Shown here: piece by piece, positions 1 to 58,943 of the stretch
Layout: the number at the start of each line of letters is the position of its first letter
Position numbering within the stretch: the stretch's first letter is position 1
Assembly (NCBI GenBank): GCA_964612275.1
Contig: CAZTES010000002.1
Coordinates: forward strand, 1 to 58,943
Origin: an uncultured Rikenellaceae bacterium
GTDB lineage: Bacteria > Bacteroidota > Bacteroidia > Bacteroidales > VadinHA17
DNA length: 58,943 nt
Direction of reading: 5' to 3'
Program-made: the position numbers and the translations under genes
The notes under the pieces: generated by a model
What the model was told of the DNA's origin: nothing
The model's input: only the letters and a program-made list of their open reading frames with translations
Databases searched by the model: none

Positions 1-972
1 CTGATCAGCAAGCAATACATCAAAATAGTCCCCGGTCTGTGTGGCTACGGCAGCTTGACCTGTAAGTGCTGTTGCCGCTGTGTAATAGGAAGTTTGTGCA
101 ACTGAAAGTGTCATGGCATCAATTGCGGCCTGTGGATACCCCAGGCTCAACAATCCCCCTTCTAATGCAGCCCGGGTTGGTACATCAATAACAAATCCAT
201 CCTCAGCTTGTTGAAACGTCAATGGTCCTGCACCACCATCGATTAATGGTTGCATTCCATCACCGGCGCCTGATGCAGTGGTTGCACCTGCAGTTGCCAT
301 GGCCGCGAGACCATACATGAAATTGTCCGGAGCAACAGGATCAATCCCGATGCCGGATACCATAATTGATTCCAGGGCTCCCTGATAGGTATTCTTGGCA
401 ATGATATACCTTGCTCCCCCATAGATGGAGATCATGTCGTTTATCGCATAGGTGAGACCAGCCTGAATGCCATAGTAAACCGAAGTTCCTGAGAAATTTG
501 TCTGCAGGCTGTAATCTTCAATTCCATAGGTACTCAGGGAGGGTACCAGGTCGGATGCCGGCATTTCGAAGGATGGAAGACCACTTTTAAAATCAGCACT
601 ACCACCACCCCCTACCGGGTTGAAACCGGCTGAGATAACGAATTTCCCGATTTTGAATGCAGCATAAACACCCGGGAAAATCGGGGCTTTTACTTCGCCT
701 TCAAAGTCTTTTGGAGTACCATCCAGATACATATAATCGGTTGTGACCGTCTTACCCTGTGTGATGTACTGGTTATTCAGGGAAATATGAAAACCATCCG
801 ATAATTTGGATAATCCTGCCGGATTGTAATAGACAGCATCAATGTCGGTCGATGCATTCCTGATCAGCATCCTGACCCATGAAGCACTCTGGTTTGTATT
901 GGTCATGATGCCTCCAAAAACCATCTGGCATCCCAATACAACAGAGAACAAACTCAATGTGATCTTTCGCAT
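1..972 (-). CDS. Outer-membrane beta-barrel transport protein, FadL/TodX-like (N-terminal 324 codons; gene runs off left edge)
   Basis: Own minus-strand translation from ATG at 972-970: MRKITLSLFSVVLGCQMVFGG...NQSASWVRMLIRNASTDIDAVYYNPAGL...FNPVGGGGSADF...GGARYIIAKNTY. Signal peptide followed by Gly/Tyr-rich beta-strand-like sequence. Segments checked are stop-free and in frame to position 1. Absent from the ORF track because no stop lies in the window. Confidence 0.55.
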   Translation of the reverse strand, partial: MRKITLSLFSVVLGCQMVFGGIMTNTNQSASWVRMLIRNASTDIDAVYYNPAGLSKLSDGFHISLNNQYITQGKTVTTDYMYLDGTPKDFEGEVKAPIFPGVYAAFKIGKFVISAGFNPVGGGGSADFKSGLPSFEMPASDLVPSLSTYGIEDYSLQTNFSGTSVYYGIQAGLTYAINDMISIYGGARYIIAKNTYQGALESIMVSGIGIDPVAPDNFMYGLAAMATAGATTASGAGDGMQPLIDGGAGPLTFQQAEDGFVIDVPTRAALEGGLLSLGYPQAAIDAMTLSVAQTSYYTAATALTGQAAVATQTGDYFDVLLADQ

Positions 973-1117
973 AACTTTAGATTTTTAGGATTACAGGCTT
1001 AAATATAGATATAATATATAATATCGCTTCCGATCGCCGAATAATTTTAATTTATACTTAATTAAAATTGGGTGATCAATCATTTCTTTCTACTTTTGGG
1101 TAAACCGAACAATCGAT

Positions 1118-1609
1118 ATGAACGGACCGGCTGAACTCTATGAGATATTGAATAACCTGAAGATCCGTTACGATTATTATGAGCACCCCCCGGTACATTC
1201 CGTAAAAGAGGCGATTCCGTTCTGGGAAAAGATCCGGGGGACCCGGTGTAAGAACATCTTTTTCAGGAACCACAAGGGGAACAGGCATTACCTGGTGATT
1301 CTCGAGCACAAGCAGGATCTCAATATCCGGGATCTCGAGCAGCGGTTCAAGCAGGGGAAACTGACTTTTGCTTCGGAGAAGAGGCTGGCTAAATACCTGG
1401 GCCTAAAACCGGGTTCCGTTACCCCGTTCGGGCTGATCAATGACCGGGGAAATCATGTCCATCTTTTCATTGATCAGAACCTCAGGAATGCCGAAAGAGT
1501 TGGATTTCATCCCAATGTCAATACGGCAACACTGGTCATCTCAATGAAGGATTTTATCCGTTTTCTCGACTGGTCGGGGAGCGGGTATGAGTTTTTGGAG
1601 TTGTACTAG
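1118..1609 (+). CDS. YbaK/ProX-type aminoacyl-tRNA editing (deacylase) domain protein
   Basis: 163 aa, ATG at 1118. Size and sequence (KNIFFRNHKGNRHYLVIL..., GSVTPFGL) fit prolyl-tRNA-synthetase-associated editing domain proteins. Confidence 0.7.
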   Translation: MNGPAELYEILNNLKIRYDYYEHPPVHSVKEAIPFWEKIRGTRCKNIFFRNHKGNRHYLVILEHKQDLNIRDLEQRFKQGKLTFASEKRLAKYLGLKPGSVTPFGLINDRGNHVHLFIDQNLRNAERVGFHPNVNTATLVISMKDFIRFLDWSGSGYEFLELY

Positions 1610-1890
1610 AAAAAAGAGGCCAAGGCTAAGTAAAATAATCTCAAAAATATAGAATACAGTTTTTCACTTGTATATTATGGGTTATGGAGTGGTTCCCTGC
1701 TAATGCGATTGTGGTTGGCCGACTTTTTTACACATCACAATAGAAAGATTTTCTCTTTTACATTTCTTGAAGAATAATAGCAATCCTTAAAATAAGTTTT
1801 CCAACGCTCTTTTATCTCAGCCTTAGCCTCTGCCTTCTTCGTCCACCGCAGCCGACGATCGGAGGCATAGGTGGAAGTCTTTTCCTTAAT

Positions 1891-3393
1891 CTACCCAATC
1901 GTTTTCCCGGTAATTTTCCGGTTCAGTCCGATGAATATTCCAATCACCACAAACCATTGAACGAGGCAGGTCATCAGGCTGAAGGGTCTCAGGGGGTTAT
2001 ACCATTGTCCGGTTTCTCCTTCAGTTAACGATCCGAAGAGCCACCATAACAATAAAAAGGCAGCTGCAACCGGAATGAATATCCGGATGGTTGCACTCCA
2101 GAATTTCCCGACAGACCAGTCGTTACTCGTCGCATTGATTTCCTGTATCACCCCTTTCACGCCCTGTCTTACAACTGCAATGGCAATAAAAGCTCCGGAG
2201 ATCATGAGTGCTCCGCTCCAGACGAAATCCTGGTTGCTCAGTATATTCAGGTTTCTTGCGGAGGGTATCCCAAGGAGGTAAACAAAAGCAACCACCAAAC
2301 CGATTGCCCGGGGCCGTCTCATTCCTGTATCCACCATCACCCGGGTGGGCAGCTCCAGCTGTGCAATCAACGAGGAAAATCCCGCAAAGGTAAGACCGAG
2401 AAAGAATAATACTGCCAATGGATTACCCAGCATCATCCGGGCGAAGAGTTGAGGCATCCAGATAAATGTTAATCCTGTTGAAGCAGGACCGCTGGTTTTC
2501 ATGATTTCCAGTACCTGCGGATCCGACATTCCCATTTCGGTCCGTAACACGGCGAATACCGTTCCAAAAATCATGATCCCGGCAAGAAGCGATACCGTAT
2601 TGTTCCCAATGCCGGTGGTGAAGGCATTCTTCACCGTTCCATGTTCCACCTTCATGTACGCTGCATAGGTTAGAAACAGTCCCCATCCTGCCCCGGTATC
2701 AAAGGCATTTTGTGTCAGTGCTGAAATCCAGGTTTGCGGATCTTTTAACTGGCTCCATTCGGGCCTGAACAAGTAGGCTATACCATCCCAGGCTCCGGGC
2801 AGGGTGAGTGCCCGGATAACGGATAACAAAACAATGACCAGCAAAGCAGGAATCAGGATCTTATTCACCCGTTCGATGGATTTTATTCCTTTCCAGATTG
2901 CCAGTGCTCCAAATCCGATGGCCAGTATATGAAACAAAAAGGGCCAGGCACTTTGCTGATAACTATTCCATGTCGACCAGGCAGCTTCTGTAGTCAGGGG
3001 AAGCGGGTGGATCAGTGTATGCACAAAATAGTAAATACACCATCCGACAACAATCGTATAAAAGAAGGTGATGGCTGTGGAAACAAACGCCACAAACGTT
3101 CCCATCCAGGCAAATTTCCGGCCAACACTTTTAATAAAAATGCCCACCACACCGGAACGGTGTCGTTTTCCCAGAGTATACTCAGCAATGATCAGGGGAA
3201 TGCTCCAGAGGAAAAGGAAAATCAACCAGGCGATCAGGAATGCACCGGCTCCATGGTCTCCTCCTGACTGGGCAGCTATCCGTGGAAACCTCCATATGTT
3301 CCCTGTACCTACAGCAATCCCCATAGCACTCAAAATTAATCCCCACCGGGAAGAGAATCGCTGGTTTACACTTGAATCGATCGGTTTGGCCAT
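1891..3393 (-). CDS. Sodium-dependent transporter, neurotransmitter:sodium symporter (NSS/SNF) family
   Basis: 500 aa, multi-TM, N-terminal NSS signature RWGLILSAMGIAVGTGNIWRFP. Confidence 0.85.
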   Translation of the reverse strand: MAKPIDSSVNQRFSSRWGLILSAMGIAVGTGNIWRFPRIAAQSGGDHGAGAFLIAWLIFLFLWSIPLIIAEYTLGKRHRSGVVGIFIKSVGRKFAWMGTFVAFVSTAITFFYTIVVGWCIYYFVHTLIHPLPLTTEAAWSTWNSYQQSAWPFLFHILAIGFGALAIWKGIKSIERVNKILIPALLVIVLLSVIRALTLPGAWDGIAYLFRPEWSQLKDPQTWISALTQNAFDTGAGWGLFLTYAAYMKVEHGTVKNAFTTGIGNNTVSLLAGIMIFGTVFAVLRTEMGMSDPQVLEIMKTSGPASTGLTFIWMPQLFARMMLGNPLAVLFFLGLTFAGFSSLIAQLELPTRVMVDTGMRRPRAIGLVVAFVYLLGIPSARNLNILSNQDFVWSGALMISGAFIAIAVVRQGVKGVIQEINATSNDWSVGKFWSATIRIFIPVAAAFLLLWWLFGSLTEGETGQWYNPLRPFSLMTCLVQWFVVIGIFIGLNRKITGKTIG

Positions 3394-3495
3394 GAGGGAA
3401 CGGTAAATTAGTTGGTTAGGAAATTATCGTATTACAAGTATAGCATATTTTGTGAGAATTGAACAGGAGTTTCATCCTGTTAATGAACACGGATA

Positions 3496-3531
3496 GGTTA
3501 TAAGTTAATAAGTTATAGGTTGATAAGTTGG
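3496..3531. repeat. AT-rich word repeat (gttataagttaa / aagttg words)
   Basis: ggttataagttaataagttataggttgataagttgg. The reverse complement of 14304-14336 reads cagagttataagttaacaagttggtaagttgataag. Confidence 0.7.
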
Positions 3532-3750
3532 ATATTGTTGAACCTTGAATGTTGGGTGTTGTGCAGAAAGCCCGTCTGCCTTGTAATACTTCACAATTTC
3601 GGTAACAAAATCAAATAATCATATGAAGGTAGATTATTTAGCAGGTCCTTCTTCCCAATTATTTCTCAAGCATCAAAATTTACCCCGGATGGGGTAAAAC
3701 TTTGAATAGCCACCGGTGGTAACCGGTGGTTAATATGTACGAGGAGATAA

Positions 3751-3813
3751 CAACCCTACAGGGGTTGAATTCTTCTATTTAAAGTGTTAATATTCAACCC
3801 TATTCAGGGTTGA
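3751..3813. repeat. Alternating-orientation GGGTTGA/TCAACCC repeats (two hairpins with alternative central pairing)
   Basis: caaccctacaggggttg lies at 3751-3767 and tcaaccctattcagggttga at 3794-3813. gggttgaat (3762-3770) can also pair with attcaaccc (3792-3800). Confidence 0.7.
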
Positions 3814-3834
3814 GTTATTTTCTTATCTTAAATA

Positions 3835-3944
3835 CCCGGCACTACGCCCTGACTGAATCCTGCCTTCGGCAGGTAAACGTCAGGGCTTGTACCGGGTTAC
3901 TCATAATTGAATCCCTGCTTGCCAGCAGGCAAGCCTTTGGGATT
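3835..3944. repeat. Structured repeat module, long copy (three nested stems plus second hairpin with inserted helix)
   Basis: The first element is cccggcac / ccctgac / cctgcc ttc ggcagg / gtcaggg / gtaccggg (3835-3896). It is followed by ttactcataattgaatccc [tgcttgccagcaggcaagcc] tttgggatt. The ends and linker match 37017-37085. Confidence 0.75.
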
Positions 3945-4151
3945 CTTTTATCATTTGCTTCGAAATATTCACAAAAAAATATCAAATGGAATAGCCAAAT
4001 AGGAATTTTAATGTGAAATAAAAATCTGTTACCTGAATTCTGAAGTTATACACGGCAGTCAGGCATCCCTTCGGGATAAGTGGGTACACCTTTTTTTTTG
4101 TAAAACAGGCAATTGGTGTTAATTTTACATGTAACAATAAAATTGAATATC

Positions 4152-6500
4152 ATGACCAGATTAATCTTAGTATTTTTTATTATCGGATTAATTATGTCTG
4201 GCTGTCAATCGCCTTCAGATCATCGTGTTACCACAAGTGGTCCGGAGGTCGTCACCTTCCGTGCCCTGCCTTTTGAACTCGCGGATGTCCGGTTGGGTGA
4301 AGGGCCGTTCAAGCATGCTACCGAACTGAATGTCCAATCACTGCTGAATTATGAACCGGACCGGCTGCTGGCAAAATTCCGTTCGGAAGCCAGGTTGGAG
4401 CCAAAAGCCGAACACTACCATGGATGGGAAGACAACACCATTGCCGGGCATAGCCTGGGGCACTACCTGAGTGCCTGTGCCCTGATGTATCAAACCACCG
4501 GTGATCAGCGTTTCCTTGACCGGGTCAATTATATTGTTGATGAGCTGGCTATTTGCCAGGAAGCCGATGGGGATGGATATATCGGTGCCTTCCCCGATGG
4601 CAAGCGGATCCTGGAAGAGGAGGTGGCAAAAGGAGATATCCGTTCCCAGGGATTTGATCTGAATGGCATCTGGGTTCCCTATTACACCCAGCATAAAGTG
4701 ATGGGTGGGTTGCGTGACGCCTACCATCTATGCGGCAATGAAAAAGCCCTTGAGATTGCCGTAACATTTGCCGACTGGTTGGAAACCATCGTTACCGGTC
4801 TGAATGATGAGCAGGTCCAGGAAATGCTTCATTGCGAGCACGGAGGGATCAACGAAGTGCTGGCTGAACTGTATGGTGATACCGGGAACGAGAAGTACCT
4901 TGAAATGTCCAGGATATTTCATCATAAGGCGATCCTGGATCCGCTGGCTGAAAAAAAGGACATCTTTCCCGGGAAACATGGAAATACACAGATCCCAAAA
5001 TTGATCGGTGTAGCCCGGCGTTATGAGTTAACCGGCGACCAGAAAGACCGGGCTATTGCAGAATTTGCCTGGGACCGGATCGTGAACCACCATTCCTATG
5101 TGACCGGCGGGCACGGCAACCATGAATACTTCGGTCCTCCGGATACCCTGCGTAACCGGTTAAGCAGTGGTACCACTGAATCCTGTAACGTCTACAACAT
5201 GCTGAAACTGACCCGTCACCTGTTTCAATGGGAAGCTTCAGCCGATGGGGCTGACTATTACGAACGGGCTCTCTTCAACCACATCCTCTCCTCTCAGCAC
5301 CCGGAGGATGGCCGGGTCATTTACGACCTGTCACTTGAAATGGGAGGACATAAATCCTACCAGGATCCATACTGGTTTACCTGCTGTGTGGGAACCGGTA
5401 TGGAAAGCCACTCCAAGTACGGACGAAATATTTTCTTCCACAACGATGAGGAGTTGTTCATCAGTCAGTTCATTGCTGCAGAGCTGGATTGGAAGGAGAA
5501 GAATATGAAAGTGCGGCAGGTAACACAATACCCCGAAGAACAGGGTACAACCCTTGAATTTGAATGCGAACAGCCTACCCGGTTTACCCTGCAGGTTCGT
5601 TTCCCTTACTGGGCAGAAAATGGAATGGAGATCCTTGTAAACGGCAGGAAACTGAAGATTAACCGGTCACCTGCCGGTTTCGTCCCCATCACCCGAAAAT
5701 GGGAAACGGGCGACCGGGTGGAAATTTCTATCCCTTTTACCTTACGGCTTGAGGCAATGCCGGATGATTCCAGCCGTGTGGCGATTATGTACGGACCCAT
5801 GGTCATGGCAGGTGATCTGGGGTCTGAAGATGATCCGGATGCCTCCGATCCCATGTATGTCCCCGTCCTGATGACAGAAAACCGGGATCCCTCCGGATGG
5901 CTCGAACCCATTCCCGACCAGGTGAACACCTTCATGACATCCGGGGTAGGACAACCGAGGGATGTTCCCGTAAAACCATTCTTTGCCACCCATGAACGCC
6001 GCTACACGGTTTACTGGGATATGTTCACCGAGGAACGGTGGAAAGAATTCCAAGCTGAATACCGGGCACAACTGGAGGAGAAAAAAAGAATCGAGGAGAT
6101 GACCTGGGATTTTGTTCAACCCGGAGAGATGCAACCCGAACGGGATCATAATTTTCAGGGGGAACAAACCAATCCCGGAGAATTCAAAAACAGGCGGTAC
6201 CGTGAAAGCCGCAACGGTTGGTTCTCCTATGACCTGAAGGTGATGATGGGGCAACCCATGGCAGTGGCAGTGGAATACTGGGGCGGTTTCCCGGGATCGA
6301 GAACCTTTGATATCCTTGCCGGTGAACAGGTCATCGCAACGGAAAACATATCCAACATAAAGGATGGACAGTTTATAAACATCACCTATGATATCCCTGA
6401 AGAGATAACCTATAGCAAACGAAAGGTTACCATAACGTTCAAAGCCCATGAGGGGCACAGGGCAGGACCGGTGTTTGGGGTGCGTACGGTGAAACGATAA
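4152..6500 (+). CDS. Glycoside hydrolase family 127 (beta-L-arabinofuranosidase-like, DUF1680), lipoprotein
   Basis: The track ORF starts at TTG 4113. ATG 4152 gives the lipoprotein signal MTRLILVFFIIGLIMSGC. GH127-type motifs are HSLGHYLSACALMY, TESCNVYNML and FTCCVGTGMESH (Cys cluster as in HypBA1). Confidence 0.85.
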   Translation: MTRLILVFFIIGLIMSGCQSPSDHRVTTSGPEVVTFRALPFELADVRLGEGPFKHATELNVQSLLNYEPDRLLAKFRSEARLEPKAEHYHGWEDNTIAGHSLGHYLSACALMYQTTGDQRFLDRVNYIVDELAICQEADGDGYIGAFPDGKRILEEEVAKGDIRSQGFDLNGIWVPYYTQHKVMGGLRDAYHLCGNEKALEIAVTFADWLETIVTGLNDEQVQEMLHCEHGGINEVLAELYGDTGNEKYLEMSRIFHHKAILDPLAEKKDIFPGKHGNTQIPKLIGVARRYELTGDQKDRAIAEFAWDRIVNHHSYVTGGHGNHEYFGPPDTLRNRLSSGTTESCNVYNMLKLTRHLFQWEASADGADYYERALFNHILSSQHPEDGRVIYDLSLEMGGHKSYQDPYWFTCCVGTGMESHSKYGRNIFFHNDEELFISQFIAAELDWKEKNMKVRQVTQYPEEQGTTLEFECEQPTRFTLQVRFPYWAENGMEILVNGRKLKINRSPAGFVPITRKWETGDRVEISIPFTLRLEAMPDDSSRVAIMYGPMVMAGDLGSEDDPDASDPMYVPVLMTENRDPSGWLEPIPDQVNTFMTSGVGQPRDVPVKPFFATHERRYTVYWDMFTEERWKEFQAEYRAQLEEKKRIEEMTWDFVQPGEMQPERDHNFQGEQTNPGEFKNRRYRESRNGWFSYDLKVMMGQPMAVAVEYWGGFPGSRTFDILAGEQVIATENISNIKDGQFINITYDIPEEITYSKRKVTITFKAHEGHRAGPVFGVRTVKR

Positions 6501-6514
6501 CAACGTTCAACAGC

Positions 6515-6569
6515 CGCCGTAGTCTTCTTCGGCAGCCGAAACCTTGGTAAAGGCTGCGACGTAGGCGGA
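6515..6569. terminator. Candidate bidirectional terminator / structured repeat between convergent genes
   Basis: Nested hairpin: outer ccgcc (6515-6519) / ggcgg (6565-6569), inner gcagcc (6533-6538) / ggctgc (6553-6558). T-runs follow at about 6594-6610. It lies between the GH127 stop (6500) and the S9 peptidase stop (6624). Confidence 0.35.
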
Positions 6570-6623
6570 TCAACGTATAACCTATAACCAATACTTTTTA
6601 CTTTTTCCTTGTTTTTATACACT

Positions 6624-8936
6624 CTACCAGTCAATATCCCAGAGAGGTTCTGCCCCCAGCAGGTGTTCGATGAAGTAGTTCCAGCGTTTCTTCATGAAGT
6701 ATTTCCGGTACTCCCCGCCATAGCCATGCCGCTGGCTGGGAATGATCAGGAGGTCAAATTCCTTATTGGCTTTAATCAGTGCTTCTGCCAGCTTGAAGGT
6801 TGCGGAAGGATTGACGTTGTCATCCAGACCGCCATGAACGAGCAGCAATTTCCCTTTCAGGTTCGGAGCCATGGTGATGTTGGACTGGTTGTGGTAAGCT
6901 GAATCTACAGGCCAGCCCATATACATCTCGGGCCACCAGGCTTTTTCCATACGGTGATCGTGATCACCTGAACTGGCAACGGCTAACTTGTAAAAATCGG
7001 GGAATTGCAATACGGAATGTCCAGCATCATATCCTCCGGCAGAATGGCCAAAGATCCCCACCCTGCTGGTATCGATCCAGGAATACCTTTCACCCAGCTG
7101 CCTGATCGCCAGTACATGATCGGTCAGGCTATACCCCATATGCTTATAGGAAACATCATGAAATGCCTTGGATCTGCCTGCAGATCCCAATCCATCCACC
7201 ATGATCACAACAAAGCCGAATTCAGCAAGAGTTTGATTCTCAATGCTTACTACCCTTCGAAAGTCTTTAGGGAACATCTGGGTATGTGGCCCGGTATAGC
7301 TATTATCGATGACCGGATATTTTTTTGAAGGGTCAAAATGGGTTGGTTTCCACAGTGCACCATAAATTATCGTCTTCCCATCACGCGCAATGGCTTCGAA
7401 GGTTTCCGGGGGTGACCAGCCTGTACTTACAAGCGCATCGACATCCGCTTCAGCAATCGTTAAAACCAGCTCACCCGAACCGGCTTTACATAACACAGTC
7501 CGGGTTGGCTTCTGTGCGGTTGAGCAATTGTCAACAAAGAATGCACCATCCAGCGAAAAACTAACCTGATGGTGAGCATCTTCAGGGGTAATTAACCGAA
7601 GGTTCTTGCCATTGAATGATATTTTGTACAAATGCTGGTGGTAGGGATTTCGTCCAGGTTTCCTGCCGGAAGCTATGAAGTAAACCACACCCTCCTTTTC
7701 ATCAATATGCTCTACACCGGCGATAAAAAACTCCCCCTTAGTCAGGGGTGCAATTTCCCCTCTATTCAGATCATACCGGTACAGTTGACTCCACCCGCTT
7801 CGCTCCGACGCAAATAGGATCAAATCGTTGTCCTCTGCCAGCCAGTAGCTGAAGTTATCGATGTTGGTGGTTGATGTTTCGGTTATCAGACTTTTGATTT
7901 TTCGTTGCGGAAGATCGATGATGGATAATTCCAGTTTCTGATATCCCCGTTTCGGATCCAGCATGTACACCATCCCGGGTGCATCAGACCATTTGAATTC
8001 AACCATATTGATGTGTGTATTCCGTGGAAGGTCAAGTGGAATTTGCTCCTTTTTCTCCACATCAAAGAAGACGGGTATCATATATACCATGGTCGTATCG
8101 CCGGGAGAACCGCGGTAGTAACCCAATAATTTCGGCCGGTAAAGGGAATCGATGCTCCAGTCCAGCAGGTACATTTTTTCGGCATACCGAAGGTCACAGA
8201 TATATGCCTGGATGAACCTTGAATCATCCGACCAGTTCACGGCAAAATGTTCAGGACGGTCTCCTTTCTCTCCTTCCATCATATCGTACCATCCATAATA
8301 GCTGGCATATTCGTAGTTTTTTTCACCATCGTAACTAAACTGAAATGTATCCCCTGTTTCAACAGACCGGATGTGCAGATTATAATCTTTGGAATAGGCA
8401 ATCCATTTCCCATCCGGTGATCTGGATTCGTTCGGTTTCAGCTCCTCTTTTTCCCTGTATTGTTGGATCCGATAAGTCGTTAAATCGAGATCCCAGGTTT
8501 GCCTTTCCACCCTGAACCGCAGCAGATCTTTGTTGATGTATTCAATCCTGTCGAAAGGGAGTGAATCGGGGTGCACTTGCCTCTCCAGTGAATCTGTCAG
8601 AATATCTGCCACTTTTTTATGATCAAACAGCGGGGTGATTTTCTTCTGAGCAAATTCAATCTTCCGGAATGTTTTACGTCCCGGTTGATGCATCAGATAC
8701 CACATTCCGGTACTATCGGGGAAATAATGCGGTGAAACAAATAGATTAAAGACTTTTTTGTTGTTCACGTTCTCCCAGAGGAAGCTAAGGGCTCGTTCAT
8801 AATCCTTTTCTGAAAGGCGCTCCTGTGCCCATGCTATGGGAATAACAAAAAGGAAACCGAACAGGAGCAAGATTCTTAAAATTGGTGGACTTCCTTTTTC
8901 CCAGATGCATTTGGGTGTACAATTAATTTTTTTCAT
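6624..8936 (-). CDS. S9 family serine peptidase, dipeptidyl-peptidase IV-like (beta-propeller + alpha/beta hydrolase)
   Basis: The first track codon is TTG (8945); ATG at 8936 gives MKKIN... with a signal peptide ending AWAQE. Nucleophile motif GHSAGGY, then GGLDDNV and a C-terminal RHGY, consistent with a Ser-Asp-His triad. Confidence 0.8.
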   Translation of the reverse strand: MKKINCTPKCIWEKGSPPILRILLLFGFLFVIPIAWAQERLSEKDYERALSFLWENVNNKKVFNLFVSPHYFPDSTGMWYLMHQPGRKTFRKIEFAQKKITPLFDHKKVADILTDSLERQVHPDSLPFDRIEYINKDLLRFRVERQTWDLDLTTYRIQQYREKEELKPNESRSPDGKWIAYSKDYNLHIRSVETGDTFQFSYDGEKNYEYASYYGWYDMMEGEKGDRPEHFAVNWSDDSRFIQAYICDLRYAEKMYLLDWSIDSLYRPKLLGYYRGSPGDTTMVYMIPVFFDVEKKEQIPLDLPRNTHINMVEFKWSDAPGMVYMLDPKRGYQKLELSIIDLPQRKIKSLITETSTTNIDNFSYWLAEDNDLILFASERSGWSQLYRYDLNRGEIAPLTKGEFFIAGVEHIDEKEGVVYFIASGRKPGRNPYHQHLYKISFNGKNLRLITPEDAHHQVSFSLDGAFFVDNCSTAQKPTRTVLCKAGSGELVLTIAEADVDALVSTGWSPPETFEAIARDGKTIIYGALWKPTHFDPSKKYPVIDNSYTGPHTQMFPKDFRRVVSIENQTLAEFGFVVIMVDGLGSAGRSKAFHDVSYKHMGYSLTDHVLAIRQLGERYSWIDTSRVGIFGHSAGGYDAGHSVLQFPDFYKLAVASSGDHDHRMEKAWWPEMYMGWPVDSAYHNQSNITMAPNLKGKLLLVHGGLDDNVNPSATFKLAEALIKANKEFDLLIIPSQRHGYGGEYRKYFMKKRWNYFIEHLLGAEPLWDIDW

Positions 8937-8986
8937 TTGGATCAATGCTTTTATTGAAAAATAGTATCCTTATTATTCCTCCCCCT

Positions 8987-9035
8987 AATCCGGATTCACC
9001 AGTGGCGAATCCGGATTTTCCCCCTCAAGAGGGGG
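8987..9035. repeat. Two adjacent hairpins (11-bp stem aatccggattc/gaatccggatt; ccccct caag aggggg)
   Basis: aatccggattc 8987-8997 pairs with gaatccggatt 9007-9017. ccccctcaagaggggg occupies 9020-9035. Located between the BNR gene stop and the S9 peptidase start. Confidence 0.7.
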
Positions 9036-9104
9036 ATATGATTTCATCTTTCCAGATCAGATATTTAGACCAATGTAGCTCCAGTTGGCGGAGCGATTGG
9101 ATTA

Positions 9105-11759
9105 TTACTTATAATTCATCACCGGCCATTGCCATCTTTCCGTCACCACTCCTTTTTTGCTGATGGAATGGTCATTCCATTCCATTGTCACGGTATATTC
9201 ACCAGGGTTGCTGCGCAATGTATTCCAGTACAATTTATGTATTCCCTGTTCCGGTTTTATGGAACGGCTATGGATCTTCTCCCCTTCTTCATCCTTGATA
9301 GTAACTGTCGCTTTTTCTCCATGACTTTCTTTGAAGCAATACCATATCTCCAGCCCAGCCGGTTCATTAGGTGTACGGATATGGTTGCTGCCGGTCATGT
9401 GATAGTTCCCCCACCATGCCTGCTGTGAAAAGTTCATTTGTGGTTTAGGTTCAATATCAAACAGGTAGTATTCGGATTCCTCCACTTCCGGGGTAAATTG
9501 TTGCAGTGGGCTGATATCGGTGATCCAGGCTCCCCGTCCATAGGTTCCAACCACAAGATCATTTTCGCGGGGATGGACCAGCAGATCGCGAACGACTACC
9601 GGTGGCATATTTGCCTGTAAGGGTGACCAATTCTGCCCCCCATTGAGGCTAACGTACACTCCGATATCATTCCCCACAAACAGAAGGTCCTCATTTTTAA
9701 GGTCTTCATAGATCACATTGACCGGATAATCCGGAAGATCGGAAGATATATCCTGCCAGGTTATACCATAATCGGTTGTTTTGAACAGGTAGGGTTTGAA
9801 GTCATCGTTCCGGAATCCACATTTGGTAACATATGCCGTTCCGGCATCGTGGCTGGAAGTCACCACCCGGCTCACCCACCGGTCCTCCGGTGCACCAAGA
9901 GCAGTTATTTTATCGGTCATCTCCTGCCAGGACTCGCCTCCATTTTTTGTCAGGTGTATATGTCCGTCATCGGTTCCCACCCAGATCACCCCTTCTTCAA
10001 GAGGGGATTCCGAAATGGTGGTGATGGTGCAATACATGATATGCCCTGTTCCGGCAATTTTTTCCTTGTTATTATCAGTGAGGTCGGGGCTTATTGCTTC
10101 CCATGTGTCTCCCCGGTCGGCTGACCGTAGTAATTTTTGTCCCCCGGTATAGATCACTTTGCTGTTATGAGGAGAGAGCATAATTGGGGTATTCCAGGTA
10201 TAGCGGTAAAAATCTTCACCTTCCGGAGCCCGGGGTGTAATCTCGACCCGTTCACCGATGGACTGGTCAACCCGATGATGTTTACCGAACTGGGTTGTAA
10301 AATAGAACCACCGGTTATCGGTATGGTCCACTTTGCAATGCATCCCATCCCACATACCCACGATGACCCAGTCCTTAATGCTTATCTGGCCTGACCAGCT
10401 GTTGGAGGGCCCTTTCCACACCTCATGATCCTGTAGTCCGATATAGATGTTATAGGGTTCTGCATCATCGACCTCTACCATATAGATCTCACCAAGTGGC
10501 AGCTGGTAGTAATGGTTCATGGTCAATCCGCCATCCCAGGTGGAATAGATTCCTCCATCCGATCCAAGCATCATGTGTTGCGGATCGTTCGGATCGATCC
10601 AGAAAGAACGGTTGTCTCCGAAATTCGACTGGAAACGGTCCTGGTCCCTGAAAGTCGGCCAGGTTTTTCCGCCATCCAGTGTATAGTATTGTCCCACACC
10701 AATGATGTATATCTTATCCGAATCGACCGGATCGATACAGATTTTATTGAAACTGTAGGCTGCTTTTCCACTGACATCGATTTTTTCCGGATCGTTTATT
10801 CTTTCCCATGACTTTCCTGCATCGAAGGACCGGTAGGCTTCGCCGCCGATCAGGTGATCAAAGGAGTGATCGGTGAATTCATCAAACGGTACCGGGGCAT
10901 TGGGATCGGCTCCCGGTTTGACATTCAGGTTCTGGATGACTGTCACCAGGATATCCGGATCAGCACGATGGATGTCGATGCCAATGCGTCCCAGCTGACC
11001 TTCCGGTAATCCTCCTGTCAGTATCTTCCAGCCGGCTCCCCCATCGGTTGTTTTATATATCCTGCTCTTCTCGCCTCCCGGCACGTAGGTCCATGGTGTT
11101 CTGATTTTCTCATAGCTGCAGGCATACAAAACGTCAGGATTGTCGTAATTGACGGCCATGTCGATAAAGCCGGTGGCGTCATCCACATAGAGTACTTTTT
11201 CCCAGGTTTTCCCTCCATTGGTTGTTTTAAACACTCCCCGCTCCTCGTTATTGCTGAAAAGGTGGCCCATAACAGCCACCCAGACAATTTCGGGATTGGA
11301 AGGATGAATGATGATTTCTGCAATGTGGTGTGAATCATCCAGTCCCATATGTTCCCAGGTTGTTCCGGCATCTTCCGATTTCCAGATGCCGTTCCCATAA
11401 TAGGACGAGCGGGCATTGAAATCCTCACCCGTTCCGACCCAGAGAATATCCGGATCAGAGGGTGCCACTGCCACAGCTCCCATAGAGGATGTCCCCATGG
11501 TATCCGAAATGCATTCAAAAGTAGTTCCGTTGTTGGTGGTTTTCCATACACCACCGGCACGCGGTACAACATAGAAGGTGTATTTGTATTTCTCTCCCGG
11601 GTTTTCCGGCACCGCGATATCACCCACCCAGGCACTGATACGGAACGCCCCCAGGTTTCTGTACTGAAATGCATCAAACAGATCCTCTTGAGCTACAGCA
11701 TGCTTTGATACAAGAACAGTAGCTATGAAAACAAAACATTGAAATAAAGTTTTTTTCAT
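9105..11759 (-). CDS. Secreted BNR/Asp-box repeat protein (sortilin/VPS10-like double beta-propeller; 'glycosyl hydrolase BNR repeat' type)
   Basis: 884 aa, signal peptide ending AVAQ. At least 9 Asp-box-like motifs, e.g. SEDAGTTW, TNGGKTW, SFDAGKSW, TLDGGKTW, SADRGDTW, TKNGGESW, TTDYGITW, SLNGGQNW. Confidence 0.7.
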   Translation of the reverse strand: MKKTLFQCFVFIATVLVSKHAVAQEDLFDAFQYRNLGAFRISAWVGDIAVPENPGEKYKYTFYVVPRAGGVWKTTNNGTTFECISDTMGTSSMGAVAVAPSDPDILWVGTGEDFNARSSYYGNGIWKSEDAGTTWEHMGLDDSHHIAEIIIHPSNPEIVWVAVMGHLFSNNEERGVFKTTNGGKTWEKVLYVDDATGFIDMAVNYDNPDVLYACSYEKIRTPWTYVPGGEKSRIYKTTDGGAGWKILTGGLPEGQLGRIGIDIHRADPDILVTVIQNLNVKPGADPNAPVPFDEFTDHSFDHLIGGEAYRSFDAGKSWERINDPEKIDVSGKAAYSFNKICIDPVDSDKIYIIGVGQYYTLDGGKTWPTFRDQDRFQSNFGDNRSFWIDPNDPQHMMLGSDGGIYSTWDGGLTMNHYYQLPLGEIYMVEVDDAEPYNIYIGLQDHEVWKGPSNSWSGQISIKDWVIVGMWDGMHCKVDHTDNRWFYFTTQFGKHHRVDQSIGERVEITPRAPEGEDFYRYTWNTPIMLSPHNSKVIYTGGQKLLRSADRGDTWEAISPDLTDNNKEKIAGTGHIMYCTITTISESPLEEGVIWVGTDDGHIHLTKNGGESWQEMTDKITALGAPEDRWVSRVVTSSHDAGTAYVTKCGFRNDDFKPYLFKTTDYGITWQDISSDLPDYPVNVIYEDLKNEDLLFVGNDIGVYVSLNGGQNWSPLQANMPPVVVRDLLVHPRENDLVVGTYGRGAWITDISPLQQFTPEVEESEYYLFDIEPKPQMNFSQQAWWGNYHMTGSNHIRTPNEPAGLEIWYCFKESHGEKATVTIKDEEGEKIHSRSIKPEQGIHKLYWNTLRSNPGEYTVTMEWNDHSISKKGVVTERWQWPVMNYK

Positions 11760-11828
11760 TCGTTCAATTTTTTAGTACCTTCTTCATTCGACATTTTTTA
11801 TTCAGTATTCGATATTTATTTGCTTTAC

Positions 11829-14231
11829 TTACCACACTTCCCATTCGTATATTCCGCTTGAAAACTCCTTACTCAGCTGCACCTGTAATCTTAATGCGGT
11901 GGTTGTCACGGGTTCAAATTTAATCTCATCCCAGTCATCTTTTGTAACGGTGTATTCACCTTTCACCTGCACCGGTTTCCAGCCGTCACCTGATGCATAG
12001 AGAACCCGCCACGAATCCGGGATCCTGCATCCCCCGTGTGGCCGGTCATCAAACCAGTATACCCGCACTCTCGAAACGGTTTCCGGTTGTTCGAATGTAT
12101 ATTGCAACCATTCTGACTGATCTTTTCCGGGCCACCAGTGGAAGTAAGGTACGGAGTGGTCGTTTGAATGCTTCGCTGTCATCTGATCCTTAATGCAATT
12201 GATATCTGCCTTCTCAAGCGATCCGGTTACTTTACTCCTGTAGGCTATTGTCGGTGCGGGTGACGGATGGCTAACGTCCGTTGTGGTTGGAAACCATACG
12301 ATCATCTCGGAGGGTCCCCGGTTTGCCCAGGCATGGTAAGGGATCAGGGTAATCTCCGTAGGTTCATCCACGGCAACTTCATTTTCCAGGGTTTTTCTTG
12401 CCGGGCTTGCCATAGCGGTCACGATTTGTATTCCCTGGAGGAGGTCTTCTTCAAACCGTGTGCTCACCGTTTTATCCAGATCAAGTATCAGGTTCATGAC
12501 CTGTCCGTTTTCCCTGTCTTTCCCCTCGGCACAGTATACCATCGGCCCGCGCTGGATGGCGATCTTGTCCCGGTCTTCGGCAACGGAATCGTGTGCCACA
12601 ATCCTCCTGACCGGCATTGGGATGGTAAGTTCAACCACATCACCCGGCTGCCATTCCCTGTCGAGGACCAGGTAACCCTGTTCGATCCCTGCCCGTTGTT
12701 TCTCACCATTGAGGGTCAGGTTTATCTTTTCATCAGAAGGTGTCAGGAAATGATAGAGATCACTTGGAATGGCTTCACCCCTTGCCCAGCCGGGTACCCT
12801 GAGATAGAGTTTGAAAGACATTTTGCCTGCCGGGTTGATTGTTATTTCGATATTACCATCCCAGGGGTACTCCGTTTTCTGTACGATTTTGACTGGTTCA
12901 CCATCCAGATCGATCACGGCGTTATTACCAATGTACAGGTTAACATAGAGTCGATCCGAAGTTTTTCCATAGATATATCCGGGAATGGATGGCAGGAACC
13001 GGCAAATATTGGAAGGGCAGCAGGCACAGCCAAACCATTCCTGCCGCTGGTGTTGCCCGTAGGATTCAAGCCGGTTTGGATAGAAGAACAGGTCACCGCT
13101 CAGGGAAACGCCGGAAAGCAGCGCATTATAAAGGGTACGTTCCAGGATATCATAATATTTCACCTCGCCCTTATGCTGGAACATCCGGTGGTTCCAGAAC
13201 ACGTTGGCAATGGAAGCACAGGTTTCACAATAGGCCGTCAGGTTCGGCAGGTTGTAGGGTTCTGCAAACCCCTCGTTCCCTCCTGCTGCACCGATACCAC
13301 CCGTGATATAAATTTTCCGGTAAACGATATCCTCCCAGATCCGGCTTATCGCATCCACGTAAGCCTGGTCACTGGTCATAGCTGCTACATCAGCCATTCC
13401 GGAATACATATAGGCTGCCCTGACCGAATGTCCCACGGCGGAATCCTGTTCGATCACTTTTTTATGCGACTGGCTATATTCCTCTCCCCCGTCGCGCACA
13501 TCGAGAAAAAACTTCGCAAGATCCAGGTATTTCCGGTCACCGGTAATACGGTAGAGTTTTACCAGTCCGATTTCGATCTCCTGGTGTCCCGGGTAGCTTT
13601 CAAACTTACCCCATCCGAAATCCCTGTCAACCAGTTCCGTCGATTTAATGGCAATATCCAGGAATGTACTCTTCCCGGTTGCCTGGTAATGAGCAACAGC
13701 CGCCTCATACATGTGTCCCAGGTTATACAGTTCGTGGCTGAGGATGTGTGTTTTTTCCCACCGTTTACCTACCCAGGGATGGGAATCATCCCCCATGATG
13801 GTACGATAAGTATAGAGGTAACCATCCTCTTCCTGTGCTTCTCCAATATAGAAGATCAGGGTATCAATGATGGCTTCAAGCTCCGGATCCGGGAAGGTTT
13901 GCAGCGAATAGGATGCTCCTTCGATGATCTTGAAGACATCCGAATCGTCAAACGGATAGATCGAGCAGAATTCTCCCTCTTCGTATCCCCCGGCGATTTT
14001 GAAATTTTTTATCCTGCCTGTCTCTTCAGACTGGGCGATGGCAATGGGAATGGTTACTTCGTGGTTTTTTTTGATCTTCGGAGCCCAGAATTTGTCGGCT
14101 AGTTTCACCGAAGTAAACGGTACCGGCTCAATGGGCTGGTCCGGATTCGTCTGCGATGAACAGTTTTGCAACAAACAGAAAATAATGATGAGATTTCCAA
14201 TAAGGATTGAATATTTTTTTCTACCTTTCAT
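11829..14231 (-). CDS. Glycoside hydrolase family 127 (beta-L-arabinofuranosidase-like) with C-terminal galactose-binding/discoidin-like domain, lipoprotein
   Basis: 800 aa, lipoprotein signal ...FCLLQNC. GH127 motifs GHMYEAAVAHYQATGK, YCETCASIANV and FGCACCPSNICRF. The C-terminal ~150 aa (EWLQYTF...VYWFDD...ALRLQV...GIYEWEVW) look like a carbohydrate-binding module. Confidence 0.8.
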   Translation of the reverse strand: MKGRKKYSILIGNLIIIFCLLQNCSSQTNPDQPIEPVPFTSVKLADKFWAPKIKKNHEVTIPIAIAQSEETGRIKNFKIAGGYEEGEFCSIYPFDDSDVFKIIEGASYSLQTFPDPELEAIIDTLIFYIGEAQEEDGYLYTYRTIMGDDSHPWVGKRWEKTHILSHELYNLGHMYEAAVAHYQATGKSTFLDIAIKSTELVDRDFGWGKFESYPGHQEIEIGLVKLYRITGDRKYLDLAKFFLDVRDGGEEYSQSHKKVIEQDSAVGHSVRAAYMYSGMADVAAMTSDQAYVDAISRIWEDIVYRKIYITGGIGAAGGNEGFAEPYNLPNLTAYCETCASIANVFWNHRMFQHKGEVKYYDILERTLYNALLSGVSLSGDLFFYPNRLESYGQHQRQEWFGCACCPSNICRFLPSIPGYIYGKTSDRLYVNLYIGNNAVIDLDGEPVKIVQKTEYPWDGNIEITINPAGKMSFKLYLRVPGWARGEAIPSDLYHFLTPSDEKINLTLNGEKQRAGIEQGYLVLDREWQPGDVVELTIPMPVRRIVAHDSVAEDRDKIAIQRGPMVYCAEGKDRENGQVMNLILDLDKTVSTRFEEDLLQGIQIVTAMASPARKTLENEVAVDEPTEITLIPYHAWANRGPSEMIVWFPTTTDVSHPSPAPTIAYRSKVTGSLEKADINCIKDQMTAKHSNDHSVPYFHWWPGKDQSEWLQYTFEQPETVSRVRVYWFDDRPHGGCRIPDSWRVLYASGDGWKPVQVKGEYTVTKDDWDEIKFEPVTTTALRLQVQLSKEFSSGIYEWEVW

Positions 14232-14303
14232 AGAAGGTTCTTTTACATATCTTAAAAGTTTGTAACGGCTATTAACATTTTACCTTTTACTCTTACTTCT
14301 CTC

Positions 14304-14364
14304 TTATCAACTTACCAACTTGTTAACTTATAACTCTGTCCCCTCACTTCTCACCACTCACTTC
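14304..14364. repeat. Word-repeat mosaic (complement of aagtt words, then ctcac words)
   Basis: ttatcaacttaccaacttgttaacttataac (14304-14334), then cctcacttctcaccactcacttc (14342-14364). The second is the complement type of gtgagtggtgaga at 20561-20573. Confidence 0.7.
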
Positions 14365-14456
14365 TTTAACGCTGAACTCTGTACTCTCCTACCGCCCGCC
14401 TGCCTCGGGCAGGGTTTAACAGCCTGTGGCTGGCTGGCAGTGGGAATTGCAGACTG

Positions 14457-16133
14457 TCACATCGTCAACCCCCTCTCCACGAACTCTCCCAGTCTTGAAT
14501 ATTTATCATAGAGCACCCTATATTTCTCTGCATTTTCCGGATTTGGGACATACTCTGCTTCAAATCCACTACCCATAGCTTTCTGTGCTTCTTCGATGGT
14601 TGCATAAAAGCCTCCCACCACTGCAGCTGCCATGGCAGATCCCAGGGCACAGGCTTGTTCTGCACGGGCTACTTTAATGGGCATATTCAGCACATCGGCA
14701 ACCACCTGCATGACGAAGGGTGATTTTTTAGCAACACCACCCAGGGCGATTACTCCCTTAATTTCCACGCCTTCGGCAACAAACCGGTCAACGATTTTTT
14801 TCGATCCGAAGGCAGTGGCTTCCACCAGTGCCCGGAAGATCCTGGGAGCATTGGATCCCAGGGTTAGTCCTGTAATTGCTCCCTTCAGGTTCTGGTTTGC
14901 ATCCGGTGTCCTCCTTCCGTTAAGCCAGTCCAGCGCTACGATCCCTGATTCTTCAATTGGAATGTTTTTCGCCTGTTCGGACAATTCCGGGATCATTCGT
15001 TCCGATATCTCCGTGATCAGCTTTTCCTTTGCCGGTTCGTCCATGGTGTTGCTTTGCGGCACGAATCGTTCAACGGGCCACATGAGCAGGTTTTTAAACC
15101 AGGCATAGACATCCCCGAAAGCAGACTGTCCGGCTTCGAGCCCCAGCATCCCGGGTGTAATCGATCCGTCAACCTGTCCACAAATTCCCTGAACCAGCTT
15201 ATCTCCAAATTCCTTCATTGGTGTCACCAGCATATCGCAGGTTGATGTCCCCATCACCTTGCTCAGGTAACCGGGTTCTATCTCACCGCCCACAGCGCCA
15301 AGATGGGCATCAAATGCACCAACACCCACTTTGACCTTTTCTGTTAATCCGAGTTTCTCAGCCCATTCGGCAGTAAGGGTTCCAACATTCACCTCACAGG
15401 TAAAGGTATCCCTGTACAACCGCTCTCTCAGTCCGGCAAGAAGAGGGTCCAGCTTTAAAAGAAATTCCTCCGAAGGCAAGCCGCCAAAGGCTTCATGCCA
15501 CATGGCTTTATGCCCTGCTGCACATCGGCTTCGTTTCAAAGTGGGCGGATCGGTGTTGCCGGTAAGTATCGCCGGTATCCAGTCGCAGTGTTCCACCCAA
15601 GAAAAAGCATGTTCCCGAACATCTTTATCCTCCCGCAGGATATGCAAAATTTTTGCCCAGAACCATTCGGATGAATAAATTCCACCTTCAAATTTTGTAT
15701 AGTCAATCCCTCCCCAGGATCGTGCAAGCTTATTGATCTCATCCGCTTCTTTCACTGCCGTATGATCCTTCCATAAGATGAACATTGCGTTTGGATTATC
15801 ACGAAATCCACTGGACAGGGAAAGGGGGATTCCCTCTTCATTTACTGCAACGGGGGTTGAACCTGTAGTATCCACGGAAATGGCGATAATATCGGCGGCA
15901 TCCAGTCCATTTGCATGCTGCAAGGCTTCCCGGATGGTGTATTCCAGCCCTTCCAGATAATCCAGGGGGTGCTGCCGGAACTGGTTTGTTGAGGGATCAC
16001 AATATTTTCCGTTCTTCCACCGGGGGTAGTCGAATACCGATGATGCCATTTCTGTTCCATCAGCGGCATCGATGATGACCGAACGGATTGAATCGGTCCC
16101 AAAATCAACGCCAATTACATAGTTCTTTTTCAT
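14457..16133 (-). CDS. araB: Ribulokinase (FGGY family)
   Basis: MKKNYVIGVDFGTDSIRSV... from ATG 16133 (the track ORF begins 8 codons upstream). Length and sequence are typical of AraB. Sits within the ara cluster. Confidence 0.85.
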   Translation of the reverse strand: MKKNYVIGVDFGTDSIRSVIIDAADGTEMASSVFDYPRWKNGKYCDPSTNQFRQHPLDYLEGLEYTIREALQHANGLDAADIIAISVDTTGSTPVAVNEEGIPLSLSSGFRDNPNAMFILWKDHTAVKEADEINKLARSWGGIDYTKFEGGIYSSEWFWAKILHILREDKDVREHAFSWVEHCDWIPAILTGNTDPPTLKRSRCAAGHKAMWHEAFGGLPSEEFLLKLDPLLAGLRERLYRDTFTCEVNVGTLTAEWAEKLGLTEKVKVGVGAFDAHLGAVGGEIEPGYLSKVMGTSTCDMLVTPMKEFGDKLVQGICGQVDGSITPGMLGLEAGQSAFGDVYAWFKNLLMWPVERFVPQSNTMDEPAKEKLITEISERMIPELSEQAKNIPIEESGIVALDWLNGRRTPDANQNLKGAITGLTLGSNAPRIFRALVEATAFGSKKIVDRFVAEGVEIKGVIALGGVAKKSPFVMQVVADVLNMPIKVARAEQACALGSAMAAAVVGGFYATIEEAQKAMGSGFEAEYVPNPENAEKYRVLYDKYSRLGEFVERGLTM

Positions 16134-16176
16134 ACGTACGGTACTGTTAATCTGCAATATTTTATCATAAAACTAA

Positions 16177-17736
16177 TTATTTAATATGCAAGACCACCAC
16201 GGATTTTGCCGGCAAATCTATTTCCAGGCTTCCTTTATTAAGCTTTGCTCCTTCAAACGAACGGGGTACTACGATCTCTCCCGTATCAAAATCATTATGA
16301 TCGGTCATGTTGGGTGATGTAAGGATTTCGCCTGACACGCTTGAGCACTTTTTCCCTCTGATCTCACATACGATTTCTTTGCCTTCACGGGGATTCGTGT
16401 TTACAATGGAGAGGTGCATGGTTCCTTCCTCATCCAGTGAGGCAGAGGCAGAAAGGGAAGGCACTTTCTTTTCCTCGTATTGGTAATCATCACAGGTGAG
16501 TGATAGCGGAAGGAGTGTTGCATCCTGGTGCACTTTGAACATCCGGAAAGCATAATAGGAGGGTGTCCGGATCATTTGTTCATCTTTCGTCAGGATCATT
16601 GCCTGGAGGACATTTACTGTCTGGGCGATGTTTGCCATTTTCACCCGGTCGCAATGGGTATTAAAAATGTTCAGGTTGATGGCGGCAACAACGGCATCCC
16701 GGAGGCTGTTCCGCTGGTAGAGAAATCCGGGTTCGGTTCCCGGATCCACGTCGAACCAGTTTCCCCATTCATCCACATAGAGTCCGATTCGTTTCTCCGG
16801 ATCGTACTGGTCCATGATGGTCGAATGACGCAAGATGAGTTCGTCCATCTGCAGGGTTTTTTGCATGGTTGAGATCCATTCCCATTCATTGAACTGAGTT
16901 GCTGAACCCCTATGCCCCCATCCATCCATCACAGTGTAGTAATGGAGGGCTAATCCCTGCATCATCCATCGGTTTTTCGGATTTTCCATCAATACTTCCG
17001 TCCAGTAATAATCTGCATCGCTCGGACCGCAAGCAATTCTCAGCATCCTGTTCCCACCCAGGTTCCTGCAGTAGGTTGAATACCTGCGCATGAGGTCAGC
17101 ATAATATTCCGGGGTCATATTGCCCCCGCATCCCCAATTCTCATTTCCCAGTGCCCAGAACCGTACTTTCCAGGGATCTTCCCTGCCGTTTTGTTTGCGC
17201 AGACGGGTCATGGGGTTGTCAGCATCCGATGTGAGGTATTCCACCCATTCGGCCATCTCCCGGACAGATCCACTCCCCAGGTTACCACAGATATATGCTT
17301 CGCAATCCAGTTGTTCACAGAGATCCATGAATTCATGGGTTCCAAAGCTGTTGTCTTCGGTAACACCTCCCCAGTGTACATTAACGATTGATGGACGGGA
17401 TTCACGGGGACCAATCCCATCTTTCCAGTGGTATGTATCGGCAAAACACCCCCCGGGCCATCGCAGATTGGGGATATCCAGTTCTTTCAGTGCCTGAACG
17501 ACATCGTTCCGGATACCACGTGTATTGGGGATTGGTGAATCGGAGCCAACCCAAAATCCACCATAGATACACCGACCCAGGTGTTCGGCAAAATGGCCAT
17601 AAATGTGTTTGCTGATCCGATGTTCTCCCAGATCGGCATTGATGATGATCGTATTTTCTGACGATTGGGAGAAACCATAGAAAGAAAATGGTAATATTAC
17701 AGCAAGACCTAATAGTAAGCTTTTTGTTGGATTCAT
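16177..17736 (-). CDS. abfA: Alpha-L-arabinofuranosidase, GH51
   Basis: Signal peptide present. GH51 motifs [15 protein letters not shown], acid/base region [12 protein letters not shown] and nucleophile region LYVDEWGNW. Confidence 0.85.
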
Positions 17737-17797
17737 TTGAATGGGTTTAAAATTTGCTATATAAAGATTATGATTTTAGATCTATTCAGTAACCCGT

Positions 17798-17836
17798 CCC
17801 CCTTTGTCAAAGGGGGTGTCCTGCCGATGGCGGGAC
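17798..17836. repeat. Dispersed hairpin module, copy 1 (GGCRGGACAYCCCCTTTrAmCAAAGrGGG family, reverse orientation)
   Basis: ccccctttgtcaaaggggg (8-bp stem, triloop) at 17798-17816, then gtcctgccgatggcgggac at 17818-17836. The reverse complement closely matches 33108-33138. Confidence 0.7.
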
Positions 17837-17938
17837 GGGGGATTCCTACCTTTCTAAAGGTTCTTGCATTCCGGTTCAAGAAATGCTTTCCTGGTAAAAT
17901 AATTTGCAGTTGAACCGGTTTATAAAGGTGGACTTTTA

Positions 17939-17958
17939 CCCCGGGCTGCAGCCCGGGG
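17939..17958. repeat. Perfect 20-bp palindrome ccccgggctgcagcccgggg
   Basis: Self-complementary on direct reading. Lies in the araD-abfA intergenic gap and is followed by a second long hairpin at 17971-18006 (aactcc...ggagtt). Confidence 0.9.
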
Positions 17959-18067
17959 ATATTATCATTCAACTCCTGCCAGTCCGGCAGGCTGGCCTCC
18001 GGAGTTGCTTTTACTTCATCGATCATTATTCGTTAATCGATATTGGAAATTCAGTTCGATTTTCCTA

Positions 18068-18766
18068 TTATTTGCCTGTCTCATCCTGCCCATAATACGC
18101 ATCCGGTCCATGTTTTCTTGAAAAATGCTTCTCCAGGAGATCCGGATCGAATGTCACTTCCGGATTGAGCTGCAGGGTATAATAAGCCATTCTCGCTACC
18201 TGCTCAAGGACCACTGCGTTATGCACGGCATCCACCGCATTGCTTCCCCAGCAGAAGGGACCATGACCACGAACCAGTATCCCGGGGATATCCTGATACC
18301 GGATGTTCCGGAACGTTTCCGAAATCACCCTGCCCGTTTCCGTTTCATAATCCCCTTCTATCTCACTCCGGGTAAGTGATCGTGTACACGGAATTTCCCC
18401 CTTGAAATAATCTGCATGTGTAGTTCCGAGGGCAGGGATCCCTTTTCCTGCCTGTGCCCAGAGGGTCGCCCACTCAGAATGGGTATGCACAATCCCTCCG
18501 ATGTCCGGAAATTCTTTATAAAGACAGAGGTGTGTCAGGGCATCGGCAGAGGGTTTGAGATCACCTTCCACCACGTTCCCTTCCAGATCAAGCACTACCA
18601 TCTGTTCCGCTTTCATCTCACTGTAATCGATACCGCTGGGTTTGATCACAAACAAACCTTCCTTCCTGTCGATAGCACTAACATTCCCCCAGGTAAAGAT
18701 TACAAGTTTGTGGTCAACCAGTGAGCAATTGGCTTCATATACTGTTTGTTTAAGGGCTAAATGCAT
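18068..18766 (-). CDS. araD: L-ribulose-5-phosphate 4-epimerase (class II aldolase fold)
   Basis: 232 aa. Contains GNVSA and VHTHSEWAT motifs; size and context are typical of AraD. Confidence 0.9.
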
Positions 18767-18979
18767 GGTGTTGTATTTTAAACATTAGACTTGAATACTA
18801 ATTACCTACTGTGTGCTACAACCTTGTGCCAGATCTGTCCCAAAGATGTGTTAATATACCCTATACCAGCTGTAAAGGATTAAAATAACACTTATTTTAC
18901 TAATCAGAAAACTTTTTGGTTCAATTGTTTCATTTCTTCTATCTTTATAAACATAATTGGTACCCCAAATCATTCATCC

Positions 18980-20482
18980 ATGGTCGAGCTGAAGAAATTT
19001 GAAGCCTGGTTTATTACCGGCAGCCAGCATTTATACGGAAAGGAAACCCTTGAAAAGGTTGCCAGTCATTCGAAGGAAATTGTCAAAGCATTTGATGCTT
19101 CGGATAGAATTCCTGTCCGGATCATCTTTAAACCGGTGGTTACCACCCCTGAAGAGATCACCGGATTGTGCATGGAGGCGAACCATGCTTCTAACTGCAT
19201 CGGACTGATTGCCTGGATGCACACATTTTCTCCTGCAAAAATGTGGATTGGCGGATTATCGGCACTGAACAAGCCCTTTGTTCATCTTCATACTCAATTC
19301 AACCGCGATATCCCCTGGGAAGAAATTGACATGGATTTCATGAACCTGAATCAGTCGGCTCATGGGGATCGTGAATTTGGATTCATTGGCAGCCGCATGA
19401 GAATGGAGCGTAAGGTCATTGTGGGTCACTGGCAGGACCCGGAGGTGTTGAATAAACTTGCCGGTTGGTCCCGGGCTGCATCTGGATGGCACGAATCGAA
19501 GAAACTAAAAATAGCCCGATTGGGTGATAACATGCGGGAAGTAGCCGTTACAGAAGGAGATAAAGTAGAGGCGCAGATACGCTTTGGCTGGTCGGTGAAT
19601 GGATATGCTGTGGGTGATCTGGTACAAATTATTGATCAGATTACCGATGCTAAAATTGACCGGATGGTTGAAGAGTATAAATCGGAATACAAGATGAAGG
19701 ATTCCCTGTACAAAGAGGGACAAGAGTACTCATCGCTGAGGGAGGCAGCAAAAATAGAGTTGGGGTTGAGGGGGTTTCTGAAAGAGGGTGGATTCGGGGG
19801 ATTTACGGATACCTTCGAGAACCTGCATGGATTGATTCAGCTACCCGGGTTGGCGGTGCAACGCCTGATGCATGACGGGTACGGTTTTGGCGCGGAAGGG
19901 GATTGGAAAACAGCTGCCATGCTGCGTGTGATGAAGGTGATGTCTGCCGGACTATCCGGAGGAAATTCGTTTATGGAAGATTATACTTACCATCTCGATC
20001 CATCCGGCATGCTTGTCCTTGGTGCACACATGCTTGAAATATGTTTATCCATTGCTGAAGGGCAGCCCACTCTTGAAGTGCATCCCCTCTCCATCGGCGG
20101 CAAGGAAGCTCCCGCCCGCCTGGTGTTCAATGTCCCGGCTGGTCCGGCGATCAATGTCAGTGTGCTGGACATGGGAAGCCGGTTCCGTTTTCTTGTAAAT
20201 GAAGTAGAAGCGGTAAAACCGCCTCAGGATTTGCCAAAACTTCCTACAGCCCGTGTGCTCTGGAATCCAAAACCCGACCTGAAAACTGCAGCCGAAGCAT
20301 GGATACTGGCTGGCGGAGCACACCATACATGTTATAGCCAGAACATCACATCAGAAATGATCCGCGATTTTGCCGAAATGGCCGGGGTGGAGTGTTTGAT
20401 CATTGATGAGGAGACCCGCATTCCTGAATTCAAGAATGCACTGCGGTGGAATGAGGTTTATTATCAGCTGGTTAATAAGTGA
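18980..20482 (+). CDS. araA: L-arabinose isomerase
   Basis: 500 aa with the N-terminus [14 protein letters not shown] typical of AraA. Divergent from araD across a 213-bp gap. Confidence 0.9.
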
Positions 20483-20540
20483 TTAACTTAAAATATAGAA
20501 CCGAGAACTGAGAATTACTTCGTTGCTGGGTGCTCCGTAA

Positions 20541-20622
20541 AAGAGGTGAGTAGTGAGAGGTGAGTGGTGAGAAAATGAAACGAAGTGACTGAGAGACGAA
20601 GAGACTTTGTGACTATGAGACG
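20541..20622. repeat. Purine-rich low-complexity word repeats (gtgag/gagac words)
   Basis: aagaggtgagtagtgagaggtgagtggtgagaaaatgaaacgaagtgactgagagacgaagagactttgtgactatgagacg. It contains gagacgaagaga (20593-20604), the reverse complement of tctcttcgtctc at 27961 and 28543. It also contains the complement of tctcatagtcacaaa (28567-28581). Confidence 0.75.
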
Positions 20623-20719
20623 GTCCCGAAATGAATTAAAGAATCAAATATTCTCACCATTTCGGGATGAGAAATGGGAACTACACCTTAACTATTTTAT
20701 TTTTAATCTTTTGAGAGTT

Positions 20720-20756
20720 GTGCCATAGGCACGCCTACGGCGGATGTTCAACGTTG
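20720..20756. repeat. Partial reverse copy of the CCGCCGTAG...CAACGTT module plus hairpin gtgcc ata ggcac
   Basis: ctacggcggatgttcaacgttg (20735-20756) is the near reverse complement of caacgttcaacagccgccgtag at 6502-6523. gtgccataggcac lies at 20720-20732. Confidence 0.65.
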
Positions 20757-20812
20757 GCTGTAACTATCTCTCCTGATTCCGTACCGATCCTTTTCGTCAA
20801 TCGATTGAGATC

Positions 20813-21733
20813 CTATGCTTTAATGCTTGAAATGCCTTCCAGCGCCAGCATGAGTGCCTGTGTTCCTTTTTTCCCCAGACCTTTCGCTTTCACTGATATA
20901 TAAAGCTGATGGACCAGCGACAATCCGGGCAGGACGAGGTTCATTCTCTTTGCTTCATCCAGTACAATACCCATATCCTTGATAAAATGATCCACGAAAA
21001 ATCCCGGTTCGAAGTTCCGTTTCAGGATTCTTGGGGCCAGGTTATCGAGTGTCCAGCAGGCAGCCGCTCCCTTGCTGATGGAGGCAAGCATTCGTTCCGG
21101 ATCAAGGCCTGCTTTCATTCCGTACAGCAGGCTTTCACAGACTCCGATCATGGAGCTTGCCACTACGATCTGATTGCTCATTTTGGTATGTTGCCCCGCA
21201 CCAGCCTGCCCCTGGTAGTTCACCTTGTCTCCCATTAAATCCAGCAGAGGCTTTGCTGTATTGAAAACCGCCTCGTCTCCACCGACCATGATAGAAAGGG
21301 TTGCATTTTTTGCCCCGACATCTCCACCGGAAACCGGGGCATCCAGTGAATAAGCACCCTTATCCTTTGCTGTTTCATAAATCCTAATGGCTAACGAAGG
21401 ACTGGTTGTTGTCATATCGATCAGAAGCTGACCGGTTCTAACACCTTTTAAAATTCCCTGATCGCCAAAATAGACCTCTTCCACATCGGAAGGATAACCG
21501 ACCATGGTTATAATGATATCCGATTTTGATGCTACCTGTTGCGGACTATCCAGCCATTCAACACCGGCATCGATCAATGGCTGTGCCTTTGTCCTGGTTC
21601 GTGTAAAAACAACACCCCTGTATCCGGCATTGATAATGTGTCCAAACATGGAAGCACCCATGACTCCGGTACCGATCCATCCAATCGCAGACTCCTTTGT
21701 AATTTGTATCCTGTTCCTCATTACTGAATCCAT
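20813..21733 (-). CDS. NAD(P)-dependent beta-hydroxyacid dehydrogenase (3-hydroxyisobutyrate dehydrogenase/GarR/YihU-like family)
   Basis: 306 aa with an N-terminal Rossmann motif IGWIGTGVMGASMFGHI and a C-terminal all-helical domain typical of HIBADH-family enzymes. The start codon lies 1 nt after the stop of the upstream symporter. Confidence 0.8.
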   Translation of the reverse strand: MDSVMRNRIQITKESAIGWIGTGVMGASMFGHIINAGYRGVVFTRTRTKAQPLIDAGVEWLDSPQQVASKSDIIITMVGYPSDVEEVYFGDQGILKGVRTGQLLIDMTTTSPSLAIRIYETAKDKGAYSLDAPVSGGDVGAKNATLSIMVGGDEAVFNTAKPLLDLMGDKVNYQGQAGAGQHTKMSNQIVVASSMIGVCESLLYGMKAGLDPERMLASISKGAAACWTLDNLAPRILKRNFEPGFFVDHFIKDMGIVLDEAKRMNLVLPGLSLVHQLYISVKAKGLGKKGTQALMLALEGISSIKA

Positions 21734-21734
21734 T

Positions 21735-23396
21735 TTATTTAAAGAAATAGATATAAAAGGCTATGATAATGACAATAACGATGACTGAATTGATCAAATC
21801 CCAATTGCTCCAGCCAGCCCGTGTGGCAGCTCTCTGCTCCGGTGTGGCAGAAAAGTATGTTAATCCTACGAGTTTCTCTTCACTGGCTCTTTCAGTAAAA
21901 AAGCTCACCGCCCAAATGATCATCAGGCAAATGCCAAAGAGTAGAATTTCATAATGCAACCAGTTGGGTTTAACCCATATAGCATGGTACCAGGTTCCTT
22001 CTGGAACCGAATCGGCAAATACATTGAATACAAGCCGGATCATTCCCAGAACAAATCCTGTTGCGAGTGCTGCAAATCCGGCTTTTGGTGTCGCTCTTTT
22101 CCAGAAAACACCCAGCAGAAAGACGGATGCGATGCCGGGGGCCAGGAGCGATTGCACATCCTGCAGGTACTCATAAAGCACCTTGCCAATGCCTTTCATT
22201 ACGGGGATCCAGGCAACGCCCAGAACGACGATGACAACGGTAGCTATACGGCCAACAAATACCAGGTGCTTTTCGGAAACGTCCGGTCTGAATTTCTTGT
22301 AAAAATCAACGGTAAACAGTGCAGCCGAGGAATTAAACAGGGATGCCAGGGAGCTCATTAATGCAGCCAGAAGGCCGCCCACCACTACTCCTTTCAAACC
22401 GATCGGAAGCAGTTCAGATACCAGGAGGGGAAATGCAGAATCCGAATCTGTCAGATCGAGCATTCCTTTCTCATTCAGGGCAAATGCAATCAATCCGGGG
22501 AACAGAAAAATAAATACCGGCAGGAGTTTCAGGTAGGCTCCAAAAATGGCTCCCCGGCGTGATTGTGTCTGGTTTCTTCCTGAGAGAACCCGTTGAACGA
22601 TATATTGATCGGTACACCAGTACCAGAACCCGATAATGGCTGACCCCAGAATAACACCGGTCCATGGAAATTCAGGATCTTTGGGGGATCGCATCAGGCT
22701 CATCATCGAGTCTCCATGTTCCGTAAGTTTTGCACCGCATATGGCCTGCAGTTCACTCCAGCCACCAACTTTCACCAGGCCGATAATCACAATGGTTATG
22801 GATCCGATCAACAGGATGGGGGTTTGAAGGATCGATGTATACAATACGGATTTCATCCCCCCTATGACCGTATAAATTCCCGTTATTACAACCAGTCCGA
22901 TGGCTCCGAACCAGAAGAAATCGATCCCCCAGATGCTCTCAATCCCGAAGACCTCCTTGAAAACCACACCACCGGCATAGACAGTCACCGCCACCTTGGT
23001 CAGGACATAGGACACCAGGGAGATGATGGATAACAGGGAACGGGAGGCTGAATTATACCGACGTTCAAGAAACTCCGGCATCGTAAATACACCACTCCGT
23101 TCATAAAAGGGAACAAACAGCCAGCCAAGTACAAGGATCATCCAGCCGTGCATTTCCCAGTGTGCCATTGCCATTCCACTGGAAGCCCCTGCCCCGGCAA
23201 GACCCACCAGGTGCTCCGATCCAATGTTTGATGCAAAAATGGATGCCCCGATGGCCAGCCAGGTAGCATCCCGTCCTGCCAGAAAGTAATCCGATGAAGT
23301 GTCTTCCTTCATCCGGCTTACCCAGACAATGATTCCTACCAGACCCAGGCCAAAAAGGCCCAGAACAATCCAATCAAGCGCATGAAAACCTTCCAT
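21735..23396 (-). CDS. Sodium:solute symporter (SSF/SGLT family)
   Basis: 553 aa, about 14 TM segments. N-terminal DYFLAGRDATWLAIGASIFASNIGSEHLVG is typical of SGLT-type sugar symporters. Confidence 0.85.
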   Translation of the reverse strand: MEGFHALDWIVLGLFGLGLVGIIVWVSRMKEDTSSDYFLAGRDATWLAIGASIFASNIGSEHLVGLAGAGASSGMAMAHWEMHGWMILVLGWLFVPFYERSGVFTMPEFLERRYNSASRSLLSIISLVSYVLTKVAVTVYAGGVVFKEVFGIESIWGIDFFWFGAIGLVVITGIYTVIGGMKSVLYTSILQTPILLIGSITIVIIGLVKVGGWSELQAICGAKLTEHGDSMMSLMRSPKDPEFPWTGVILGSAIIGFWYWCTDQYIVQRVLSGRNQTQSRRGAIFGAYLKLLPVFIFLFPGLIAFALNEKGMLDLTDSDSAFPLLVSELLPIGLKGVVVGGLLAALMSSLASLFNSSAALFTVDFYKKFRPDVSEKHLVFVGRIATVVIVVLGVAWIPVMKGIGKVLYEYLQDVQSLLAPGIASVFLLGVFWKRATPKAGFAALATGFVLGMIRLVFNVFADSVPEGTWYHAIWVKPNWLHYEILLFGICLMIIWAVSFFTERASEEKLVGLTYFSATPEQRAATRAGWSNWDLINSVIVIVIIIAFYIYFFK

Positions 23397-23515
23397 AGTA
23401 AATTGAATTTAGCTGTCCCTGAAAATTATTAAACAAATGGTAATAATCCACCAAACATTGATTTTTCATTAGTTCATCTATTATCCTATAAATTTAATGC
23501 TAAATTTCAGACTGG

Positions 23516-26500
23516 CTAATGATTATATAAAATCCTATTTATCAAACAGTTATTTATTGTTTCCACCTTTATCAAATAGACTCCGGGAGAGACTCTGTTT
23601 CCATTTGAAGTAGTTGCATCCCAATTCCATTCATGAACTCCATCGGCCAGGTTTCCTTCAAACAGAACAGAGATGGTTTTGCCTGTCATATCATGAATGG
23701 TAATCCTTATCTCATCCTGTTGTTCCAGGTGGATCTGTATTGTCGTAGAAATATTGAACGGATTAGGATAAATCTGCAGACCAATTTCATTCATTCCTGA
23801 ACGTTCATGTTCCTGAATAGAGAGGGGCGACCAGGATTCGTTGATTGCTCCGGGTGTCCCATGGGTATTTGAATCATACCAGTTTTCAGGCAGGGAATTA
23901 TCCAGGGCAGGATTGATCAGTTCCAGAGTAGGACCTGTTCCATTCGGTTCCGGAGGCCAGGGGGAACTGACTCCGTAGCAGACGGAATCGACCAGGTGAA
24001 GGCTATAGTCATACAGCCTTATGCAATCGCCGTAACTGCTCAGCCCAAAATCGAAATCACCCAAATGATTTGCCACGGATGGGTTCAGCGTGGAAAAAGC
24101 GGTATCATCTCTACAGACCACCAGGTAATCATCTGCCCCGATATGTGCATTCGAAGGAAAGATGAACTGGTGTTCGTCATCCGAATCTTTCACGATCCAA
24201 CCGGTGAGGTCTCTTGCCGTATCACCTCTGTTATAAATCTCGATCCAGTCACCGGTATCAAAATAACCGGGTGAATTATAATTGATCTCATTGATGACGA
24301 TGTATTGCAGTCCACTGCCATCCGGTTCAAAATTTGCCGTGATCTGCTGATCGGTTGAAACATCCAGAATGAGTGGATTTTCGGCGGATTGATAAGATCC
24401 TGTCCAGCCGGTGAAACGGTATCCGGGTTCAGGAACAGGGATTAATGTAACGGGGACATGATCAAAGTATATACCCCTCCATGAGTAACGTTCAGGAAGA
24501 ATGGTATTCAGCTTAATCTTACCTGAACAGGCTGGATTAACACCAAGATCCAGGGCAAATGTTCCATTTAAATTGAATTGATTCCGTATAAAATTCCGGA
24601 GATAATTGACCCTGTTCCGTCCAAAATTGATCATGACCTGGATTTCGTTCTCCCAGTTGCTGTAATCCCCGCCCCATCGGTCCAGGTGATCGTGCATTTC
24701 TGTTTCAATATTCTTTTTCAGTTTCAGGATATGATTCTGCACATTGTCCGGAAGGAAGGTTGTATTGAGGTGATCAGCAAAGCAGTTAATAAAATCTATT
24801 TTGAACCGGCTATTTTCCATTAATTTTCTTAGCAGGAAAGTGGACCAGGGAGGGTTTGGCCATTCCGGTCCGTTGGTTGCAAGGGCATAGGCAAGGGTAT
24901 TGAATGTATATTTAAATGGATTCCAGATACCAAATCCAAAATCTGTATCGAACATGATCCAGCGCCAGCGTCCCGTTTCTGAATGTGGACGCCAGAATTT
25001 GATATTGTTCCCGGGCCAGTCGCGGTTATCAAAATAGATCTGGCTGATCTGATACTTGATGAAATTTTCAGTTTCCATCATCGATTCTACAACGTTCAGG
25101 TTTTGATCCAGCTGCATATTGTTGTTATCGATAAAATTAAGCATGGAAAAATAATGATCAGCGCTTCCGTGTATTTCCCAACCGTTCCCCTCCAGCATAT
25201 CTATACTGTCCGGATGGACACCATGATTTGAAGCGATAAAGTGTTCATTCACTTTTTCACGGATATTCAGGATCCCCCAGTATTCACCGTTCAAGTATAT
25301 TTCGGCCGGCCTATAAGCCTGCAGGTCAATATCCATTCTGTTCACCAAACTGGTCATCATCCCATCCCTCATCATGGAATAGTTCCAGTCATTTCCTGAA
25401 TTTCTAAGAACGATCGCTTCGAACTGATCGATATCTTTTTCATCGAAGATCCTGTAATCGATGTTTCCATAGCCGTATTTGCTCCTGGCAAACAGGGATA
25501 GGGATTTCTGCGGTAAGCCACGACTCCACCCCCCGAATATCTTCATCCCTGCGTCAATTGAGAAGGCTTTATCCCCATCCTGTTCGAACAGCTCGATGTG
25601 GACCGGCCTTTCCCAATCCTGCCAGAAGTTAGCACCAAAATGGGGGAAATCCTGGGAAGCATTGGGTCCCATTACATAGATCCCGTCGTAGTAGTCCCAG
25701 AGGTTTTCAGGGGAGGTGGTCAGGGAAATTACGGGCAATGAGTTCTGGATATTAACCAGGTAGGTGTGGGATACCACCTGTCCCGGAATTTTTCCTTGTT
25801 CCAGGATCCTTGCCCTGATGACAGTTGTTGAGTGTATTGATATTCCATCGGTATATTTCTCCGAAAAGATGGTTGGTTCGCTCCCATCGGTGGTAAAATA
25901 TATGGTATCGTCGGTTTCCTGCCCGGTCAGGTAGAGAATAAATGATGTGGTAAAGAGCCCTCCGGGGGAAGAAAAATAAGGTTCCCCGGCAATTGAAGCG
26001 TACGTTTTTGTCAGGTTGGGTTCTCCAGGAGTAGCATCCTTAAAATAGAACAGGTTTCCAGATCCGTCGGGGTATCTCCCAATGGACAGGTCCGTATACA
26101 TCCGTTCAAAGGCAATGCTGTCAACGATTATCTCCGATGGGTCATACAGAAAAACGGTCTCTCCTTCAGCATCCAGTTTAAAATTCGTATGCAATAATGG
26201 GGAATTTATCTTCAGGATCGGAGGTACCGGGTGATCAGCTCCGGGATTGATGTTTGATCCGACACTCAGGAATGGGATGGCTGTCAGATCTGACGAGCCG
26301 GTGCTGTGGTTATGCACCTGGATGGCAAGCACGTTTTCCCCCTCCCTGATCAGGTTGTGCAGGGAATCGATGCGGAATGATTCCGGCGGTAATCCACGGT
26401 AAATCAGTGCTTCGTGGTTATAATTATTCGCTCCCTGATCGAATGCAGGAGGGATTCCCGGAATGCCTATGTTCCCCCGCGCGATTTCCTCTCCATTCAG

Positions 26501-27091
26501 ATACGCTACAAAACTGTCATCATAATCCATATGGAGAATGGCATCTTTCAGCTGGCTTGTATCATCGACCAGAAATTTTTTTCGGATATAGACAGACATG
26601 GTTATGTCTATCAGTGTTGAGTCATCATTATCTCCGTACCCGAATCCACTTTTTCCTGAATCCCAGTCCTGGTCATTGAAAGCAAGAGTATTCCAATCGG
26701 TTGAGGGTTCCTGGGTTGGAACAAGGTATTTCCATTCATCACCCCTGTTAATGATGGTTTGCCAGTACAGCGGAGGTTCAGTTCTGTTTTTCCCGGAAGC
26801 AAAGACTACAAGAAAATCATCGGGATCCAATATCACTTCCGGGAGTCTCCATTTCGGGAAGGTTGAATCGATATCCGACAGGCCATAATTTGTCAGCTGT
26901 ACCGGATCTGTCCCGCTATTGTACAGTTCAATCCAGTCTGTAAAATCCCCATCCTCATCCAAAATCGTTACCGAATTGGCAGGCATTACTTCATTGATCA
27001 CAATCCCCTGGGCGGATGAACCGGTGGTAAAGGTATACCATATGATCAGAGTCATGATCCAACAAACGCTTTTCCCCTGCTGCAATGCCAT
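23516..27091 (-). CDS. Secreted multidomain CotH-kinase-fold protein with two lamin-tail domains, CHB_HEX_C-like domain and T9SS C-terminal sorting domain
   Basis: 1191 aa with a signal peptide. LTD-like segments are IVINEVMPANS...DWIELYNSG and YIVINEINYNS...DWIEIYNRG. FSSPGGLF...IYFTTDGSEPT resembles a chitobiase C-terminal-like domain. The central region is CotH-like. The tail LQIYPNPFNISTTIQIHL...GVYLIKVE fits a T9SS CTD. Confidence 0.7.
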   Translation of the reverse strand: MALQQGKSVCWIMTLIIWYTFTTGSSAQGIVINEVMPANSVTILDEDGDFTDWIELYNSGTDPVQLTNYGLSDIDSTFPKWRLPEVILDPDDFLVVFASGKNRTEPPLYWQTIINRGDEWKYLVPTQEPSTDWNTLAFNDQDWDSGKSGFGYGDNDDSTLIDITMSVYIRKKFLVDDTSQLKDAILHMDYDDSFVAYLNGEEIARGNIGIPGIPPAFDQGANNYNHEALIYRGLPPESFRIDSLHNLIREGENVLAIQVHNHSTGSSDLTAIPFLSVGSNINPGADHPVPPILKINSPLLHTNFKLDAEGETVFLYDPSEIIVDSIAFERMYTDLSIGRYPDGSGNLFYFKDATPGEPNLTKTYASIAGEPYFSSPGGLFTTSFILYLTGQETDDTIYFTTDGSEPTIFSEKYTDGISIHSTTVIRARILEQGKIPGQVVSHTYLVNIQNSLPVISLTTSPENLWDYYDGIYVMGPNASQDFPHFGANFWQDWERPVHIELFEQDGDKAFSIDAGMKIFGGWSRGLPQKSLSLFARSKYGYGNIDYRIFDEKDIDQFEAIVLRNSGNDWNYSMMRDGMMTSLVNRMDIDLQAYRPAEIYLNGEYWGILNIREKVNEHFIASNHGVHPDSIDMLEGNGWEIHGSADHYFSMLNFIDNNNMQLDQNLNVVESMMETENFIKYQISQIYFDNRDWPGNNIKFWRPHSETGRWRWIMFDTDFGFGIWNPFKYTFNTLAYALATNGPEWPNPPWSTFLLRKLMENSRFKIDFINCFADHLNTTFLPDNVQNHILKLKKNIETEMHDHLDRWGGDYSNWENEIQVMINFGRNRVNYLRNFIRNQFNLNGTFALDLGVNPACSGKIKLNTILPERYSWRGIYFDHVPVTLIPVPEPGYRFTGWTGSYQSAENPLILDVSTDQQITANFEPDGSGLQYIVINEINYNSPGYFDTGDWIEIYNRGDTARDLTGWIVKDSDDEHQFIFPSNAHIGADDYLVVCRDDTAFSTLNPSVANHLGDFDFGLSSYGDCIRLYDYSLHLVDSVCYGVSSPWPPEPNGTGPTLELINPALDNSLPENWYDSNTHGTPGAINESWSPLSIQEHERSGMNEIGLQIYPNPFNISTTIQIHLEQQDEIRITIHDMTGKTISVLFEGNLADGVHEWNWDATTSNGNRVSPGVYLIKVETINNCLINRILYNH

Positions 27092-27116
27092 AACATTGAA
27101 TTTGCCCGGGGTTCGG

Positions 27117-27779
27117 TCAGAGCGAGTTCAAATATTCCACTGCTCCCTGCGGGTCGGGGGAGTAAAAATCCGCCCCGATCTTCCTGCAATAATCGATGGT
27201 CAGGGGAGCGCCCCCGACCAGGATCTTTGTTTCCGGGTATTTTTCTTTTATCTCTTTTACTGCACCTTCCATGTTCACCATGGTGGTGGTAAGCAAGGCG
27301 GACATACCCACGGAAGCACCGTGATGTTTCTCCAGTTGTTCCATGATCCGGTCAACACCAACATCCACACCCAGATCAATCACTTCCCATCCATTTCCCT
27401 CAACCATCATGGCTAACAGGTTTTTTCCGATATCGTGCAGATCTCCCTTAACTGTTCCAACCAAGAATACTCCTTTACGTTTTACATCACCAGCCATAAA
27501 AAAAGGTTTGAGGTGCTCCATGGCAGTCGTCATTGCCTTTGCCGACATCAGCAATTGTGGAACAAACACCTTATTTTCAGCAAACTTTTTACCCACCCGT
27601 TCCATGCCCACTTCAAATGCCTTGGAGAGCAGATCCTGGGGAGGTATTCCTTCCTGCAATGCTTGCACAGTCAGTTCATCCGCTCCATCTTCCCCTTTCA
27701 TCCCGGGGGGATAGGGTGACACTTTATTGATCTTGCCATGTTCCACACAATAGGCTAAACGTTCGATAAGGTTGCTCAT
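27117..27779 (-). CDS. Corrinoid (cobalamin-binding) protein, MtaC/MtbC-like: B12-binding cap + Rossmann B12-binding domain
   Basis: 220 aa. Carries the canonical base-off/His-on signature DxHxxG...SxL...GG, seen as GDLHDIGKN, MSALLTTT and LVGGAP. No signal peptide. Confidence 0.8.
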   Translation of the reverse strand: MSNLIERLAYCVEHGKINKVSPYPPGMKGEDGADELTVQALQEGIPPQDLLSKAFEVGMERVGKKFAENKVFVPQLLMSAKAMTTAMEHLKPFFMAGDVKRKGVFLVGTVKGDLHDIGKNLLAMMVEGNGWEVIDLGVDVGVDRIMEQLEKHHGASVGMSALLTTTMVNMEGAVKEIKEKYPETKILVGGAPLTIDYCRKIGADFYSPDPQGAVEYLNSL

Positions 27780-27935
27780 GATGTGTTGTAGTTTGGTGCT
27801 ATATAAATTTGGTTTCTTACAGAATCAAAAATAGAATTTTATTTCATCTATCTCAAAATATTTTGAACACTGGTTCCGCACCTGCGGAGCGGGGTTTTGT
27901 GTAGTCATTTTTGCGGACCTGTTCAACCGCCCCCA

Positions 27936-28640
27936 ATCTCTTAGGCTCTAAGTCTCCTCCTCTCTTCGTCTCAATGCCTGGTGCTTTTATTCGCCTCCCA
28001 CATGCGTTCACACATACCTGGCTCATGAGACCGCGAATAAATTCGCTAAGTTCGGTCCAGGGAAGGCTTTCCCGAAAAATTACCAGGCAGTTGGGCCGTT
28101 GTATCGGCGTAACCCTGGGCTAAAGACATGTCGCCCCGCTGGGGCTAATTCATTTATCCTAACAAAATACTCCCTTGTCCTCCCTTCTAATTCCCTGCAA
28201 CTTTTAACCTCTGTATGCCGACCAGGCAGGTGTATCTCGTAACTCCTATCTCACTAATCATTTCTTTTCCCAGGACCCAGGACCGAGGACCCAGCAACTA
28301 TTTCTACTCACAACTCACCCTTGTCCGCCGTAGTTTTCTTGACCTCTGTAGTTCTAACGAAAGAGGTAACGAAGGCGGATCTCACTACTCATCTCTTTTC
28401 CCAGTCCCCCCGCCCGAACGACTGTGTCCTTCAGTTGGGCAGGAAGTACCTAATTTGCTGCCTACTGCGTATCCCGAAAAACCATCCCATTGGGAATAGT
28501 TTTTCAAGGAGGACTTAATCAAACCATCTCTCCGTCTCTAGGTCTCTTCGTCTCAAAGTCTCCCCTTCTCATAGTCACAAACTCTCCCCTCTCACAGTCT
28601 CAAAGTCACAACGTCTTCCAATCACCTTCAACCATCATCC
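27936..28640. repeat. Mosaic of pyrimidine-rich word repeats and hairpin modules in an 862-bp non-coding gap
   Basis: tctcttcgtctc occurs at 27961-27972 and 28543-28554. A 26-bp direct repeat atctcacta[a/c]tcat[t/c]tcttttcccag lies at 28248-28273 and 28379-28404. cccaggacccaggaccgaggaccc starts at about 28269. The CT-rich tract 28524-28619 ends in catcatccttcatc. Confidence 0.75.
28324..28379. repeat. CCGCCGTAG...GGCGGATC hairpin module, copy 2 (inner stem covaries with copy at 6515-6569)
   Basis: tccgcc (28324-28329) pairs with ggcgga (28374-28379). The inner stem is acctct (28342-28347) / agaggt (28362-28367). Both copies share the flanks ccgccgtagt.ttctt and acg.aggcggatc. Confidence 0.7.
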
Positions 28641-28641
28641 T

Positions 28642-30957
28642 TCATCGTTCAACCTTCACTTTGTCTCTCCAATACCTTGCTTTCCCCACTCCTGAAACAT
28701 CCGCGCTACCATCAAAAGCCAGTCCAAAATAGCCGGATTGCTGTTCAAACAGCAGCTGTTCTTCGTATAAGGCTTTTGTCAGGTTCACGACCGTAAAACC
28801 AAGGGTGTTTCCCTTTCGTTCGGTATAGAAAAAATCTCCGTTGGTTTCAACCGGTCCATAGCTGATTTTTCCCGATTCATACGTGTATTTAGGTCTACGG
28901 TAATCACGGAACATATCCATACGAAGGTCGTTTTTCACCCCCACATGGATTATCCTATCCCCATTCGTAATTTCAACCGACATGCCTTTCCCAAAGGATT
29001 CGGATCCGATATACCGGATCTGAGCCACCAGGTTTTCCGGTTGTTCTGATTGCGTGTGGGGTATCAGGACGGTGACAAAACCGATGGTTTGTCCCAGTTC
29101 AAAATGTTGTCCTGTTGTTTCCGATATCACCCATTCATCCTGGTAATATCGTTTTTCCATTTCCTTTTGTTCTATCCGGAAATGGGATTTTGGAAAGTGG
29201 ATCAGCAGGCTGGTATTGGTATCAAGTTTCAGGTTGCCGATGGAGTCGTACCGGGTATCGTACCAGTGATTTCCCTGTTTCACTATTTCCCGCGTATGCC
29301 AGAGGTTTGCTGATGTAAAAAACTCCTCAACCCGGGCTTTAACGATATCAAACACAACAAACATTTCCGGATTCTTAATATAGGTAATGACCCTGTCCCA
29401 TTCATAGCCCAGTTTATCATCAATCACCCGGGTTCGGCTGTAGTCAAAATCGGGGAAGGTTAGAAAATCGATTTTCTGGGTTCTGATGATCCGGTATGAT
29501 CCGGCATTATGAAGAAAATCGATTACCGAATGCCCGGGTATTCCCGGGTGATCGGTCGGGCTGTATCTCCATTCTCCCTCTTTCTGTCCCATAAAGATTT
29601 TTTCCTGCCGTACACACATCCGGTTATGGAAGTAGTCCTGACGATAGGCTCCATATGGCCCACTCGGCATAAAATCCCGGTAACCTCCATCGTGCAGCAA
29701 TACGGATCCGTTTTTCATCAGCAGGACGATGCTGTTCTCATCGGCATGTCCATGGGTCATCTTTTCCTCTTCAACGGGGATGACATCTCTCAGGTAATCC
29801 CTGAAAAGCAATCCGCCATCTCCTTCATCCCGGTAGTTCAAAAGCATGTAGGTAGATTCCGGTGACCACCCATTCCGGAAAACGATCTTTTTCCCCTGCA
29901 CATCTTCCATTACCTCTGTACTTAATGTTACCGGTACGCTGGGTTGTATGTCATCCGTACCGTAGCGGTAACAATCGAGCAGCATATAGGCTAAACCTGT
30001 ATTTTCTATCCGGTTGAAATCGATAAATTTCCGTGCGATTACTGAAGCAGCCCATTTCAATTCGGGATTTTTATAGATGTTTGCCGCGGCTTCAAAGTAT
30101 ACCAGGTATCTGTTCCAGTTTGAATGCCAGGTTGCATCGCCGAAATCGGGTATCATTCCGTCAGGAGACATCAGCTGAAGAAAATAGTGGGCATAGTAGT
30201 ACATCTCCGGGGTTTTGAAAAGTTCCTCCACCTGTTCTTTGGCGTCGGCATAACCGAGCAGTGCATAGAGCCACACACCATGATAGATGGTAGCATCTTC
30301 AATCTCCCAGTTTCCCCAGTTATCGAAACCCAGTGCCCGTTCGGTCATTTCCCAGGTTGGTGTTTTAGGATGGTCTGGCACTGCCCTTATTGACCATGCG
30401 AGCGCTTCTGCCCGGAGGGCAGTACGGTTCATGGGTCCCCACTCCTGTGTTTGCAGGAGATAATCCATGCTGTGTGCGATCACCTGATCGATCTTTTCCT
30501 GCTCTTTTTTGGTCAGGTAACCGAGCCGTTTCAGGATTTCATAAGGGCGTGCAAACCGCATGGTGGTAAAAAAATCGGGAAGAGCCGGTACTCCGTTCCC
30601 ATAATCCGGACGTTTTTGCACCGCCTCTTCCGGGTATTCCTTTTTGAAATCATCATAGATCAATAATATCTTTTTAGCTCTCTCGGCATACTCATTCTTC
30701 TTCTCCTTTTCATAGAGGGTGGCATAAATGGTTGCCATCTCCAGAATCCGTCCCGGGGGGCGGTACCCGAAAACACTCAATGGATCGAGTGACTCTCTCC
30801 AGACGGCCATTAGCGAATCCATATTTTCCCATGTCCAGTCAGCCGATTTCCTGGCAAATTCAAGGTATTGGTTCATGGGAATGGGGTTGGTGGATTGAGA
30901 AAAGGATGTGGTTGTGAAAAATAGGATAAACAAGGAAATGAATGTAATTTTCTTCAT
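28642..30957 (-). CDS. Secreted heparinase II/III-like (alpha/alpha-toroid + beta-sandwich polysaccharide-lyase-like) protein
   Basis: 771 aa, signal peptide MKKITFISLFILFFTTTSFSQ. The C-terminal half carries HGHADENSIVLLMKNGSVLLHDGGY, resembling the heparinase II/III domain signature. The family assignment is from motif memory only. Confidence 0.5.
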   Translation of the reverse strand: MKKITFISLFILFFTTTSFSQSTNPIPMNQYLEFARKSADWTWENMDSLMAVWRESLDPLSVFGYRPPGRILEMATIYATLYEKEKKNEYAERAKKILLIYDDFKKEYPEEAVQKRPDYGNGVPALPDFFTTMRFARPYEILKRLGYLTKKEQEKIDQVIAHSMDYLLQTQEWGPMNRTALRAEALAWSIRAVPDHPKTPTWEMTERALGFDNWGNWEIEDATIYHGVWLYALLGYADAKEQVEELFKTPEMYYYAHYFLQLMSPDGMIPDFGDATWHSNWNRYLVYFEAAANIYKNPELKWAASVIARKFIDFNRIENTGLAYMLLDCYRYGTDDIQPSVPVTLSTEVMEDVQGKKIVFRNGWSPESTYMLLNYRDEGDGGLLFRDYLRDVIPVEEEKMTHGHADENSIVLLMKNGSVLLHDGGYRDFMPSGPYGAYRQDYFHNRMCVRQEKIFMGQKEGEWRYSPTDHPGIPGHSVIDFLHNAGSYRIIRTQKIDFLTFPDFDYSRTRVIDDKLGYEWDRVITYIKNPEMFVVFDIVKARVEEFFTSANLWHTREIVKQGNHWYDTRYDSIGNLKLDTNTSLLIHFPKSHFRIEQKEMEKRYYQDEWVISETTGQHFELGQTIGFVTVLIPHTQSEQPENLVAQIRYIGSESFGKGMSVEITNGDRIIHVGVKNDLRMDMFRDYRRPKYTYESGKISYGPVETNGDFFYTERKGNTLGFTVVNLTKALYEEQLLFEQQSGYFGLAFDGSADVSGVGKARYWRDKVKVER

Positions 30958-31129
30958 GGTATTGTTTTTAAATAATTCGTAATTCGGTACTCGGTTACGA
31001 GGCCCGCCCCGTGAAATAATATTTCACTGGGCCCGGGTCGTTGGTCGTAAAACGTCGGTCGTCTTGTTTCCGTTACCGAATAACGAAATCCTAAACGGGT
31101 TTCGTTACCGCCTAACGTAACCGATCTTT

Positions 31130-32047
31130 TCAAAATCTCATCACCCCCAGCTCCCTCAGCGCCAGGTAGGCTGCACCCAGCACTCCTGCTGAATCGCCCA
31201 TCCGGGCTTTCAAAACAGGGATCTCTCCTCTGGGCGGGCCAAAAAAGGAGCGGGTCATAATCAGCGGGACTTTCTCATACCAGATGGGAATATTCGATAC
31301 TCCTCCCCCGAGAATAATCGCTTCCAGGTCGAAAGCATTGACCACGTTGGCAAACACCTGTGCCATGATCTCACAACTCTCCTTGAACAGGTCGACTGCC
31401 AGGGTATCTCCTTTCAGATATAATTCCCAGATCTGCTGAAGGGACTTTTTTTCTCCGCTCACTTCATGATATCTTCTACACTGGCTTGGTCCGGAAAGAT
31501 AGGCTTCAGCACAACCTGACCTTCCACACTCGCACTTCCTTCCCCGGTAATCGATGGTAGTATGCCCTATTTCACCCGCCGCTCCATGTTTACCACGATA
31601 TAGTTTCTGATCCAGGATCAGTCCATATCCCATACCCGTCCCAACAATCACTGCCAGGACATGGGAATAGATTTCCTCATAATTCCCAAAATATTCAGCC
31701 AGGGCAAGGCAATTGGCATCATTTTCCACCACAAGGGGCAGGTTAAATTGTTCCCTAACCCGACGGATAAATCCCGGTGACTCATAAACCGGGGTATGGG
31801 GTGATCCGTGCAACACATCCTCCCCCGGCTCGTGGGTACCCGGTGTACCCATACCAATCGCTTCAACCGGATAATTTTTTGAAACCGCACCAAAAACGAC
31901 TTGAATATTCCGGATCACCTGATCCAATCCTTTTTGGGGCTGAGATAAAACACGATGCCGGGACAGGACCCCGCAGGACGAATCCATCAGGCATGCTTCC
32001 ACTTTCGTACCCCCCAGATCAATGCCAACAACATACTTTTCCACCAT
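31130..32047 (-). CDS. ROK-family sugar kinase
   Basis: 305 aa. N-terminal ATP-binding GIDLGGTKVE and the ROK zinc motif CECGRSGCAEAY. Confidence 0.85.
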   Translation of the reverse strand: MVEKYVVGIDLGGTKVEACLMDSSCGVLSRHRVLSQPQKGLDQVIRNIQVVFGAVSKNYPVEAIGMGTPGTHEPGEDVLHGSPHTPVYESPGFIRRVREQFNLPLVVENDANCLALAEYFGNYEEIYSHVLAVIVGTGMGYGLILDQKLYRGKHGAAGEIGHTTIDYRGRKCECGRSGCAEAYLSGPSQCRRYHEVSGEKKSLQQIWELYLKGDTLAVDLFKESCEIMAQVFANVVNAFDLEAIILGGGVSNIPIWYEKVPLIMTRSFFGPPRGEIPVLKARMGDSAGVLGAAYLALRELGVMRF

Positions 32048-32060
32048 TTTGTTCCGGTAT

Positions 32061-33071
32061 CTATTCTTTTTTCAGCTTATTCCAGGTTTCAAATACCCTC
32101 CAGACATTTTCCGGTTTTGCTCCCGGTCCGAACTCACACTGTGCGATCACTCCTCCCTGTTTATAGAAGAGTTGATAAATTTGATGCACAGCCTTTTCGA
32201 TCTCTTCCTGGCTGTAATCCGGAAGTATGTGCTGACGGTCTATTTCGCCCCAGAATGTTAGTTTCCCACTGAACTTCCTGGCCAACTCTTCGATATCCAT
32301 ACAGAACAACTGCGAATTCAATGCATCAATTCCGACCTCAATGAGATCAGGGATTACCTCACCGATGGCTCCGTCGGAATGCATGAACACATATTTACCA
32401 TAATGCTTTGCGATTTCGATATATTCCTTGTACATCGGCTTGAAATATTTCCTGAAGGTGTCAGGAGAAGTGATCAATCCGTGTTGTGTTCCCCAGTCAT
32501 CCATCAGGTAGATCGCATCTACGGGGGTTTCTGCCCAGGTTTCAACCTCTTTGCAGTAGTGCTGATGGATCACATTCAATAGTTCCTTCAGTCCCGGAGG
32601 TTCCAGCGCAAGATCCATGAATGCCCCTTCCATCGTTCTAATGAATTGAAACCGCTCGAAGGGTCGCTGAAAATTCCCGGCAAGGGTAAACTGGTCCGTG
32701 GATCTGCAAAGCCGCTTGATTTCTTCAACATCAAGATCTAACACAGCTGCAGGAGGTTTAAGATCATGGTATTGCATCGGATCTGCAATGAGTGGTTTCT
32801 GCACTACTCCCATTAATCCCTCATGAATGTTTTTGAACTCACAACCCCATTCATCAACGTAATACCCCAATTTATATTTATTTCCTGAGATCACGGGTGG
32901 TTTTTTATAGTAAACCGGGGTCTGAAGAACATCATCGGGGAATGTTTTTCGCAATCGTCCGGTAAAATCCGGATAATGATCCTCCGCCCATGGAAGGATC
33001 CAGATCTGTCGCGGGATTCGTTCCGGGGAATCAAATTCCAGGGTCTTTTGTACCAGGGTTTTGCGGGTCAT
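32061..33071 (-). CDS. Uroporphyrinogen-decarboxylase (URO-D) fold protein, MtaA/CmuA-like methyltransferase candidate
   Basis: 336 aa, cytoplasmic. The overall TIM-barrel-like pattern and N-terminus (TLEFDSPERIPR...) resemble URO-D family members of the non-HemE type found next to corrinoid proteins. No haem-biosynthesis context. 13 nt upstream of the ROK kinase. Confidence 0.6.
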   Translation of the reverse strand: MTRKTLVQKTLEFDSPERIPRQIWILPWAEDHYPDFTGRLRKTFPDDVLQTPVYYKKPPVISGNKYKLGYYVDEWGCEFKNIHEGLMGVVQKPLIADPMQYHDLKPPAAVLDLDVEEIKRLCRSTDQFTLAGNFQRPFERFQFIRTMEGAFMDLALEPPGLKELLNVIHQHYCKEVETWAETPVDAIYLMDDWGTQHGLITSPDTFRKYFKPMYKEYIEIAKHYGKYVFMHSDGAIGEVIPDLIEVGIDALNSQLFCMDIEELARKFSGKLTFWGEIDRQHILPDYSQEEIEKAVHQIYQLFYKQGGVIAQCEFGPGAKPENVWRVFETWNKLKKE

Positions 33072-33107
33072 GTTGTTAAATCATCATTTAATCCCCCTCC
33101 CCACCTT

Positions 33108-33138
33108 GGCGGGACATCCCCTTTAAACAAAGAGGGAC
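33108..33138. repeat. Dispersed hairpin module, copy 2 (forward orientation)
   Basis: ggcgggacatcccctttaaacaaagagggac matches the reverse complement of 17798-17836 (ggcaggacaccccctttgacaaaggggg). Confidence 0.7.
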
Positions 33139-33174
33139 AAAAGCGTTTATGCATCTCACAGTCGAAAAAATTCT

Positions 33175-34401
33175 TCATCTTTTTCCTCCGGGAAAGTACA
33201 CATAATTCCTTAAATCAATTATTTTACCCGAAGCAGCCCATGGCAGGTTTGCTTCCGAAGGCAACCTGTTTTCCCGGTAACAGGCATATAGTTCCTCACT
33301 GAGACCATCGACCCATAATCGCTCCTTTTTTTCATCCGATGCAATTCTATCCACTGGGAAAGAAGCGATTTCTTCTACAGAATCCTGTACCCCATTAATA
33401 CACAGGACCTGTGCAGTAGCAGCTTCCGGACCACAAATTACCGGTCGGTCTTCTCTTACTGCTCTAATGGCTTCGTGGAGTTTGAGAAACTGGTCATCAT
33501 CCTCCGGGGAACCATTATCTTTCTCCCTCCCCTCCCGTGTAATGGCAATGATCCGGTCCTGTTCATCGCCATAGGTTACCGTTCCACCTTCAAATTCCAG
33601 ATGAAACATCGGGCCTCTTTCACAGGCGGTAACGTGGGATCCATAAAACAGGATTTCCACCCCCCGGGCAGTGTATGCCCTGAACACACCGGTATCGTAA
33701 TTCTGAATGGGATAGGTTCTGTAACATTCACCCTGGATCTCAGCCGGTTGATCACTCTCATCCATTTCCCTGCCGAGCAGGTAGAAGAGGTTATGGATAA
33801 AATGTGCCATCGCGTTTCCCAGGGGACTATCAAGAACCCACCGTTCCTCTTCATCCCTTAACTTGCCGGTCCATTGATTCCTTTCATAATAATCTTTCCC
33901 CCGCGGCCAGAAACAGAGTGATTTCATCCGTTTCGGTTTACCATACAGGCCGGAAAGGATGTCCCTTTTCAACTCCTGGATAGCGTGGGAGTAGGACCAC
34001 TGGTATCCGATCATAACCCATCTGCCCGATTGTTTGCGCACTGATAACAGGTCATCCACGTCCTGTATAACAGCAGATAGTGGTTTATCGCACAAAACAT
34101 TGCTTCCATTCATCAGGGCGATACACGATTGTTCGATGTGATATTGAATGGGAGAGGCAATAACAACCAGATCAGCTCTGCTGCCCGCCAGGTAAAAATC
34201 AGTAATTGTTCTGAAGATCTTTATCTCCCTTTTCTGTATTTCCCGGATTATTCCTGAGTTCCCGGGGAAAGGATCAACCACACCAACGATCTCAATGTCT
34301 TCATCACGGCAGTGATCCAACAGGTTTTTCAGGTAATACATTCCATACCCTCCGATTCCTACCATCAATACGGATACTCTATTTTGTTTCTTGCTGTTCA
34401 T
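33175..34401 (-). CDS. Gfo/Idh/MocA family NAD(P)-dependent oxidoreductase (cytoplasmic)
   Basis: 408 aa. N-terminal Rossmann VSVLMVGIGGYGMYY, then the characteristic C-terminal alpha/beta domain. ATG 34401 directly abuts the TGA (34402-34404) of GH38. Confidence 0.8.
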   Translation of the reverse strand: MNSKKQNRVSVLMVGIGGYGMYYLKNLLDHCRDEDIEIVGVVDPFPGNSGIIREIQKREIKIFRTITDFYLAGSRADLVVIASPIQYHIEQSCIALMNGSNVLCDKPLSAVIQDVDDLLSVRKQSGRWVMIGYQWSYSHAIQELKRDILSGLYGKPKRMKSLCFWPRGKDYYERNQWTGKLRDEEERWVLDSPLGNAMAHFIHNLFYLLGREMDESDQPAEIQGECYRTYPIQNYDTGVFRAYTARGVEILFYGSHVTACERGPMFHLEFEGGTVTYGDEQDRIIAITREGREKDNGSPEDDDQFLKLHEAIRAVREDRPVICGPEAATAQVLCINGVQDSVEEIASFPVDRIASDEKKERLWVDGLSEELYACYRENRLPSEANLPWAASGKIIDLRNYVYFPGGKR

Positions 34402-36906
34402 TCAGGATTGTATCAGTTCACGTTCCAGCAAATCTGTTTCAACAATGGTCTTCGTGCCAGGATCCACTGCTATGGTTTTTATTTCAAACGGTTTTAATGT
34501 TATCGTACCGGAAAAATCCAATACAGGAATTTTGATTTCTATCTTCCTTTCCTGACCGGTCGGCTCAAACAGTCGTATCACCAGCCGCTCGTTTTTTTCA
34601 CTCATTTTCAATGCAGAAAGTTGAACGATTGGATCAGAAATGATCACTCCCTGAAGCAATTTTTCTCCCTTGCCCCTGGAGTAACAGCATAGTGCAGGTG
34701 GAGGTTCGTTCCTGATCAGGCTCTCCCTGTGGATAGATTCTTTCCGCCCGCAGTGATCACCGGCTTGTATCCAGAACCGGAAGGATTGTTCTCCCTGGTC
34801 AATCCTTGGTTCGAACCGGTCCTGGGGCACAATGGGCTGGTCTTTTTTTATCGGATGACCCGAATAGGCAGGGGATCGTAACATGGAAATCCTGAGCTCC
34901 CCTTTATCATAGTCAAATCCATAGGTGGTATCATTGATCACGGTGAGTGCTATTTGCTCTGTCGGCGATTCTAAACCGATCCATTTTTGAGCGACCAGTT
35001 CTTCCCCGGCACGATCAAACTCTTCCACACCACAGGCAACCTGGCCAAAATATTTTGCGTTTTCCCAGCCTGTATCAAAAGCCATTTTCAGCATGCTTTC
35101 TTTCTCCATCCAGTAGATCCTTGATTCCACCTCTATCTCATTTCCTTTCAAAGGTATCTTGTAACGAACTGCAGCAAACGAATCTCCAAACCCGAACAAT
35201 CCTTCAACCACGATCCTTACCGGACCTTCCTCAATGATCCGGAGGGGAGGTAACCGGTTGGCATCCACACCGGCAAAAGCAGCAGCCAATGTAGGTGATA
35301 ACAGTTGAAATTCCCCTTTTATCTTCCGAAAGGACCGAACAGTCATTCCCCATGGATCCGCATTGTCCCTGATCACCAGCAGCCTTCCTGATCCCGGCAG
35401 CAAAATCTGTTTCCCATCAATCTCATAGCGCTGAATCAAACCCGTTGCAGGATTGATCTCTATCTGTCCATTGGGCAGGCTGAAACAAAATCGGTCAGTT
35501 ATTTTTTTCTTTCCCTCTGAAGATCGCGGTATCTTCTTCAGAAAACAGGAAAACCGGTTCATCGATGATGCCTTGAGAAGGGCATGAAAGACAACCCTTT
35601 TTCGGTGATCCTGAACGATGTTGCTGCTCTCTTTCTCAACCTGTGAAGGGATGAGGTTCCCCTCTGCATCCATAACTTCCGGTACCTGCAGGTAATCTTC
35701 ATCGAGGTTGGGTTCCTGCGCCTGGAATTCAATAACCACTGTCCCATCGACATCAAAAGGATGCGGATTAAAGGCCAACAGCGGAAATTCATCCTTTCTT
35801 GTCTCCGGCTGACCGGAAAGGTTTGCCATAAATGCTTTTGAACGGAGGCGTCCCAGGATCTCCATTCCATGGTGCAATCGCTGGATGGCATATTCTTCCA
35901 CTTCCGGGATGGATGATCCGGGGAGGATATCGTGGAACTGGCAATAAAGAAGGTCTTCCAGTGCTTCCGACAGGGATCCTCCGGGGTATCTCACCATTCC
36001 CTGAAGGTGAGTCAGGGTGCACATTTTTTCGGTTAGGAAGTAGAGGTTTTCCAGTTGCCTGTATCTCTTTTTAACCCGTTGCATGGAGGTATAACATCCA
36101 ATAGCAAATGGATTGATGCTCTTTTCCACTCTCGAAAGATCTCTCTTCTCTTCCCGGATTAAATTAAAATACTTTTCCGGAGTTCCATGACAGATGGATC
36201 TCTCTGTTGTCTGTTTCTGTAAGTCAGCGATCTGCTCAAGGTCTTCCCGGGAGGCCCCCCCACCGTGATTACCAATCCCCCAGAGCAGCAGCCCGTTCCG
36301 TCTGCTGCTATTCTGTTTCAGCCATTTCCTGATCTTATCGGCAGCCTGACCCTTGCCAGAGTTATAGTGATCATAGGGGCGGTGAGCTAAAATCTCGGAG
36401 CCATCGTATCCCACCCATATGAAATCAAGATCGGGGAGGTCAAGAAAATGATGATCGGGCCGGCAAAACAGATAAGAAGAGTAACCCGATTTTTTTATTA
36501 TTTGTACCAAACCGCGGGAGTGGCCAAACGGGTCAAAATTTACAGCAGTACTGGGTTCGACCCCAAACCGTTCCATGAAATATTTTTTTCCAACCACGAT
36601 TTGCCGGATCAGTGCTTCCCCGGAGGGCATGTTGCAATCGGGTTGAAGGTACCAGCCCCCGATGATCTTCCAGCTTCCTTCGGTTACCAGCTCCCTGATC
36701 TCCTCAAACAATTCCGGTTCATATTCCTCAACATACTGATAGAGCAGTGCTTCGTTGTGGCAAAAAACAAATCCTTTATATTCCCGGCAAAATCTTGCCG
36801 CAATCCGGAAAGTGGAAAGTGTTTCCGCCATGCCTTCCTCCCACTCCCATAACCAGACGGGGTCCAGGTGGGCGTTGCAAATGAGTGTCAGGGTCTTGTC
36901 GGCCAT
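34402..36906 (-). CDS. Alpha-mannosidase, GH38 (cytoplasmic type)
   Basis: 834 aa, no signal peptide. GH38 N-terminal metal-site motif LICNAHLDPVWLWEW and WGIGNHGGG. Confidence 0.85.
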   Translation of the reverse strand: MADKTLTLICNAHLDPVWLWEWEEGMAETLSTFRIAARFCREYKGFVFCHNEALLYQYVEEYEPELFEEIRELVTEGSWKIIGGWYLQPDCNMPSGEALIRQIVVGKKYFMERFGVEPSTAVNFDPFGHSRGLVQIIKKSGYSSYLFCRPDHHFLDLPDLDFIWVGYDGSEILAHRPYDHYNSGKGQAADKIRKWLKQNSSRRNGLLLWGIGNHGGGASREDLEQIADLQKQTTERSICHGTPEKYFNLIREEKRDLSRVEKSINPFAIGCYTSMQRVKKRYRQLENLYFLTEKMCTLTHLQGMVRYPGGSLSEALEDLLYCQFHDILPGSSIPEVEEYAIQRLHHGMEILGRLRSKAFMANLSGQPETRKDEFPLLAFNPHPFDVDGTVVIEFQAQEPNLDEDYLQVPEVMDAEGNLIPSQVEKESSNIVQDHRKRVVFHALLKASSMNRFSCFLKKIPRSSEGKKKITDRFCFSLPNGQIEINPATGLIQRYEIDGKQILLPGSGRLLVIRDNADPWGMTVRSFRKIKGEFQLLSPTLAAAFAGVDANRLPPLRIIEEGPVRIVVEGLFGFGDSFAAVRYKIPLKGNEIEVESRIYWMEKESMLKMAFDTGWENAKYFGQVACGVEEFDRAGEELVAQKWIGLESPTEQIALTVINDTTYGFDYDKGELRISMLRSPAYSGHPIKKDQPIVPQDRFEPRIDQGEQSFRFWIQAGDHCGRKESIHRESLIRNEPPPALCCYSRGKGEKLLQGVIISDPIVQLSALKMSEKNERLVIRLFEPTGQERKIEIKIPVLDFSGTITLKPFEIKTIAVDPGTKTIVETDLLERELIQS

Positions 36907-36940
36907 GATTATTTAAATTATAAACATGATATTCTACATT

Positions 36941-36997
36941 CAACCCCCTGCCTGCCCTCCTTCGGCGGGTAGACCGGCAGGCAGGCATTCGGGGTTG
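36941..36997. repeat. GC-rich long hairpin (caacccc ctgcctgcc ... ggcaggcag ... ggggttg)
   Basis: The outer 7-bp stem (36941-36947 / 36991-36997) and the inner 9-bp stem ctgcctgcc/ggcaggcag were read directly. Confidence 0.75.
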
Positions 36998-37016
36998 TAT
37001 TTATACTCTACTTATG

Positions 37017-37085
37017 CCCCGCACTGTGCCAAAAGCATGCCTTCGGCACGTACGGGGTTATTCATTGTTAAATCCCTTTGGGATT
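37017..37085. repeat. Structured repeat module, short copy (CCCsGCAC...TGCC TTC GGCA...GTACsGGGTTAyTCAT...AATCCC TTT GGGATT)
   Basis: ccccgcac...gtacgggg (37017-37057) then ttattcattgttaaatccctttgggatt. Homologous to 3835-3944. Confidence 0.75.
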
Positions 37086-37133
37086 TTTTAATAAAAGGGG
37101 CCAGTAATCGAATATCGAAACGACCTGATGATT

Positions 37134-37928
37134 TCACAAACTCCGGATATTCATGCCTCCGCTCACTTCAAAGATCATTCCGGTGGAATAGTCGAAGTTA
37201 CCTGAAACAATGGCTGCAACGGTTTTCGCGACATCATCCGGATGCCCCCACCGGTCCTGGGGGATTAAACCATCAGCGATCATGCTGTCGTACTTCTCCT
37301 TAACCGGAGCCGTCATATCGGTACGGATGATCCCGGGTCTTATTTCAAAAACACTGATACCCTTTTTTGCAAGTCGATCGGCAAAGAGTTGGCTGGTCAT
37401 ACTCAAACCGGCTTTGGAGATGGAATACTCTCCTCTGTTTACCGAAGACATCACGGCTGAAACGGAGGTGATGAACACAATCCGAGGGAAATAGGGGTCA
37501 ATCTTACCCTGCAATCCGATCATGGTATTGACCACGCGTTGTGTAAAAAAGAGTGGACCGCGAAGGTTTATGCCCATGACCCGGTCGTAACTCTCCGGTG
37601 TTGTCTCAAGCAGATCCATGCGTATCACCGGGGCAACTCCGGCGTTATTTACAAGCAGATCAATCCGGCCAAAATCCTTCATGATGTTTTCAATTACTTC
37701 CAGATGGTTATCAATATCAGCAATATCCAGCGTGTAGGATCTGAAATCCACTCCATGCTCTGCTATGGAGCGTTTAAGCTCGGCATGATTTTTTGCTGAT
37801 TCCGGAGCATGTATTGTCCGGGATATTCCTGCAATAGTATACCCTGCTTCTGCAAGACGTATCGCAGTTGCTTTTCCAATTCCCCGGCTTGCACCGGATA
37901 CAATGGCTACTGGCTGGTTGGTTCCCAT
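37134..37928 (-). CDS. Short-chain dehydrogenase/reductase (SDR)
   Basis: The track start 37937 is TTG; ATG 37928 gives MGTNQPVAIVSGASRGIGKATA (TGxxxGxG-type motif). The active-site region is YSISKAGL. Confidence 0.85.
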   Translation of the reverse strand: MGTNQPVAIVSGASRGIGKATAIRLAEAGYTIAGISRTIHAPESAKNHAELKRSIAEHGVDFRSYTLDIADIDNHLEVIENIMKDFGRIDLLVNNAGVAPVIRMDLLETTPESYDRVMGINLRGPLFFTQRVVNTMIGLQGKIDPYFPRIVFITSVSAVMSSVNRGEYSISKAGLSMTSQLFADRLAKKGISVFEIRPGIIRTDMTAPVKEKYDSMIADGLIPQDRWGHPDDVAKTVAAIVSGNFDYSTGMIFEVSGGMNIRSL

Positions 37929-37933
37929 GGGTT

Positions 37934-39268
37934 TCAATGTTTAATTTTCTTGTATATCGGTTTATATACCTCCTTATCGCGGACCGGACAACCGGTAACA
38001 AGCATATTCCGCATCAGTTCAGTACATTTTGAACAGGAGCTACAGGTTTTTTTCTTTTTGATTTTCCCATATTGCATAAGCTCTTTCGGCGCATCGGGAT
38101 AGGCAAATGAGTTCCGCCCCAATCCAATGAACGTGGCTTTTTTCTGCTGAAGCACAGCTGCAGCCACCTCGGGAAAAAAATGCCTCAACCAGGAGTATCC
38201 GGTGCCGACAAGCCTGGCGTCATGAACCGCCTGTTGTACTCTCCCCACACCATCAATCAACCGGGCAACACCTTCCAGCGGATGTTCATCGGGCAGGTCC
38301 ATTCCCGGTATGGGTTTGTTATAGGGGCGATTGAGGTGGGCATTGATAAAGGGAATTCCCATGGTTCCGTTTATCAGGCAACAACCCGATTGCACCAGCT
38401 GCCGTACCAGTTTTACCGGTTCATCCAGATCCATATCCATCGATCCATCCTGCCCGACTCCGAATCCGTAAGGATGGGGAACTCCATCATACAGGCTGAT
38501 CCGGCTGGAGATATCCAGACTGCTGGTTCCAGTTTGTATCCCACGGATCACCTCCCGGATGAAACGGGTCCTGTTCTCAAAGGATGGTCCGCCATACCGG
38601 CTATTCTCTTTTGTAAATGAGGATAAAAATTCATGCAGCAGGTATCCGTGGCTTGCTTTGATATCTACGCTATCGAAGCCAGCCTTTTCAGCCAGGGTTC
38701 CTGCTTCAATGAATGCCTCCTGAATGGGTTTAAGCTGCTCATCCGTAAGTTCCCTGATCTCTTGTCTGTCCCTGTCTAAATGAGGGTTATAACAAAAAAC
38801 CATGGGTGCAGGCTTACCCTGCGGTTTACTGAACCGTCCGGAGTGGGTGAGTTGGAGCACAATGTACAGGTTGTGTGATCCGCCAAATACCTTATGTGCT
38901 GTTGACCGCATACTCTCAATTAAACGCTGGAATCGTGGCAGGCTCTTTCTGTTGATTGCCAGTTGTCCCGGATTCGACCTGCCCTCTTTCACGACGGCCG
39001 TGGCCTCAAACCAGATCATTCCACTTCCGCCTTCTGCATACCGGTGATACCGCCTGACCGTGAGCTCACCGGGAGAACCATCCGGAATGGCGTCAAATCC
39101 CTCCATAGGGTGTACCACCAGCCTGTTTTGAATCTCTTTTTCACCCAGACAAACCGGTTGAAACAGGGGATCCAGAGTCTCCTGCCAGGGAAGGTTGATC
39201 CCCATTTCCTCCGCCTTCTTCAGCAACTCTTCAGCCGTTTTATACCGGAAAGTTTCGTGTTTTGACAT
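37934..39268 (-). CDS. NADH:flavin oxidoreductase, Old Yellow Enzyme-like TIM barrel with C-terminal Cys-rich tail
   Basis: 444 aa. OYE-like segments VHPMEG, LQLTHSGR and HGYLLHEFLS. The C-terminal tail reads CSSCSKCTELMRNMLVTGCP. Confidence 0.7.
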   Translation of the reverse strand: MSKHETFRYKTAEELLKKAEEMGINLPWQETLDPLFQPVCLGEKEIQNRLVVHPMEGFDAIPDGSPGELTVRRYHRYAEGGSGMIWFEATAVVKEGRSNPGQLAINRKSLPRFQRLIESMRSTAHKVFGGSHNLYIVLQLTHSGRFSKPQGKPAPMVFCYNPHLDRDRQEIRELTDEQLKPIQEAFIEAGTLAEKAGFDSVDIKASHGYLLHEFLSSFTKENSRYGGPSFENRTRFIREVIRGIQTGTSSLDISSRISLYDGVPHPYGFGVGQDGSMDMDLDEPVKLVRQLVQSGCCLINGTMGIPFINAHLNRPYNKPIPGMDLPDEHPLEGVARLIDGVGRVQQAVHDARLVGTGYSWLRHFFPEVAAAVLQQKKATFIGLGRNSFAYPDAPKELMQYGKIKKKKTCSSCSKCTELMRNMLVTGCPVRDKEVYKPIYKKIKH

Positions 39269-39302
39269 CTTATTTTTTCGTTGTTCTACCAGGATTTCAT
39301 CA

Positions 39303-39526
39303 GGTCACACCTACGGAGCTCATGTTGTATAGTAATCCATATGCTAAAGACAGTTCGCTCCGCTGGAGCTAAAAAATTAATCCGGTTAGATTTACAGCTA
39401 TTCAATGCTTAATCTCAATTTGAAAATTCAGATTGCTCACTTATGCTTTTTTTTGCCCCGTCAGGGGCATTCTGTTTTTAGGCACCAAGATTGAAATATG
39501 ATCAGAGCTCCGTAGGAGCGGCCTGT
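39303..39526. repeat. MITE-like unit, left copy (5' terminus degenerate)
   Basis: Shares long blocks with 40023-40248: tcgctccgctggagct, aatccggttagatttacag, aatttgaaaattcagattgctcacttatgcttttttt, gccccgtcaggggcattctgt and agctcc.taggagcggcctgt. Internal triloop hairpins are gctcc gct ggagc (39357-39369) and gcccc gtca ggggc (39455-39468). Confidence 0.85.
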
Positions 39527-39531
39527 TTTTT

Positions 39532-39987
39532 TCACAAATCGAACAGATACCTCTCATCGTAATCCACATTAAATCTTTTCAATAATTTTAAATATTCTTC
39601 CTTGAATGAAGATCTAATATGATGTTTTTCCTGCTCTTGTATATATTTTATTACACTCGATTTTTGTGATTGGGAATAAGAAAAAACCCCGTATCCTTCC
39701 TGCCAGTTGAATTGGCCTTTAACCCATTTTTGTTTATTAATGAAACCCGATGAGTTGGCTTTTATATCTCTTACAAGATCGGGGAGTGGCATACTTGGTT
39801 TATAGTCAACTAATATGTGTATATGATCTGGCATGCAATTTATGGCCAACAATTTCTGTTTTCTTTTAGATATAATACCCGTGATATATTTATGCAGATC
39901 CTCTTTATGCATCTTTGAAATCAAATATTCCCTCCTAAGTACAGAAAAAACAATATGAAGATAAATTTTTGAATAGGTGTTAGCCAT
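39532..39987 (-). CDS. REP-associated tyrosine transposase-like protein (IS200-like Y1 HUH transposase, PF01797-type)
   Basis: ATG 39987 gives MANTYSKIYLHIVF. HUH motif in PDHIHILV; catalytic-Tyr region WQEGYGVFSY. About 150 aa and visibly AT-richer than the neighbours (by eye). Confidence 0.8.
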   Translation of the reverse strand: MANTYSKIYLHIVFSVLRREYLISKMHKEDLHKYITGIISKRKQKLLAINCMPDHIHILVDYKPSMPLPDLVRDIKANSSGFINKQKWVKGQFNWQEGYGVFSYSQSQKSSVIKYIQEQEKHHIRSSFKEEYLKLLKRFNVDYDERYLFDL

Positions 39988-40022
39988 GATTAGCACTTAA
40001 TTATTATGTTTAAATTCTTTTC

Positions 40023-40248
40023 ACAGGCCGCTCCTACGGAGCTTATTTTCTTTTCCAACTACTTTTCTAAAGACTGGTCGCTCCGCTGGAGCTGAAAACC
40101 CAATCCGGTTAGATTTACAGATGTTCAATGCTTTATCTTAATTTGAAAATTCAGATTGCTCACTTATGCTTTTTTTGCCCCGTCAGGGGCATTCTGTCTT
40201 TAGATACATGATCCATCCTAAAGATGGAGCTCCATAGGAGCGGCCTGT
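40023..40248. repeat. MITE-like unit, right copy with intact 20-nt terminal inverted repeats
   Basis: The 5' end is acaggccgctcctacggagc (40023-40042). The 3' end is gctccataggagcggcctgt (40229-40248), its reverse complement with 1 mismatch. Each terminus contains a gctcc-NNN-ggagc hairpin. Confidence 0.85.
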
Positions 40249-40258
40249 TACTCTAAAT

Positions 40259-41236
40259 TCACGCAATGATTTCCCTTACATTACCAATATCATTCTTCAC
40301 CCTTTCCTCGCATACATCCGGCCAGTCATCACGGGAGAGAGGAGATATTTCTCCATCCACGATCTTCTGCTGTGAGAATTGTACCATTTCGATAAGATTA
40401 AGGAATTCTTCCTTCTCCAGATCCGGAAATTCAGCCAGGAAAACCGGATCATATACCGGCATGGTAAATTCACCCCCGTGATCTTCAATAGAGAGAGCAA
40501 CCTCATACGGAAGGGTACCCAGCAATTCAATGATCCGTTTCAGGTTCACAATCCCTTTGCCGGTTTCTACGGTAAATGTTTTTAGACCGCTGTCGGACAG
40601 AGTGATAGCGCCATCCTTAATGTGTGTTGATACCACCCATGGAAGGATCCGTTCGGTAGCCCTTACCGGATCTTCCAGCATAACCAGCAGGTTCATGGTA
40701 TCGAGACAAATTCCAAGATATTCTCCCGGCACAGCATCGCACATCTCAAATACTTTGAGCAGTTCAAAAGTGGTAAACTCAAAGTGTGTTTCCAGGGCTA
40801 GGATCACATTATGATCCATCAGCATCTGCTTCTGTGCTTTCAAGGTATCAGCCATCTCTTTCAGCAAGATTTCGGTTGGTGGGTTTGCCGGATTCCACCG
40901 CATCAATCCGCCGGAACATGACCGGATGATCCGTGTTCCGAGAATTTCTGCTTCACGGGCAGCATTTCGATTGATTTGAAACAGATCCTTTTTACTCCAC
41001 GAGTTCATGTCGCGGGGAATATGTTGCCCCCCTCCCCATTCGAGGTAGAGGTTGTGTTCTTTTCCAAAGGCTTTCAGCAGTTTCAGGTATTCATCATCGG
41101 GCTTACTGTTTCCTTCCGGTAAGCCGGAGAATGAAACTCCATCTGCCTTGTTTTTCACCGCCCATTCCAGCACCTTCAGTGGTTCCAGTTTTAATGGGAA
41201 GAGGCTGTAATTGTCAATTCCAACTTTGATAATCAT
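40259..41236 (-). CDS. Xylose-isomerase-like TIM-barrel protein (sugar phosphate isomerase/epimerase, AP_endonuc_2 family)
   Basis: 325 aa, cytoplasmic. Pattern GVSFSG...LEWGGG...IRSCSGG...LALETHFE...ICLDTMN...HIKD is typical of this metal-dependent TIM-barrel family. Confidence 0.7.
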   Translation of the reverse strand: MIIKVGIDNYSLFPLKLEPLKVLEWAVKNKADGVSFSGLPEGNSKPDDEYLKLLKAFGKEHNLYLEWGGGQHIPRDMNSWSKKDLFQINRNAAREAEILGTRIIRSCSGGLMRWNPANPPTEILLKEMADTLKAQKQMLMDHNVILALETHFEFTTFELLKVFEMCDAVPGEYLGICLDTMNLLVMLEDPVRATERILPWVVSTHIKDGAITLSDSGLKTFTVETGKGIVNLKRIIELLGTLPYEVALSIEDHGGEFTMPVYDPVFLAEFPDLEKEEFLNLIEMVQFSQQKIVDGEISPLSRDDWPDVCEERVKNDIGNVREIIA

Positions 41237-41284
41237 TTTAATAAAGCATTTAGTAAGCAGGAAATCAAAACCGTCAAACCGTTA

Positions 41285-43633
41285 TTAACAGTCAGACGGT
41301 TCAAATGGTTCCCCTGCTTTTCTTTCCATGTATTGATGGTCGATGAATGGCTCATCATTCATGTGTTTTTCCATTAGTGATATTCTCTTTTTCAGCAGTT
41401 CCTTCAGGTTTTTCCCATAGATCAACGGTGTTTCTTCCTGGTCCGTCATGGCCATAAATTCAACCCCGGAATCAAGCAGTTCGCAAAGAACTTTTGAATT
41501 GTCGATCTCAAGCCGGATCATATCCTGCATGTTTTTTCGTTCTGAAGATTTTGATTTTTCACTCTTTGCGTTCATATACCCATAGACTGCCGTGATCCAT
41601 GCAGCGATGTTTCGTTGTGTTGTCATCCAGCATTTCAGGGCTTTGATCCGTATCCACTGGTCATACAAAACATCACTCTCCCCCGAACCGGATATTGTCT
41701 TCTTCAGTGCATCTTCAAGAACATGAATAGCTTTTTCCATTGGCTCCCAGACATGGTCATCGATCCGATCCACATCCTGTTGACTCTTTACAGGGTCTGT
41801 CAGGCGAAACAGGACATCCCTGCTGAGATCCACATTGTTCGGATTATGAGGGGTTGTACACATAAAATTTTCATAATAATTTCTCTGATCCTGTGGAATC
41901 TTTTCAATGTCGGGGACCAGAGGACGTGCCCACAACCTATACCAGGTAAAACCATAGGTTGAATAGAGGGGTGTGACAATTGGGAATGCCAGGATTGCCT
42001 CTTCGGTATATTTCCATGCTTTCAGCATTGCGTCAGCATTTCCACCATCTGTCCATTTCACTGCTGTCTTCTCCAGGAAGGCAACAACATCCATGTCCGG
42101 ATCATACTGAAAAGACTGGATTACCTCCTGGTTGATATCATAATGCACCAATTCGGGGGGTGCTATTCCCCCGGTACAGGCTAGAAATTCAATTCTGTTC
42201 TCATGCAATGTTTTCAATCGCTGGCAGGTAAGGGTTGGATAGGGGATACCGATGAGGGGGTCGAACAGGGAATGGGGTCCGGCAGAAAAATAGAAATGGG
42301 CAGCGCTTTCCCTTTTCGCAAGATCCTCTGACAATTCGTTTTCCCGCTGGTCAAAATCCATCTGGTAGATCGTACCTGCATTGATCTGGTTTGAATCCCT
42401 GTATTTTGGGTGGTTGTAAGGCATTTCCCACCCCCTTGCCAGAAGGGAAGAAGTTTCAATTTCAAGTCCATCGGTTAGTCCGCTCCATACGGTTTCATGT
42501 TCTCCGTAAAATGATTCCATTCGGGTAATGACCCTGAAACCGCGATTGACCTTGCGGGCTTCATCCCTGAGCACCCGGAAGAAGCGCAATGCATTTTCCC
42601 CTGCCAGTCGTGAGATCTCTGCATCATCTTTCCATTCGCGGATAAGGTAAGCACCCCCGTTCCGGCCGACATACAACGATTTTGTATGTTCAAAACCAGC
42701 ACCACTATCGTTGGTCCAGATGGTGATGAACCCCAGTTCAGGAACTTCCTGCATCAGGTTCCTGATCAGTTCGGCATAGTGCTGCCGCACGAGCGGATGG
42801 GTTATGGTCATGTTGTATCGGGGCTTGAAGCTTCTGAAGGGGTGATCAACTCTTGCTCCCCTGAGCATAGGATATTCATTGAAAAACTGTTCGGGTACCG
42901 ATCTGGGTTCAAAACAGAGTAACCCGGGTACCAACCCATACTCCGCTGCCTGTTTTGCATTTTGCTTCAAAAAGGCAAGATTGGCTGAAAGGTAATCATC
43001 AGGATATAATCCTTTGTTCAACAGGCTGGAGACAAATTGATCCAGGGCAGGACAATAGGTATAGAACATGGGATAAGCTTCCCCCTTTGGTCCGGTTTCC
43101 AATCCCATGGGAAATGCCAGTCCATTGACTTCAATATGAGTATAGCCCAGCCGGGCAAGCTTAGCAATGTAACTCGTCCTGTTCAAATTGTATTGTATCC
43201 TCCCCTGCTGTGTCAGAAAATAATCGTATGAAATCCGCTGCCATGTAAACGATGGGATGATCCATTTTCCGCAGTTAATTGCATCAATACTCCATTCGCT
43301 CATCTGATGAATCAAATGATGAACAAAAGAATAAAGATACCGGGTATGAGAACTGATGCAGTATCCCGTCCCGTTTTTCCGGAGCAGAATATAGATGAAT
43401 ACTTCCTTCGGTTTCAGGGGTTTTTTGATCCCAAGCTCTTTCAGCTGGGACGAAGATGCCACAGCTACCACAAATGCCTTCTCATCCGTCAGCACTTTCT
43501 TAAACGGTTTTACCACCGTTTCTGAAGAGGAGATGAATGCGGTAAGAAGGTCAATGGATCGCTCCACCACCCGGGGAGAAGTTACGGGATAAAAAAGTGT
43601 TTTAATATTCGTTAACGCGTCGCTTACCCTCAT
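41285..43633 (-). CDS. Hypothetical 782-aa cytoplasmic protein, no family recognised (central region TIM-barrel-like)
   Basis: Long uninterrupted ORF with an ATG start, 11 nt downstream of the preceding gene. Protein-like composition, no signal peptide. Segments such as LGYTHIEVNGLAFPMG and FITIWTNDSGAGFEHT hint at a glycosidase-like or isomerase-like barrel, but I recognise no motif. Confidence 0.6.
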   Translation of the reverse strand: MRVSDALTNIKTLFYPVTSPRVVERSIDLLTAFISSSETVVKPFKKVLTDEKAFVVAVASSSQLKELGIKKPLKPKEVFIYILLRKNGTGYCISSHTRYLYSFVHHLIHQMSEWSIDAINCGKWIIPSFTWQRISYDYFLTQQGRIQYNLNRTSYIAKLARLGYTHIEVNGLAFPMGLETGPKGEAYPMFYTYCPALDQFVSSLLNKGLYPDDYLSANLAFLKQNAKQAAEYGLVPGLLCFEPRSVPEQFFNEYPMLRGARVDHPFRSFKPRYNMTITHPLVRQHYAELIRNLMQEVPELGFITIWTNDSGAGFEHTKSLYVGRNGGAYLIREWKDDAEISRLAGENALRFFRVLRDEARKVNRGFRVITRMESFYGEHETVWSGLTDGLEIETSSLLARGWEMPYNHPKYRDSNQINAGTIYQMDFDQRENELSEDLAKRESAAHFYFSAGPHSLFDPLIGIPYPTLTCQRLKTLHENRIEFLACTGGIAPPELVHYDINQEVIQSFQYDPDMDVVAFLEKTAVKWTDGGNADAMLKAWKYTEEAILAFPIVTPLYSTYGFTWYRLWARPLVPDIEKIPQDQRNYYENFMCTTPHNPNNVDLSRDVLFRLTDPVKSQQDVDRIDDHVWEPMEKAIHVLEDALKKTISGSGESDVLYDQWIRIKALKCWMTTQRNIAAWITAVYGYMNAKSEKSKSSERKNMQDMIRLEIDNSKVLCELLDSGVEFMAMTDQEETPLIYGKNLKELLKKRISLMEKHMNDEPFIDHQYMERKAGEPFEPSDC

Positions 43634-43644
43634 ACATTTATATT

Positions 43645-44925
43645 TTAAACAGTAACAAATTTCTCAATCTCCGACAGGATCTTTTCCACATCGGATTCAT
43701 CATTATAGAGATGGAAGGAAACCCTTACCCCGCCCAGGTTTGCTTCATTCACCACCCGCACACGGATTCTCTTCCCGGACAGATAGGATGCTATTTCGGT
43801 GTTATCATGTCCTTTACTTTTGAAGGTGATCATGGAAGAGCGGTATTTCTCTTCTTCGGGGGAGAGGATTGTTATTGCTGAAAGATCTTTTAACCCATGA
43901 TAGAAGGCCTCGGCCATTTTCCTGTTTCGATCGATCATTCGTTTAAGTCCGATGGTCAGGATAAACTCAGCTCCTTCCTGAAGGCCATGAAAGAGTGCTT
44001 CATTCTGTGTTCCGTATTCAAACCGCTGGGCAGTAGGATGATATGTTAACATTCTGGATTCTGTATCATACCCGTCATCCGAATATGCCCCAACGGTTAC
44101 CGGTTGAATCGATTCCAGTTTATCGTTGTTTACAAACAGAATACCGGTACGTTTCGGACCCAGCATCCATTTATGTCCGCTAAAGGTATAACAGTCCACT
44201 CCGGAATTTTTCAGGTTAACCGGTATTTGTCCAACTGCCTGTGCCCCATCAACAGCAAAAAGGACTCCCTTCGATTTTGCCAGATCTGCAACCGCTCTGA
44301 TCGGAAAAACCTGTCCTGTGGTACAGGTGACATGGCTGATGAAAATAAGGCGTGTTTTGCGGGTGATCAGTTCACCGATCCGCTGAACATTTCCGTCGCC
44401 GTTTTCCATATCAGGCGGGAAGGTTCGTAACACGATTCCCCTGGTTTTTACCTGGTTAAGCAATGGGATGTGAAGGGCAGGATGTTCGTGGGTGGAGGTG
44501 ATCACCTCATCGCCGGGCTTAAGATGCAATCCGTTAATAACGATGTTTATCCCCTCGGTTGCTGTGCTGGTAAATGCCAACTCCTCTATAGCGCAATCAT
44601 CTCCAAGCAATTTACAACAGGTCTCTTTTGCCATGATCCACTTTTCATGATCATGTCCTGGCCTGGGATAAATTTCCGATTCATCCATTGATGTTTTTAC
44701 CCGGTTCAGAACAAGGAGGGGGACCGCACCGATACCACCGGTGTTCAGGTAGCTGTAATCTTCAGGAAAAAGAAACTGTTCTCTGACAAACTTCCAGAAG
44801 GATGCTTCATCGGTAATCTTTTTGGTCTTTTCACCCGGGCGCAAATAGTCAGCCAGGGCAGGTCTTGCCAGCAGTGTTCCTCCGGTGAGTGTCCCCAGGG
44901 TAGTAAGAAACTGATTTCTATTCAT
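43645..44925 (-). CDS. Class-V aminotransferase-fold PLP-dependent enzyme with N-terminal export (TAT-like) signal
   Basis: ATG 44925 gives MNRNQFLTTLGTLTGGTLLARPALA. PLP-lysine region FSGHKWMLGPKRTG; fold-type I pattern throughout. The start overlaps the upstream stop (ATGAATAG, 44918-44925). Confidence 0.75.
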   Translation of the reverse strand: MNRNQFLTTLGTLTGGTLLARPALADYLRPGEKTKKITDEASFWKFVREQFLFPEDYSYLNTGGIGAVPLLVLNRVKTSMDESEIYPRPGHDHEKWIMAKETCCKLLGDDCAIEELAFTSTATEGINIVINGLHLKPGDEVITSTHEHPALHIPLLNQVKTRGIVLRTFPPDMENGDGNVQRIGELITRKTRLIFISHVTCTTGQVFPIRAVADLAKSKGVLFAVDGAQAVGQIPVNLKNSGVDCYTFSGHKWMLGPKRTGILFVNNDKLESIQPVTVGAYSDDGYDTESRMLTYHPTAQRFEYGTQNEALFHGLQEGAEFILTIGLKRMIDRNRKMAEAFYHGLKDLSAITILSPEEEKYRSSMITFKSKGHDNTEIASYLSGKRIRVRVVNEANLGGVRVSFHLYNDESDVEKILSEIEKFVTV

Positions 44926-46510
44926 TTTCTTTCCTCTCAAAATTTATTTTAATGGTACTCTTTTTCTTAATATGGACTGCAAAATCAACATAGTTACTTT
45001 TTTCAATCATGATCATTCTGAAGAAAATTGCAATTCCATTCGCCTCAACGCGGGATACGGAGGATGTCTCCGGTATCAGGACATGAAAATCAACTTCGGC
45101 AAAGGGGGTTTCTACCTCCATTGACAAATGATTTTCCTCCACAACATAGGAATAACGGATGCTACAGCCGGAAGTTGCATAACTGATTTTCACTTCTGCT
45201 TTGGAGATATCCGCAGCATACCATCGCGGTGAAAGTTCAATTTTTTGCAACACCTTATGGTGATCGGTGACTCCTGCCAATCCCTCAATGAGTGCATTGA
45301 GCATGGCGCTGGAGCCCCATCCATCAGTAGGTTCTGCATCCGGACTTGTACTGGTCTCCACGGAGGAGGGTGTCCCATCCGGAAAATACCAGAGGTAGGT
45401 TTCCCCCGATCGGGCAATCATCCGGTAGTATCTTTTCAGGATATCCGTTCCGTACTCTTCAAAACCATGGTCAAATGCTGCATGGGCAAGCTCTCCTCCT
45501 ACCATGGGCATGATTCCTCCATTGATGTAAGCCCCTTTCTTCATTTTATCATCACCGAAAATCCCATCGGGAAAGGGTGGATCAATGGAGTACCATTCCG
45601 AAAAGCCGGATTTTTTGGCATAACGTTTCCGGTATTCCTGGATAATGGACCGTGCCATTTCGTGGCTGGCAACTCCCCGGTTGATGTTGACCGGATTGCT
45701 CAGGCTGAGTTGAGCAGATTCATCCACACCCGGAATGGATACCGGAGTGATTTTCACAAAGTGGGTATAGTATGAGCCATTCCAGCATTTTTGGTTCATT
45801 GCTTCGCGTAATGCGGATGCCCTCTCCCTCCACAGGTCTGCTAATCCGCTTTTGGAAAGGTGATCATGGAAGAGGGCCATGATCAGAAAAGCTTCATAAT
45901 ACCCGCTGTTATCCCCGTGCATGAAGCCCCAGAAGGTATCATCATCGATTTGAAACTGCAGCCAATCGTATTTCCCGGCAGTATAGGCAAAATCCCATGT
46001 GTCAATCGTATAGGGTCTTTTCACCAGGCCTGCCTTTTTGTCCCAATAGGGTGAATGATGCAACGTATACGCCAATGCCTTTTCGAGAGATGGAATCATC
46101 TCCTGCAGGAATCCATCATCACCGGTTGCCTGCCAGGCAAGGTAAGTTGCTTTTACAAAACGGTATTCAACATCCGCTTCTACCGGTACCCTGACATACT
46201 TTGTCCAGTTTTCCTTCTCGCAGGGAAGTTTTTCGGGAAAAGTGGTAAAATAGTCAAAGATCCGTCCCTGTCGATTTTGATTTTCAGCAAAATGACGAAC
46301 AGTACTGGTCAGGTCACGTTCGAAATATTTTACACCGCGCAGAATATCAGAATAGTCTCTGATCCATATTGACCGGGTGTCCGGTGATCGGTATCCCCTG
46401 ATCTTTTGTCCATCGATATCAACTTCCAGCAGATCCTTTTCAAGGAAGGATTTGACCATCGGATAGAAGGTATCAAATTCAGGTTTTCCGGTTTTTATTT
46501 CGATTTCCAT
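44918..46510 (-). CDS. Six-hairpin (alpha/alpha)6 glycosidase-like protein (GH15/GH63/GH100/GDE-clan-like), cytoplasmic
   Basis: The track start 46522 is TTG; ATG 46510 gives MEIEIKTGKPEF. The motif SIWIRDYSD resembles the W/F-x-RD motif of clan GH-G enzymes. DGWGSSAMLNALIEGLAG lies near the C-terminal part. The fold assignment is tentative. Confidence 0.45.
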   Translation of the reverse strand: MEIEIKTGKPEFDTFYPMVKSFLEKDLLEVDIDGQKIRGYRSPDTRSIWIRDYSDILRGVKYFERDLTSTVRHFAENQNRQGRIFDYFTTFPEKLPCEKENWTKYVRVPVEADVEYRFVKATYLAWQATGDDGFLQEMIPSLEKALAYTLHHSPYWDKKAGLVKRPYTIDTWDFAYTAGKYDWLQFQIDDDTFWGFMHGDNSGYYEAFLIMALFHDHLSKSGLADLWRERASALREAMNQKCWNGSYYTHFVKITPVSIPGVDESAQLSLSNPVNINRGVASHEMARSIIQEYRKRYAKKSGFSEWYSIDPPFPDGIFGDDKMKKGAYINGGIMPMVGGELAHAAFDHGFEEYGTDILKRYYRMIARSGETYLWYFPDGTPSSVETSTSPDAEPTDGWGSSAMLNALIEGLAGVTDHHKVLQKIELSPRWYAADISKAEVKISYATSGCSIRYSYVVEENHLSMEVETPFAEVDFHVLIPETSSVSRVEANGIAIFFRMIMIEKSNYVDFAVHIKKKSTIKINFERKENE

Positions 46511-46537
46511 ATATGAATACAATAATAACCATTTTAT

Positions 46538-48643
46538 TCATCGTATGGTCACCATCAGCCATAGCAGGAAGATGACGAGTCCAACCAGCAACCAGCTTCC
46601 GCCAAATCCGATATAATCGAGCCGGCTTGGTTTCATCAGTTCCCACTGTGACCCGGGAAACAGTTTTCTCTTTTCAGCCTGGTCGGGATTGTTAAAGGAA
46701 GCTTCGATGGCTTTTTCTTCCTCCTCAGCAGTAGGCTGCACGGGTGTATGCATTTTTGCAAAAAACCGGTTCAGCGATTGGTTATCCACCGGTTTGGTGA
46801 CCAGGGTAAGCAGGACCAGCAGGACAATTGGAAAAAGAGCATCAAAGAAAAACCGTGTTGCCACCAGCTGAGATTTTTTAAAGTGTGAAAAGTCGATCCC
46901 GAACCAGCTCATCACCCACACCTCTGCCTCAAATCTTCCGATCCCTACTTTTTCAGAATCCGGATCGGACGGATCAATGCGGGCAACCCGTTCAAACAGG
47001 ATCCCGACTGGCAGTATATCATGTTGTTTTTCAATCATTTGCCCGACATAGTCTGCAAGTCCCGCCTGAACATCCTCCGTTAATGCTTCGGTAGTGATGG
47101 TAATTTCTTTTGGTGCTGTTTCAATCAAAAATTTCTCGTTGTATTTCACAGAATCCAGGCCCTGGAACAGGTTGGGTACGACTGCATAAATGATGGTGCA
47201 GATGATCACCTGAATGATCACTGCCCATTTTGTTAAACGGCGCCAGATGAATCCCAGCCAGATTGATGCTCCGAATATAGCAGGTATGGAGATGATGTAT
47301 TTGTACAACTCCAACAGGTTATTGACAAAAAGGGCAACGGCAATCCCACCAACCAGGGTAAATGCGATTACAATTCTTCCGATAAAGAGATAGTGTTTTT
47401 CTGACTTCTCGGGCAGAAACGGTTTATACAGATTTTTGATAAACAGGGCCGAATAGGATACGGAACTGGCATCGAGTGTTGACATGTTTGCTGCCAGGAT
47501 CCCGATCAGCATCAGCCCGATGGCTCCCGGAAAAAGAAGTTCTTTGGTCATGAATCCCCAGATCAGGTCCGGATCGTGTAATTGACCTGCAAACAATCCG
47601 ATCGCCAGCAAGCCCGCCAGTGCCCAGAAAAGCATGATAACCCGTTTGGCAAACATGCCCCCGATCATACCGATGCGGGCTGTCATTTCGTTTGTCGCCG
47701 ATCCGGCTGTCTGCATACCTGAAGCAACGGCAATGATGGATACCAGGTTAGCAAGAACCATGGCAAGGATGGTATACCAGGCATATTCACTCAATGTGGT
47801 GGATCCGAACAATTCGAACATGAAATCCGGCACACTGGCATGCAGACCGGAGAAGCCACCGATCCTGGATAGTCCGACCGGTATCAGGATTGCCGAGAAG
47901 ATGATGATGAGTATCCCCTGTATTCCATCGGTAATGGCTGCAGCACGAAAGCCTCCAAGCATGGTATACAAACCAACGATAAGGGCATAGATAAAATAGA
48001 ACCAGAGTGGATCGGTATAAGAGATAAACGAGTGGAGCTCGCCAAGCTTGTTTTTCTCATTCAACACATTATACCGTATCTGTTGTTCAGGAGTTAAACC
48101 CTGGTCTGTTTTTGATTGCAATTCCTGATACTCCTGAAACAGGGCAATACTTGCCTGCTCTTCTTCATTACATAACTCTATCGGTTTGGGTGTCATTGCC
48201 ATCATGGTCTTTGCTGCCACCATATAACCCACCCCTCCTCCCAGAACCGAGAGCAACAGGAAAAAAACGGCATAGGCTCCTCCCAGGAATTTGCTTCGGA
48301 ACCGTTCTGCAAAAAAATCTCCGATGGTTGTCAGCCGGACACGCCTGAAAAAGAATGTGCTAAACCAGTAAAAGGGAGTGAGAAACAGGACCAGGAACTG
48401 GATCCACATGCCCCCGATGCCCTGCCTGTAGACCTCCCTTGAGACGGCCACAGCCTGGTCAGCGTTGGTGGAACACCCGAAATTCAGGAAAAACTGGTAA
48501 AACTTCCCGAGCTTCCTGCCAGCCAGGAAAAAATCCTCGGTGTCTCTGTTCTGTTTTGCAGCCCGTCTCCCCAACCACAGAATGACAACAATAAACAAAA
48601 GGATCAGAAGAAAGTCAAGCAAGTGCAATCCCCAGATGGTCAT
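46538..48643 (-). CDS. Sodium:solute symporter family protein (long form with large soluble insertions)
   Basis: 701 aa. N-terminus EDFFLAGRKLGKFYQFF and many TM segments, with two hydrophilic insertions (about residues 150-200 and 500-560). Confidence 0.8.
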   Translation of the reverse strand: MTIWGLHLLDFLLILLFIVVILWLGRRAAKQNRDTEDFFLAGRKLGKFYQFFLNFGCSTNADQAVAVSREVYRQGIGGMWIQFLVLFLTPFYWFSTFFFRRVRLTTIGDFFAERFRSKFLGGAYAVFFLLLSVLGGGVGYMVAAKTMMAMTPKPIELCNEEEQASIALFQEYQELQSKTDQGLTPEQQIRYNVLNEKNKLGELHSFISYTDPLWFYFIYALIVGLYTMLGGFRAAAITDGIQGILIIIFSAILIPVGLSRIGGFSGLHASVPDFMFELFGSTTLSEYAWYTILAMVLANLVSIIAVASGMQTAGSATNEMTARIGMIGGMFAKRVIMLFWALAGLLAIGLFAGQLHDPDLIWGFMTKELLFPGAIGLMLIGILAANMSTLDASSVSYSALFIKNLYKPFLPEKSEKHYLFIGRIVIAFTLVGGIAVALFVNNLLELYKYIISIPAIFGASIWLGFIWRRLTKWAVIIQVIICTIIYAVVPNLFQGLDSVKYNEKFLIETAPKEITITTEALTEDVQAGLADYVGQMIEKQHDILPVGILFERVARIDPSDPDSEKVGIGRFEAEVWVMSWFGIDFSHFKKSQLVATRFFFDALFPIVLLVLLTLVTKPVDNQSLNRFFAKMHTPVQPTAEEEEKAIEASFNNPDQAEKRKLFPGSQWELMKPSRLDYIGFGGSWLLVGLVIFLLWLMVTIR

Positions 48644-48660
48644 GATGTATCGTATTGATT

Positions 48661-49830
48661 TTAAATCAAAAAATTAATGGCTTCCATACAGAGCGCTGTC
48701 TGATGATAATCGAGCTTCCATGCTGACCCTTTGTTCGTGTCCCGCGGCACACCCCAGGGATCTAAACTGGTGAACCAACCACCGTGCAACGGATCCAGAA
48801 AATGATCCTGAACAAAATGAAAAATGGTATCAAAACATTCCTTCAGATCTTCCCTGCCGAAGGTAAGGATGAAATGCAGCAAGGTCCGTAACCCTTCCGA
48901 TTGTTCCCACCAGGATATCTCATCCCGGATCACCTTCCCCGTTTCATCAATCCAGGTCTTAATATAACCTTTTCCCCTTTGATAACCGAATGAGAGACCG
49001 GTTTCCAATAATTTTCCGGCCAGGGTAAGGTGGGTATCGGGCATCCCCTTTTCCACTCCTTTTGACAGCAGGAAAGCCCATTCAAAAAGGTGTCCCACTG
49101 AAATGTAGCCTCCGTTACCGGAGTGTATTGGTTCCCACGACCTGGTAAATAATTCCGGAAGGATCATCCGATCACCCGTGGGAACATGTTTAAAGAGAAA
49201 ATCAACCAGGTCTGATAATTTATTCCGTATTTTCTGCTGGTCTTTCTGATCAACGAATGGCAGCAATGCCAGCAATGCTTCAAAGGCATGCATGATTGGA
49301 TTCTGTGAGCGGTTCTCATCCAGGTCCTTCCAATCCCTGCTCATTTTCCAGATGATCCCACCCTGTTTATCAACAAAACATGTGGCGAGCAGGTCAACAA
49401 TCTCCAGGGCTTTCTTTAGAAAGATCTCTTCCTTAATTGCTCCGAAAGCATTCACCAGCCCAAGAATGGCAAATGCATGACCGTAGGCATCTTTCGTAAA
49501 ATCCGTTATCGAACCGTTTTCGTCGCAAGCCCAGACAAAACCGTCTTCTGCCTGGTCAAAGAAACGTTCGAGCAGAAAAGCTCCACCTGACCGGATGATT
49601 TTTCTCATCTCAGGATCCCGTGTCACCCGGTACCCATTGGAAAAAACATAAAGCAACCGGGACTGACTGACCAGTGTGCCCACGGGTTCACCGGACCGGC
49701 TCCAGTCCCGGCTCAGGTTCGGATAGAAAAACCCATTCGGATCAACAGCTGATTTCAACCAGTATGGCAGGATCTGCTGCGTGAAGTGATCACGGAACCA
49801 AGAAAGGGGGAGGGTTGTGGAGCTTGACAT
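48661..49830 (-). CDS. AGE-family (N-acylglucosamine 2-epimerase / aldose-ketose isomerase, YihS-like) (alpha/alpha)6 enzyme
   Basis: 389 aa. N-terminus WFRDHFTQQILPYWL and repeated helical-hairpin motifs (DAYGHAFAILG, GHLFEWAFLL) typical of AGE superfamily enzymes. Confidence 0.75.
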   Translation of the reverse strand: MSSSTTLPLSWFRDHFTQQILPYWLKSAVDPNGFFYPNLSRDWSRSGEPVGTLVSQSRLLYVFSNGYRVTRDPEMRKIIRSGGAFLLERFFDQAEDGFVWACDENGSITDFTKDAYGHAFAILGLVNAFGAIKEEIFLKKALEIVDLLATCFVDKQGGIIWKMSRDWKDLDENRSQNPIMHAFEALLALLPFVDQKDQQKIRNKLSDLVDFLFKHVPTGDRMILPELFTRSWEPIHSGNGGYISVGHLFEWAFLLSKGVEKGMPDTHLTLAGKLLETGLSFGYQRGKGYIKTWIDETGKVIRDEISWWEQSEGLRTLLHFILTFGREDLKECFDTIFHFVQDHFLDPLHGGWFTSLDPWGVPRDTNKGSAWKLDYHQTALCMEAINFLI

Positions 49831-49837
49831 AAAAGCT

Positions 49838-49894
49838 AAGGATGATTGTATAAGGATAAAGGATGATGGATGAAGGATGAAGAGTTAAAGATGA
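49838..49894. repeat. Purine-rich word-repeat arm (aaggatga words), left flank of the four-helix-bundle gene
   Basis: aaggatgattgtataaggataaaggatgatggatgaaggatgaagagttaaagatga. It contains ggatgaaggatg, the exact complement of catccttcatcc at 50393-50404. Confidence 0.8.
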
Positions 49895-49901
49895 AAAAAA
49901 C

Positions 49902-50252
49902 TTATTTATTACCCTGCGCTGTTTTTCTTGCCTGAACAAATATAGAAGTCAGCTCATGAGCTTCTTTTCTAAGTCTTTTAACCTCAGCCCCTTCAGTAAG
50001 TCCTGTTCCTTCTGAAAATTCGAGCCAGAATTCCGACTCATCCGCCTCTTCAATTACGATGCTAAGTTTTGATATAAACAATGCTTTCGTCTGACTCAGC
50101 TGTGATGCCCTGTAATTCGCTGCAACAGAGGACGAGGATTTAAATAACTGTGAAGCACAATGTTTTCCCATAAATGTCTTAGGAAATTTTTCAACCAATC
50201 TAAAGCAATCAAGTGCAAATCGTTTTGTACGATCCTTTAAATCTTTCATCAT
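49902..50252 (-). CDS. Four-helix-bundle protein (23S rRNA intervening-sequence protein / Avd-like family)
   Basis: 116 aa. RFALDCFRLVEKFPK...SSSSVAANYRA...LSIVIEEADESEFWLE is the hallmark pattern of this family. Confidence 0.8.
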   Translation of the reverse strand: MMKDLKDRTKRFALDCFRLVEKFPKTFMGKHCASQLFKSSSSVAANYRASQLSQTKALFISKLSIVIEEADESEFWLEFSEGTGLTEGAEVKRLRKEAHELTSIFVQARKTAQGNK

Positions 50253-50354
50253 TTGTTAATATAAGTGACTGTCAAAGAGTTTATTATACAAATTGTGTTT
50301 AATTACCTAATGCAAGGTTTTATGTTTAGCAATTCATTTATCATTATAAATCCA

Positions 50355-50409
50355 CCTCATCCTTCATCTTTCCTGCCTGCCGGCAGGCATGGCATCCTTC
50401 ATCCTTCCC
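50355..50409. repeat. Pyrimidine-rich complementary arm with central 16-bp perfect palindrome, right flank of the four-helix-bundle gene
   Basis: cctcatccttcatctttcc (50355-50373), palindrome tgcctgccggcaggca (50374-50389), catccttcatccttccc (50393-50409). Confidence 0.8.
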
Positions 50410-50606
50410 ACAGCTTCGCCCCCTGAGTCCCATGTACTGGAACGATAAGATATTGAAATTCTGCACCTTGAAATTTGATTTGCGAAAGTTTCAATAAATC
50501 TACTAAATTTATTGCTTGGCTGAAATGTGTTATTCAATATACGGGGTGGTGGTTATTCACAGATTCTTTCGCTGGTTTCAGGTCATTCATCATTAATTCC
50601 GAAGTC

Positions 50607-51239
50607 ATGGTAAGTCCATTAAAAAAAATCAAACAGATAAAAATTGTCCCGATCATCACGCTTCACCAGGCGGAGAATGTCATTCCGGTGATTCAGGCAC
50701 TGATCACGGGGGGATTACCAGTTGCCGAGATCACGTTCCGCACAGATGTTGCGGGTGAAGCGATTAAAATTGCCTCCCGTGACTTTCCCGATCTGTTATT
50801 GGGAGCGGGAACAATTCTTACACCGGACCAGGCTGACGAGGCTTACGCAAACGGCGCACAATTTATGGTCACTCCCGGTTTCAATCCACGCGTTGTGGAC
50901 CATTGTCTGAAGCGGGACATACCCATTATTCCGGGACTGAATACACCGACTCAGATTGAGCAGGCGCTGGAGAGGGGAATCGACCATGTTAAATTCTTTC
51001 CGGCAGAAGCTTCAGGCGGTCCGCTGTTTATCAGCGCCATTGCCGCACCGTATGGAGCTGTTCGGTTCATGGCAACCGGTGGGATAAACAACACAAACCT
51101 GAGACACTATCTTTCCAATCCGTTTGTTTTTGCCTGTGGGGGAAGCTGGATGGTAAAGAAGGAACTTATTGAACAGCGCAGGTATGAGGAAATTACCAGA
51201 CTCATCCGTACAACAGTAAACAGCATTCAAAGGCTTTGA
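50607..51239 (+). CDS. eda: 2-dehydro-3-deoxyphosphogluconate (KDPG) / KHG aldolase
   Basis: ATG 50607 gives MVSPLKKIKQIKIVPIITL.... Contains VAEITFRT, GAGTILT, MVTPG and KFFPAE, typical of Eda (Schiff-base Lys in VKFFPA). The track extension from 50475 is probably non-coding. Confidence 0.8.
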   Translation: MVSPLKKIKQIKIVPIITLHQAENVIPVIQALITGGLPVAEITFRTDVAGEAIKIASRDFPDLLLGAGTILTPDQADEAYANGAQFMVTPGFNPRVVDHCLKRDIPIIPGLNTPTQIEQALERGIDHVKFFPAEASGGPLFISAIAAPYGAVRFMATGGINNTNLRHYLSNPFVFACGGSWMVKKELIEQRRYEEITRLIRTTVNSIQRL

Positions 51240-51272
51240 AAAGTCCTATACTTACTCCCAATACGGTGACTT

Positions 51273-51749
51273 ATGAACACTTGCAGTCGATCCCTGTTGT
51301 TTTTATTCATCTTATCCTTATCCCCAAATCTATTTGCTGATGTTCTTGATCCGTTTGAACCAAAAAAAACTTCAGTAGCACAGAGAGATAAAATTGTTGC
51401 TGATGATTGGGTATGCATCAATCTTGACTCATTCAACGACCAGCAGGGGTTATACGCGTTTTATATAAATCCATCCGGTATACAAATGGACAGTCGTTTT
51501 GCCGGTGGTCAGGAAGATCATGATGCCGATTTTGTATGGTATAGCAAGGGTGTTATTCATGATAAAGGCTACACCATCGAGGTGCGGATTCCCTTTAAAA
51601 GTATTCGTTATTCCAACAAAGACAGGGTAGAAATGGGAGTCATCTTTGAGAAAGTGAAATGGGATGGTGAGTTTTATCTCCCGGGCAACTCGTTTCTTGA
51701 AACCAAAAGGGGGATTTTTTTTAAGGCCTCTTACTTATGGAGATCTTGA
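51273..51749 (+). pseudogene. Truncated remnant of a CBM9-like/DUF5916-type outer-membrane-associated protein
   Basis: 158 aa. After a signal peptide the sequence jumps straight into DDWVCINLDSFNDQQGLYAFYINPSGIQMDSRF...DFVWYSKGV...GYTIEVRIPFKSIRY. That resembles an internal part of about 800-aa DUF5916 proteins. The frame then ends after about 40 unrelated residues. Confidence 0.4.
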
Positions 51750-51806
51750 TTTTATTTATATAAATTTGGATAGAAATAAAGTTTATTGTTTTCACAGTAA
51801 AAAAGC

Positions 51807-52595
51807 ATGACGTTTTCAGGAACATATTTGATAGCCCTGGCAGGGATTATCTCGATGATGAGCCTCTTATGGTTGGTCAGCATCAAGCTCCGTAATGTCA
51901 GTATTGTTGATCTCTTCTGGGGACTTGGTTTTGTGGGGGCTGGCATCTATTATTTCCTGGTTACCGATGATGGATTCGGCCCCAGGAAGATCATCACGCT
52001 CATTCTTGTTTGCATCTGGGGGGTCCGCCTTTCTGTCTACCTGACCTGGAGAAATTATGGAAAAGGAGAGGACATCCGGTACCAGAACTTCCGGAAGAAT
52101 TACGGTGAGCACCGTTACTGGTGGATCAGCTTTTTCCAGACATTTTTGTTACAGGGTATGCTCATGTGGATGATATCAGCGCCGCTGCTGGGTGCCAGTT
52201 TTTCATCCGAACATACCAGTTTTAACTTTCTTGATTTTGCAGGATTGTTTCTTTGTGTATTCGGCATTGTTTTCGAAACAACCGGAGACGTGCAACTGAC
52301 CATGTTTAAACAGAATCCGGAAAACAAGGGAAAAGTAATGAGGACCGGTCTTTGGAAGTATACCCGGCATCCGAATTATTTTGGTGACACACTGGTATGG
52401 TGGGGGTTTGGATTAATCTCCGCTGCGGCTGGTGTTTACTGGCCTCTGATAAGCTCGGCACTCATGACCTTCCTTCTTCTCAGGGTTAGCGGAGTTGCCC
52501 TGCTTGATAAAACCATGGTAAAACGTAAGCCGGCATACCAGGATTATATCGATACCACATCCGGGTTTTTCCCCTGGTTCCCTAAAACCAAATAA
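51807..52595 (+). CDS. DUF1295 membrane protein (steroid 5-alpha-reductase / ICMT-like fold)
   Basis: 262 aa, multi-TM. Motif GLWKYTRHPNYFGDTLVWWGF. Confidence 0.8.
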   Translation: MTFSGTYLIALAGIISMMSLLWLVSIKLRNVSIVDLFWGLGFVGAGIYYFLVTDDGFGPRKIITLILVCIWGVRLSVYLTWRNYGKGEDIRYQNFRKNYGEHRYWWISFFQTFLLQGMLMWMISAPLLGASFSSEHTSFNFLDFAGLFLCVFGIVFETTGDVQLTMFKQNPENKGKVMRTGLWKYTRHPNYFGDTLVWWGFGLISAAAGVYWPLISSALMTFLLLRVSGVALLDKTMVKRKPAYQDYIDTTSGFFPWFPKTK

Positions 52596-52630
52596 AAAAA
52601 TAGATAACTTTAAGGCATAAATCGTCTAAG

Positions 52631-53902
52631 ATGCCTTCTGACAGACCCCATTTTTCACTTCATCTCTTCATCGTCCTCTTGTGTTCTCTTTCTTTAATGT
52701 TTTGTTCTAAAAACAAGCCTGTTGCCCGGATAACGGTTGAAGCGGGTGATTGTGCACGGGTGAACACTCCTGTATCCATTCCTCTGGTAAACCTTTCACT
52801 TGACGAAACAGACGAACTGATTCTGAAATGGATTGATGGCACAAACGAAAAAGAAGTACCCTGTCAGCTTGAACCGGGCATTCCCCCGCAACTATGGTGG
52901 ATCATCTCTGATACCTTAAAACCAGGTGAAGATAGATTATACCGGCTTTATCCTGATGAAAGCGGGGATGAGCCCATTCTCAAAACCATACTGGAAGAGG
53001 AATACTTATCCATATATGCCGGATCAATGCCTGTTCTTCAGTACAACCATGCTCCCGTATCGCCTCCGGATGGGGTTGATTCGAGCTATACACGAAGTGG
53101 TTTCATCCATCCGCTCTGGTCTCCTTCAGGGGATACACTCACCCGGATACAACCACCCGATCATTACCACCACTACGGGATATGGAATCCCTGGACCCGG
53201 GTGAATGTTGAAGGCAGGGAGGTGGATTTCTGGAACCTGGGGGATAAAAAAGGCACTGTCCGGTTCAACTCCTATGTTTCGACTACCTCCGGTTCCGTTT
53301 TTGGAGGATTTCGTGTGCTGCACGATCATGTTGATCTGACCGCCCCGGGGGGTGAAAAAGTTGCCCTGAGGGAAGAATGGGATGTGCGCACATGGAAGCC
53401 CTTCCAACACCCATCGGGGGAATGCTGGTTGTGGGACCTTACCTCGATCCTGAGTGGCGCAACGACCGAACCGGTGACCCTGGAACAATACCGGTATGGA
53501 GGAGGGATTGGCTTCCGTGCTACAGAGTCATGGCAAAACAGCAACAGCTGGATCGTAACTTCGGAAGGGAAAACCCGTGAAAACGGGGATGCGACCAGGG
53601 CAAGATGGTGCATGGTTTACGGAGAAACAGGAAATGGTATGTCAGGAATACTGTTTATGAGCCATCCGCAAAACAGGGAACACCCCGAACCCATGAGGAT
53701 ATGGCCGGTGGAAAATGACGATGTTTTTTTCGAGTTCTGCCCTGTCCGTCACAACGAATGGAGGGTCCTGCCCGGAGAAAAAAAGATATTAACGTACAGG
53801 ATGCTGGTTTATACCGGAACAATTACGACGGAGGTTGCCGAACGGCTGTGGCAGGATTTCGCATACCCTCCCAAAACAACTATTGAATCACAAGATAAAT
53901 AA
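52631..53902 (+). CDS. DUF6807 ('PmoA-family') lipoprotein
   Basis: 423 aa, lipobox ...SLMFC. Motif YTRSGFIHPLWSPSGDTLT...PDHYHHYGIWNPW is characteristic of proteins annotated PmoA family/DUF6807. 8 nt upstream of a TAT-signal GFO oxidoreductase. Confidence 0.65.
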   Translation: MPSDRPHFSLHLFIVLLCSLSLMFCSKNKPVARITVEAGDCARVNTPVSIPLVNLSLDETDELILKWIDGTNEKEVPCQLEPGIPPQLWWIISDTLKPGEDRLYRLYPDESGDEPILKTILEEEYLSIYAGSMPVLQYNHAPVSPPDGVDSSYTRSGFIHPLWSPSGDTLTRIQPPDHYHHYGIWNPWTRVNVEGREVDFWNLGDKKGTVRFNSYVSTTSGSVFGGFRVLHDHVDLTAPGGEKVALREEWDVRTWKPFQHPSGECWLWDLTSILSGATTEPVTLEQYRYGGGIGFRATESWQNSNSWIVTSEGKTRENGDATRARWCMVYGETGNGMSGILFMSHPQNREHPEPMRIWPVENDDVFFEFCPVRHNEWRVLPGEKKILTYRMLVYTGTITTEVAERLWQDFAYPPKTTIESQDK

Positions 53903-53910
53903 ACAATAAA

Positions 53911-55326
53911 ATGAAAAAGATGACAGGTAAAAAGCATAAAGCGGTTTCCGAAGGAGTGAGCCGCCGGGACTTCCTGAAAACTTCAGCCCTTCTTGCCGGG
54001 ACAACCTTTATTGTTCCCACCATTGTTCCTTCCTGTGTTATGGGGAAAGATGCACCCAGCAATATGATAAACATAGGGGCGATCGGCGCGGGCAGGATCT
54101 CCCGGACGCACGACCTGCCGGAAACCTTGAAATATGATTTTACCCGTTTGATCGCGGTTTGTGATGTCGACAGCAAGCGGGTGCAAGAGGGAAAGGAATG
54201 GATACAAAACTTCTATGCAGAGAAAAAGGGCAATCCAGGTTACGTAGATGTGAAGATGTATGGAGATTTCAGGGAGATGCTGCAGAACAGGGAGATTGAT
54301 GCCGTGCTGATCAGCACTCCGGATCACTGGCATGCAATTCCTGCCATTGAAGCAGCCAAAGCCGGCAAGGATATCTACCTGCAGAAACCCACCTCCCTGG
54401 CCATTGCTGAAGGCAGGGCATTGAGTGATGCCATTCAAGGCACGGGCAGGATATTCCAGATCGGCAGCCAGCAGCGTTCTGCCAATCCATGGCCCCAGTT
54501 CAAACGTGCCTGTGAGCTGGTGCGTAACGGGAGGATCGGGAAGCTCCACACGGTAATCATTGGTCTGCCTGGAGACCCTTCCGGTGAGGAAGAACCCGAA
54601 ATGCCAATCCCCGAAAACCTCAATTACGATATGTGGCTGGGATCAACCCCCTATGTCTACTATACGGAAAAACGGGTCCATCCGCAACATGATTATTCAC
54701 GCCCGGGATGGCTGCGGTGCGAACAATTCGGTGCGGGAATGATTACTGGCTGGGGTGCCCACCATGTCGATACAGCCCACTGGGGAATGGGAACGGAACT
54801 CACCGGTCCTGTTGAAGTGGTAGCCGAAGCGGAATTTCCTGAAAGTGGATTGTGGGATGTCCATGGAAACTTTAACGTGAAAGCCAAATATGCAAATGGT
54901 GTAACGATGATGATCAGCGGGGATAATCCGAACGGAGTCCGGTTCGAGGGAGATGAGGGATGGATCTTTGTAACCCGCGGAAATTATGCTGTTACACCCA
55001 GTGACCCGATATCGTCGGATGAAAACAGGAAGTCCCTGGACGCCAGTGATCCGAAGATCCTGGAATCGGAAATCGGACCGGAGGAGATCCACCTCTATCA
55101 TAGCGAAGAACAACATGGCAACTGGCTGGAGTGCATCAAATCACGGAAACAAACCATTGCTCCCGCTGAAGTGGCACACCGCTCATGCAGCGCCTGCCTG
55201 GTTAGCCACATCGCTATGAAATTGCCAAGAAAACTCTATTGGGATCCTGAAAAGGAAGAGTTCAAAAACGACCAAGAAGCCAACTCCATGCTCTCAAGAC
55301 CCATGCGCGAACCGTGGGTGATTTAA
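53911..55326 (+). CDS. Gfo/Idh/MocA family oxidoreductase with twin-arginine signal (exported; GH109-like architecture)
   Basis: 471 aa. TAT motif SRRDFLKTSALLAGT, Rossmann INIGAIGAGRISRTH, then the GFO C-terminal domain. Confidence 0.85.
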   Translation: MKKMTGKKHKAVSEGVSRRDFLKTSALLAGTTFIVPTIVPSCVMGKDAPSNMINIGAIGAGRISRTHDLPETLKYDFTRLIAVCDVDSKRVQEGKEWIQNFYAEKKGNPGYVDVKMYGDFREMLQNREIDAVLISTPDHWHAIPAIEAAKAGKDIYLQKPTSLAIAEGRALSDAIQGTGRIFQIGSQQRSANPWPQFKRACELVRNGRIGKLHTVIIGLPGDPSGEEEPEMPIPENLNYDMWLGSTPYVYYTEKRVHPQHDYSRPGWLRCEQFGAGMITGWGAHHVDTAHWGMGTELTGPVEVVAEAEFPESGLWDVHGNFNVKAKYANGVTMMISGDNPNGVRFEGDEGWIFVTRGNYAVTPSDPISSDENRKSLDASDPKILESEIGPEEIHLYHSEEQHGNWLECIKSRKQTIAPAEVAHRSCSACLVSHIAMKLPRKLYWDPEKEEFKNDQEANSMLSRPMREPWVI

Positions 55327-55335
55327 ATATATTAA

Positions 55336-55416
55336 CCACAAAGAACACAAAGATTTTACACAAAGATCCTAAAGTCTTTCTTTGTGCACTTCGTGCCTTC
55401 TTTGAGCGCTTTGTGG
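55336..55416. repeat. 81-nt imperfect nested hairpin built from cacaaaga / tctttgtg words
   Basis: Outer stem ccacaaag (55336-55343) / ctttgtgg (55409-55416). Inner stem tacacaaaga (55357-55366) / tctttgtgca (55379-55388). Starts 10 nt after the GFO stop. Confidence 0.7.
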
Positions 55417-55514
55417 TAAAAAAACTTCGTAATGACTGAAAATGAACTTTAAAAAGCCTAATAGAACCGCTATAGTCCTCCCTTGAGGGAGGTGTAGGAG
55501 GGTGATTGTCTGTT

Positions 55515-55889
55515 ATGAAAAATGTGGATTACAATAAAAACCTTAAAGAAAAAGCCAGGGTGTTACGAACAAACTCAACTCGTGCAGAAATTCGTTTATG
55601 GTGTGAACTTCTGAGGGCAAAACAAATGTTGGATTACAGATTTTTAAGACAAAGACCTATTGACCTGTATATAGTTGATTTCTTTAATAAAGATCTCAAA
55701 CTCATTGTTGAAGTTGATGGAAGTTCCCATGATTCAAGATCTATTCAGGATGTTGAAAGAGATAGAAAATTTGATAAAAGGGGATATTCCATCCTCCGAT
55801 TTACAAATGAGGAGATATTGTTAGATTTGGATAACGTGAAAGAAAAAATTATGGACAGAATCTTAGCGTTAGAGCAATCACCCCTGTAG
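55515..55889 (+). CDS. DUF559 endonuclease-domain protein (Vsr/restriction-endonuclease-like fold)
   Basis: ATG 55515 (the track start 55506 is TTG). LRTNSTRAEIRLWCELLRAKQM.DYRFLRQRPI..YIVDFF......IVEVDGSSH.....D..RD......GY.ILRFTNEEI is the standard DUF559 pattern. AT-rich compared with its neighbours (by eye). Confidence 0.8.
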   Translation: MKNVDYNKNLKEKARVLRTNSTRAEIRLWCELLRAKQMLDYRFLRQRPIDLYIVDFFNKDLKLIVEVDGSSHDSRSIQDVERDRKFDKRGYSILRFTNEEILLDLDNVKEKIMDRILALEQSPL

Positions 55890-55985
55890 TCCCCTCAAGG
55901 GGACACTATGCGTGAAAACAAAGACGGGCTGATCCCCTATAGTCCCCTCAAGGGGACACTATGCGTAAAATTAGAGACAGGCTGT
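55881..55985. repeat. Tandem direct repeat, 2 x ~52 bp, each containing the hairpin gtcccct ca aggggac
   Basis: Copy 1 (55881-55932) is cccctgtagtcccctcaaggggacactatgcgtgaaaacaaagacgggctga. Copy 2 (55933-55985) is tcccctatagtcccctcaaggggacactatgcgtaaaattagagacaggctgt. Copy 1 overlaps the DUF559 stop. A related ctatagtcctcccttgagggagg lies upstream at 55470-55492. Confidence 0.85.
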
Positions 55986-56003
55986 TATGTAAATATGTGA
56001 ACC

Positions 56004-57434
56004 ATGAACAAACGGTTAAAACTCATTCTTATCTTCATCCTAATTATATTCCTTATGCCATTCTGTAAAAACCCGGATTCATCAGACAACCCGGATAGCA
56101 GGCAATTCACGGGTGCAAAAGGGGAAGTGGTCCTGATAACCCTTGATCCCGGGCATTTTCATGCTGCCCTGGTGCAAAAAACCATGAAGGAACAGATCCA
56201 TCCGGAAGTATACATCTTCGCCCCTGAAGGACCGGATGTCACAAACCACCTGCAGCAGATCCAAAAGTACAACTCCCGGACCGAGAATCCTACAAACTGG
56301 GTGTCTCACCTCTATACGGGAGATGATTTCTTTGAGAAAATGCTGGAAGAAAAACCGGGAAATGTTATGGTGGTTGCGGGAAACAACCGAAAGAAAACAG
56401 AGTACATCCGTAAAGCTGTCGGGCATGGAATCCATGTACTGGCTGATAAACCGATGGCAATCGATACCGAGGATTTTGAGCTGCTTCTTGGTGCTTTTGA
56501 AGCGGCTGAAGAGAACCACCTGTTGCTGTACGACATTATGACAGAACGGTTTGAGGTCACCACCATATTGCAAAAAATGTTTTCCCGGATCCCGGAAGTA
56601 TTCGGAGAACTGGAAAAAGGTACATTGGATGATCCGGCAGTCACCAAGGAGAGTATTCACCATTTCTTCAAATATGTCTCGGGAGAAAAGATCAAACGCC
56701 CTCCCTGGTTTTTCGACAGTGCACAGCAGGGAGAGGGACTGGTGGATGTCACCACACACCTGGTGGACCTGGTCCAATGGGAATGCTTCCCCGGGGAAAT
56801 TATCGACTACACGAAGGATATAAAAATTATTAAAGCCAGCCGCTGGCCCACCAAGGTTTCTCCTGAGCAGTTCCGGGAAGTCACCAGACTTGCCGAGATA
56901 CCGGATTATTTGCAACAGAGCATGTCGGAAGAAGGATTGCTCCAGGTTTATTCCAACGGATCAATCCTCTATGAGATCAATGGGATCATGGCAAAAGTAT
57001 CCGTGGAATGGAAGTATAAAGCCCCGGAAGGTGGCAGGGATACACACTTCTCTGTGATGCGTGGAACCCGATCCAACCTGCTCATCCGGCAGGATATCGA
57101 AGAAGGGTACACACCGGTTCTCTATATAGAACCGGTCAATGGTGTCGATCCGGTGACATTTGAAGAGGATCTGAACCAGGCACTGAAAATTATCCACGAA
57201 ATATACCCCGGTGTTGCTATAGAAAAGGCAACAAAAAACTGGAAGGTAATCATCCCGGAACGATACAGGGTGGGTCATGAAGCCCATTTCGGACAGGTCA
57301 CGGAGAAGTTCCTTCAATACCTGGTCGGTGGGGAACTGCCACCCTGGGAAGTGCCCAACATGATCACAAAATATTATATCACAACAAAAGCACTGGAAAT
57401 GGCGCGGAGTGAAGGAACAACCGATTTGCCATAA
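56004..57434 (+). CDS. Lipoprotein, GFO-like Rossmann N-domain + 'putative oxidoreductase C-terminal domain' type
   Basis: 476 aa, lipobox FLMPFC. N-terminal VVLITLDPGHFHAALVQK and VMVVAGNNRKK resemble the uncharacterised oxidoreductase family that commonly neighbours ThuA genes. Confidence 0.55.
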   Translation: MNKRLKLILIFILIIFLMPFCKNPDSSDNPDSRQFTGAKGEVVLITLDPGHFHAALVQKTMKEQIHPEVYIFAPEGPDVTNHLQQIQKYNSRTENPTNWVSHLYTGDDFFEKMLEEKPGNVMVVAGNNRKKTEYIRKAVGHGIHVLADKPMAIDTEDFELLLGAFEAAEENHLLLYDIMTERFEVTTILQKMFSRIPEVFGELEKGTLDDPAVTKESIHHFFKYVSGEKIKRPPWFFDSAQQGEGLVDVTTHLVDLVQWECFPGEIIDYTKDIKIIKASRWPTKVSPEQFREVTRLAEIPDYLQQSMSEEGLLQVYSNGSILYEINGIMAKVSVEWKYKAPEGGRDTHFSVMRGTRSNLLIRQDIEEGYTPVLYIEPVNGVDPVTFEEDLNQALKIIHEIYPGVAIEKATKNWKVIIPERYRVGHEAHFGQVTEKFLQYLVGGELPPWEVPNMITKYYITTKALEMARSEGTTDLP

Positions 57435-57485
57435 ACCGGTGGAGAACAAACCGAAAATCTTTTATTAACCCGTAATAATAAAACC

Positions 57486-58289
57486 ATGATTAAACGAGGC
57501 ATTCAATTATCCCTGTTGATCCTGATATCCTTTATACTCCTCTCCTGTGAAACCGTTACCCGGAAAGAGCAACGGGTGCTGGTATACACAAAAAACGGAG
57601 AGGGATATGTCCATGACAATATCGCAAATAACATGAAGGCGATAAAAGAGCTTGGAGAAGAAAATGGATTTACTGTGGATGTTTCCGATTCTCCTGAATC
57701 ATTTACCGAGGAAAATCTGACAAAGTACAGCTGCATTGTTTTCGCCAACACCAACAACGATGTCTTTGATACGGATGAACAGAAAGTAGCTTTTATGCGG
57801 TATATCCAGGCAGGAGGGGGATTTGCCGGCATCCATTCAGCCTGCGGTACAGAACGAAACTGGCCCTGGTTCATCCGGCTGGTGGGCGGCACGTTTGTTG
57901 TTCATGCTGCGTATCAGGAATTCGCCGTCAACATCATCGATCACAATCATCCCTCTACCCGGGATCTTCCCGACCGTTGGGTTCGTGAAGATGAATGTTA
58001 TTTTGTCACACAGATGAATCCGGCTATCCATGTTCTGATCACACACGATCTCAGTACCATCGAAGATGGCCGGAAAGACTCCTTTCCGGATCTTTTCGGC
58101 AATGATTTTCCAGGAGCCTGGTACCATGAATTTCAGGGTGGCAGATCCTGGTATACTTCCTATGGCCATAACCCGGATGATTATAACGATCCCCTGTTCC
58201 GTGGACACATCCTGGGGGGAATTATCTATGCCATCGGCGAAAACCGGGAACTGGATTACACAAAAGCGACTGCAACCACACCCTGGTAA
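57486..58289 (+). CDS. ThuA-domain lipoprotein (trehalose-utilisation-like, class-I glutamine-amidotransferase-like fold)
   Basis: 267 aa, lipobox LLSC. RVLVYTKNGEGYVHDNI..., GGGFAGIHSA and WYHEFQGGRSWYTSYGH are typical ThuA-family segments. Confidence 0.8.
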   Translation: MIKRGIQLSLLILISFILLSCETVTRKEQRVLVYTKNGEGYVHDNIANNMKAIKELGEENGFTVDVSDSPESFTEENLTKYSCIVFANTNNDVFDTDEQKVAFMRYIQAGGGFAGIHSACGTERNWPWFIRLVGGTFVVHAAYQEFAVNIIDHNHPSTRDLPDRWVREDECYFVTQMNPAIHVLITHDLSTIEDGRKDSFPDLFGNDFPGAWYHEFQGGRSWYTSYGHNPDDYNDPLFRGHILGGIIYAIGENRELDYTKATATTPW

Positions 58290-58750
58290 TTGCTCCTTTT
58301 CAATGATCATAAACCTATGGATGAGTGGGATAACGTTATCAGCAAACCCAGGATAAACAAGCAATTGGATTCATTGAACTGGTATTGGACGGGGAGTGTA
58401 AGTTGCTGAAAAAAAAAAGATAGATTTGGTCGAGGCTGTTTCCGCCAAAGCCTATTCCGATCCCAAACCAGCCCGTTTTGACCGGGATAATGACACCTAT
58501 TATATTATGAAAGATGTGCGCATAGACATCAAAATTAACCGGAGACACATCCGGGATATTTTATCGGACCAGGGTGAAAAAATTGAACGTTACATATAGG
58601 AGCAGAACCTTTCATACTCTTCACGGGAGGATATGATGGAACTGATCAAATTTTATAACTCGCTTTACGAGGAATAGTATGCCCATATGCAAAATAAAGG
58701 AATGCTTTTGCCACTCCTTAAATTATCGTCCAATTCACATCAAATTAATA

Positions 58751-58787
58751 TTTGACAGATAGCAAGTCAATTTTTTAATTATTTTTG
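58751..58787 (+). promoter_or_regulatory. Candidate Bacteroidota sigma-A promoter (TTTG -33-like, TAnnTTTG -7-like)
   Basis: tttg at 58751-58754 and tatttttg at 58780-58787, about 85 nt upstream of the ATG at 58873. The spacing is slightly longer than the consensus. Confidence 0.3.
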
Positions 58788-58872
58788 TATCTTGAGTCGG
58801 TATTTAGAAGATTATTGAGCAGGGGTAATGATAATACCCGTTGCACTGATGTGAAACGTAAAAATTTAAACA

Positions 58873-58943
58873 ATGAACCCATTTTCTATCGGTAAAACAC
58901 ACAATACACCACTGATAAACTTTGATCCTGAGAAGAAGGTTCT
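58873..58943 (+). CDS. DUF1987/SiaC-like protein, N-terminal fragment (runs off right edge)
   Basis: The ATG at 58873 gives MNPFSIGKTHNTPLINFDPEKKV, matching the typical T..TP.I.FD start of DUF1987 proteins. Only 23 codons are visible. Confidence 0.35.
   Translation, partial: MNPFSIGKTHNTPLINFDPEKKV

Follow-up and report, generated by a model that had tools for sequence, protein, structure and literature searches.

Organization of the glycan locus

The analysed DNA, a stretch of 58,943 nt referred to here as the window, contains a Rikenellaceae-like glycan locus that hosts both a corrinoid protein gene, the only one in the window, and a gene for a URO-D-fold protein (Table 1). The two genes are 4281 nt apart, in agreement with the 4.3 kb given in an initial annotation of the sequence, and a ROK-family kinase gene, scoring under all NCBIfam equivalog cut-offs, follows 13 nt downstream of the URO-D gene on the same strand, as first described. 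The GH38 gene placed just upstream of URO-D is indeed upstream, and a search of its product for a signal peptide found none, in line with a cytoplasmic enzyme; however, a GFO/IDH/MocA oxidoreductase (GFO) gene lies between the two. This GFO gene, directly upstream of URO-D and its strongest conserved partner, had not been singled out.

Table 1 Coordinates of the locus features within the window
Feature	Position	Strand	Basis and remarks
Corrinoid protein, 220 aa	27117-27779	-	PF02607 and PF02310, helical cap and Rossmann domain; proposed methyl carrier
Non-coding gap of 860 nt between corrinoid gene and rest of array	27780-28641	.	
Secreted 771-aa protein (h771), polysaccharide-lyase fold	28642-30957	-	Signal peptide, Foldseek
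ROK-family hexose kinase	31130-32047	-	PF00480, 229 bits
URO-D-fold protein, 336 aa	32061-33071	-	PF01208; proposed metal-dependent methyl-substrate:corrinoid methyltransferase
GFO/IDH/MocA NAD(P) oxidoreductase	33175-34401	-	PF01408
GH38 alpha-mannosidase-family enzyme, cytoplasmic	34402-36906	-	PF01074, PF09261, PF07748
Accessory genes recurring with the URO-D family	37134-48643	-	Pfam
IS200 transposase, inserted among accessory genes	39532-39996		

The secreted protein between the two genes had been called heparinase II/III-like. Its signal peptide and lyase fold are borne out, the AF2 model (pLDDT 77.5) matching 6jp4 (E 6.5e-18) and then HepC, heparinase II/III and PL17 lyases in Foldseek. 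Because a Pfam search returned no match and the predicted fold matches both an alginate lyase and heparinase II/III lyases, the name holds at fold level only. The accessory genes encode an SDR, an OYE flavin oxidoreductase, a xylose-isomerase-like TIM barrel, a class V PLP enzyme, unknown proteins of 782 and 534 aa and a 701-aa SSF transporter (SSF701).

The gap that sets the corrinoid gene apart carries degenerate repeats with an 8-nt period at each end, and within it a stretch of ~131-146 nt is duplicated. Positions 28051-28401 are 95.7% identical to a related MAG locus (L010), with the genes on either side at 84-88%. A promoter-like element at 27856-27828 on the minus strand is a consensus match only, and the Rfam search, gap included, gave neither the cobalamin riboswitch, reported missing from the start, nor any other match. 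On its other side the corrinoid gene is followed by an unrelated CotH/T9SS gene.

The corrinoid protein and its relatives

The corrinoid protein had been described as a helical cap followed by the full DxHxxG/SxL/GG signature, and both hold. It matches PF02310 at 86.8 bits and PF02607 at 64.5 bits, and its translation contains GDLHDIGKN (112-120), MSALLTTT (159-166) and LVGGAP (187-192), with the signature positions invariant in an alignment of 20 sequences; judged from sequence, the set of cofactor-binding motifs is full. The closest solved structure is 1y80 (158 bits), and the 167 bits obtained with TIGR02370 fall short of that model's cut-off (215).

The genes flanking homologues of 54-68% identity encode URO-D, pterin-binding and homocysteine methyltransferases and MetH-activation-like proteins. 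In 48 such loci, a direct flank is a pterin-binding methyltransferase in 11 and a homocysteine methyltransferase in 5, and a MetH-activation-like gene lies within 3 kb in 16. Related Bacteroidota operons join the family to pterin-type methyltransferases and RACo. The family usually adjoins a methyltransferase directly; the window copy does not.

Split methionine synthases, with separate homocysteine, pterin and B12 modules, are an established kind of system, and the corrinoid family often adjoins PF02574, PF02965-like and pterin-binding genes; the window contains none of these modules. The window protein could belong, as B12 subunit, to a split MetH-like system or to another methyl-transfer system with its catalytic subunits encoded elsewhere, and reside in the glycan locus only by synteny, in which case the URO-D enzyme, if a methyltransferase, would use a different corrinoid protein. 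The flanks of the homologues favour this, as do L003/L004, where the 65%-identical corrinoid gene shares an opposite-strand operon with S-methyl_trans and Met_synt_B12, and the position of the window gene between the gap and CotH. It is nevertheless very unlikely: URO-D is the sole methyltransferase-like gene near the corrinoid gene, and in the window's own lineage both genes remain in one locus despite rearrangements (L010, L011, L007/L171). Many 'split-MetH-like' operons, moreover, hold a URO-D methyltransferase in place of the pterin domain (L090, L131, L152), so that the two readings are compatible, with the methyl group passing from a donor to homocysteine.

Superfamily placement and metal site of the URO-D-fold protein

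The URO-D-fold protein matches PF01208 at 73.2 bits (E 2.6e-20), and its AF2 model (pLDDT 94) has Methanosarcina mazei MtaA as top Foldseek match (4ay7/4ay8, TM 0.70). The MtaA and CmuA NCBIfam models match weakly, at 33-36 bits, far under their cut-offs. Clustering with genuine HemE, raised at the outset as the outcome that would overturn a methyltransferase role, was not observed: the NCBIfam search gave no HemE model, the HemE motif MRQAGR is absent, and the URO-D family profile scores 3.6 bits on E. coli HemE, so an identity as HemE is rejected. The same profile gives 9 bits on MtaA (~15% identity to the window protein) and 71-97 bits on corrinoid-adjacent paralogues. These closest paralogues are all corrinoid-linked; their operons read CP-URO-D, URO-D-CP-homocysteine methyltransferase or CP-pterin methyltransferase-URO-D (CP, corrinoid protein). 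Within the superfamily, the comparisons support placing the protein on the side of the methyltransferases.

In the alignment with MtaA, H231-S-D233-G falls on the H-x-C pair of zinc-ligand positions and C312-E313 on the remaining C. Two of the three positions are kept (His231 and the distal Cys312), and Asp233 replaces the third, proximal Cys. All three residues are invariant among 28 homologues, and H-x-D also occurs in other corrinoid-adjacent paralogues (L136, L152). The metal site thus predicted is largely kept relative to MtaA.

Carbohydrate context of the URO-D family

The URO-D family comprises 565 clusters (50% identity) at E<=1e-30, and its loci are nearly always carbohydrate loci, serving uptake and catabolism, across phyla. 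Of 80 loci anchored on URO-D, only 7 have a corrinoid gene within 10 kb. The pairing of URO-D with GFO is by far the best conserved: GFO is directly upstream in 55 of the 70 related loci with enough flank and shares a 1-nt overlap with URO-D in Aminicenantes CP070825 (L001). GH38 lies upstream of the GFO-URO-D pair in 41 of 60 loci, and in 14 of 70 a ROK kinase comes directly after URO-D; the lyase-fold 771-aa protein or the unrelated 782-aa protein is within 3.5 kb downstream in 33 of 57. Further genes recur within 10 kb in the 80 loci (SDR 35, OYE 16, TIM barrel 11, SSF701 8). Sister-clade operons contain monosaccharide-type ABC transporters and LacI regulators, and more distant members have lyase-type proteins, a sulfatase and a fucosidase as neighbours and no corrinoid gene.

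In another reading of this context, URO-D would not be a methyltransferase but an enzyme that handles a keto-sugar together with GFO, perhaps a decarboxylase, lyase, hydratase or isomerase that depends on a metal; the window corrinoid gene would then serve another process. The dominance of the GFO-URO-D pair is consistent with such a role, as are the ~90% of loci without a nearby corrinoid gene, the setting of the distant members and the altered canonical H-x-C; HemE, the founding member of the fold, is itself a cofactor-free decarboxylase. The initial annotation had reported no activase, methyl-THF methyltransferase or second methyltransferase in the window, and the analysis agrees, with no pterin-binding or homocysteine methyltransferase there and no homologue of RACo, CobW or a MetH-activation-like protein. 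A second methyltransferase, a RACo/RamA activase and a MetH-activation-like gene are likewise absent from all 80 related loci, so the complete system is never found in one place; this also fits the keto-sugar role.

Linkage of corrinoid and URO-D genes in other lineages

Evidence against the keto-sugar role comes from the loci where the two families meet. A corrinoid gene lies directly upstream of URO-D in four MAG loci (L075, L077, L086, L087) and one metagenome contig (L154), with spacing from a 4-nt overlap to a ~40-nt gap, and the full-length URO-D proteins of the four MAG loci contain all invariant residues. In a Caldilineaceae MAG, a single operon runs from a sugar regulator through an ABC transporter and five URO-D paralogues to a corrinoid protein at the end. 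The top match among 1.84 billion representatives is a 592-aa apparent corrinoid-protein::URO-D fusion (L173), known from one contig; its neighbours are orthologous to SSF701, the PLP enzyme and the lyase-fold protein of the window, and include a ZIP transporter-family protein as well. With the corrinoid linkage of the closest paralogues and the two retained MtaA ligand positions, these arrangements make a keto-sugar enzyme unlikely. They support a functional tie, as read from gene order and sequence, between the URO-D family and a corrinoid protein. With the two genes neighbouring or apparently fused in other bacteria, a B12-dependent sugar-demethylating system is a probable role for the pair.

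Proposed oxygen-free demethylation of sugars

In the preferred reading, the URO-D and corrinoid proteins would form a metal-dependent methyl-sugar:corrinoid methyltransferase pair, a candidate for sugar demethylation without oxygen; built on the observed folds, motifs, gene linkages, apparent fusion and superfamily placement, it stands at about even chances. The demethylation pair first suggested is supported in part, through the non-HemE placement, the corrinoid ties and the carbohydrate context. The choice of this corrinoid gene as partner is likely but has the distance, the gap from h771 and the lack of an adjoining methyltransferase against it. The pair as a whole is also disfavoured by the scarcity of nearby corrinoid genes, the Asp in place of the proximal Cys, the low MtaA/CmuA scores and GFO, the tightest conserved partner, which corrinoid chemistry does not need.

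The pathway that we infer, including methyl transfer, the sugar donor, the role of GFO and the acceptor, would run as follows. Outside the cytoplasm, the secreted lyase-fold enzyme would trim an acidic glycan that contains mannose, the SSF transporter would bring the fragments in, and the cytoplasmic GH38 would free a methylated hexose. The intracellular URO-D enzyme would then take the methyl group off the O-methylated sugar or a small oligosaccharide and pass it to the Co(I) form of the corrinoid protein, likely the product of 27117-27779. GFO may oxidise the neighbouring carbon beforehand, making the leaving oxygen a better leaving group. The freed hexose would be phosphorylated by the ROK kinase, and the methyl-Co(III) protein would be unloaded by a methyltransferase encoded elsewhere, of which related operons hold homocysteine-type and pterin-type examples.

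A corrinoid-dependent module might instead draw its methyl group from a plant glycoside with a methoxylated aromatic aglycone, or from a sugar derivative methylated on N or S; the glycoside or aglycone would then be processed through the GFO, OYE, TIM-barrel and flavoprotein genes. To our knowledge, all characterised O-demethylases of the URO-D family use aryl methyl ethers. The genes for GFO, OYE, FAD_binding_2 and the xylose-isomerase-like TIM barrel that recur here presumably resemble those of keto-glycoside and ene-reductase chemistry on plant glycosides, and the corrinoid-linkage evidence fits equally. Such a donor is distinctly improbable given the hexose kinase next to URO-D, the clustering with GH38, the polysaccharide-lyase-fold protein and SSF sugar-type transporters, the monosaccharide transporters and LacI regulators of the sister clade, and the fact that aromatic-ring catabolic genes were seen in none of the loci. 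Phenolic O-demethylases of the UroD superfamily include OdmB and VdmB (PMC10418091).

Comparison with known systems

The aryl methyl ether O-demethylases of acetogens and Desulfitobacterium consist of methyltransferase I (URO-D superfamily), a corrinoid protein, methyltransferase II and an activating enzyme. Like the window pair, they combine a methyltransferase of the URO-D fold, in the window a proposed one, with a corrinoid protein of cap-plus-Rossmann build, and they share with its proposed function the O2-free demethylation of a catabolic substrate. Unlike them, the window locus has a carbohydrate context, a distinct family with a His/Asp/Cys site, GFO as most conserved partner and neither methyltransferase II nor activase. 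The proposed alkyl ether would also be chemically harder to cleave than an aryl ether, and we found no precedent for Co(I) cleaving an alkyl (sugar) methyl ether. No publication describing such a pair was found either, and the system appears undescribed.

Like mtaA among the methylcobamide:CoM methyltransferases of methanogens (MtaA/MtbA/MtsA), most URO-D family members are unlinked to their corrinoid gene; in contrast to those enzymes, the window system is bacterial, lies in a glycan locus and lacks a coenzyme M context. The mlp clusters described by Kountz and Balskus (MtaA-like proteins, corrinoid protein, Ram/RACE activase; PMC10418091) also pair non-methanogen URO-D-superfamily homologues with a corrinoid protein and, like the window, have no H4folate methylase. 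They occur mostly in Firmicutes, with two or three Mlps and an activase, and their proposed substrates are methyl-sulfur or methyl-selenium compounds (PMC10418091); the text of that paper mentions no sugar, no carbohydrate and no word beginning with Bacteroid. The P450 6-O-methyl-D-galactose demethylase of marine Bacteroidota has the same proposed role, removal of a sugar O-methyl group for catabolism, and is likewise encoded in polysaccharide-degrading loci, but it is of unrelated fold and cofactor and acts oxidatively, consuming O2 and releasing formaldehyde (PMC6292453, PMC9400963).

Gene organization of the locus

Transcription in the reported region runs from high to low coordinates, every gene being on the minus strand (table). 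One URO-D-family gene and one corrinoid gene are present in the window. The initial annotation had described a corrinoid protein with cobalamin-binding motifs, a cytoplasmic URO-D-fold protein 13 nt from a ROK sugar kinase and 4.3 kb from the corrinoid gene, and a cytoplasmic GH38 (alpha-mannosidase-family enzyme). This description stands: the Pfam matches and motifs are present, both spacings are correct, and signal peptides are absent from GH38, the GFO/IDH/MocA oxidoreductase (GFO), the URO-D protein, the ROK kinase and the corrinoid protein.

Features of the window in transcription order, followed by flanking regions and segments of the non-coding gap
Feature	Coordinates	Strand	Remarks
Class V PLP enzyme	43645-44940	-	first gene in transcription order
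782-aa protein, unknown		-	after PLP enzyme
Xylose-isomerase-like TIM barrel		-	after 782-aa protein
IS200-type Y1 transposase	39532-39996		PF01797; between TIM-barrel and OYE genes
OYE flavin oxidoreductase, then SDR		-	between IS200 transposase and GH38
GH38	34402-36906	-	upstream of GFO
GFO/IDH/MocA oxidoreductase	33175-34401	-	between GH38 and URO-D gene
URO-D protein	32061-33071	-	PF01208, 73 bits
ROK kinase	31130-32047	-	13 nt spacing to URO-D gene
771-aa protein	28642-30957	-	signal peptide; no Pfam family
Non-coding gap	27780-28641		860 nt; between 771-aa gene and corrinoid gene
Corrinoid protein	27117-27779	-	PF02310, 86.8 bits; PF02607, 64.5 bits
CotH/LTD protein	23516-27091	-	T9SS sorting domain; next after corrinoid gene
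SSF transporter and HIBADH-like reductase		-	after CotH/LTD protein
Flank, L-arabinose utilisation set	1-20500		araA, araD-like aldolase, FGGY kinase, GH51-like, two GH127
Flank, second set	50400-58300		KDPG aldolase, DUF6807, TAT-signal GFO oxidoreductase, Oxidoreduct_C protein, ThuA
Gap, 8-nt-period repeats	27938-27979 and 28528-28585	-	degenerate, GAGACnnA-like
Gap, central segment	28051-28401		351 nt

With the arabinose set on one flank and the KDPG aldolase/GFO/ThuA set on the other, the window constitutes a dense carbohydrate-catabolic region. The IS200-type insertion is missing at the equivalent place in a close relative (L010). The CotH-kinase-like protein (1191 aa) combines lamin-tail domains with a C-terminal T9SS sorting domain and starts 26 nt past the corrinoid gene; the same neighbour adjoins the corrinoid gene in the related loci L010 and L011, and a NUDIX/AraR-type regulator takes its place in L007. 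The T9SS domain is a sign of Bacteroidota, and 84-88% DNA identity between the window and an uncultured Rikenellaceae MAG indicates a Rikenellaceae-like genome of the Bacteroidales. By NCBIfam, the class V PLP enzyme resembles SufS or PvdN, and its N-terminal signal-like sequence (MNRNQFLTTLGTLTGGTLLARPALA) suggests a periplasmic PLP enzyme within the glycan locus. The accessory genes yield no substrate-identifying NCBIfam match above cut-off.

Family and predicted metal site of the URO-D protein

The URO-D protein (336 aa) belongs to a tight, highly conserved family, with members 50-88% identical across Bacteroidota, Aminicenantes/Acidobacteriota, Chloroflexota, Bacillota, Latescibacterota, Planctomycetota and other phyla, in at least 589 GTDB species. 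Searched against 1.84 billion cluster representatives, the family profile retrieves 565 proteins (clusters at 50% identity) at E<=1e-30. The URO-D TIM-barrel fold is present, as indicated by the PF01208 match and an AF2 model (pLDDT 94) whose best Foldseek matches are 4ay8/4ay7, the MtaA of M. mazei (TM 0.70-0.71). HemE structures follow close behind, and fold alone therefore cannot discriminate between HemE and MtaA. Searches of solved structures by sequence return just 1j93 at E 0.41 (PDB phmmer with the protein) and chance matches (family profile).

Identity as HemE was considered and rejected: in the alignment with E. coli HemE, the PxWxMRQAGRY substrate-binding motif is missing from the URO-D protein. 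No HemE NCBIfam model matches it at E<=0.01, and the family profile scores 3.6 bits on E. coli HemE. A haem or tetrapyrrole biosynthesis context is absent around the URO-D gene in the window and in 80 related loci; the surrounding genes there encode GFO, GH38, ROK, lyase-fold proteins and transporters. MtaA/CmuA-type models match weakly, with 33.0 and 35.9 bits against cut-offs of 235 and 244 (TIGR01463 and PRK06252). The family profile scores 71-97 bits on paralogues in corrinoid-linked operons, arranged as corrinoid-URO-D, as URO-D-corrinoid-homocysteine methyltransferase or as corrinoid-pterin methyltransferase-URO-D, and a neighbour-joining tree places the family beside these paralogues. 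The phylogenetic comparison with HemE proposed in the initial annotation, carried out here by profile scores and tree, assigns the URO-D protein by sequence to the methyltransferase side of the superfamily and not to HemE.

Aligned via the corrinoid-adjacent paralogues, the MtaA zinc motif VLHICGN...APGCG corresponds to FMH231-S-D233-GA...IAQC312-E-FG of the URO-D protein. His231 and the distal Cys312 are thus retained, and the proximal Cys is represented by an invariant Asp233, which departs from the canonical His-x-Cys...Cys zinc motif. The H-x-D variant also occurs in other paralogues directly flanking corrinoid genes (L136, L152). A metal site in the URO-D protein is plausible as a prediction from these residues.

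Carbohydrate context of the URO-D family

The most frequent partner of the URO-D gene is GFO, located directly upstream in 55 of the 70 loci with enough flank and overlapping by 1 nt in Aminicenantes. GH38 lies upstream of GFO in 41 of 60 such loci, and the 771-aa lyase-fold protein or the unrelated 782-aa protein is found at most 3.5 kb downstream of URO-D in 33 of 57. A ROK kinase directly downstream is seen in fewer loci (14/70, again with enough flank). The high-GC locus L159, with predicted ORFs on the wrong strand, was left out of interpretation. Neighbours of the URO-D gene in the cultured Robinsoniella peoriensis are another URO-D paralogue, a GH106-like protein, an AraC regulator and a sugar ABC transporter; sister-clade operons contain LacI regulators and monosaccharide-type ABC transporters.

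The corrinoid protein and its family

The corrinoid protein (220 aa) consists of a helical cap and a Rossmann domain, matched by PF02607 and PF02310, with the DxHxxG...SxL...GG motifs present and invariant. It belongs to a Bacteroidota-type subfamily marked by the N-terminal insert CVEFGKINKxSPYPP. TIGR02370 gives 166.9 bits, below its cut-off of 215.3, and the MtgC, MtbC and MtaC equivalogs fall far under theirs.

Among 48 metagenome loci sampled for this family (54-68% identity), pterin-binding methyltransferases and URO-D-family methyltransferases each lie within 300 nt of the corrinoid gene in 11, and homocysteine methyltransferases in 5; MetH-activation-like genes occur within 3 kb in 16, with RACo and CobW occasional. 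From these methyltransferase neighbours, the family is identified as the methyl carrier of modular methyl-transfer systems. The window gene stands out solely because no catalytic partner adjoins it, and the URO-D gene 4.3 kb upstream is the sole partner candidate in sight.

Several relatives combine such systems with glycan genes. An operon in a glycan locus (L090), directly after a GH29 fucosidase gene, encodes a URO-D protein, a corrinoid protein and a homocysteine methyltransferase; in L009 (5685-11452), a hybrid two-component regulator, GH130, SASA and GH28 surround a corrinoid-URO-D-CobW cluster. The Bacteroidota clusters L008 (8001-13542) and L009 comprise a LacI/GntR regulator, a corrinoid protein, a URO-D domain fused to a thioredoxin-like domain (452-539 aa) and CobW, and in L008 only, the cluster continues with a Met_synt_B12-like gene and RACo. 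URO-D methyltransferase-corrinoid-homocysteine S-methyltransferase operons, sometimes with a MetH-activation-like gene, are also seen in the metagenome loci L090, L131, L152, L121, L125 and L130. These operons resemble a MetH in which the folate module has been swapped for URO-D, so that methionine would be made from another methyl donor.

The window lacks an activase, a methyl-THF methyltransferase and a second methyltransferase, as had been noted in the initial annotation. The window and the 80 URO-D-anchored loci contain neither pterin-binding/homocysteine methyltransferase homologues nor a RamA/RACo or MetH-type reactivation module, and CobW is absent from the window. Activase or reactivation modules are present beside homologous corrinoid genes elsewhere (L008, L102, L116). 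A complete four-component system (MT I, corrinoid protein, MT II and activase) occurs in no URO-D locus examined.

Linkage between URO-D and corrinoid genes

The 80 URO-D-anchored loci, taken from species-representative genomes, span 1.20 Mb. A corrinoid gene is found at up to 10 kb from the URO-D gene in 7 loci and at up to 300 nt in 4, against a rough chance expectation of about 1 corrinoid gene in 1.2 Mb that assumes our own estimate of about 1 per Mb. The excess is modest, and the 80 loci are mutually non-independent; the quality of the linkage matters more than its count. In the window, the two genes are separated by 4.3 kb that include the non-coding gap; in orthologues they are adjacent or overlapping, part of one operon or apparently fused, as described below.

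A corrinoid gene directly precedes the URO-D gene on the same strand in L075, L077, L086, L087 and the metagenome locus L154, with spacings in adjacent pairs ranging from a 4-nt overlap (L077) to about 40 nt. Every invariant residue is retained where the URO-D gene is full-length (L075, L077, L086 and L087), and a TIM-barrel/OYE/FAD_binding_2/SDR block adjoins the pair in L077, L087 and L154. In a Caldilineaceae MAG (JAGNDO010000016; L083, 4373-15180), a sugar regulator of the GntR/LacI type, a sugar ABC transporter, a run of five URO-D paralogues, one of them of the window type, and a corrinoid protein are encoded in a single tightly packed operon. Such a layout suggests a multi-substrate methyltransferase array supplied by a sugar transporter.

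The top match in the whole representative library, P0361 (592 aa, encoded on L173), is composed of a corrinoid protein, a linker of about 45 residues and a window-type URO-D domain. Its ORF is continuous and has no start codon before the conserved URO-D N-terminus; a true corrinoid::URO-D fusion, known from one contig, is therefore likely. With a single contig at hand, a lost stop codon is a possible source of the apparent fusion. Beyond P0361, the contig shares with the window, as orthologues, the 701-aa SSF transporter (62% identity), the PLP enzyme and the lyase-fold protein, and further on it encodes a ZIP transporter-family protein (PF02535) and a GHMP kinase.

Within the window's own lineage, the corrinoid and URO-D genes stay in one locus: gene order in L010 and L011 is as in the window, and in a rearranged locus of the Bacteroidales genome CP070687, URO-D and ROK lie about 14 kb from the corrinoid gene. 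It is very unlikely, in our assessment, that the corrinoid gene serves an unrelated system, a reading that the non-coding gap favours and this shared locus opposes. In CP070687, the URO-D gene itself (L171, 10001-10917) is 5'-truncated, encodes 304 aa and is annotated as partial; GH38 and GFO are missing, and the ROK, accessory and corrinoid genes remain. The module in this genome may, as the truncation suggests, be decaying or under rearrangement.

Corrinoid linkage does not grow with distance, since the distant family members L174 and L175 have carbohydrate neighbours and no corrinoid gene. Such members would also fit an enzyme that works with GFO and is not a methyltransferase. Further points in favour of this are the absence of a corrinoid gene within 10 kb in about 90% of the URO-D loci, the non-canonical metal-binding motif, and GFO as the strongest partner, which corrinoid chemistry leaves unexplained. 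Set beside the adjacent pairs, the apparent fusion and the methyltransferase-side placement of the family, this explanation is considered unlikely.

Proposed pathway

A cobalamin-dependent sugar O-demethylation would proceed as follows. Glycan fragments would be imported and a methylated hexose released by GH38; the URO-D enzyme would pass the hexose methyl to corrinoid-bound Co(I), and the freed hexose would be phosphorylated by the ROK kinase. Purely speculatively, GFO would oxidise the carbon adjoining the methoxy group, rendering the leaving oxygen enolate- or phenolate-like and thereby making the alkyl ether tractable for Co(I) chemistry. The methyl acceptor, not encoded nearby, is probably homocysteine or tetrahydrofolate, judging from the related operons.

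The prediction that the URO-D/corrinoid pair acts as a sugar demethylase has about an even chance of being correct. Its extension to the whole His/Asp/Cys URO-D-fold family (565 clusters) is more tentative: with corrinoid proteins, the family may perform cobalamin-dependent O-demethylation of methylated sugars, with GFO priming the ether for Co(I) and the methyl group kept in methionine or the folate pool instead of being lost as formaldehyde. A corrinoid methyltransferase with another donor, possibly a methoxylated aglycone and not a sugar, is distinctly improbable. The weight given to the sugar demethylase and to each of its alternatives reflects the rare linkage, the lack of a complete locus, the altered motif, the GFO partner, the aglycone option and the distant family members.

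Relation to known demethylation systems

O-methyl sugars occur in many glycans, including 6-O-methyl-galactose in porphyran, 4-O-methyl-glucuronate in xylans, methyl-mannoses in glycans of algae and microbes, and the 2-O-methyl forms of fucose and xylose in rhamnogalacturonan II. These methyl groups prevent glycolytic processing. A P450 acting on 6-O-methyl-galactose, the one characterised sugar demethylase found in the searched literature, is O2-dependent (PMC6292453), so the handling of methylated sugars by gut, sediment and digester anaerobes appears to be an open question. A full-text literature search returned no description of corrinoid-dependent sugar demethylation or of the present gene cluster; matches pairing corrinoid proteins with PULs proved irrelevant. 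Besides this P450, the closest published work concerns the mlp clusters, which encode MtaA-like proteins in anaerobes; methyl-sulfur or methyl-selenium compounds are their proposed substrates (PMC10418091), and carbohydrates do not enter the discussion there. The class of chemistry is already known; new would be the enzyme family, the ligand set, the GFO partner and the carbohydrate setting.

If correct, the proposal would extend corrinoid methyl transfer beyond aryl ethers, methylamines and methanol to carbohydrate ethers, tie B12 availability to glycan degradation and give polysaccharide methyl groups a route into methionine or C1 metabolism. The family is concrete and widely distributed, and it offers candidate metal-ligand residues, a natural fusion expressible as one polypeptide and a cultured carrier, Robinsoniella peoriensis. 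Practical interest is high because the handling of methylated sugars by anaerobes becomes directly testable.

The lyase-fold protein and the intergenic gap

The protein encoded between the pair had been described as a secreted, heparinase II/III-like protein. A signal peptide is present, and the AlphaFold model (AF2, pLDDT 77.5) consists of an alpha-helical toroid followed by a C-terminal beta-sandwich. Foldseek matches it to 6jp4, 4mmi, 5jmf, 4nei and 2fut (E 1e-18 to 1e-12; TM 0.46-0.57), which comprise the alginate lyase Dp0100, HepC, heparinases II and III and PL17 lyases, and the description is therefore right for the fold. The sequence itself has no Pfam match, PDB phmmer returns nothing, and the HepC NCBIfam model gives 20 bits.

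The reported absence of a cobalamin riboswitch upstream of the corrinoid gene agrees with Rfam scans, which detect no known RNA in the whole window at gathering thresholds or in 27000-34000 under permissive settings. A remnant of an M61 peptidase, as in the relative L007, was ruled out for the 860-nt gap, since tblastn gave no match. A structured RNA in the conserved central segment was likewise dismissed: its folding z-score of +1.6 carries no RNA-folding signal, and a second copy is absent. The gap bears degenerate 8-nt-period repeats at both ends and an internal duplication of about 131-146 nt, and its centre is 95.7% identical to the MAG locus L010, with the flanking genes at just 84-88%.

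Follow-up and report, generated by a model that had tools for sequence, protein, structure and literature searches.

A probable REPtron-type module around a subclass 1.2 Y1 transposase and its short REP in an uncultured Rikenellaceae bacterium

Y1 transposase systems and the layout of the locus

The biology of REPs and of the RAYT enzymes associated with them has been worked out almost exclusively in Proteobacteria with class 2 enzymes. In the classical REPtrons of this class (E. coli, Pseudomonas, Stenotrophomonas), a lone gene for a Y1 HUH transposase lies between inverted REPs or REP pairs. The REPs are also dispersed, extragenic, and arranged in clusters of alternating orientation (BIME or REPIN), and REP and protein co-vary. 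The IS200/IS605 insertion sequences (IS200, IS608, ISDra2) are recognized by other features, namely several near-identical copies per genome of the gene together with its ends, distinct non-inverted ends, and insertion on the 3' side of a fixed target of four or five nucleotides.

A further group, TnpA_Y1 subclass 1.2, was defined by the signature DH[IV]H / WQ / Y---Q--HH, a conserved C-terminal domain, and a median length of 148 aa (PMC6006769; Quentin, Siguier, Chandler, Fichant 2018). The same paper gives its range as Cyanobacteria and Bacteroidetes and its copy number as low (1.7), with intragenomic copies only 36% identical. IS200-type terminal structures were generally absent, the subclass was described as not IS-like, and REP was listed as 'no'.

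The window analysed here is a 58,943-nt (59-kb) contig of an uncultured Rikenellaceae bacterium. An earlier note on this DNA had described a 990-bp gap (39269-40258) with the start of an OYE-like gene (39268) on one side and the stop of a TIM-barrel gene (40259) on the other, holding an IS200-like HUH ORF with the motif PDHIHILV; gap, flanks, and ORF were all borne out. The ORF, called tnpA_Y1 here, is bracketed by two direct units of ~225 bp, at 39301-39526 (REPa edge at 39300) and 40023-40248. Each unit carries four REP-like hairpins (REPa, REPb, REPd GCCCCGTCAGGGGCATTCTGT, and REPc) in the arrangement (-)(-)core(+)(+). The contig also encodes a T9SS sorting domain, and the closest named syntenic relative is a Bacteroidales MAG (69%); the Bacteroidota label of the earlier note is plausible. 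The features of the locus are as follows.

39300..39320, minus strand: decayed REPa of the left unit (stem broken, GGTGT for GGAGC; 3 mismatches; covariance model 9 bits)
39350..39370, minus strand: REPb of the left unit, reverse complement AGCTCCAGCGGAGCGAACTGT (covariance model 27.8 bits)
39371..39453, no strand: core of the left unit (unit alignments)
39454..39475, plus strand: REPd of the left unit, TGCCCCGTCAGGGGCATTCTGT (unit alignments, terminator-like prediction)
39506..39526, plus strand: REPc of the left unit (inverted repeat I1; covariance model 40.4 bits)
39532..39987, minus strand: tnpA_Y1 gene, 151 aa (Pfam Y1_Tnp, NCBIfam IS200, PDB relatives, invariant motifs)
40023..40043, minus strand: REPa of the right unit (inverted repeat I1; covariance model 40.1 bits; perfect inverted partner of 39506-39526)
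40073..40093, minus strand: REPb of the right unit, reverse complement AGCTCCAGCGGAGCGACCAGT, tail CTTTAG (covariance model 25.7 bits, E 3.6e-5)
40094..40175, no strand: core of the right unit (near-identical to the left core; differs from the cores of orthologous solo units)
40176..40197, plus strand: REPd of the right unit, TGCCCCGTCAGGGGCATTCTGT (REP variant)
40228..40248, plus strand: REPc of the right unit, AGCTCCATAGGAGCGGCCTGT (covariance model R1, 36.1 bits, E 3e-8; adjoins the TIM-barrel stop)

The enzyme and its relatives

Judged by its sequence, the tnpA_Y1 protein is a member of the HUH / Y1 transposase superfamily, with a match to Pfam Y1_Tnp (PF01797) at 1.4e-26 and 93.4 bits (cut-off 23). 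The gene starts with the ATG at 39987, and the conserved N-terminus among homologues is MANTY; a look-up of the 154-aa product of a GTG start gave no match, and that of the ATG-start product did. The identical protein occurs on five metagenome contigs, every time at this locus. The HUH motif is PDHIHILV (P53-D-H-I-H57), and the W motif is W95-Q96 (NWQ). The catalytic tyrosine is Y115 in KYIQEQEKHH (Y-I-x-x-Q-E-x-H-H), with which the catalytic Tyr helix of ISDra2 TnpA aligns. In an alignment of 28 homologues, PDHxH, WQ, and YIxxQExHH, including Y115, are invariant, as are F128, E131, Y132, and F149 in the C-terminal part. The earlier note had taken QEGYGVFSY as the catalytic-Tyr region, and this was mistaken, as that region is the one that contains the W motif.

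To which class of Y1 transposases does the protein belong? The NCBIfam model transpos_IS200 scored 74.8 bits against a cut-off of 55, whereas the RAYT model REP_Tyr_transpos (NF047646) scored 34.5 bits, below its cut-off of 80. The best solved relatives in a PDB search were the TnpAs of ISDra2 and IS608, i.e., IS200/IS605 TnpA, and E. coli TnpA_REP (4ER8) gave no match at E<=0.01. Moreover, the Y motif is YIQEQ and not Y---NP. A classical RAYT or TnpA_REP (class 2) identity was rejected on the Y motif and the RAYT model score, and with it the 'RAYT-type' label, in the classical sense, that the protein had been given. Public annotations of its homologues read 'IS200/IS605 family transposase' or 'RayT', with the basis unstated.

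By the motif definitions of PMC6006769, rather than by comparison with the sequence set of that paper, the protein is a TnpA_Y1 of subclass 1.2, the closest sister group of IS200 TnpA. It displays PDHIHI, NWQ, and YIQEQEKHH, is 151 aa long, and has the conserved C-terminal part. Placing the protein against RAYT groups and IS200 TnpA by motifs and models, where the earlier note had proposed a phylogeny, removed it from the classical RAYTs and upheld its IS200-like character, although in a sister subclass. It resembles subclass 1.2 as published in its length (~150 aa), motifs, C-terminal extension, and nearness to IS200 TnpA, and in not being IS-like. Unlike the published description, a conserved inverted REP flanks the gene here, and the REP is dispersed and found in ~8 phyla among the blocks listed. 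RAYT group 5 (subclass 2.6) is also known from Bacteroidetes and has 'atypical secondary structures' flanking the gene, but its proteins have NH[LIV]H, YIH[QN]NP, a length of 179 aa, and an alphaC-beta4 insertion, none of which is present in the window protein.

The GC content of the gene is 0.32, compared with 0.47 for the remaining contig, and across the loci compared the GC of the gene is lower than that of the host in 22 of 23. The 59-kb contig holds a single copy of tnpA_Y1.

Hairpin units and the REP family

The two units are ~82% identical over 158 nt and contain blocks of 96-97% identity, including both identical blocks quoted in the earlier note; their spacing is 722-723 nt. The two gene-proximal arms (39506-39526 and 40023-40043, 21 nt) form a 100% complementary inverted repeat that brackets the gene, so that the termini do face each other as had been noticed. 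Likewise, the terminal inverted repeats with one mismatch ascribed to the right unit were found as 21-nt arms (40023-40043 and 40228-40248) that are 95% complementary; in the left unit the corresponding value is 86% (I4, REPa). The hairpins had been described at the two termini of each unit, which falls short of the four per unit. In each unit two tandem REPs ~50 nt apart face two others across a core of ~85 nt. REPc of the left unit is a REP(-) in gene orientation, located ~9 nt past the end of the coding match, and REPa of the right unit is a REP(+) that precedes the ATG by 36 nt. In the right unit, REPd has a compensated stem (GCCCC/GGGGC), a 4-nt loop, and the tail CTGTCTTTAG; among compensated stems of the REP family, those with C.G as the middle pair are the most frequent.

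In the contig, GCTCCNNNGGAGC has five exact occurrences, all at the tnpA_Y1 locus, and with up to one mismatch it has six matches against 1.4 expected, a number reached in 0 of 100 shuffles. The 21-mer REP occurs three times against 0 expected. The two units have fold z-scores of -6.6 and -4.4 and thus combine terminal inverted repeats with self-folding, as MITEs and REPINs do. Because a single-stranded cluster of this kind would fold into one long hairpin, the 225-bp unit is, from its sequence and predicted folding, a real composite element of the REPIN/BIME-like kind. It shares with REPINs and BIMEs inverted REP pairs that fold into one long hairpin and a non-coding, extragenic nature, and it differs from them in setting two doublets (four REPs) around an 85-nt core, for a length of 225 bp. 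When the locus and four related ones were scanned against Rfam, the only match was a sub-threshold chance one to STnc220 (22.7 bits, cut-off 60), so the units belong to no known RNA family. The unit core contains a sequence that resembles a sigma-70 promoter (TTGAAA-16-TATGCT), which was dismissed as being at chance level (5 found, 3.8 expected).

The REP consensus is AGCTCC-NNN-GGAGCG(A/G)CCTGT(TT[A/G]TAG), i.e., a GC-rich stem of 5 bp closed by a 3-nt loop and followed on its 3' side by a conserved tail; as a single-stranded oligonucleotide it is AGCTCCGTAGGAGCGGCCTGTTTGTAGAA plus the complement. In a scan of a genome collection, the pattern AGCTCCNNNGGAGCGRCCTRT was found in at least 120 genome blocks, with ~70 matches expected by chance in the whole collection; the MAG of the window itself was not among the blocks listed. 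The titles of the REP-bearing records span ~8 phyla among the blocks listed, including Acidobacteriota, Desulfobacterota, Planctomycetota, Ignavibacteriota, Calditrichota, and KSB1, and several MAGs hold 2-6 separate blocks among those listed. These blocks contain 345 REPs, of which only 9% fall within open frames that reach 150 codons or more, compared with 81% for the background. The REPs in the blocks listed are extragenic, and they are also clustered, with neighbors of the same orientation 40-59 nt apart. Tail-to-tail pairs 20-50 nt apart recur at separate loci of one genome (e.g., L027/L074 and L068/L080). Where both sides of the stem have changed, pairing is kept in 96 of 102 cases in the family. 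The REP sequence, searched as text, had no match in the set of papers covered, and the supplement of PMC6006769 holds no similar REP.

The REP is also associated with the gene. A tnpA_Y1 homologue (55-67% identical) adjoins the REP in 18 of the 120 listed 8-kb blocks, which were ascertained by REP, and the remaining 102 have no such gene. In 17 loci a REP(+) lies no more than 85 nt upstream of the gene, and in 17 a REP(-) lies no more than 51 nt downstream, giving the layout REP(+)-gene-REP(-) in gene orientation. The same layout was present at three loci ascertained by protein (L131, L133, and L151). The REP is missing at some homologues, however; at L152 the match was only weak. As a negative control, no REP was found near the IS200-like TnpA genes of viral contigs (0 of 10 loci; proteins 27-33% identical). 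The REPtron architecture, a Y1 gene flanked by inverted REPs, is seen here as a perfect 21-nt inverted repeat and likewise at 17 or more other loci.

The locus is like classical REPtrons in its lone Y1 HUH gene between inverted REPs and, at the level of the REP family, in dispersed, extragenic REPs in clusters of alternating orientation and the co-variation of REP and protein: a 49% identical homologue on a Bernardetia megaplasmid follows the same layout with a different palindrome, present upstream only. Unlike theirs, the window protein is class 1 (Y---Q) and not class 2 (Y---NP). The REP of the window is also much shorter, with a 5-bp stem; the 5' tetranucleotide foot GT[AG]G (or CGTC) is absent from it, and its conserved flank is on the 3' side (GRCCTGT, then TT[A/G]TAG). 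Finally, it is near-invariant across phyla, whereas class 2 REPs are lineage-specific. The 'REPtron' reading of the earlier note therefore holds for the layout, with inverted palindromes around a Y1 gene and gene-less extragenic copies in many genomes, and fails for a classical RAYT enzyme.

How far does the REP extend through this genome? With the REP covariance model, strong REPs in the 59-kb contig were confined to the tnpA_Y1 locus, with one weak relic outside. A 'singleton' placed near 27886-27902 by the earlier note is ccgcacctgcggagcgg, actually at 27876-27892, with a mismatched stem and below the reporting limit of the model; a better relic is found at 28119-28148 (E 0.095). Other hairpins of the contig were assigned to other families, and the suggestion that the unit explains the hairpin-rich intergenic regions of the window is unsupported. 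The proposed search for more copies of the 226-bp unit returned none in the contig or in 22 kb of the related locus L006. In a metagenome scan a 22-mer of the unit core matched this locus and L134 only, the latter rejected as a second copy because it is a chance match within an ORF and otherwise dissimilar. The scan is a weak test, since the collection lacks most samples holding this organism; its low coverage is evident from two JGI contigs with the locus that it missed. Since neither the contig nor the scan gave another copy, it is unproven that this genome has an active MITE family. Thus, of the idea that a composite MITE is the mobilized substrate, the composite unit and its solo copies in relatives stand, and mobilization in this genome is unsupported.

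History of the locus and alternative explanations

A comparison of orthologous loci, which the earlier note had proposed as a search for an empty site, revealed a gene-less solo unit or a remnant in relatives. L146 and L147 carry a solo unit and no gene at the TIM-barrel/OYE site, and L006 retains there only REPc and 14 nt, again with no gene. REPc of the right window unit is orthologous to the REP retained in all three. Six further contigs (L001-L005 and L010) are the same strain as the window (99.9-100% identity) and are therefore uninformative on empty sites. The hosts are about equally distant (79-85% aa), and the outgroup L150 is also without the gene. Close homologues of the gene lie elsewhere, in L133 after a homologue of the window ORF at 31130-32047 and in L131 and L132 after an unrelated ORF of 410-466 aa. 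The part of the window that the orthologous solo units lack is, at a minimum, the following.

39476..40072, no strand: minimum stretch missing from orthologous solo units (four-way alignment A4 and BLAST of empty sites)

This stretch consists of the left REPd-REPc spacer, left REPc, the gene, right REPa, and the right REPa-REPb spacer. If both cores are included, the acquired stretch would extend at most over ~39371-40175. The solo unit of L146 is mosaic with respect to the window, as its left spacer matches the right unit and its right spacer matches the left unit; the tail and adjoining spacer of REPb in the left unit also match it. The window units are 82% alike with near-identical cores, compared with 72% and differing cores in comparisons with the orthologous solo units. 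Two unrelated sites, in L133 and L150, carry a sister version of the unit with a long core (83% identity), and the units of L147 and L150 show decay.

Solo units and remnants at the gene-less site, together with homologues at two other sites, indicate that the most likely event was the entry of a REPtron-like cassette into a REP cluster that was resident there. In this model, the spacer from the TIM-barrel gene to the OYE gene would already have contained a solo REP cluster. This cluster would then have acquired a low-GC cassette consisting of a cluster half, the gene, and another cluster half, and an exchange inside the REPd...REPb interval would have produced the unit-gene-unit arrangement. 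A single-crossover insertion was rejected, because it fails to explain why the two window cores share one non-ancestral type; a double exchange or later gene conversion is assumed instead. By homology with IS608 and ISDra2 TnpA and with E. coli TnpA_REP, the enzyme would bind the folded REP on single-stranded DNA and cleave beside it through a 5'-phosphotyrosine bond to Y115, after which the ends would be rejoined. REP-bounded segments could thereby be spread, rearranged, or exchanged. What was observed is the class of the protein, a REP family that accompanies its gene, the anatomy of the units, and empty or solo sites in relatives; the favored reading built on this is that the locus is probably a REPtron-type module around a subclass 1.2 Y1 transposase with a short cognate REP, in which the cassette was gained.

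The same REPtron could have had the reverse history, with unit-gene-unit as the ancestral state. The gene and one unit would then have been lost separately in L146, L147, and L006, through recombination of the direct units with each other or through excision by the enzyme between two REPs pointing the same way. A gene framed by 225-bp direct repeats is a classic deletion substrate that yields a solo copy, the left-R/right-L chimera of L146 is exactly what a deletion predicts, and decay is seen in L147 and L150 and has gone further in L006. However, three or four independent losses would be needed in a star-like phylogeny with a gene-less outgroup, the window units are closer to each other than to the solo units, the GC of the gene is 15 points under that of the host, and close homologues lie at other sites; this history is accordingly doubtful. 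It is somewhat less likely still that the 225-bp unit is an active many-copy MITE of this genome, mobilized in trans by tnpA_Y1. The 21-nt terminal inverted repeats, the hairpin fold, the existence of solo units, and the sister unit at unrelated sites fit such an element, and like cores in the window with different cores at orthologous sites are expected of a genome-specific unit family, but no further copy was seen in the 59-kb contig or in the 22 kb of L006, and the core 22-mer, in the weak test described above, matched only this locus and a chance ORF.

An ordinary autonomous IS200/IS605 insertion sequence that recently transposed into the spacer, with the hairpins as its left and right ends, would account for the transpos_IS200 score, the annotation of homologues, and the solved relatives, as well as for the low GC and for a gene that is missing at orthologous sites and found elsewhere in close relatives. 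The locus shares with these elements the closest enzyme relatives, small bordering hairpins, sites that vary among related genomes, and, by analogy, an expected single-strand 'peel and paste' chemistry. Nevertheless, its two ends repeat one palindrome perfectly in inverted orientation, and this palindrome has many gene-less copies far from the gene, in clustered, extragenic blocks of which 102 of the 120 listed lack the gene. It has no tnpB, one gene copy was seen in the contig, and a REP cluster is resident at the site, with solo clusters at the same site in relatives. The published copy number of 1.7, the 36% intragenomic identity, and the lack of IS200-type ends in the subclass (PMC6006769) point the same way, as do the viral IS200-like TnpAs, which have no REP nearby. 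An ordinary insertion sequence is thus quite improbable. Hardly tenable is the view that the hairpins are terminators or mRNA-stabilizing elements of a sugar-metabolism gene array and the transposase an unrelated passenger. Terminator-like sites were predicted at REPd and REPc (4 found, 0.8 expected), yet the plus strand, which is antisense to every gene there, carries all four, and none was predicted on the sense (minus) strand of the locus, where the earlier note had suggested that the element may interrupt transcription. Furthermore, conservation across phyla extends to the 21-nt sequence itself and not just to its structure, and this sequence accompanies the Y1 gene.

If the favored reading, a REPtron-type module gained as a cassette, is correct, what is new is that a sister group of IS200 TnpA, published as neither IS nor REP-associated, shows the full REPtron grammar, with a 21-nt hairpin-plus-tail that is near-invariant from Bacteroidota to Acidobacteriota, Desulfobacterota, and Planctomycetota and a gene that still appears mobile between sites and genomes. 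A broader proposition, on which the evidence is evenly balanced, is that subclass 1.2 is the enzyme of a pan-phylum REP system whose REP clusters serve as landing pads for horizontal movement of cassettes between genomes. If true, subclass 1.2 would be a living intermediate between IS200 and the domesticated REPtrons. Once confirmed, it would offer a widespread system for studying how an IS200-like element becomes a REP-spreading, host-retained enzyme, with a putative 21-nt substrate whose size suits direct in vitro tests, and would explain an abundant class of palindromes between genes, together with arrays of ~50-nt period, in Bacteroidota, Acidobacteriota, and other phyla.

The transposase gene and its flanking units

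The earlier note had described a 990-bp gap between an OYE-like gene (start 39268) and a TIM-barrel gene (stop 40259). The gap was confirmed, and both neighbor identities are correct, the TIM-barrel gene being xylose-isomerase-like. It contains one minus-strand ORF, which matches Pfam Y1_Tnp (1.4e-26). Two direct units of ~225 bp surround the ORF, also as described, and are spaced 722-723 nt:

39301-39526: unit L, on the OYE side
39532-39987, minus strand: Y1 transposase gene (151 aa)
40023-40248: unit R, on the TIM-barrel side

The true start of the ORF is the ATG at 39987. The product in public assemblies begins there, with MANTY, the N-terminus that the family conserves. The stretch QEGYGVFSY, initially taken for the catalytic-Tyr region, is instead the W-motif region. 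The catalytic Tyr is Y115 in KYIQEQEKHH; in alignments it falls on the catalytic helix of ISDra2 TnpA, and none of 28 homologues departs from it. The GC content of the gene is 0.32 vs 0.47 in its surroundings in the window, and the gene is lower in GC than its surroundings in 22 of 23 loci.

Over their first 158 nt the two units share 82% identity, and additional blocks match at 96-97%. The arms at 39506-39526 and 40023-40043 form a perfect 21-nt inverted repeat that brackets the Y1 gene, and the terminal inverted repeats reported for the right unit were recovered (21 nt, one mismatch). Each unit carries four REP-like hairpins (REPa-REPd), a REP being an AGCTCC-NNN-GGAGC hairpin followed by the tail G(A/G)CCTGT. 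Read in gene orientation, their order is REPc(-), REPd(-), a ~85-nt core, REPb(+), and REPa(+). REPd is a compensated variant (stem GCCCC/GGGGC, 4-nt loop, tail CTGT(C/T)TTTAG). Each unit, taken as single-stranded DNA, is predicted to fold over its whole length (z = -6.6 and -4.4). Four hairpins per unit and an end-to-end fold bear out the proposal of a composite multi-hairpin unit. The layout follows the general grammar of the REP family and is no peculiarity of the locus; in the family, tandem pairs lie ~50 nt apart and facing pairs 110-160 nt apart. A search of Rfam with the units returned no match.

The sequence GCTCCNNNGGAGC has five exact copies in the window, all within the locus. With one mismatch allowed, there were 6 matches vs 1.4 expected, and no shuffle reached 6. 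A covariance model built from 148 REPs and run on the 59-kb window found five strong copies and one marginal relic (28119-28148). Because all five strong copies lie at the locus, the idea that the element is the source of hairpins across the window is unsupported. The singleton placed at 27886-27902 in fact lies at 27876-27892 and is a decayed copy at best. The gene-free gap 27780-28641 (862 bp) holds decayed REP-like copies at 27876-27892 and at the relic, which has a GCCCC/GGGGC stem and the tail ctaaagac. CT-rich tandem repeats of 8, 16, and 24 nt occupy 27937-27974 and 28519-28620 of the same gap. Activity of the unit as a MITE in the window genome is unproven.

The window contains one or more further hairpin families, at least one of which belongs to a different small gene.

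Features of the DUF559 locus
55506-55889, plus strand: DUF559 gene (Vsr-like endonuclease fold, 127 aa), lone in the 677-bp gap 55327-56003
~55472-55495: upstream GC hairpin, ctatagTCCTCCCttgaGGGAGG
55881-55984: downstream hairpins, two 53-nt tandem copies, ctgtagTCCCCtcaaGGGGAC

The GC hairpins around this gene have a 5' foot TAG/GTAG. The DUF559 locus is a second, distinct small-gene-plus-hairpin module on the same contig.

Class of the enzyme

The protein had been labeled RAYT-type, a label that failed: it scores 34.5 bits against the NCBIfam REP-associated tyrosine transposase model (cut-off 80) and passes the NCBIfam transpos_IS200 model with 74.8 bits (cut-off 55). Its solved relatives at E<=0.01 are IS200/IS605 TnpAs only (ISDra2, IS608, and archaeal ones); E. 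coli TnpA_REP was absent among them. Aligning 28 homologues showed P-D-H-x-H, W-Q, and Y-I-x-x-Q-E-x-H-H to be invariant. The published signature of subclass 1.2, a TnpA_Y1 group of Quentin et al., is DH[IV]H, WQ, and Y---Q--HH, with a median length of 148 aa (PMC6006769). The invariant residues correspond to this signature. By enzyme class, the window protein is a member of subclass 1.2 and lies outside the classical RAYT family (class 2). Subclass 1.2 was described as near IS200 TnpA, without IS properties and low in copy number; IS200-type terminal structures are generally absent, and Table 1 of that study states 'REP: no' (PMC6006769).

The homologue family comprises at least ~8000 clusters at 90% identity (E<=1e-5) and 145 clusters at 50% identity (E<=1e-30). 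Among the matches listed, those with sources in Bacteroidota, KSB1, Poribacteria, and Acidobacteria are typically 60-67% identical. About 20 cluster representatives of 270-320 aa (P0255, P0257-P0259, P0262, P0263, and others) are each matched twice by the 151-aa query and look like tandem fusions of two Y1 domains. Such putative fusions are of interest because IS200-type TnpA works as a dimer. JGI annotates homologues as 'REP element-mobilizing transposase RayT', which is a generic COG name. A Chryseobacterium resistome study reported 'RayT' genes differently placed among strains, repeats being outside its scope (PMC11194056).

History of the site

The window is one entire contig (58,943 bp) of an NCBI MAG. 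The protein, identical or at >90% identity, was also found on six metagenome contigs, which represent the same strain and the same locus. The gene neighborhood was also found in four more distant relatives. In two of them, L146 (GCA_975960485.1) and L147, the Y1 gene is absent at this site, and a solo four-REP unit, ~72% identical to either window unit, lies between the TIM-barrel and OYE genes; two stems of the L147 unit are broken. The 85-bp spacer of L006 (GCA_964389685.1) retains only REPc and the next 14 nt, and in L150, a Bacteroidales MAG serving as the outgroup, the TIM-barrel gene is followed by a solo unit in decay. Identity among flanking proteins of the four genomes is 79-85%, in a star-like pattern; for L150 it is 67%. 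L146 also has long GC-rich palindromes (cctgcctgccggcaggcagg and neighbors) that separate its solo unit from the start of OYE (4290-4365) and are absent from the window.

How did the gene come to differ among these sites? A four-way alignment pairs the REPc-REPd spacer of L146 with window unit R and its REPb-REPa spacer with unit L, and the remaining spacer of each window unit is unrelated. Both window cores are near-identical to each other and unlike the L146/L147 core. Based on these spacer and core matches, the DNA missing from the solo sites spans 39476-40072 at a minimum and ~39371-40175 at a maximum. Overall, a REP-bounded gene cassette was probably acquired into a resident REP cluster. 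The most likely route is a two-sided exchange, in REPd at one end and in REPb at the opposite end, the stretches common to donor and target. In the opposite polarity, unit-gene-unit would be ancestral, and the direct units would have recombined repeatedly, with loss of the gene; this, too, fits the chimeric solo unit of L146. It requires several independent losses and leaves unexplained why the two window units are more alike than either is to its orthologues, and we consider it the less likely reading.

Close homologues occupy other sites. The L133 homologue (85% aa identity) sits after the counterpart of window ORF 31130-32047, and the REPc-REPd module is repeated directly on its two sides, with at least 97 nt of full identity between the repeats; the homologues of L131 and L132 (79% and 71%) sit after an unrelated ORF. 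A sister unit with a ~230-nt core occurs at unrelated sites in L133 (300-690), where it flanks the Y1 gene, and in L150 (4110-4470), where it is a decaying solo copy. The two cores are 83% identical and had no match in Rfam.

The REP family and its association with the gene

A species-representative genome collection (596 Gb) was scanned with AGCTCCNNNGGAGCGRCCTRT (16 fixed and 2 two-fold positions), yielding at least 120 blocks vs ~70 chance matches expected. Record titles among the matches listed name many Bacteroidota (including Chryseobacterium, Flavobacterium, Epilithonimonas, Pontibacter, Saprospiraceae, Bacteroidales), Blastocatellia and other Acidobacteriota, Desulfobacteraceae, Kuenenia/Brocadiaceae, Ignavibacteria, Calditrichota, a KSB1 member, and a few others, with up to six separate blocks from a single MAG. 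The 120 listed blocks contain 345 REP copies (three mismatches allowed), of which 9% lie wholly in open frames of at least 150 codons vs 81% for background. Neighbors in the same orientation are spaced 40-59 nt, tail-to-tail pairs 20-50 nt, and head-to-head pairs mostly 110-160 nt; past the 21-mer the consensus continues TT(A/G)TAG. The stem is under selection for pairing: 96 of 102 copies with a stem pair changed on both sides still pair. The middle T.A pair became C.G 53 times vs 21 one-sided changes. In three places (L060 1-267, L072 5175-5780, L028 5740-6230), 5-7 REPs follow one another in tandem with a period of ~49-50 nt, and a repeat finder could take such arrays for CRISPR.

A homologue 55-67% identical is encoded in 18 of the 120 listed REP-ascertained blocks of 8 kb, always with an adjacent REP; one small gene in a several-Mb genome would fall in well under 1% of random blocks. 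REP(+), whose coding-strand sequence reads AGCTCC...CCTGT, lies 1-85 nt ahead of the gene start in 17 loci, and REP(-) lies 6-51 nt past the gene end in 17 loci, including the window. Among protein-ascertained loci, the REP(+)-gene-REP(-) layout is present in L131, L133, and L151 and weak or absent in L132 and L152. None of 10 viral-contig IS200-like TnpA loci had a REP. A 49% identical homologue on a Bernardetia sp. megaplasmid (NZ_CP147018.1; L153 19790-19975) has four upstream copies of another palindrome, AGTTGC-AGA/AGC-GCAAC with the tail ..TATTTGTAGAA (5-bp stem, 3-nt loop), arranged (+)(+)(-)(-); no copies lie downstream, and no window-type REP occurs in 40 kb. This palindrome differs in sequence and is the same in build, which suggests that enzyme and substrate co-vary, a behavior already known from class 2 RAYTs (PMC8266576).

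The REP table in the PMC6006769 supplement holds nothing resembling the window REP. In the openly searchable papers, the REP sequence had no match, and REPs with subclass 1.2 are unreported.

Homology with IS608/ISDra2 TnpA and with TnpA_REP of E. coli predicts that the enzyme would recognize a folded REP on single-stranded DNA, cut beside it via Y115 and an HUH-bound metal, and rejoin the ends. Cut-site choice in those enzymes is guided by a tetranucleotide on the 5' side of the hairpin (PMC8266576). The conserved flank of the window REP follows the hairpin (3' side) in the orientation given above; it lies 5' on the complementary strand (CTAYAAACAGGYC-hairpin).

The minus strand at 23516-27091 encodes a 1191-aa CotH-kinase/lamin-tail-domain protein with a T9SS C-terminal sorting domain. 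Nothing else in the window hints directly at an FCB-group (Bacteroidota-like) host. Of the designation 'Bacteroidota REPtron', the classical RAYT part fell, a Bacteroidota host is plausible, and the REPtron-like layout stood: the Y1 gene lies inside inverted REPs, and REP and homologue are adjacent in other loci. Judged from sequence, the locus appears to work like a REPtron, and its unit resembles a REPIN/BIME.
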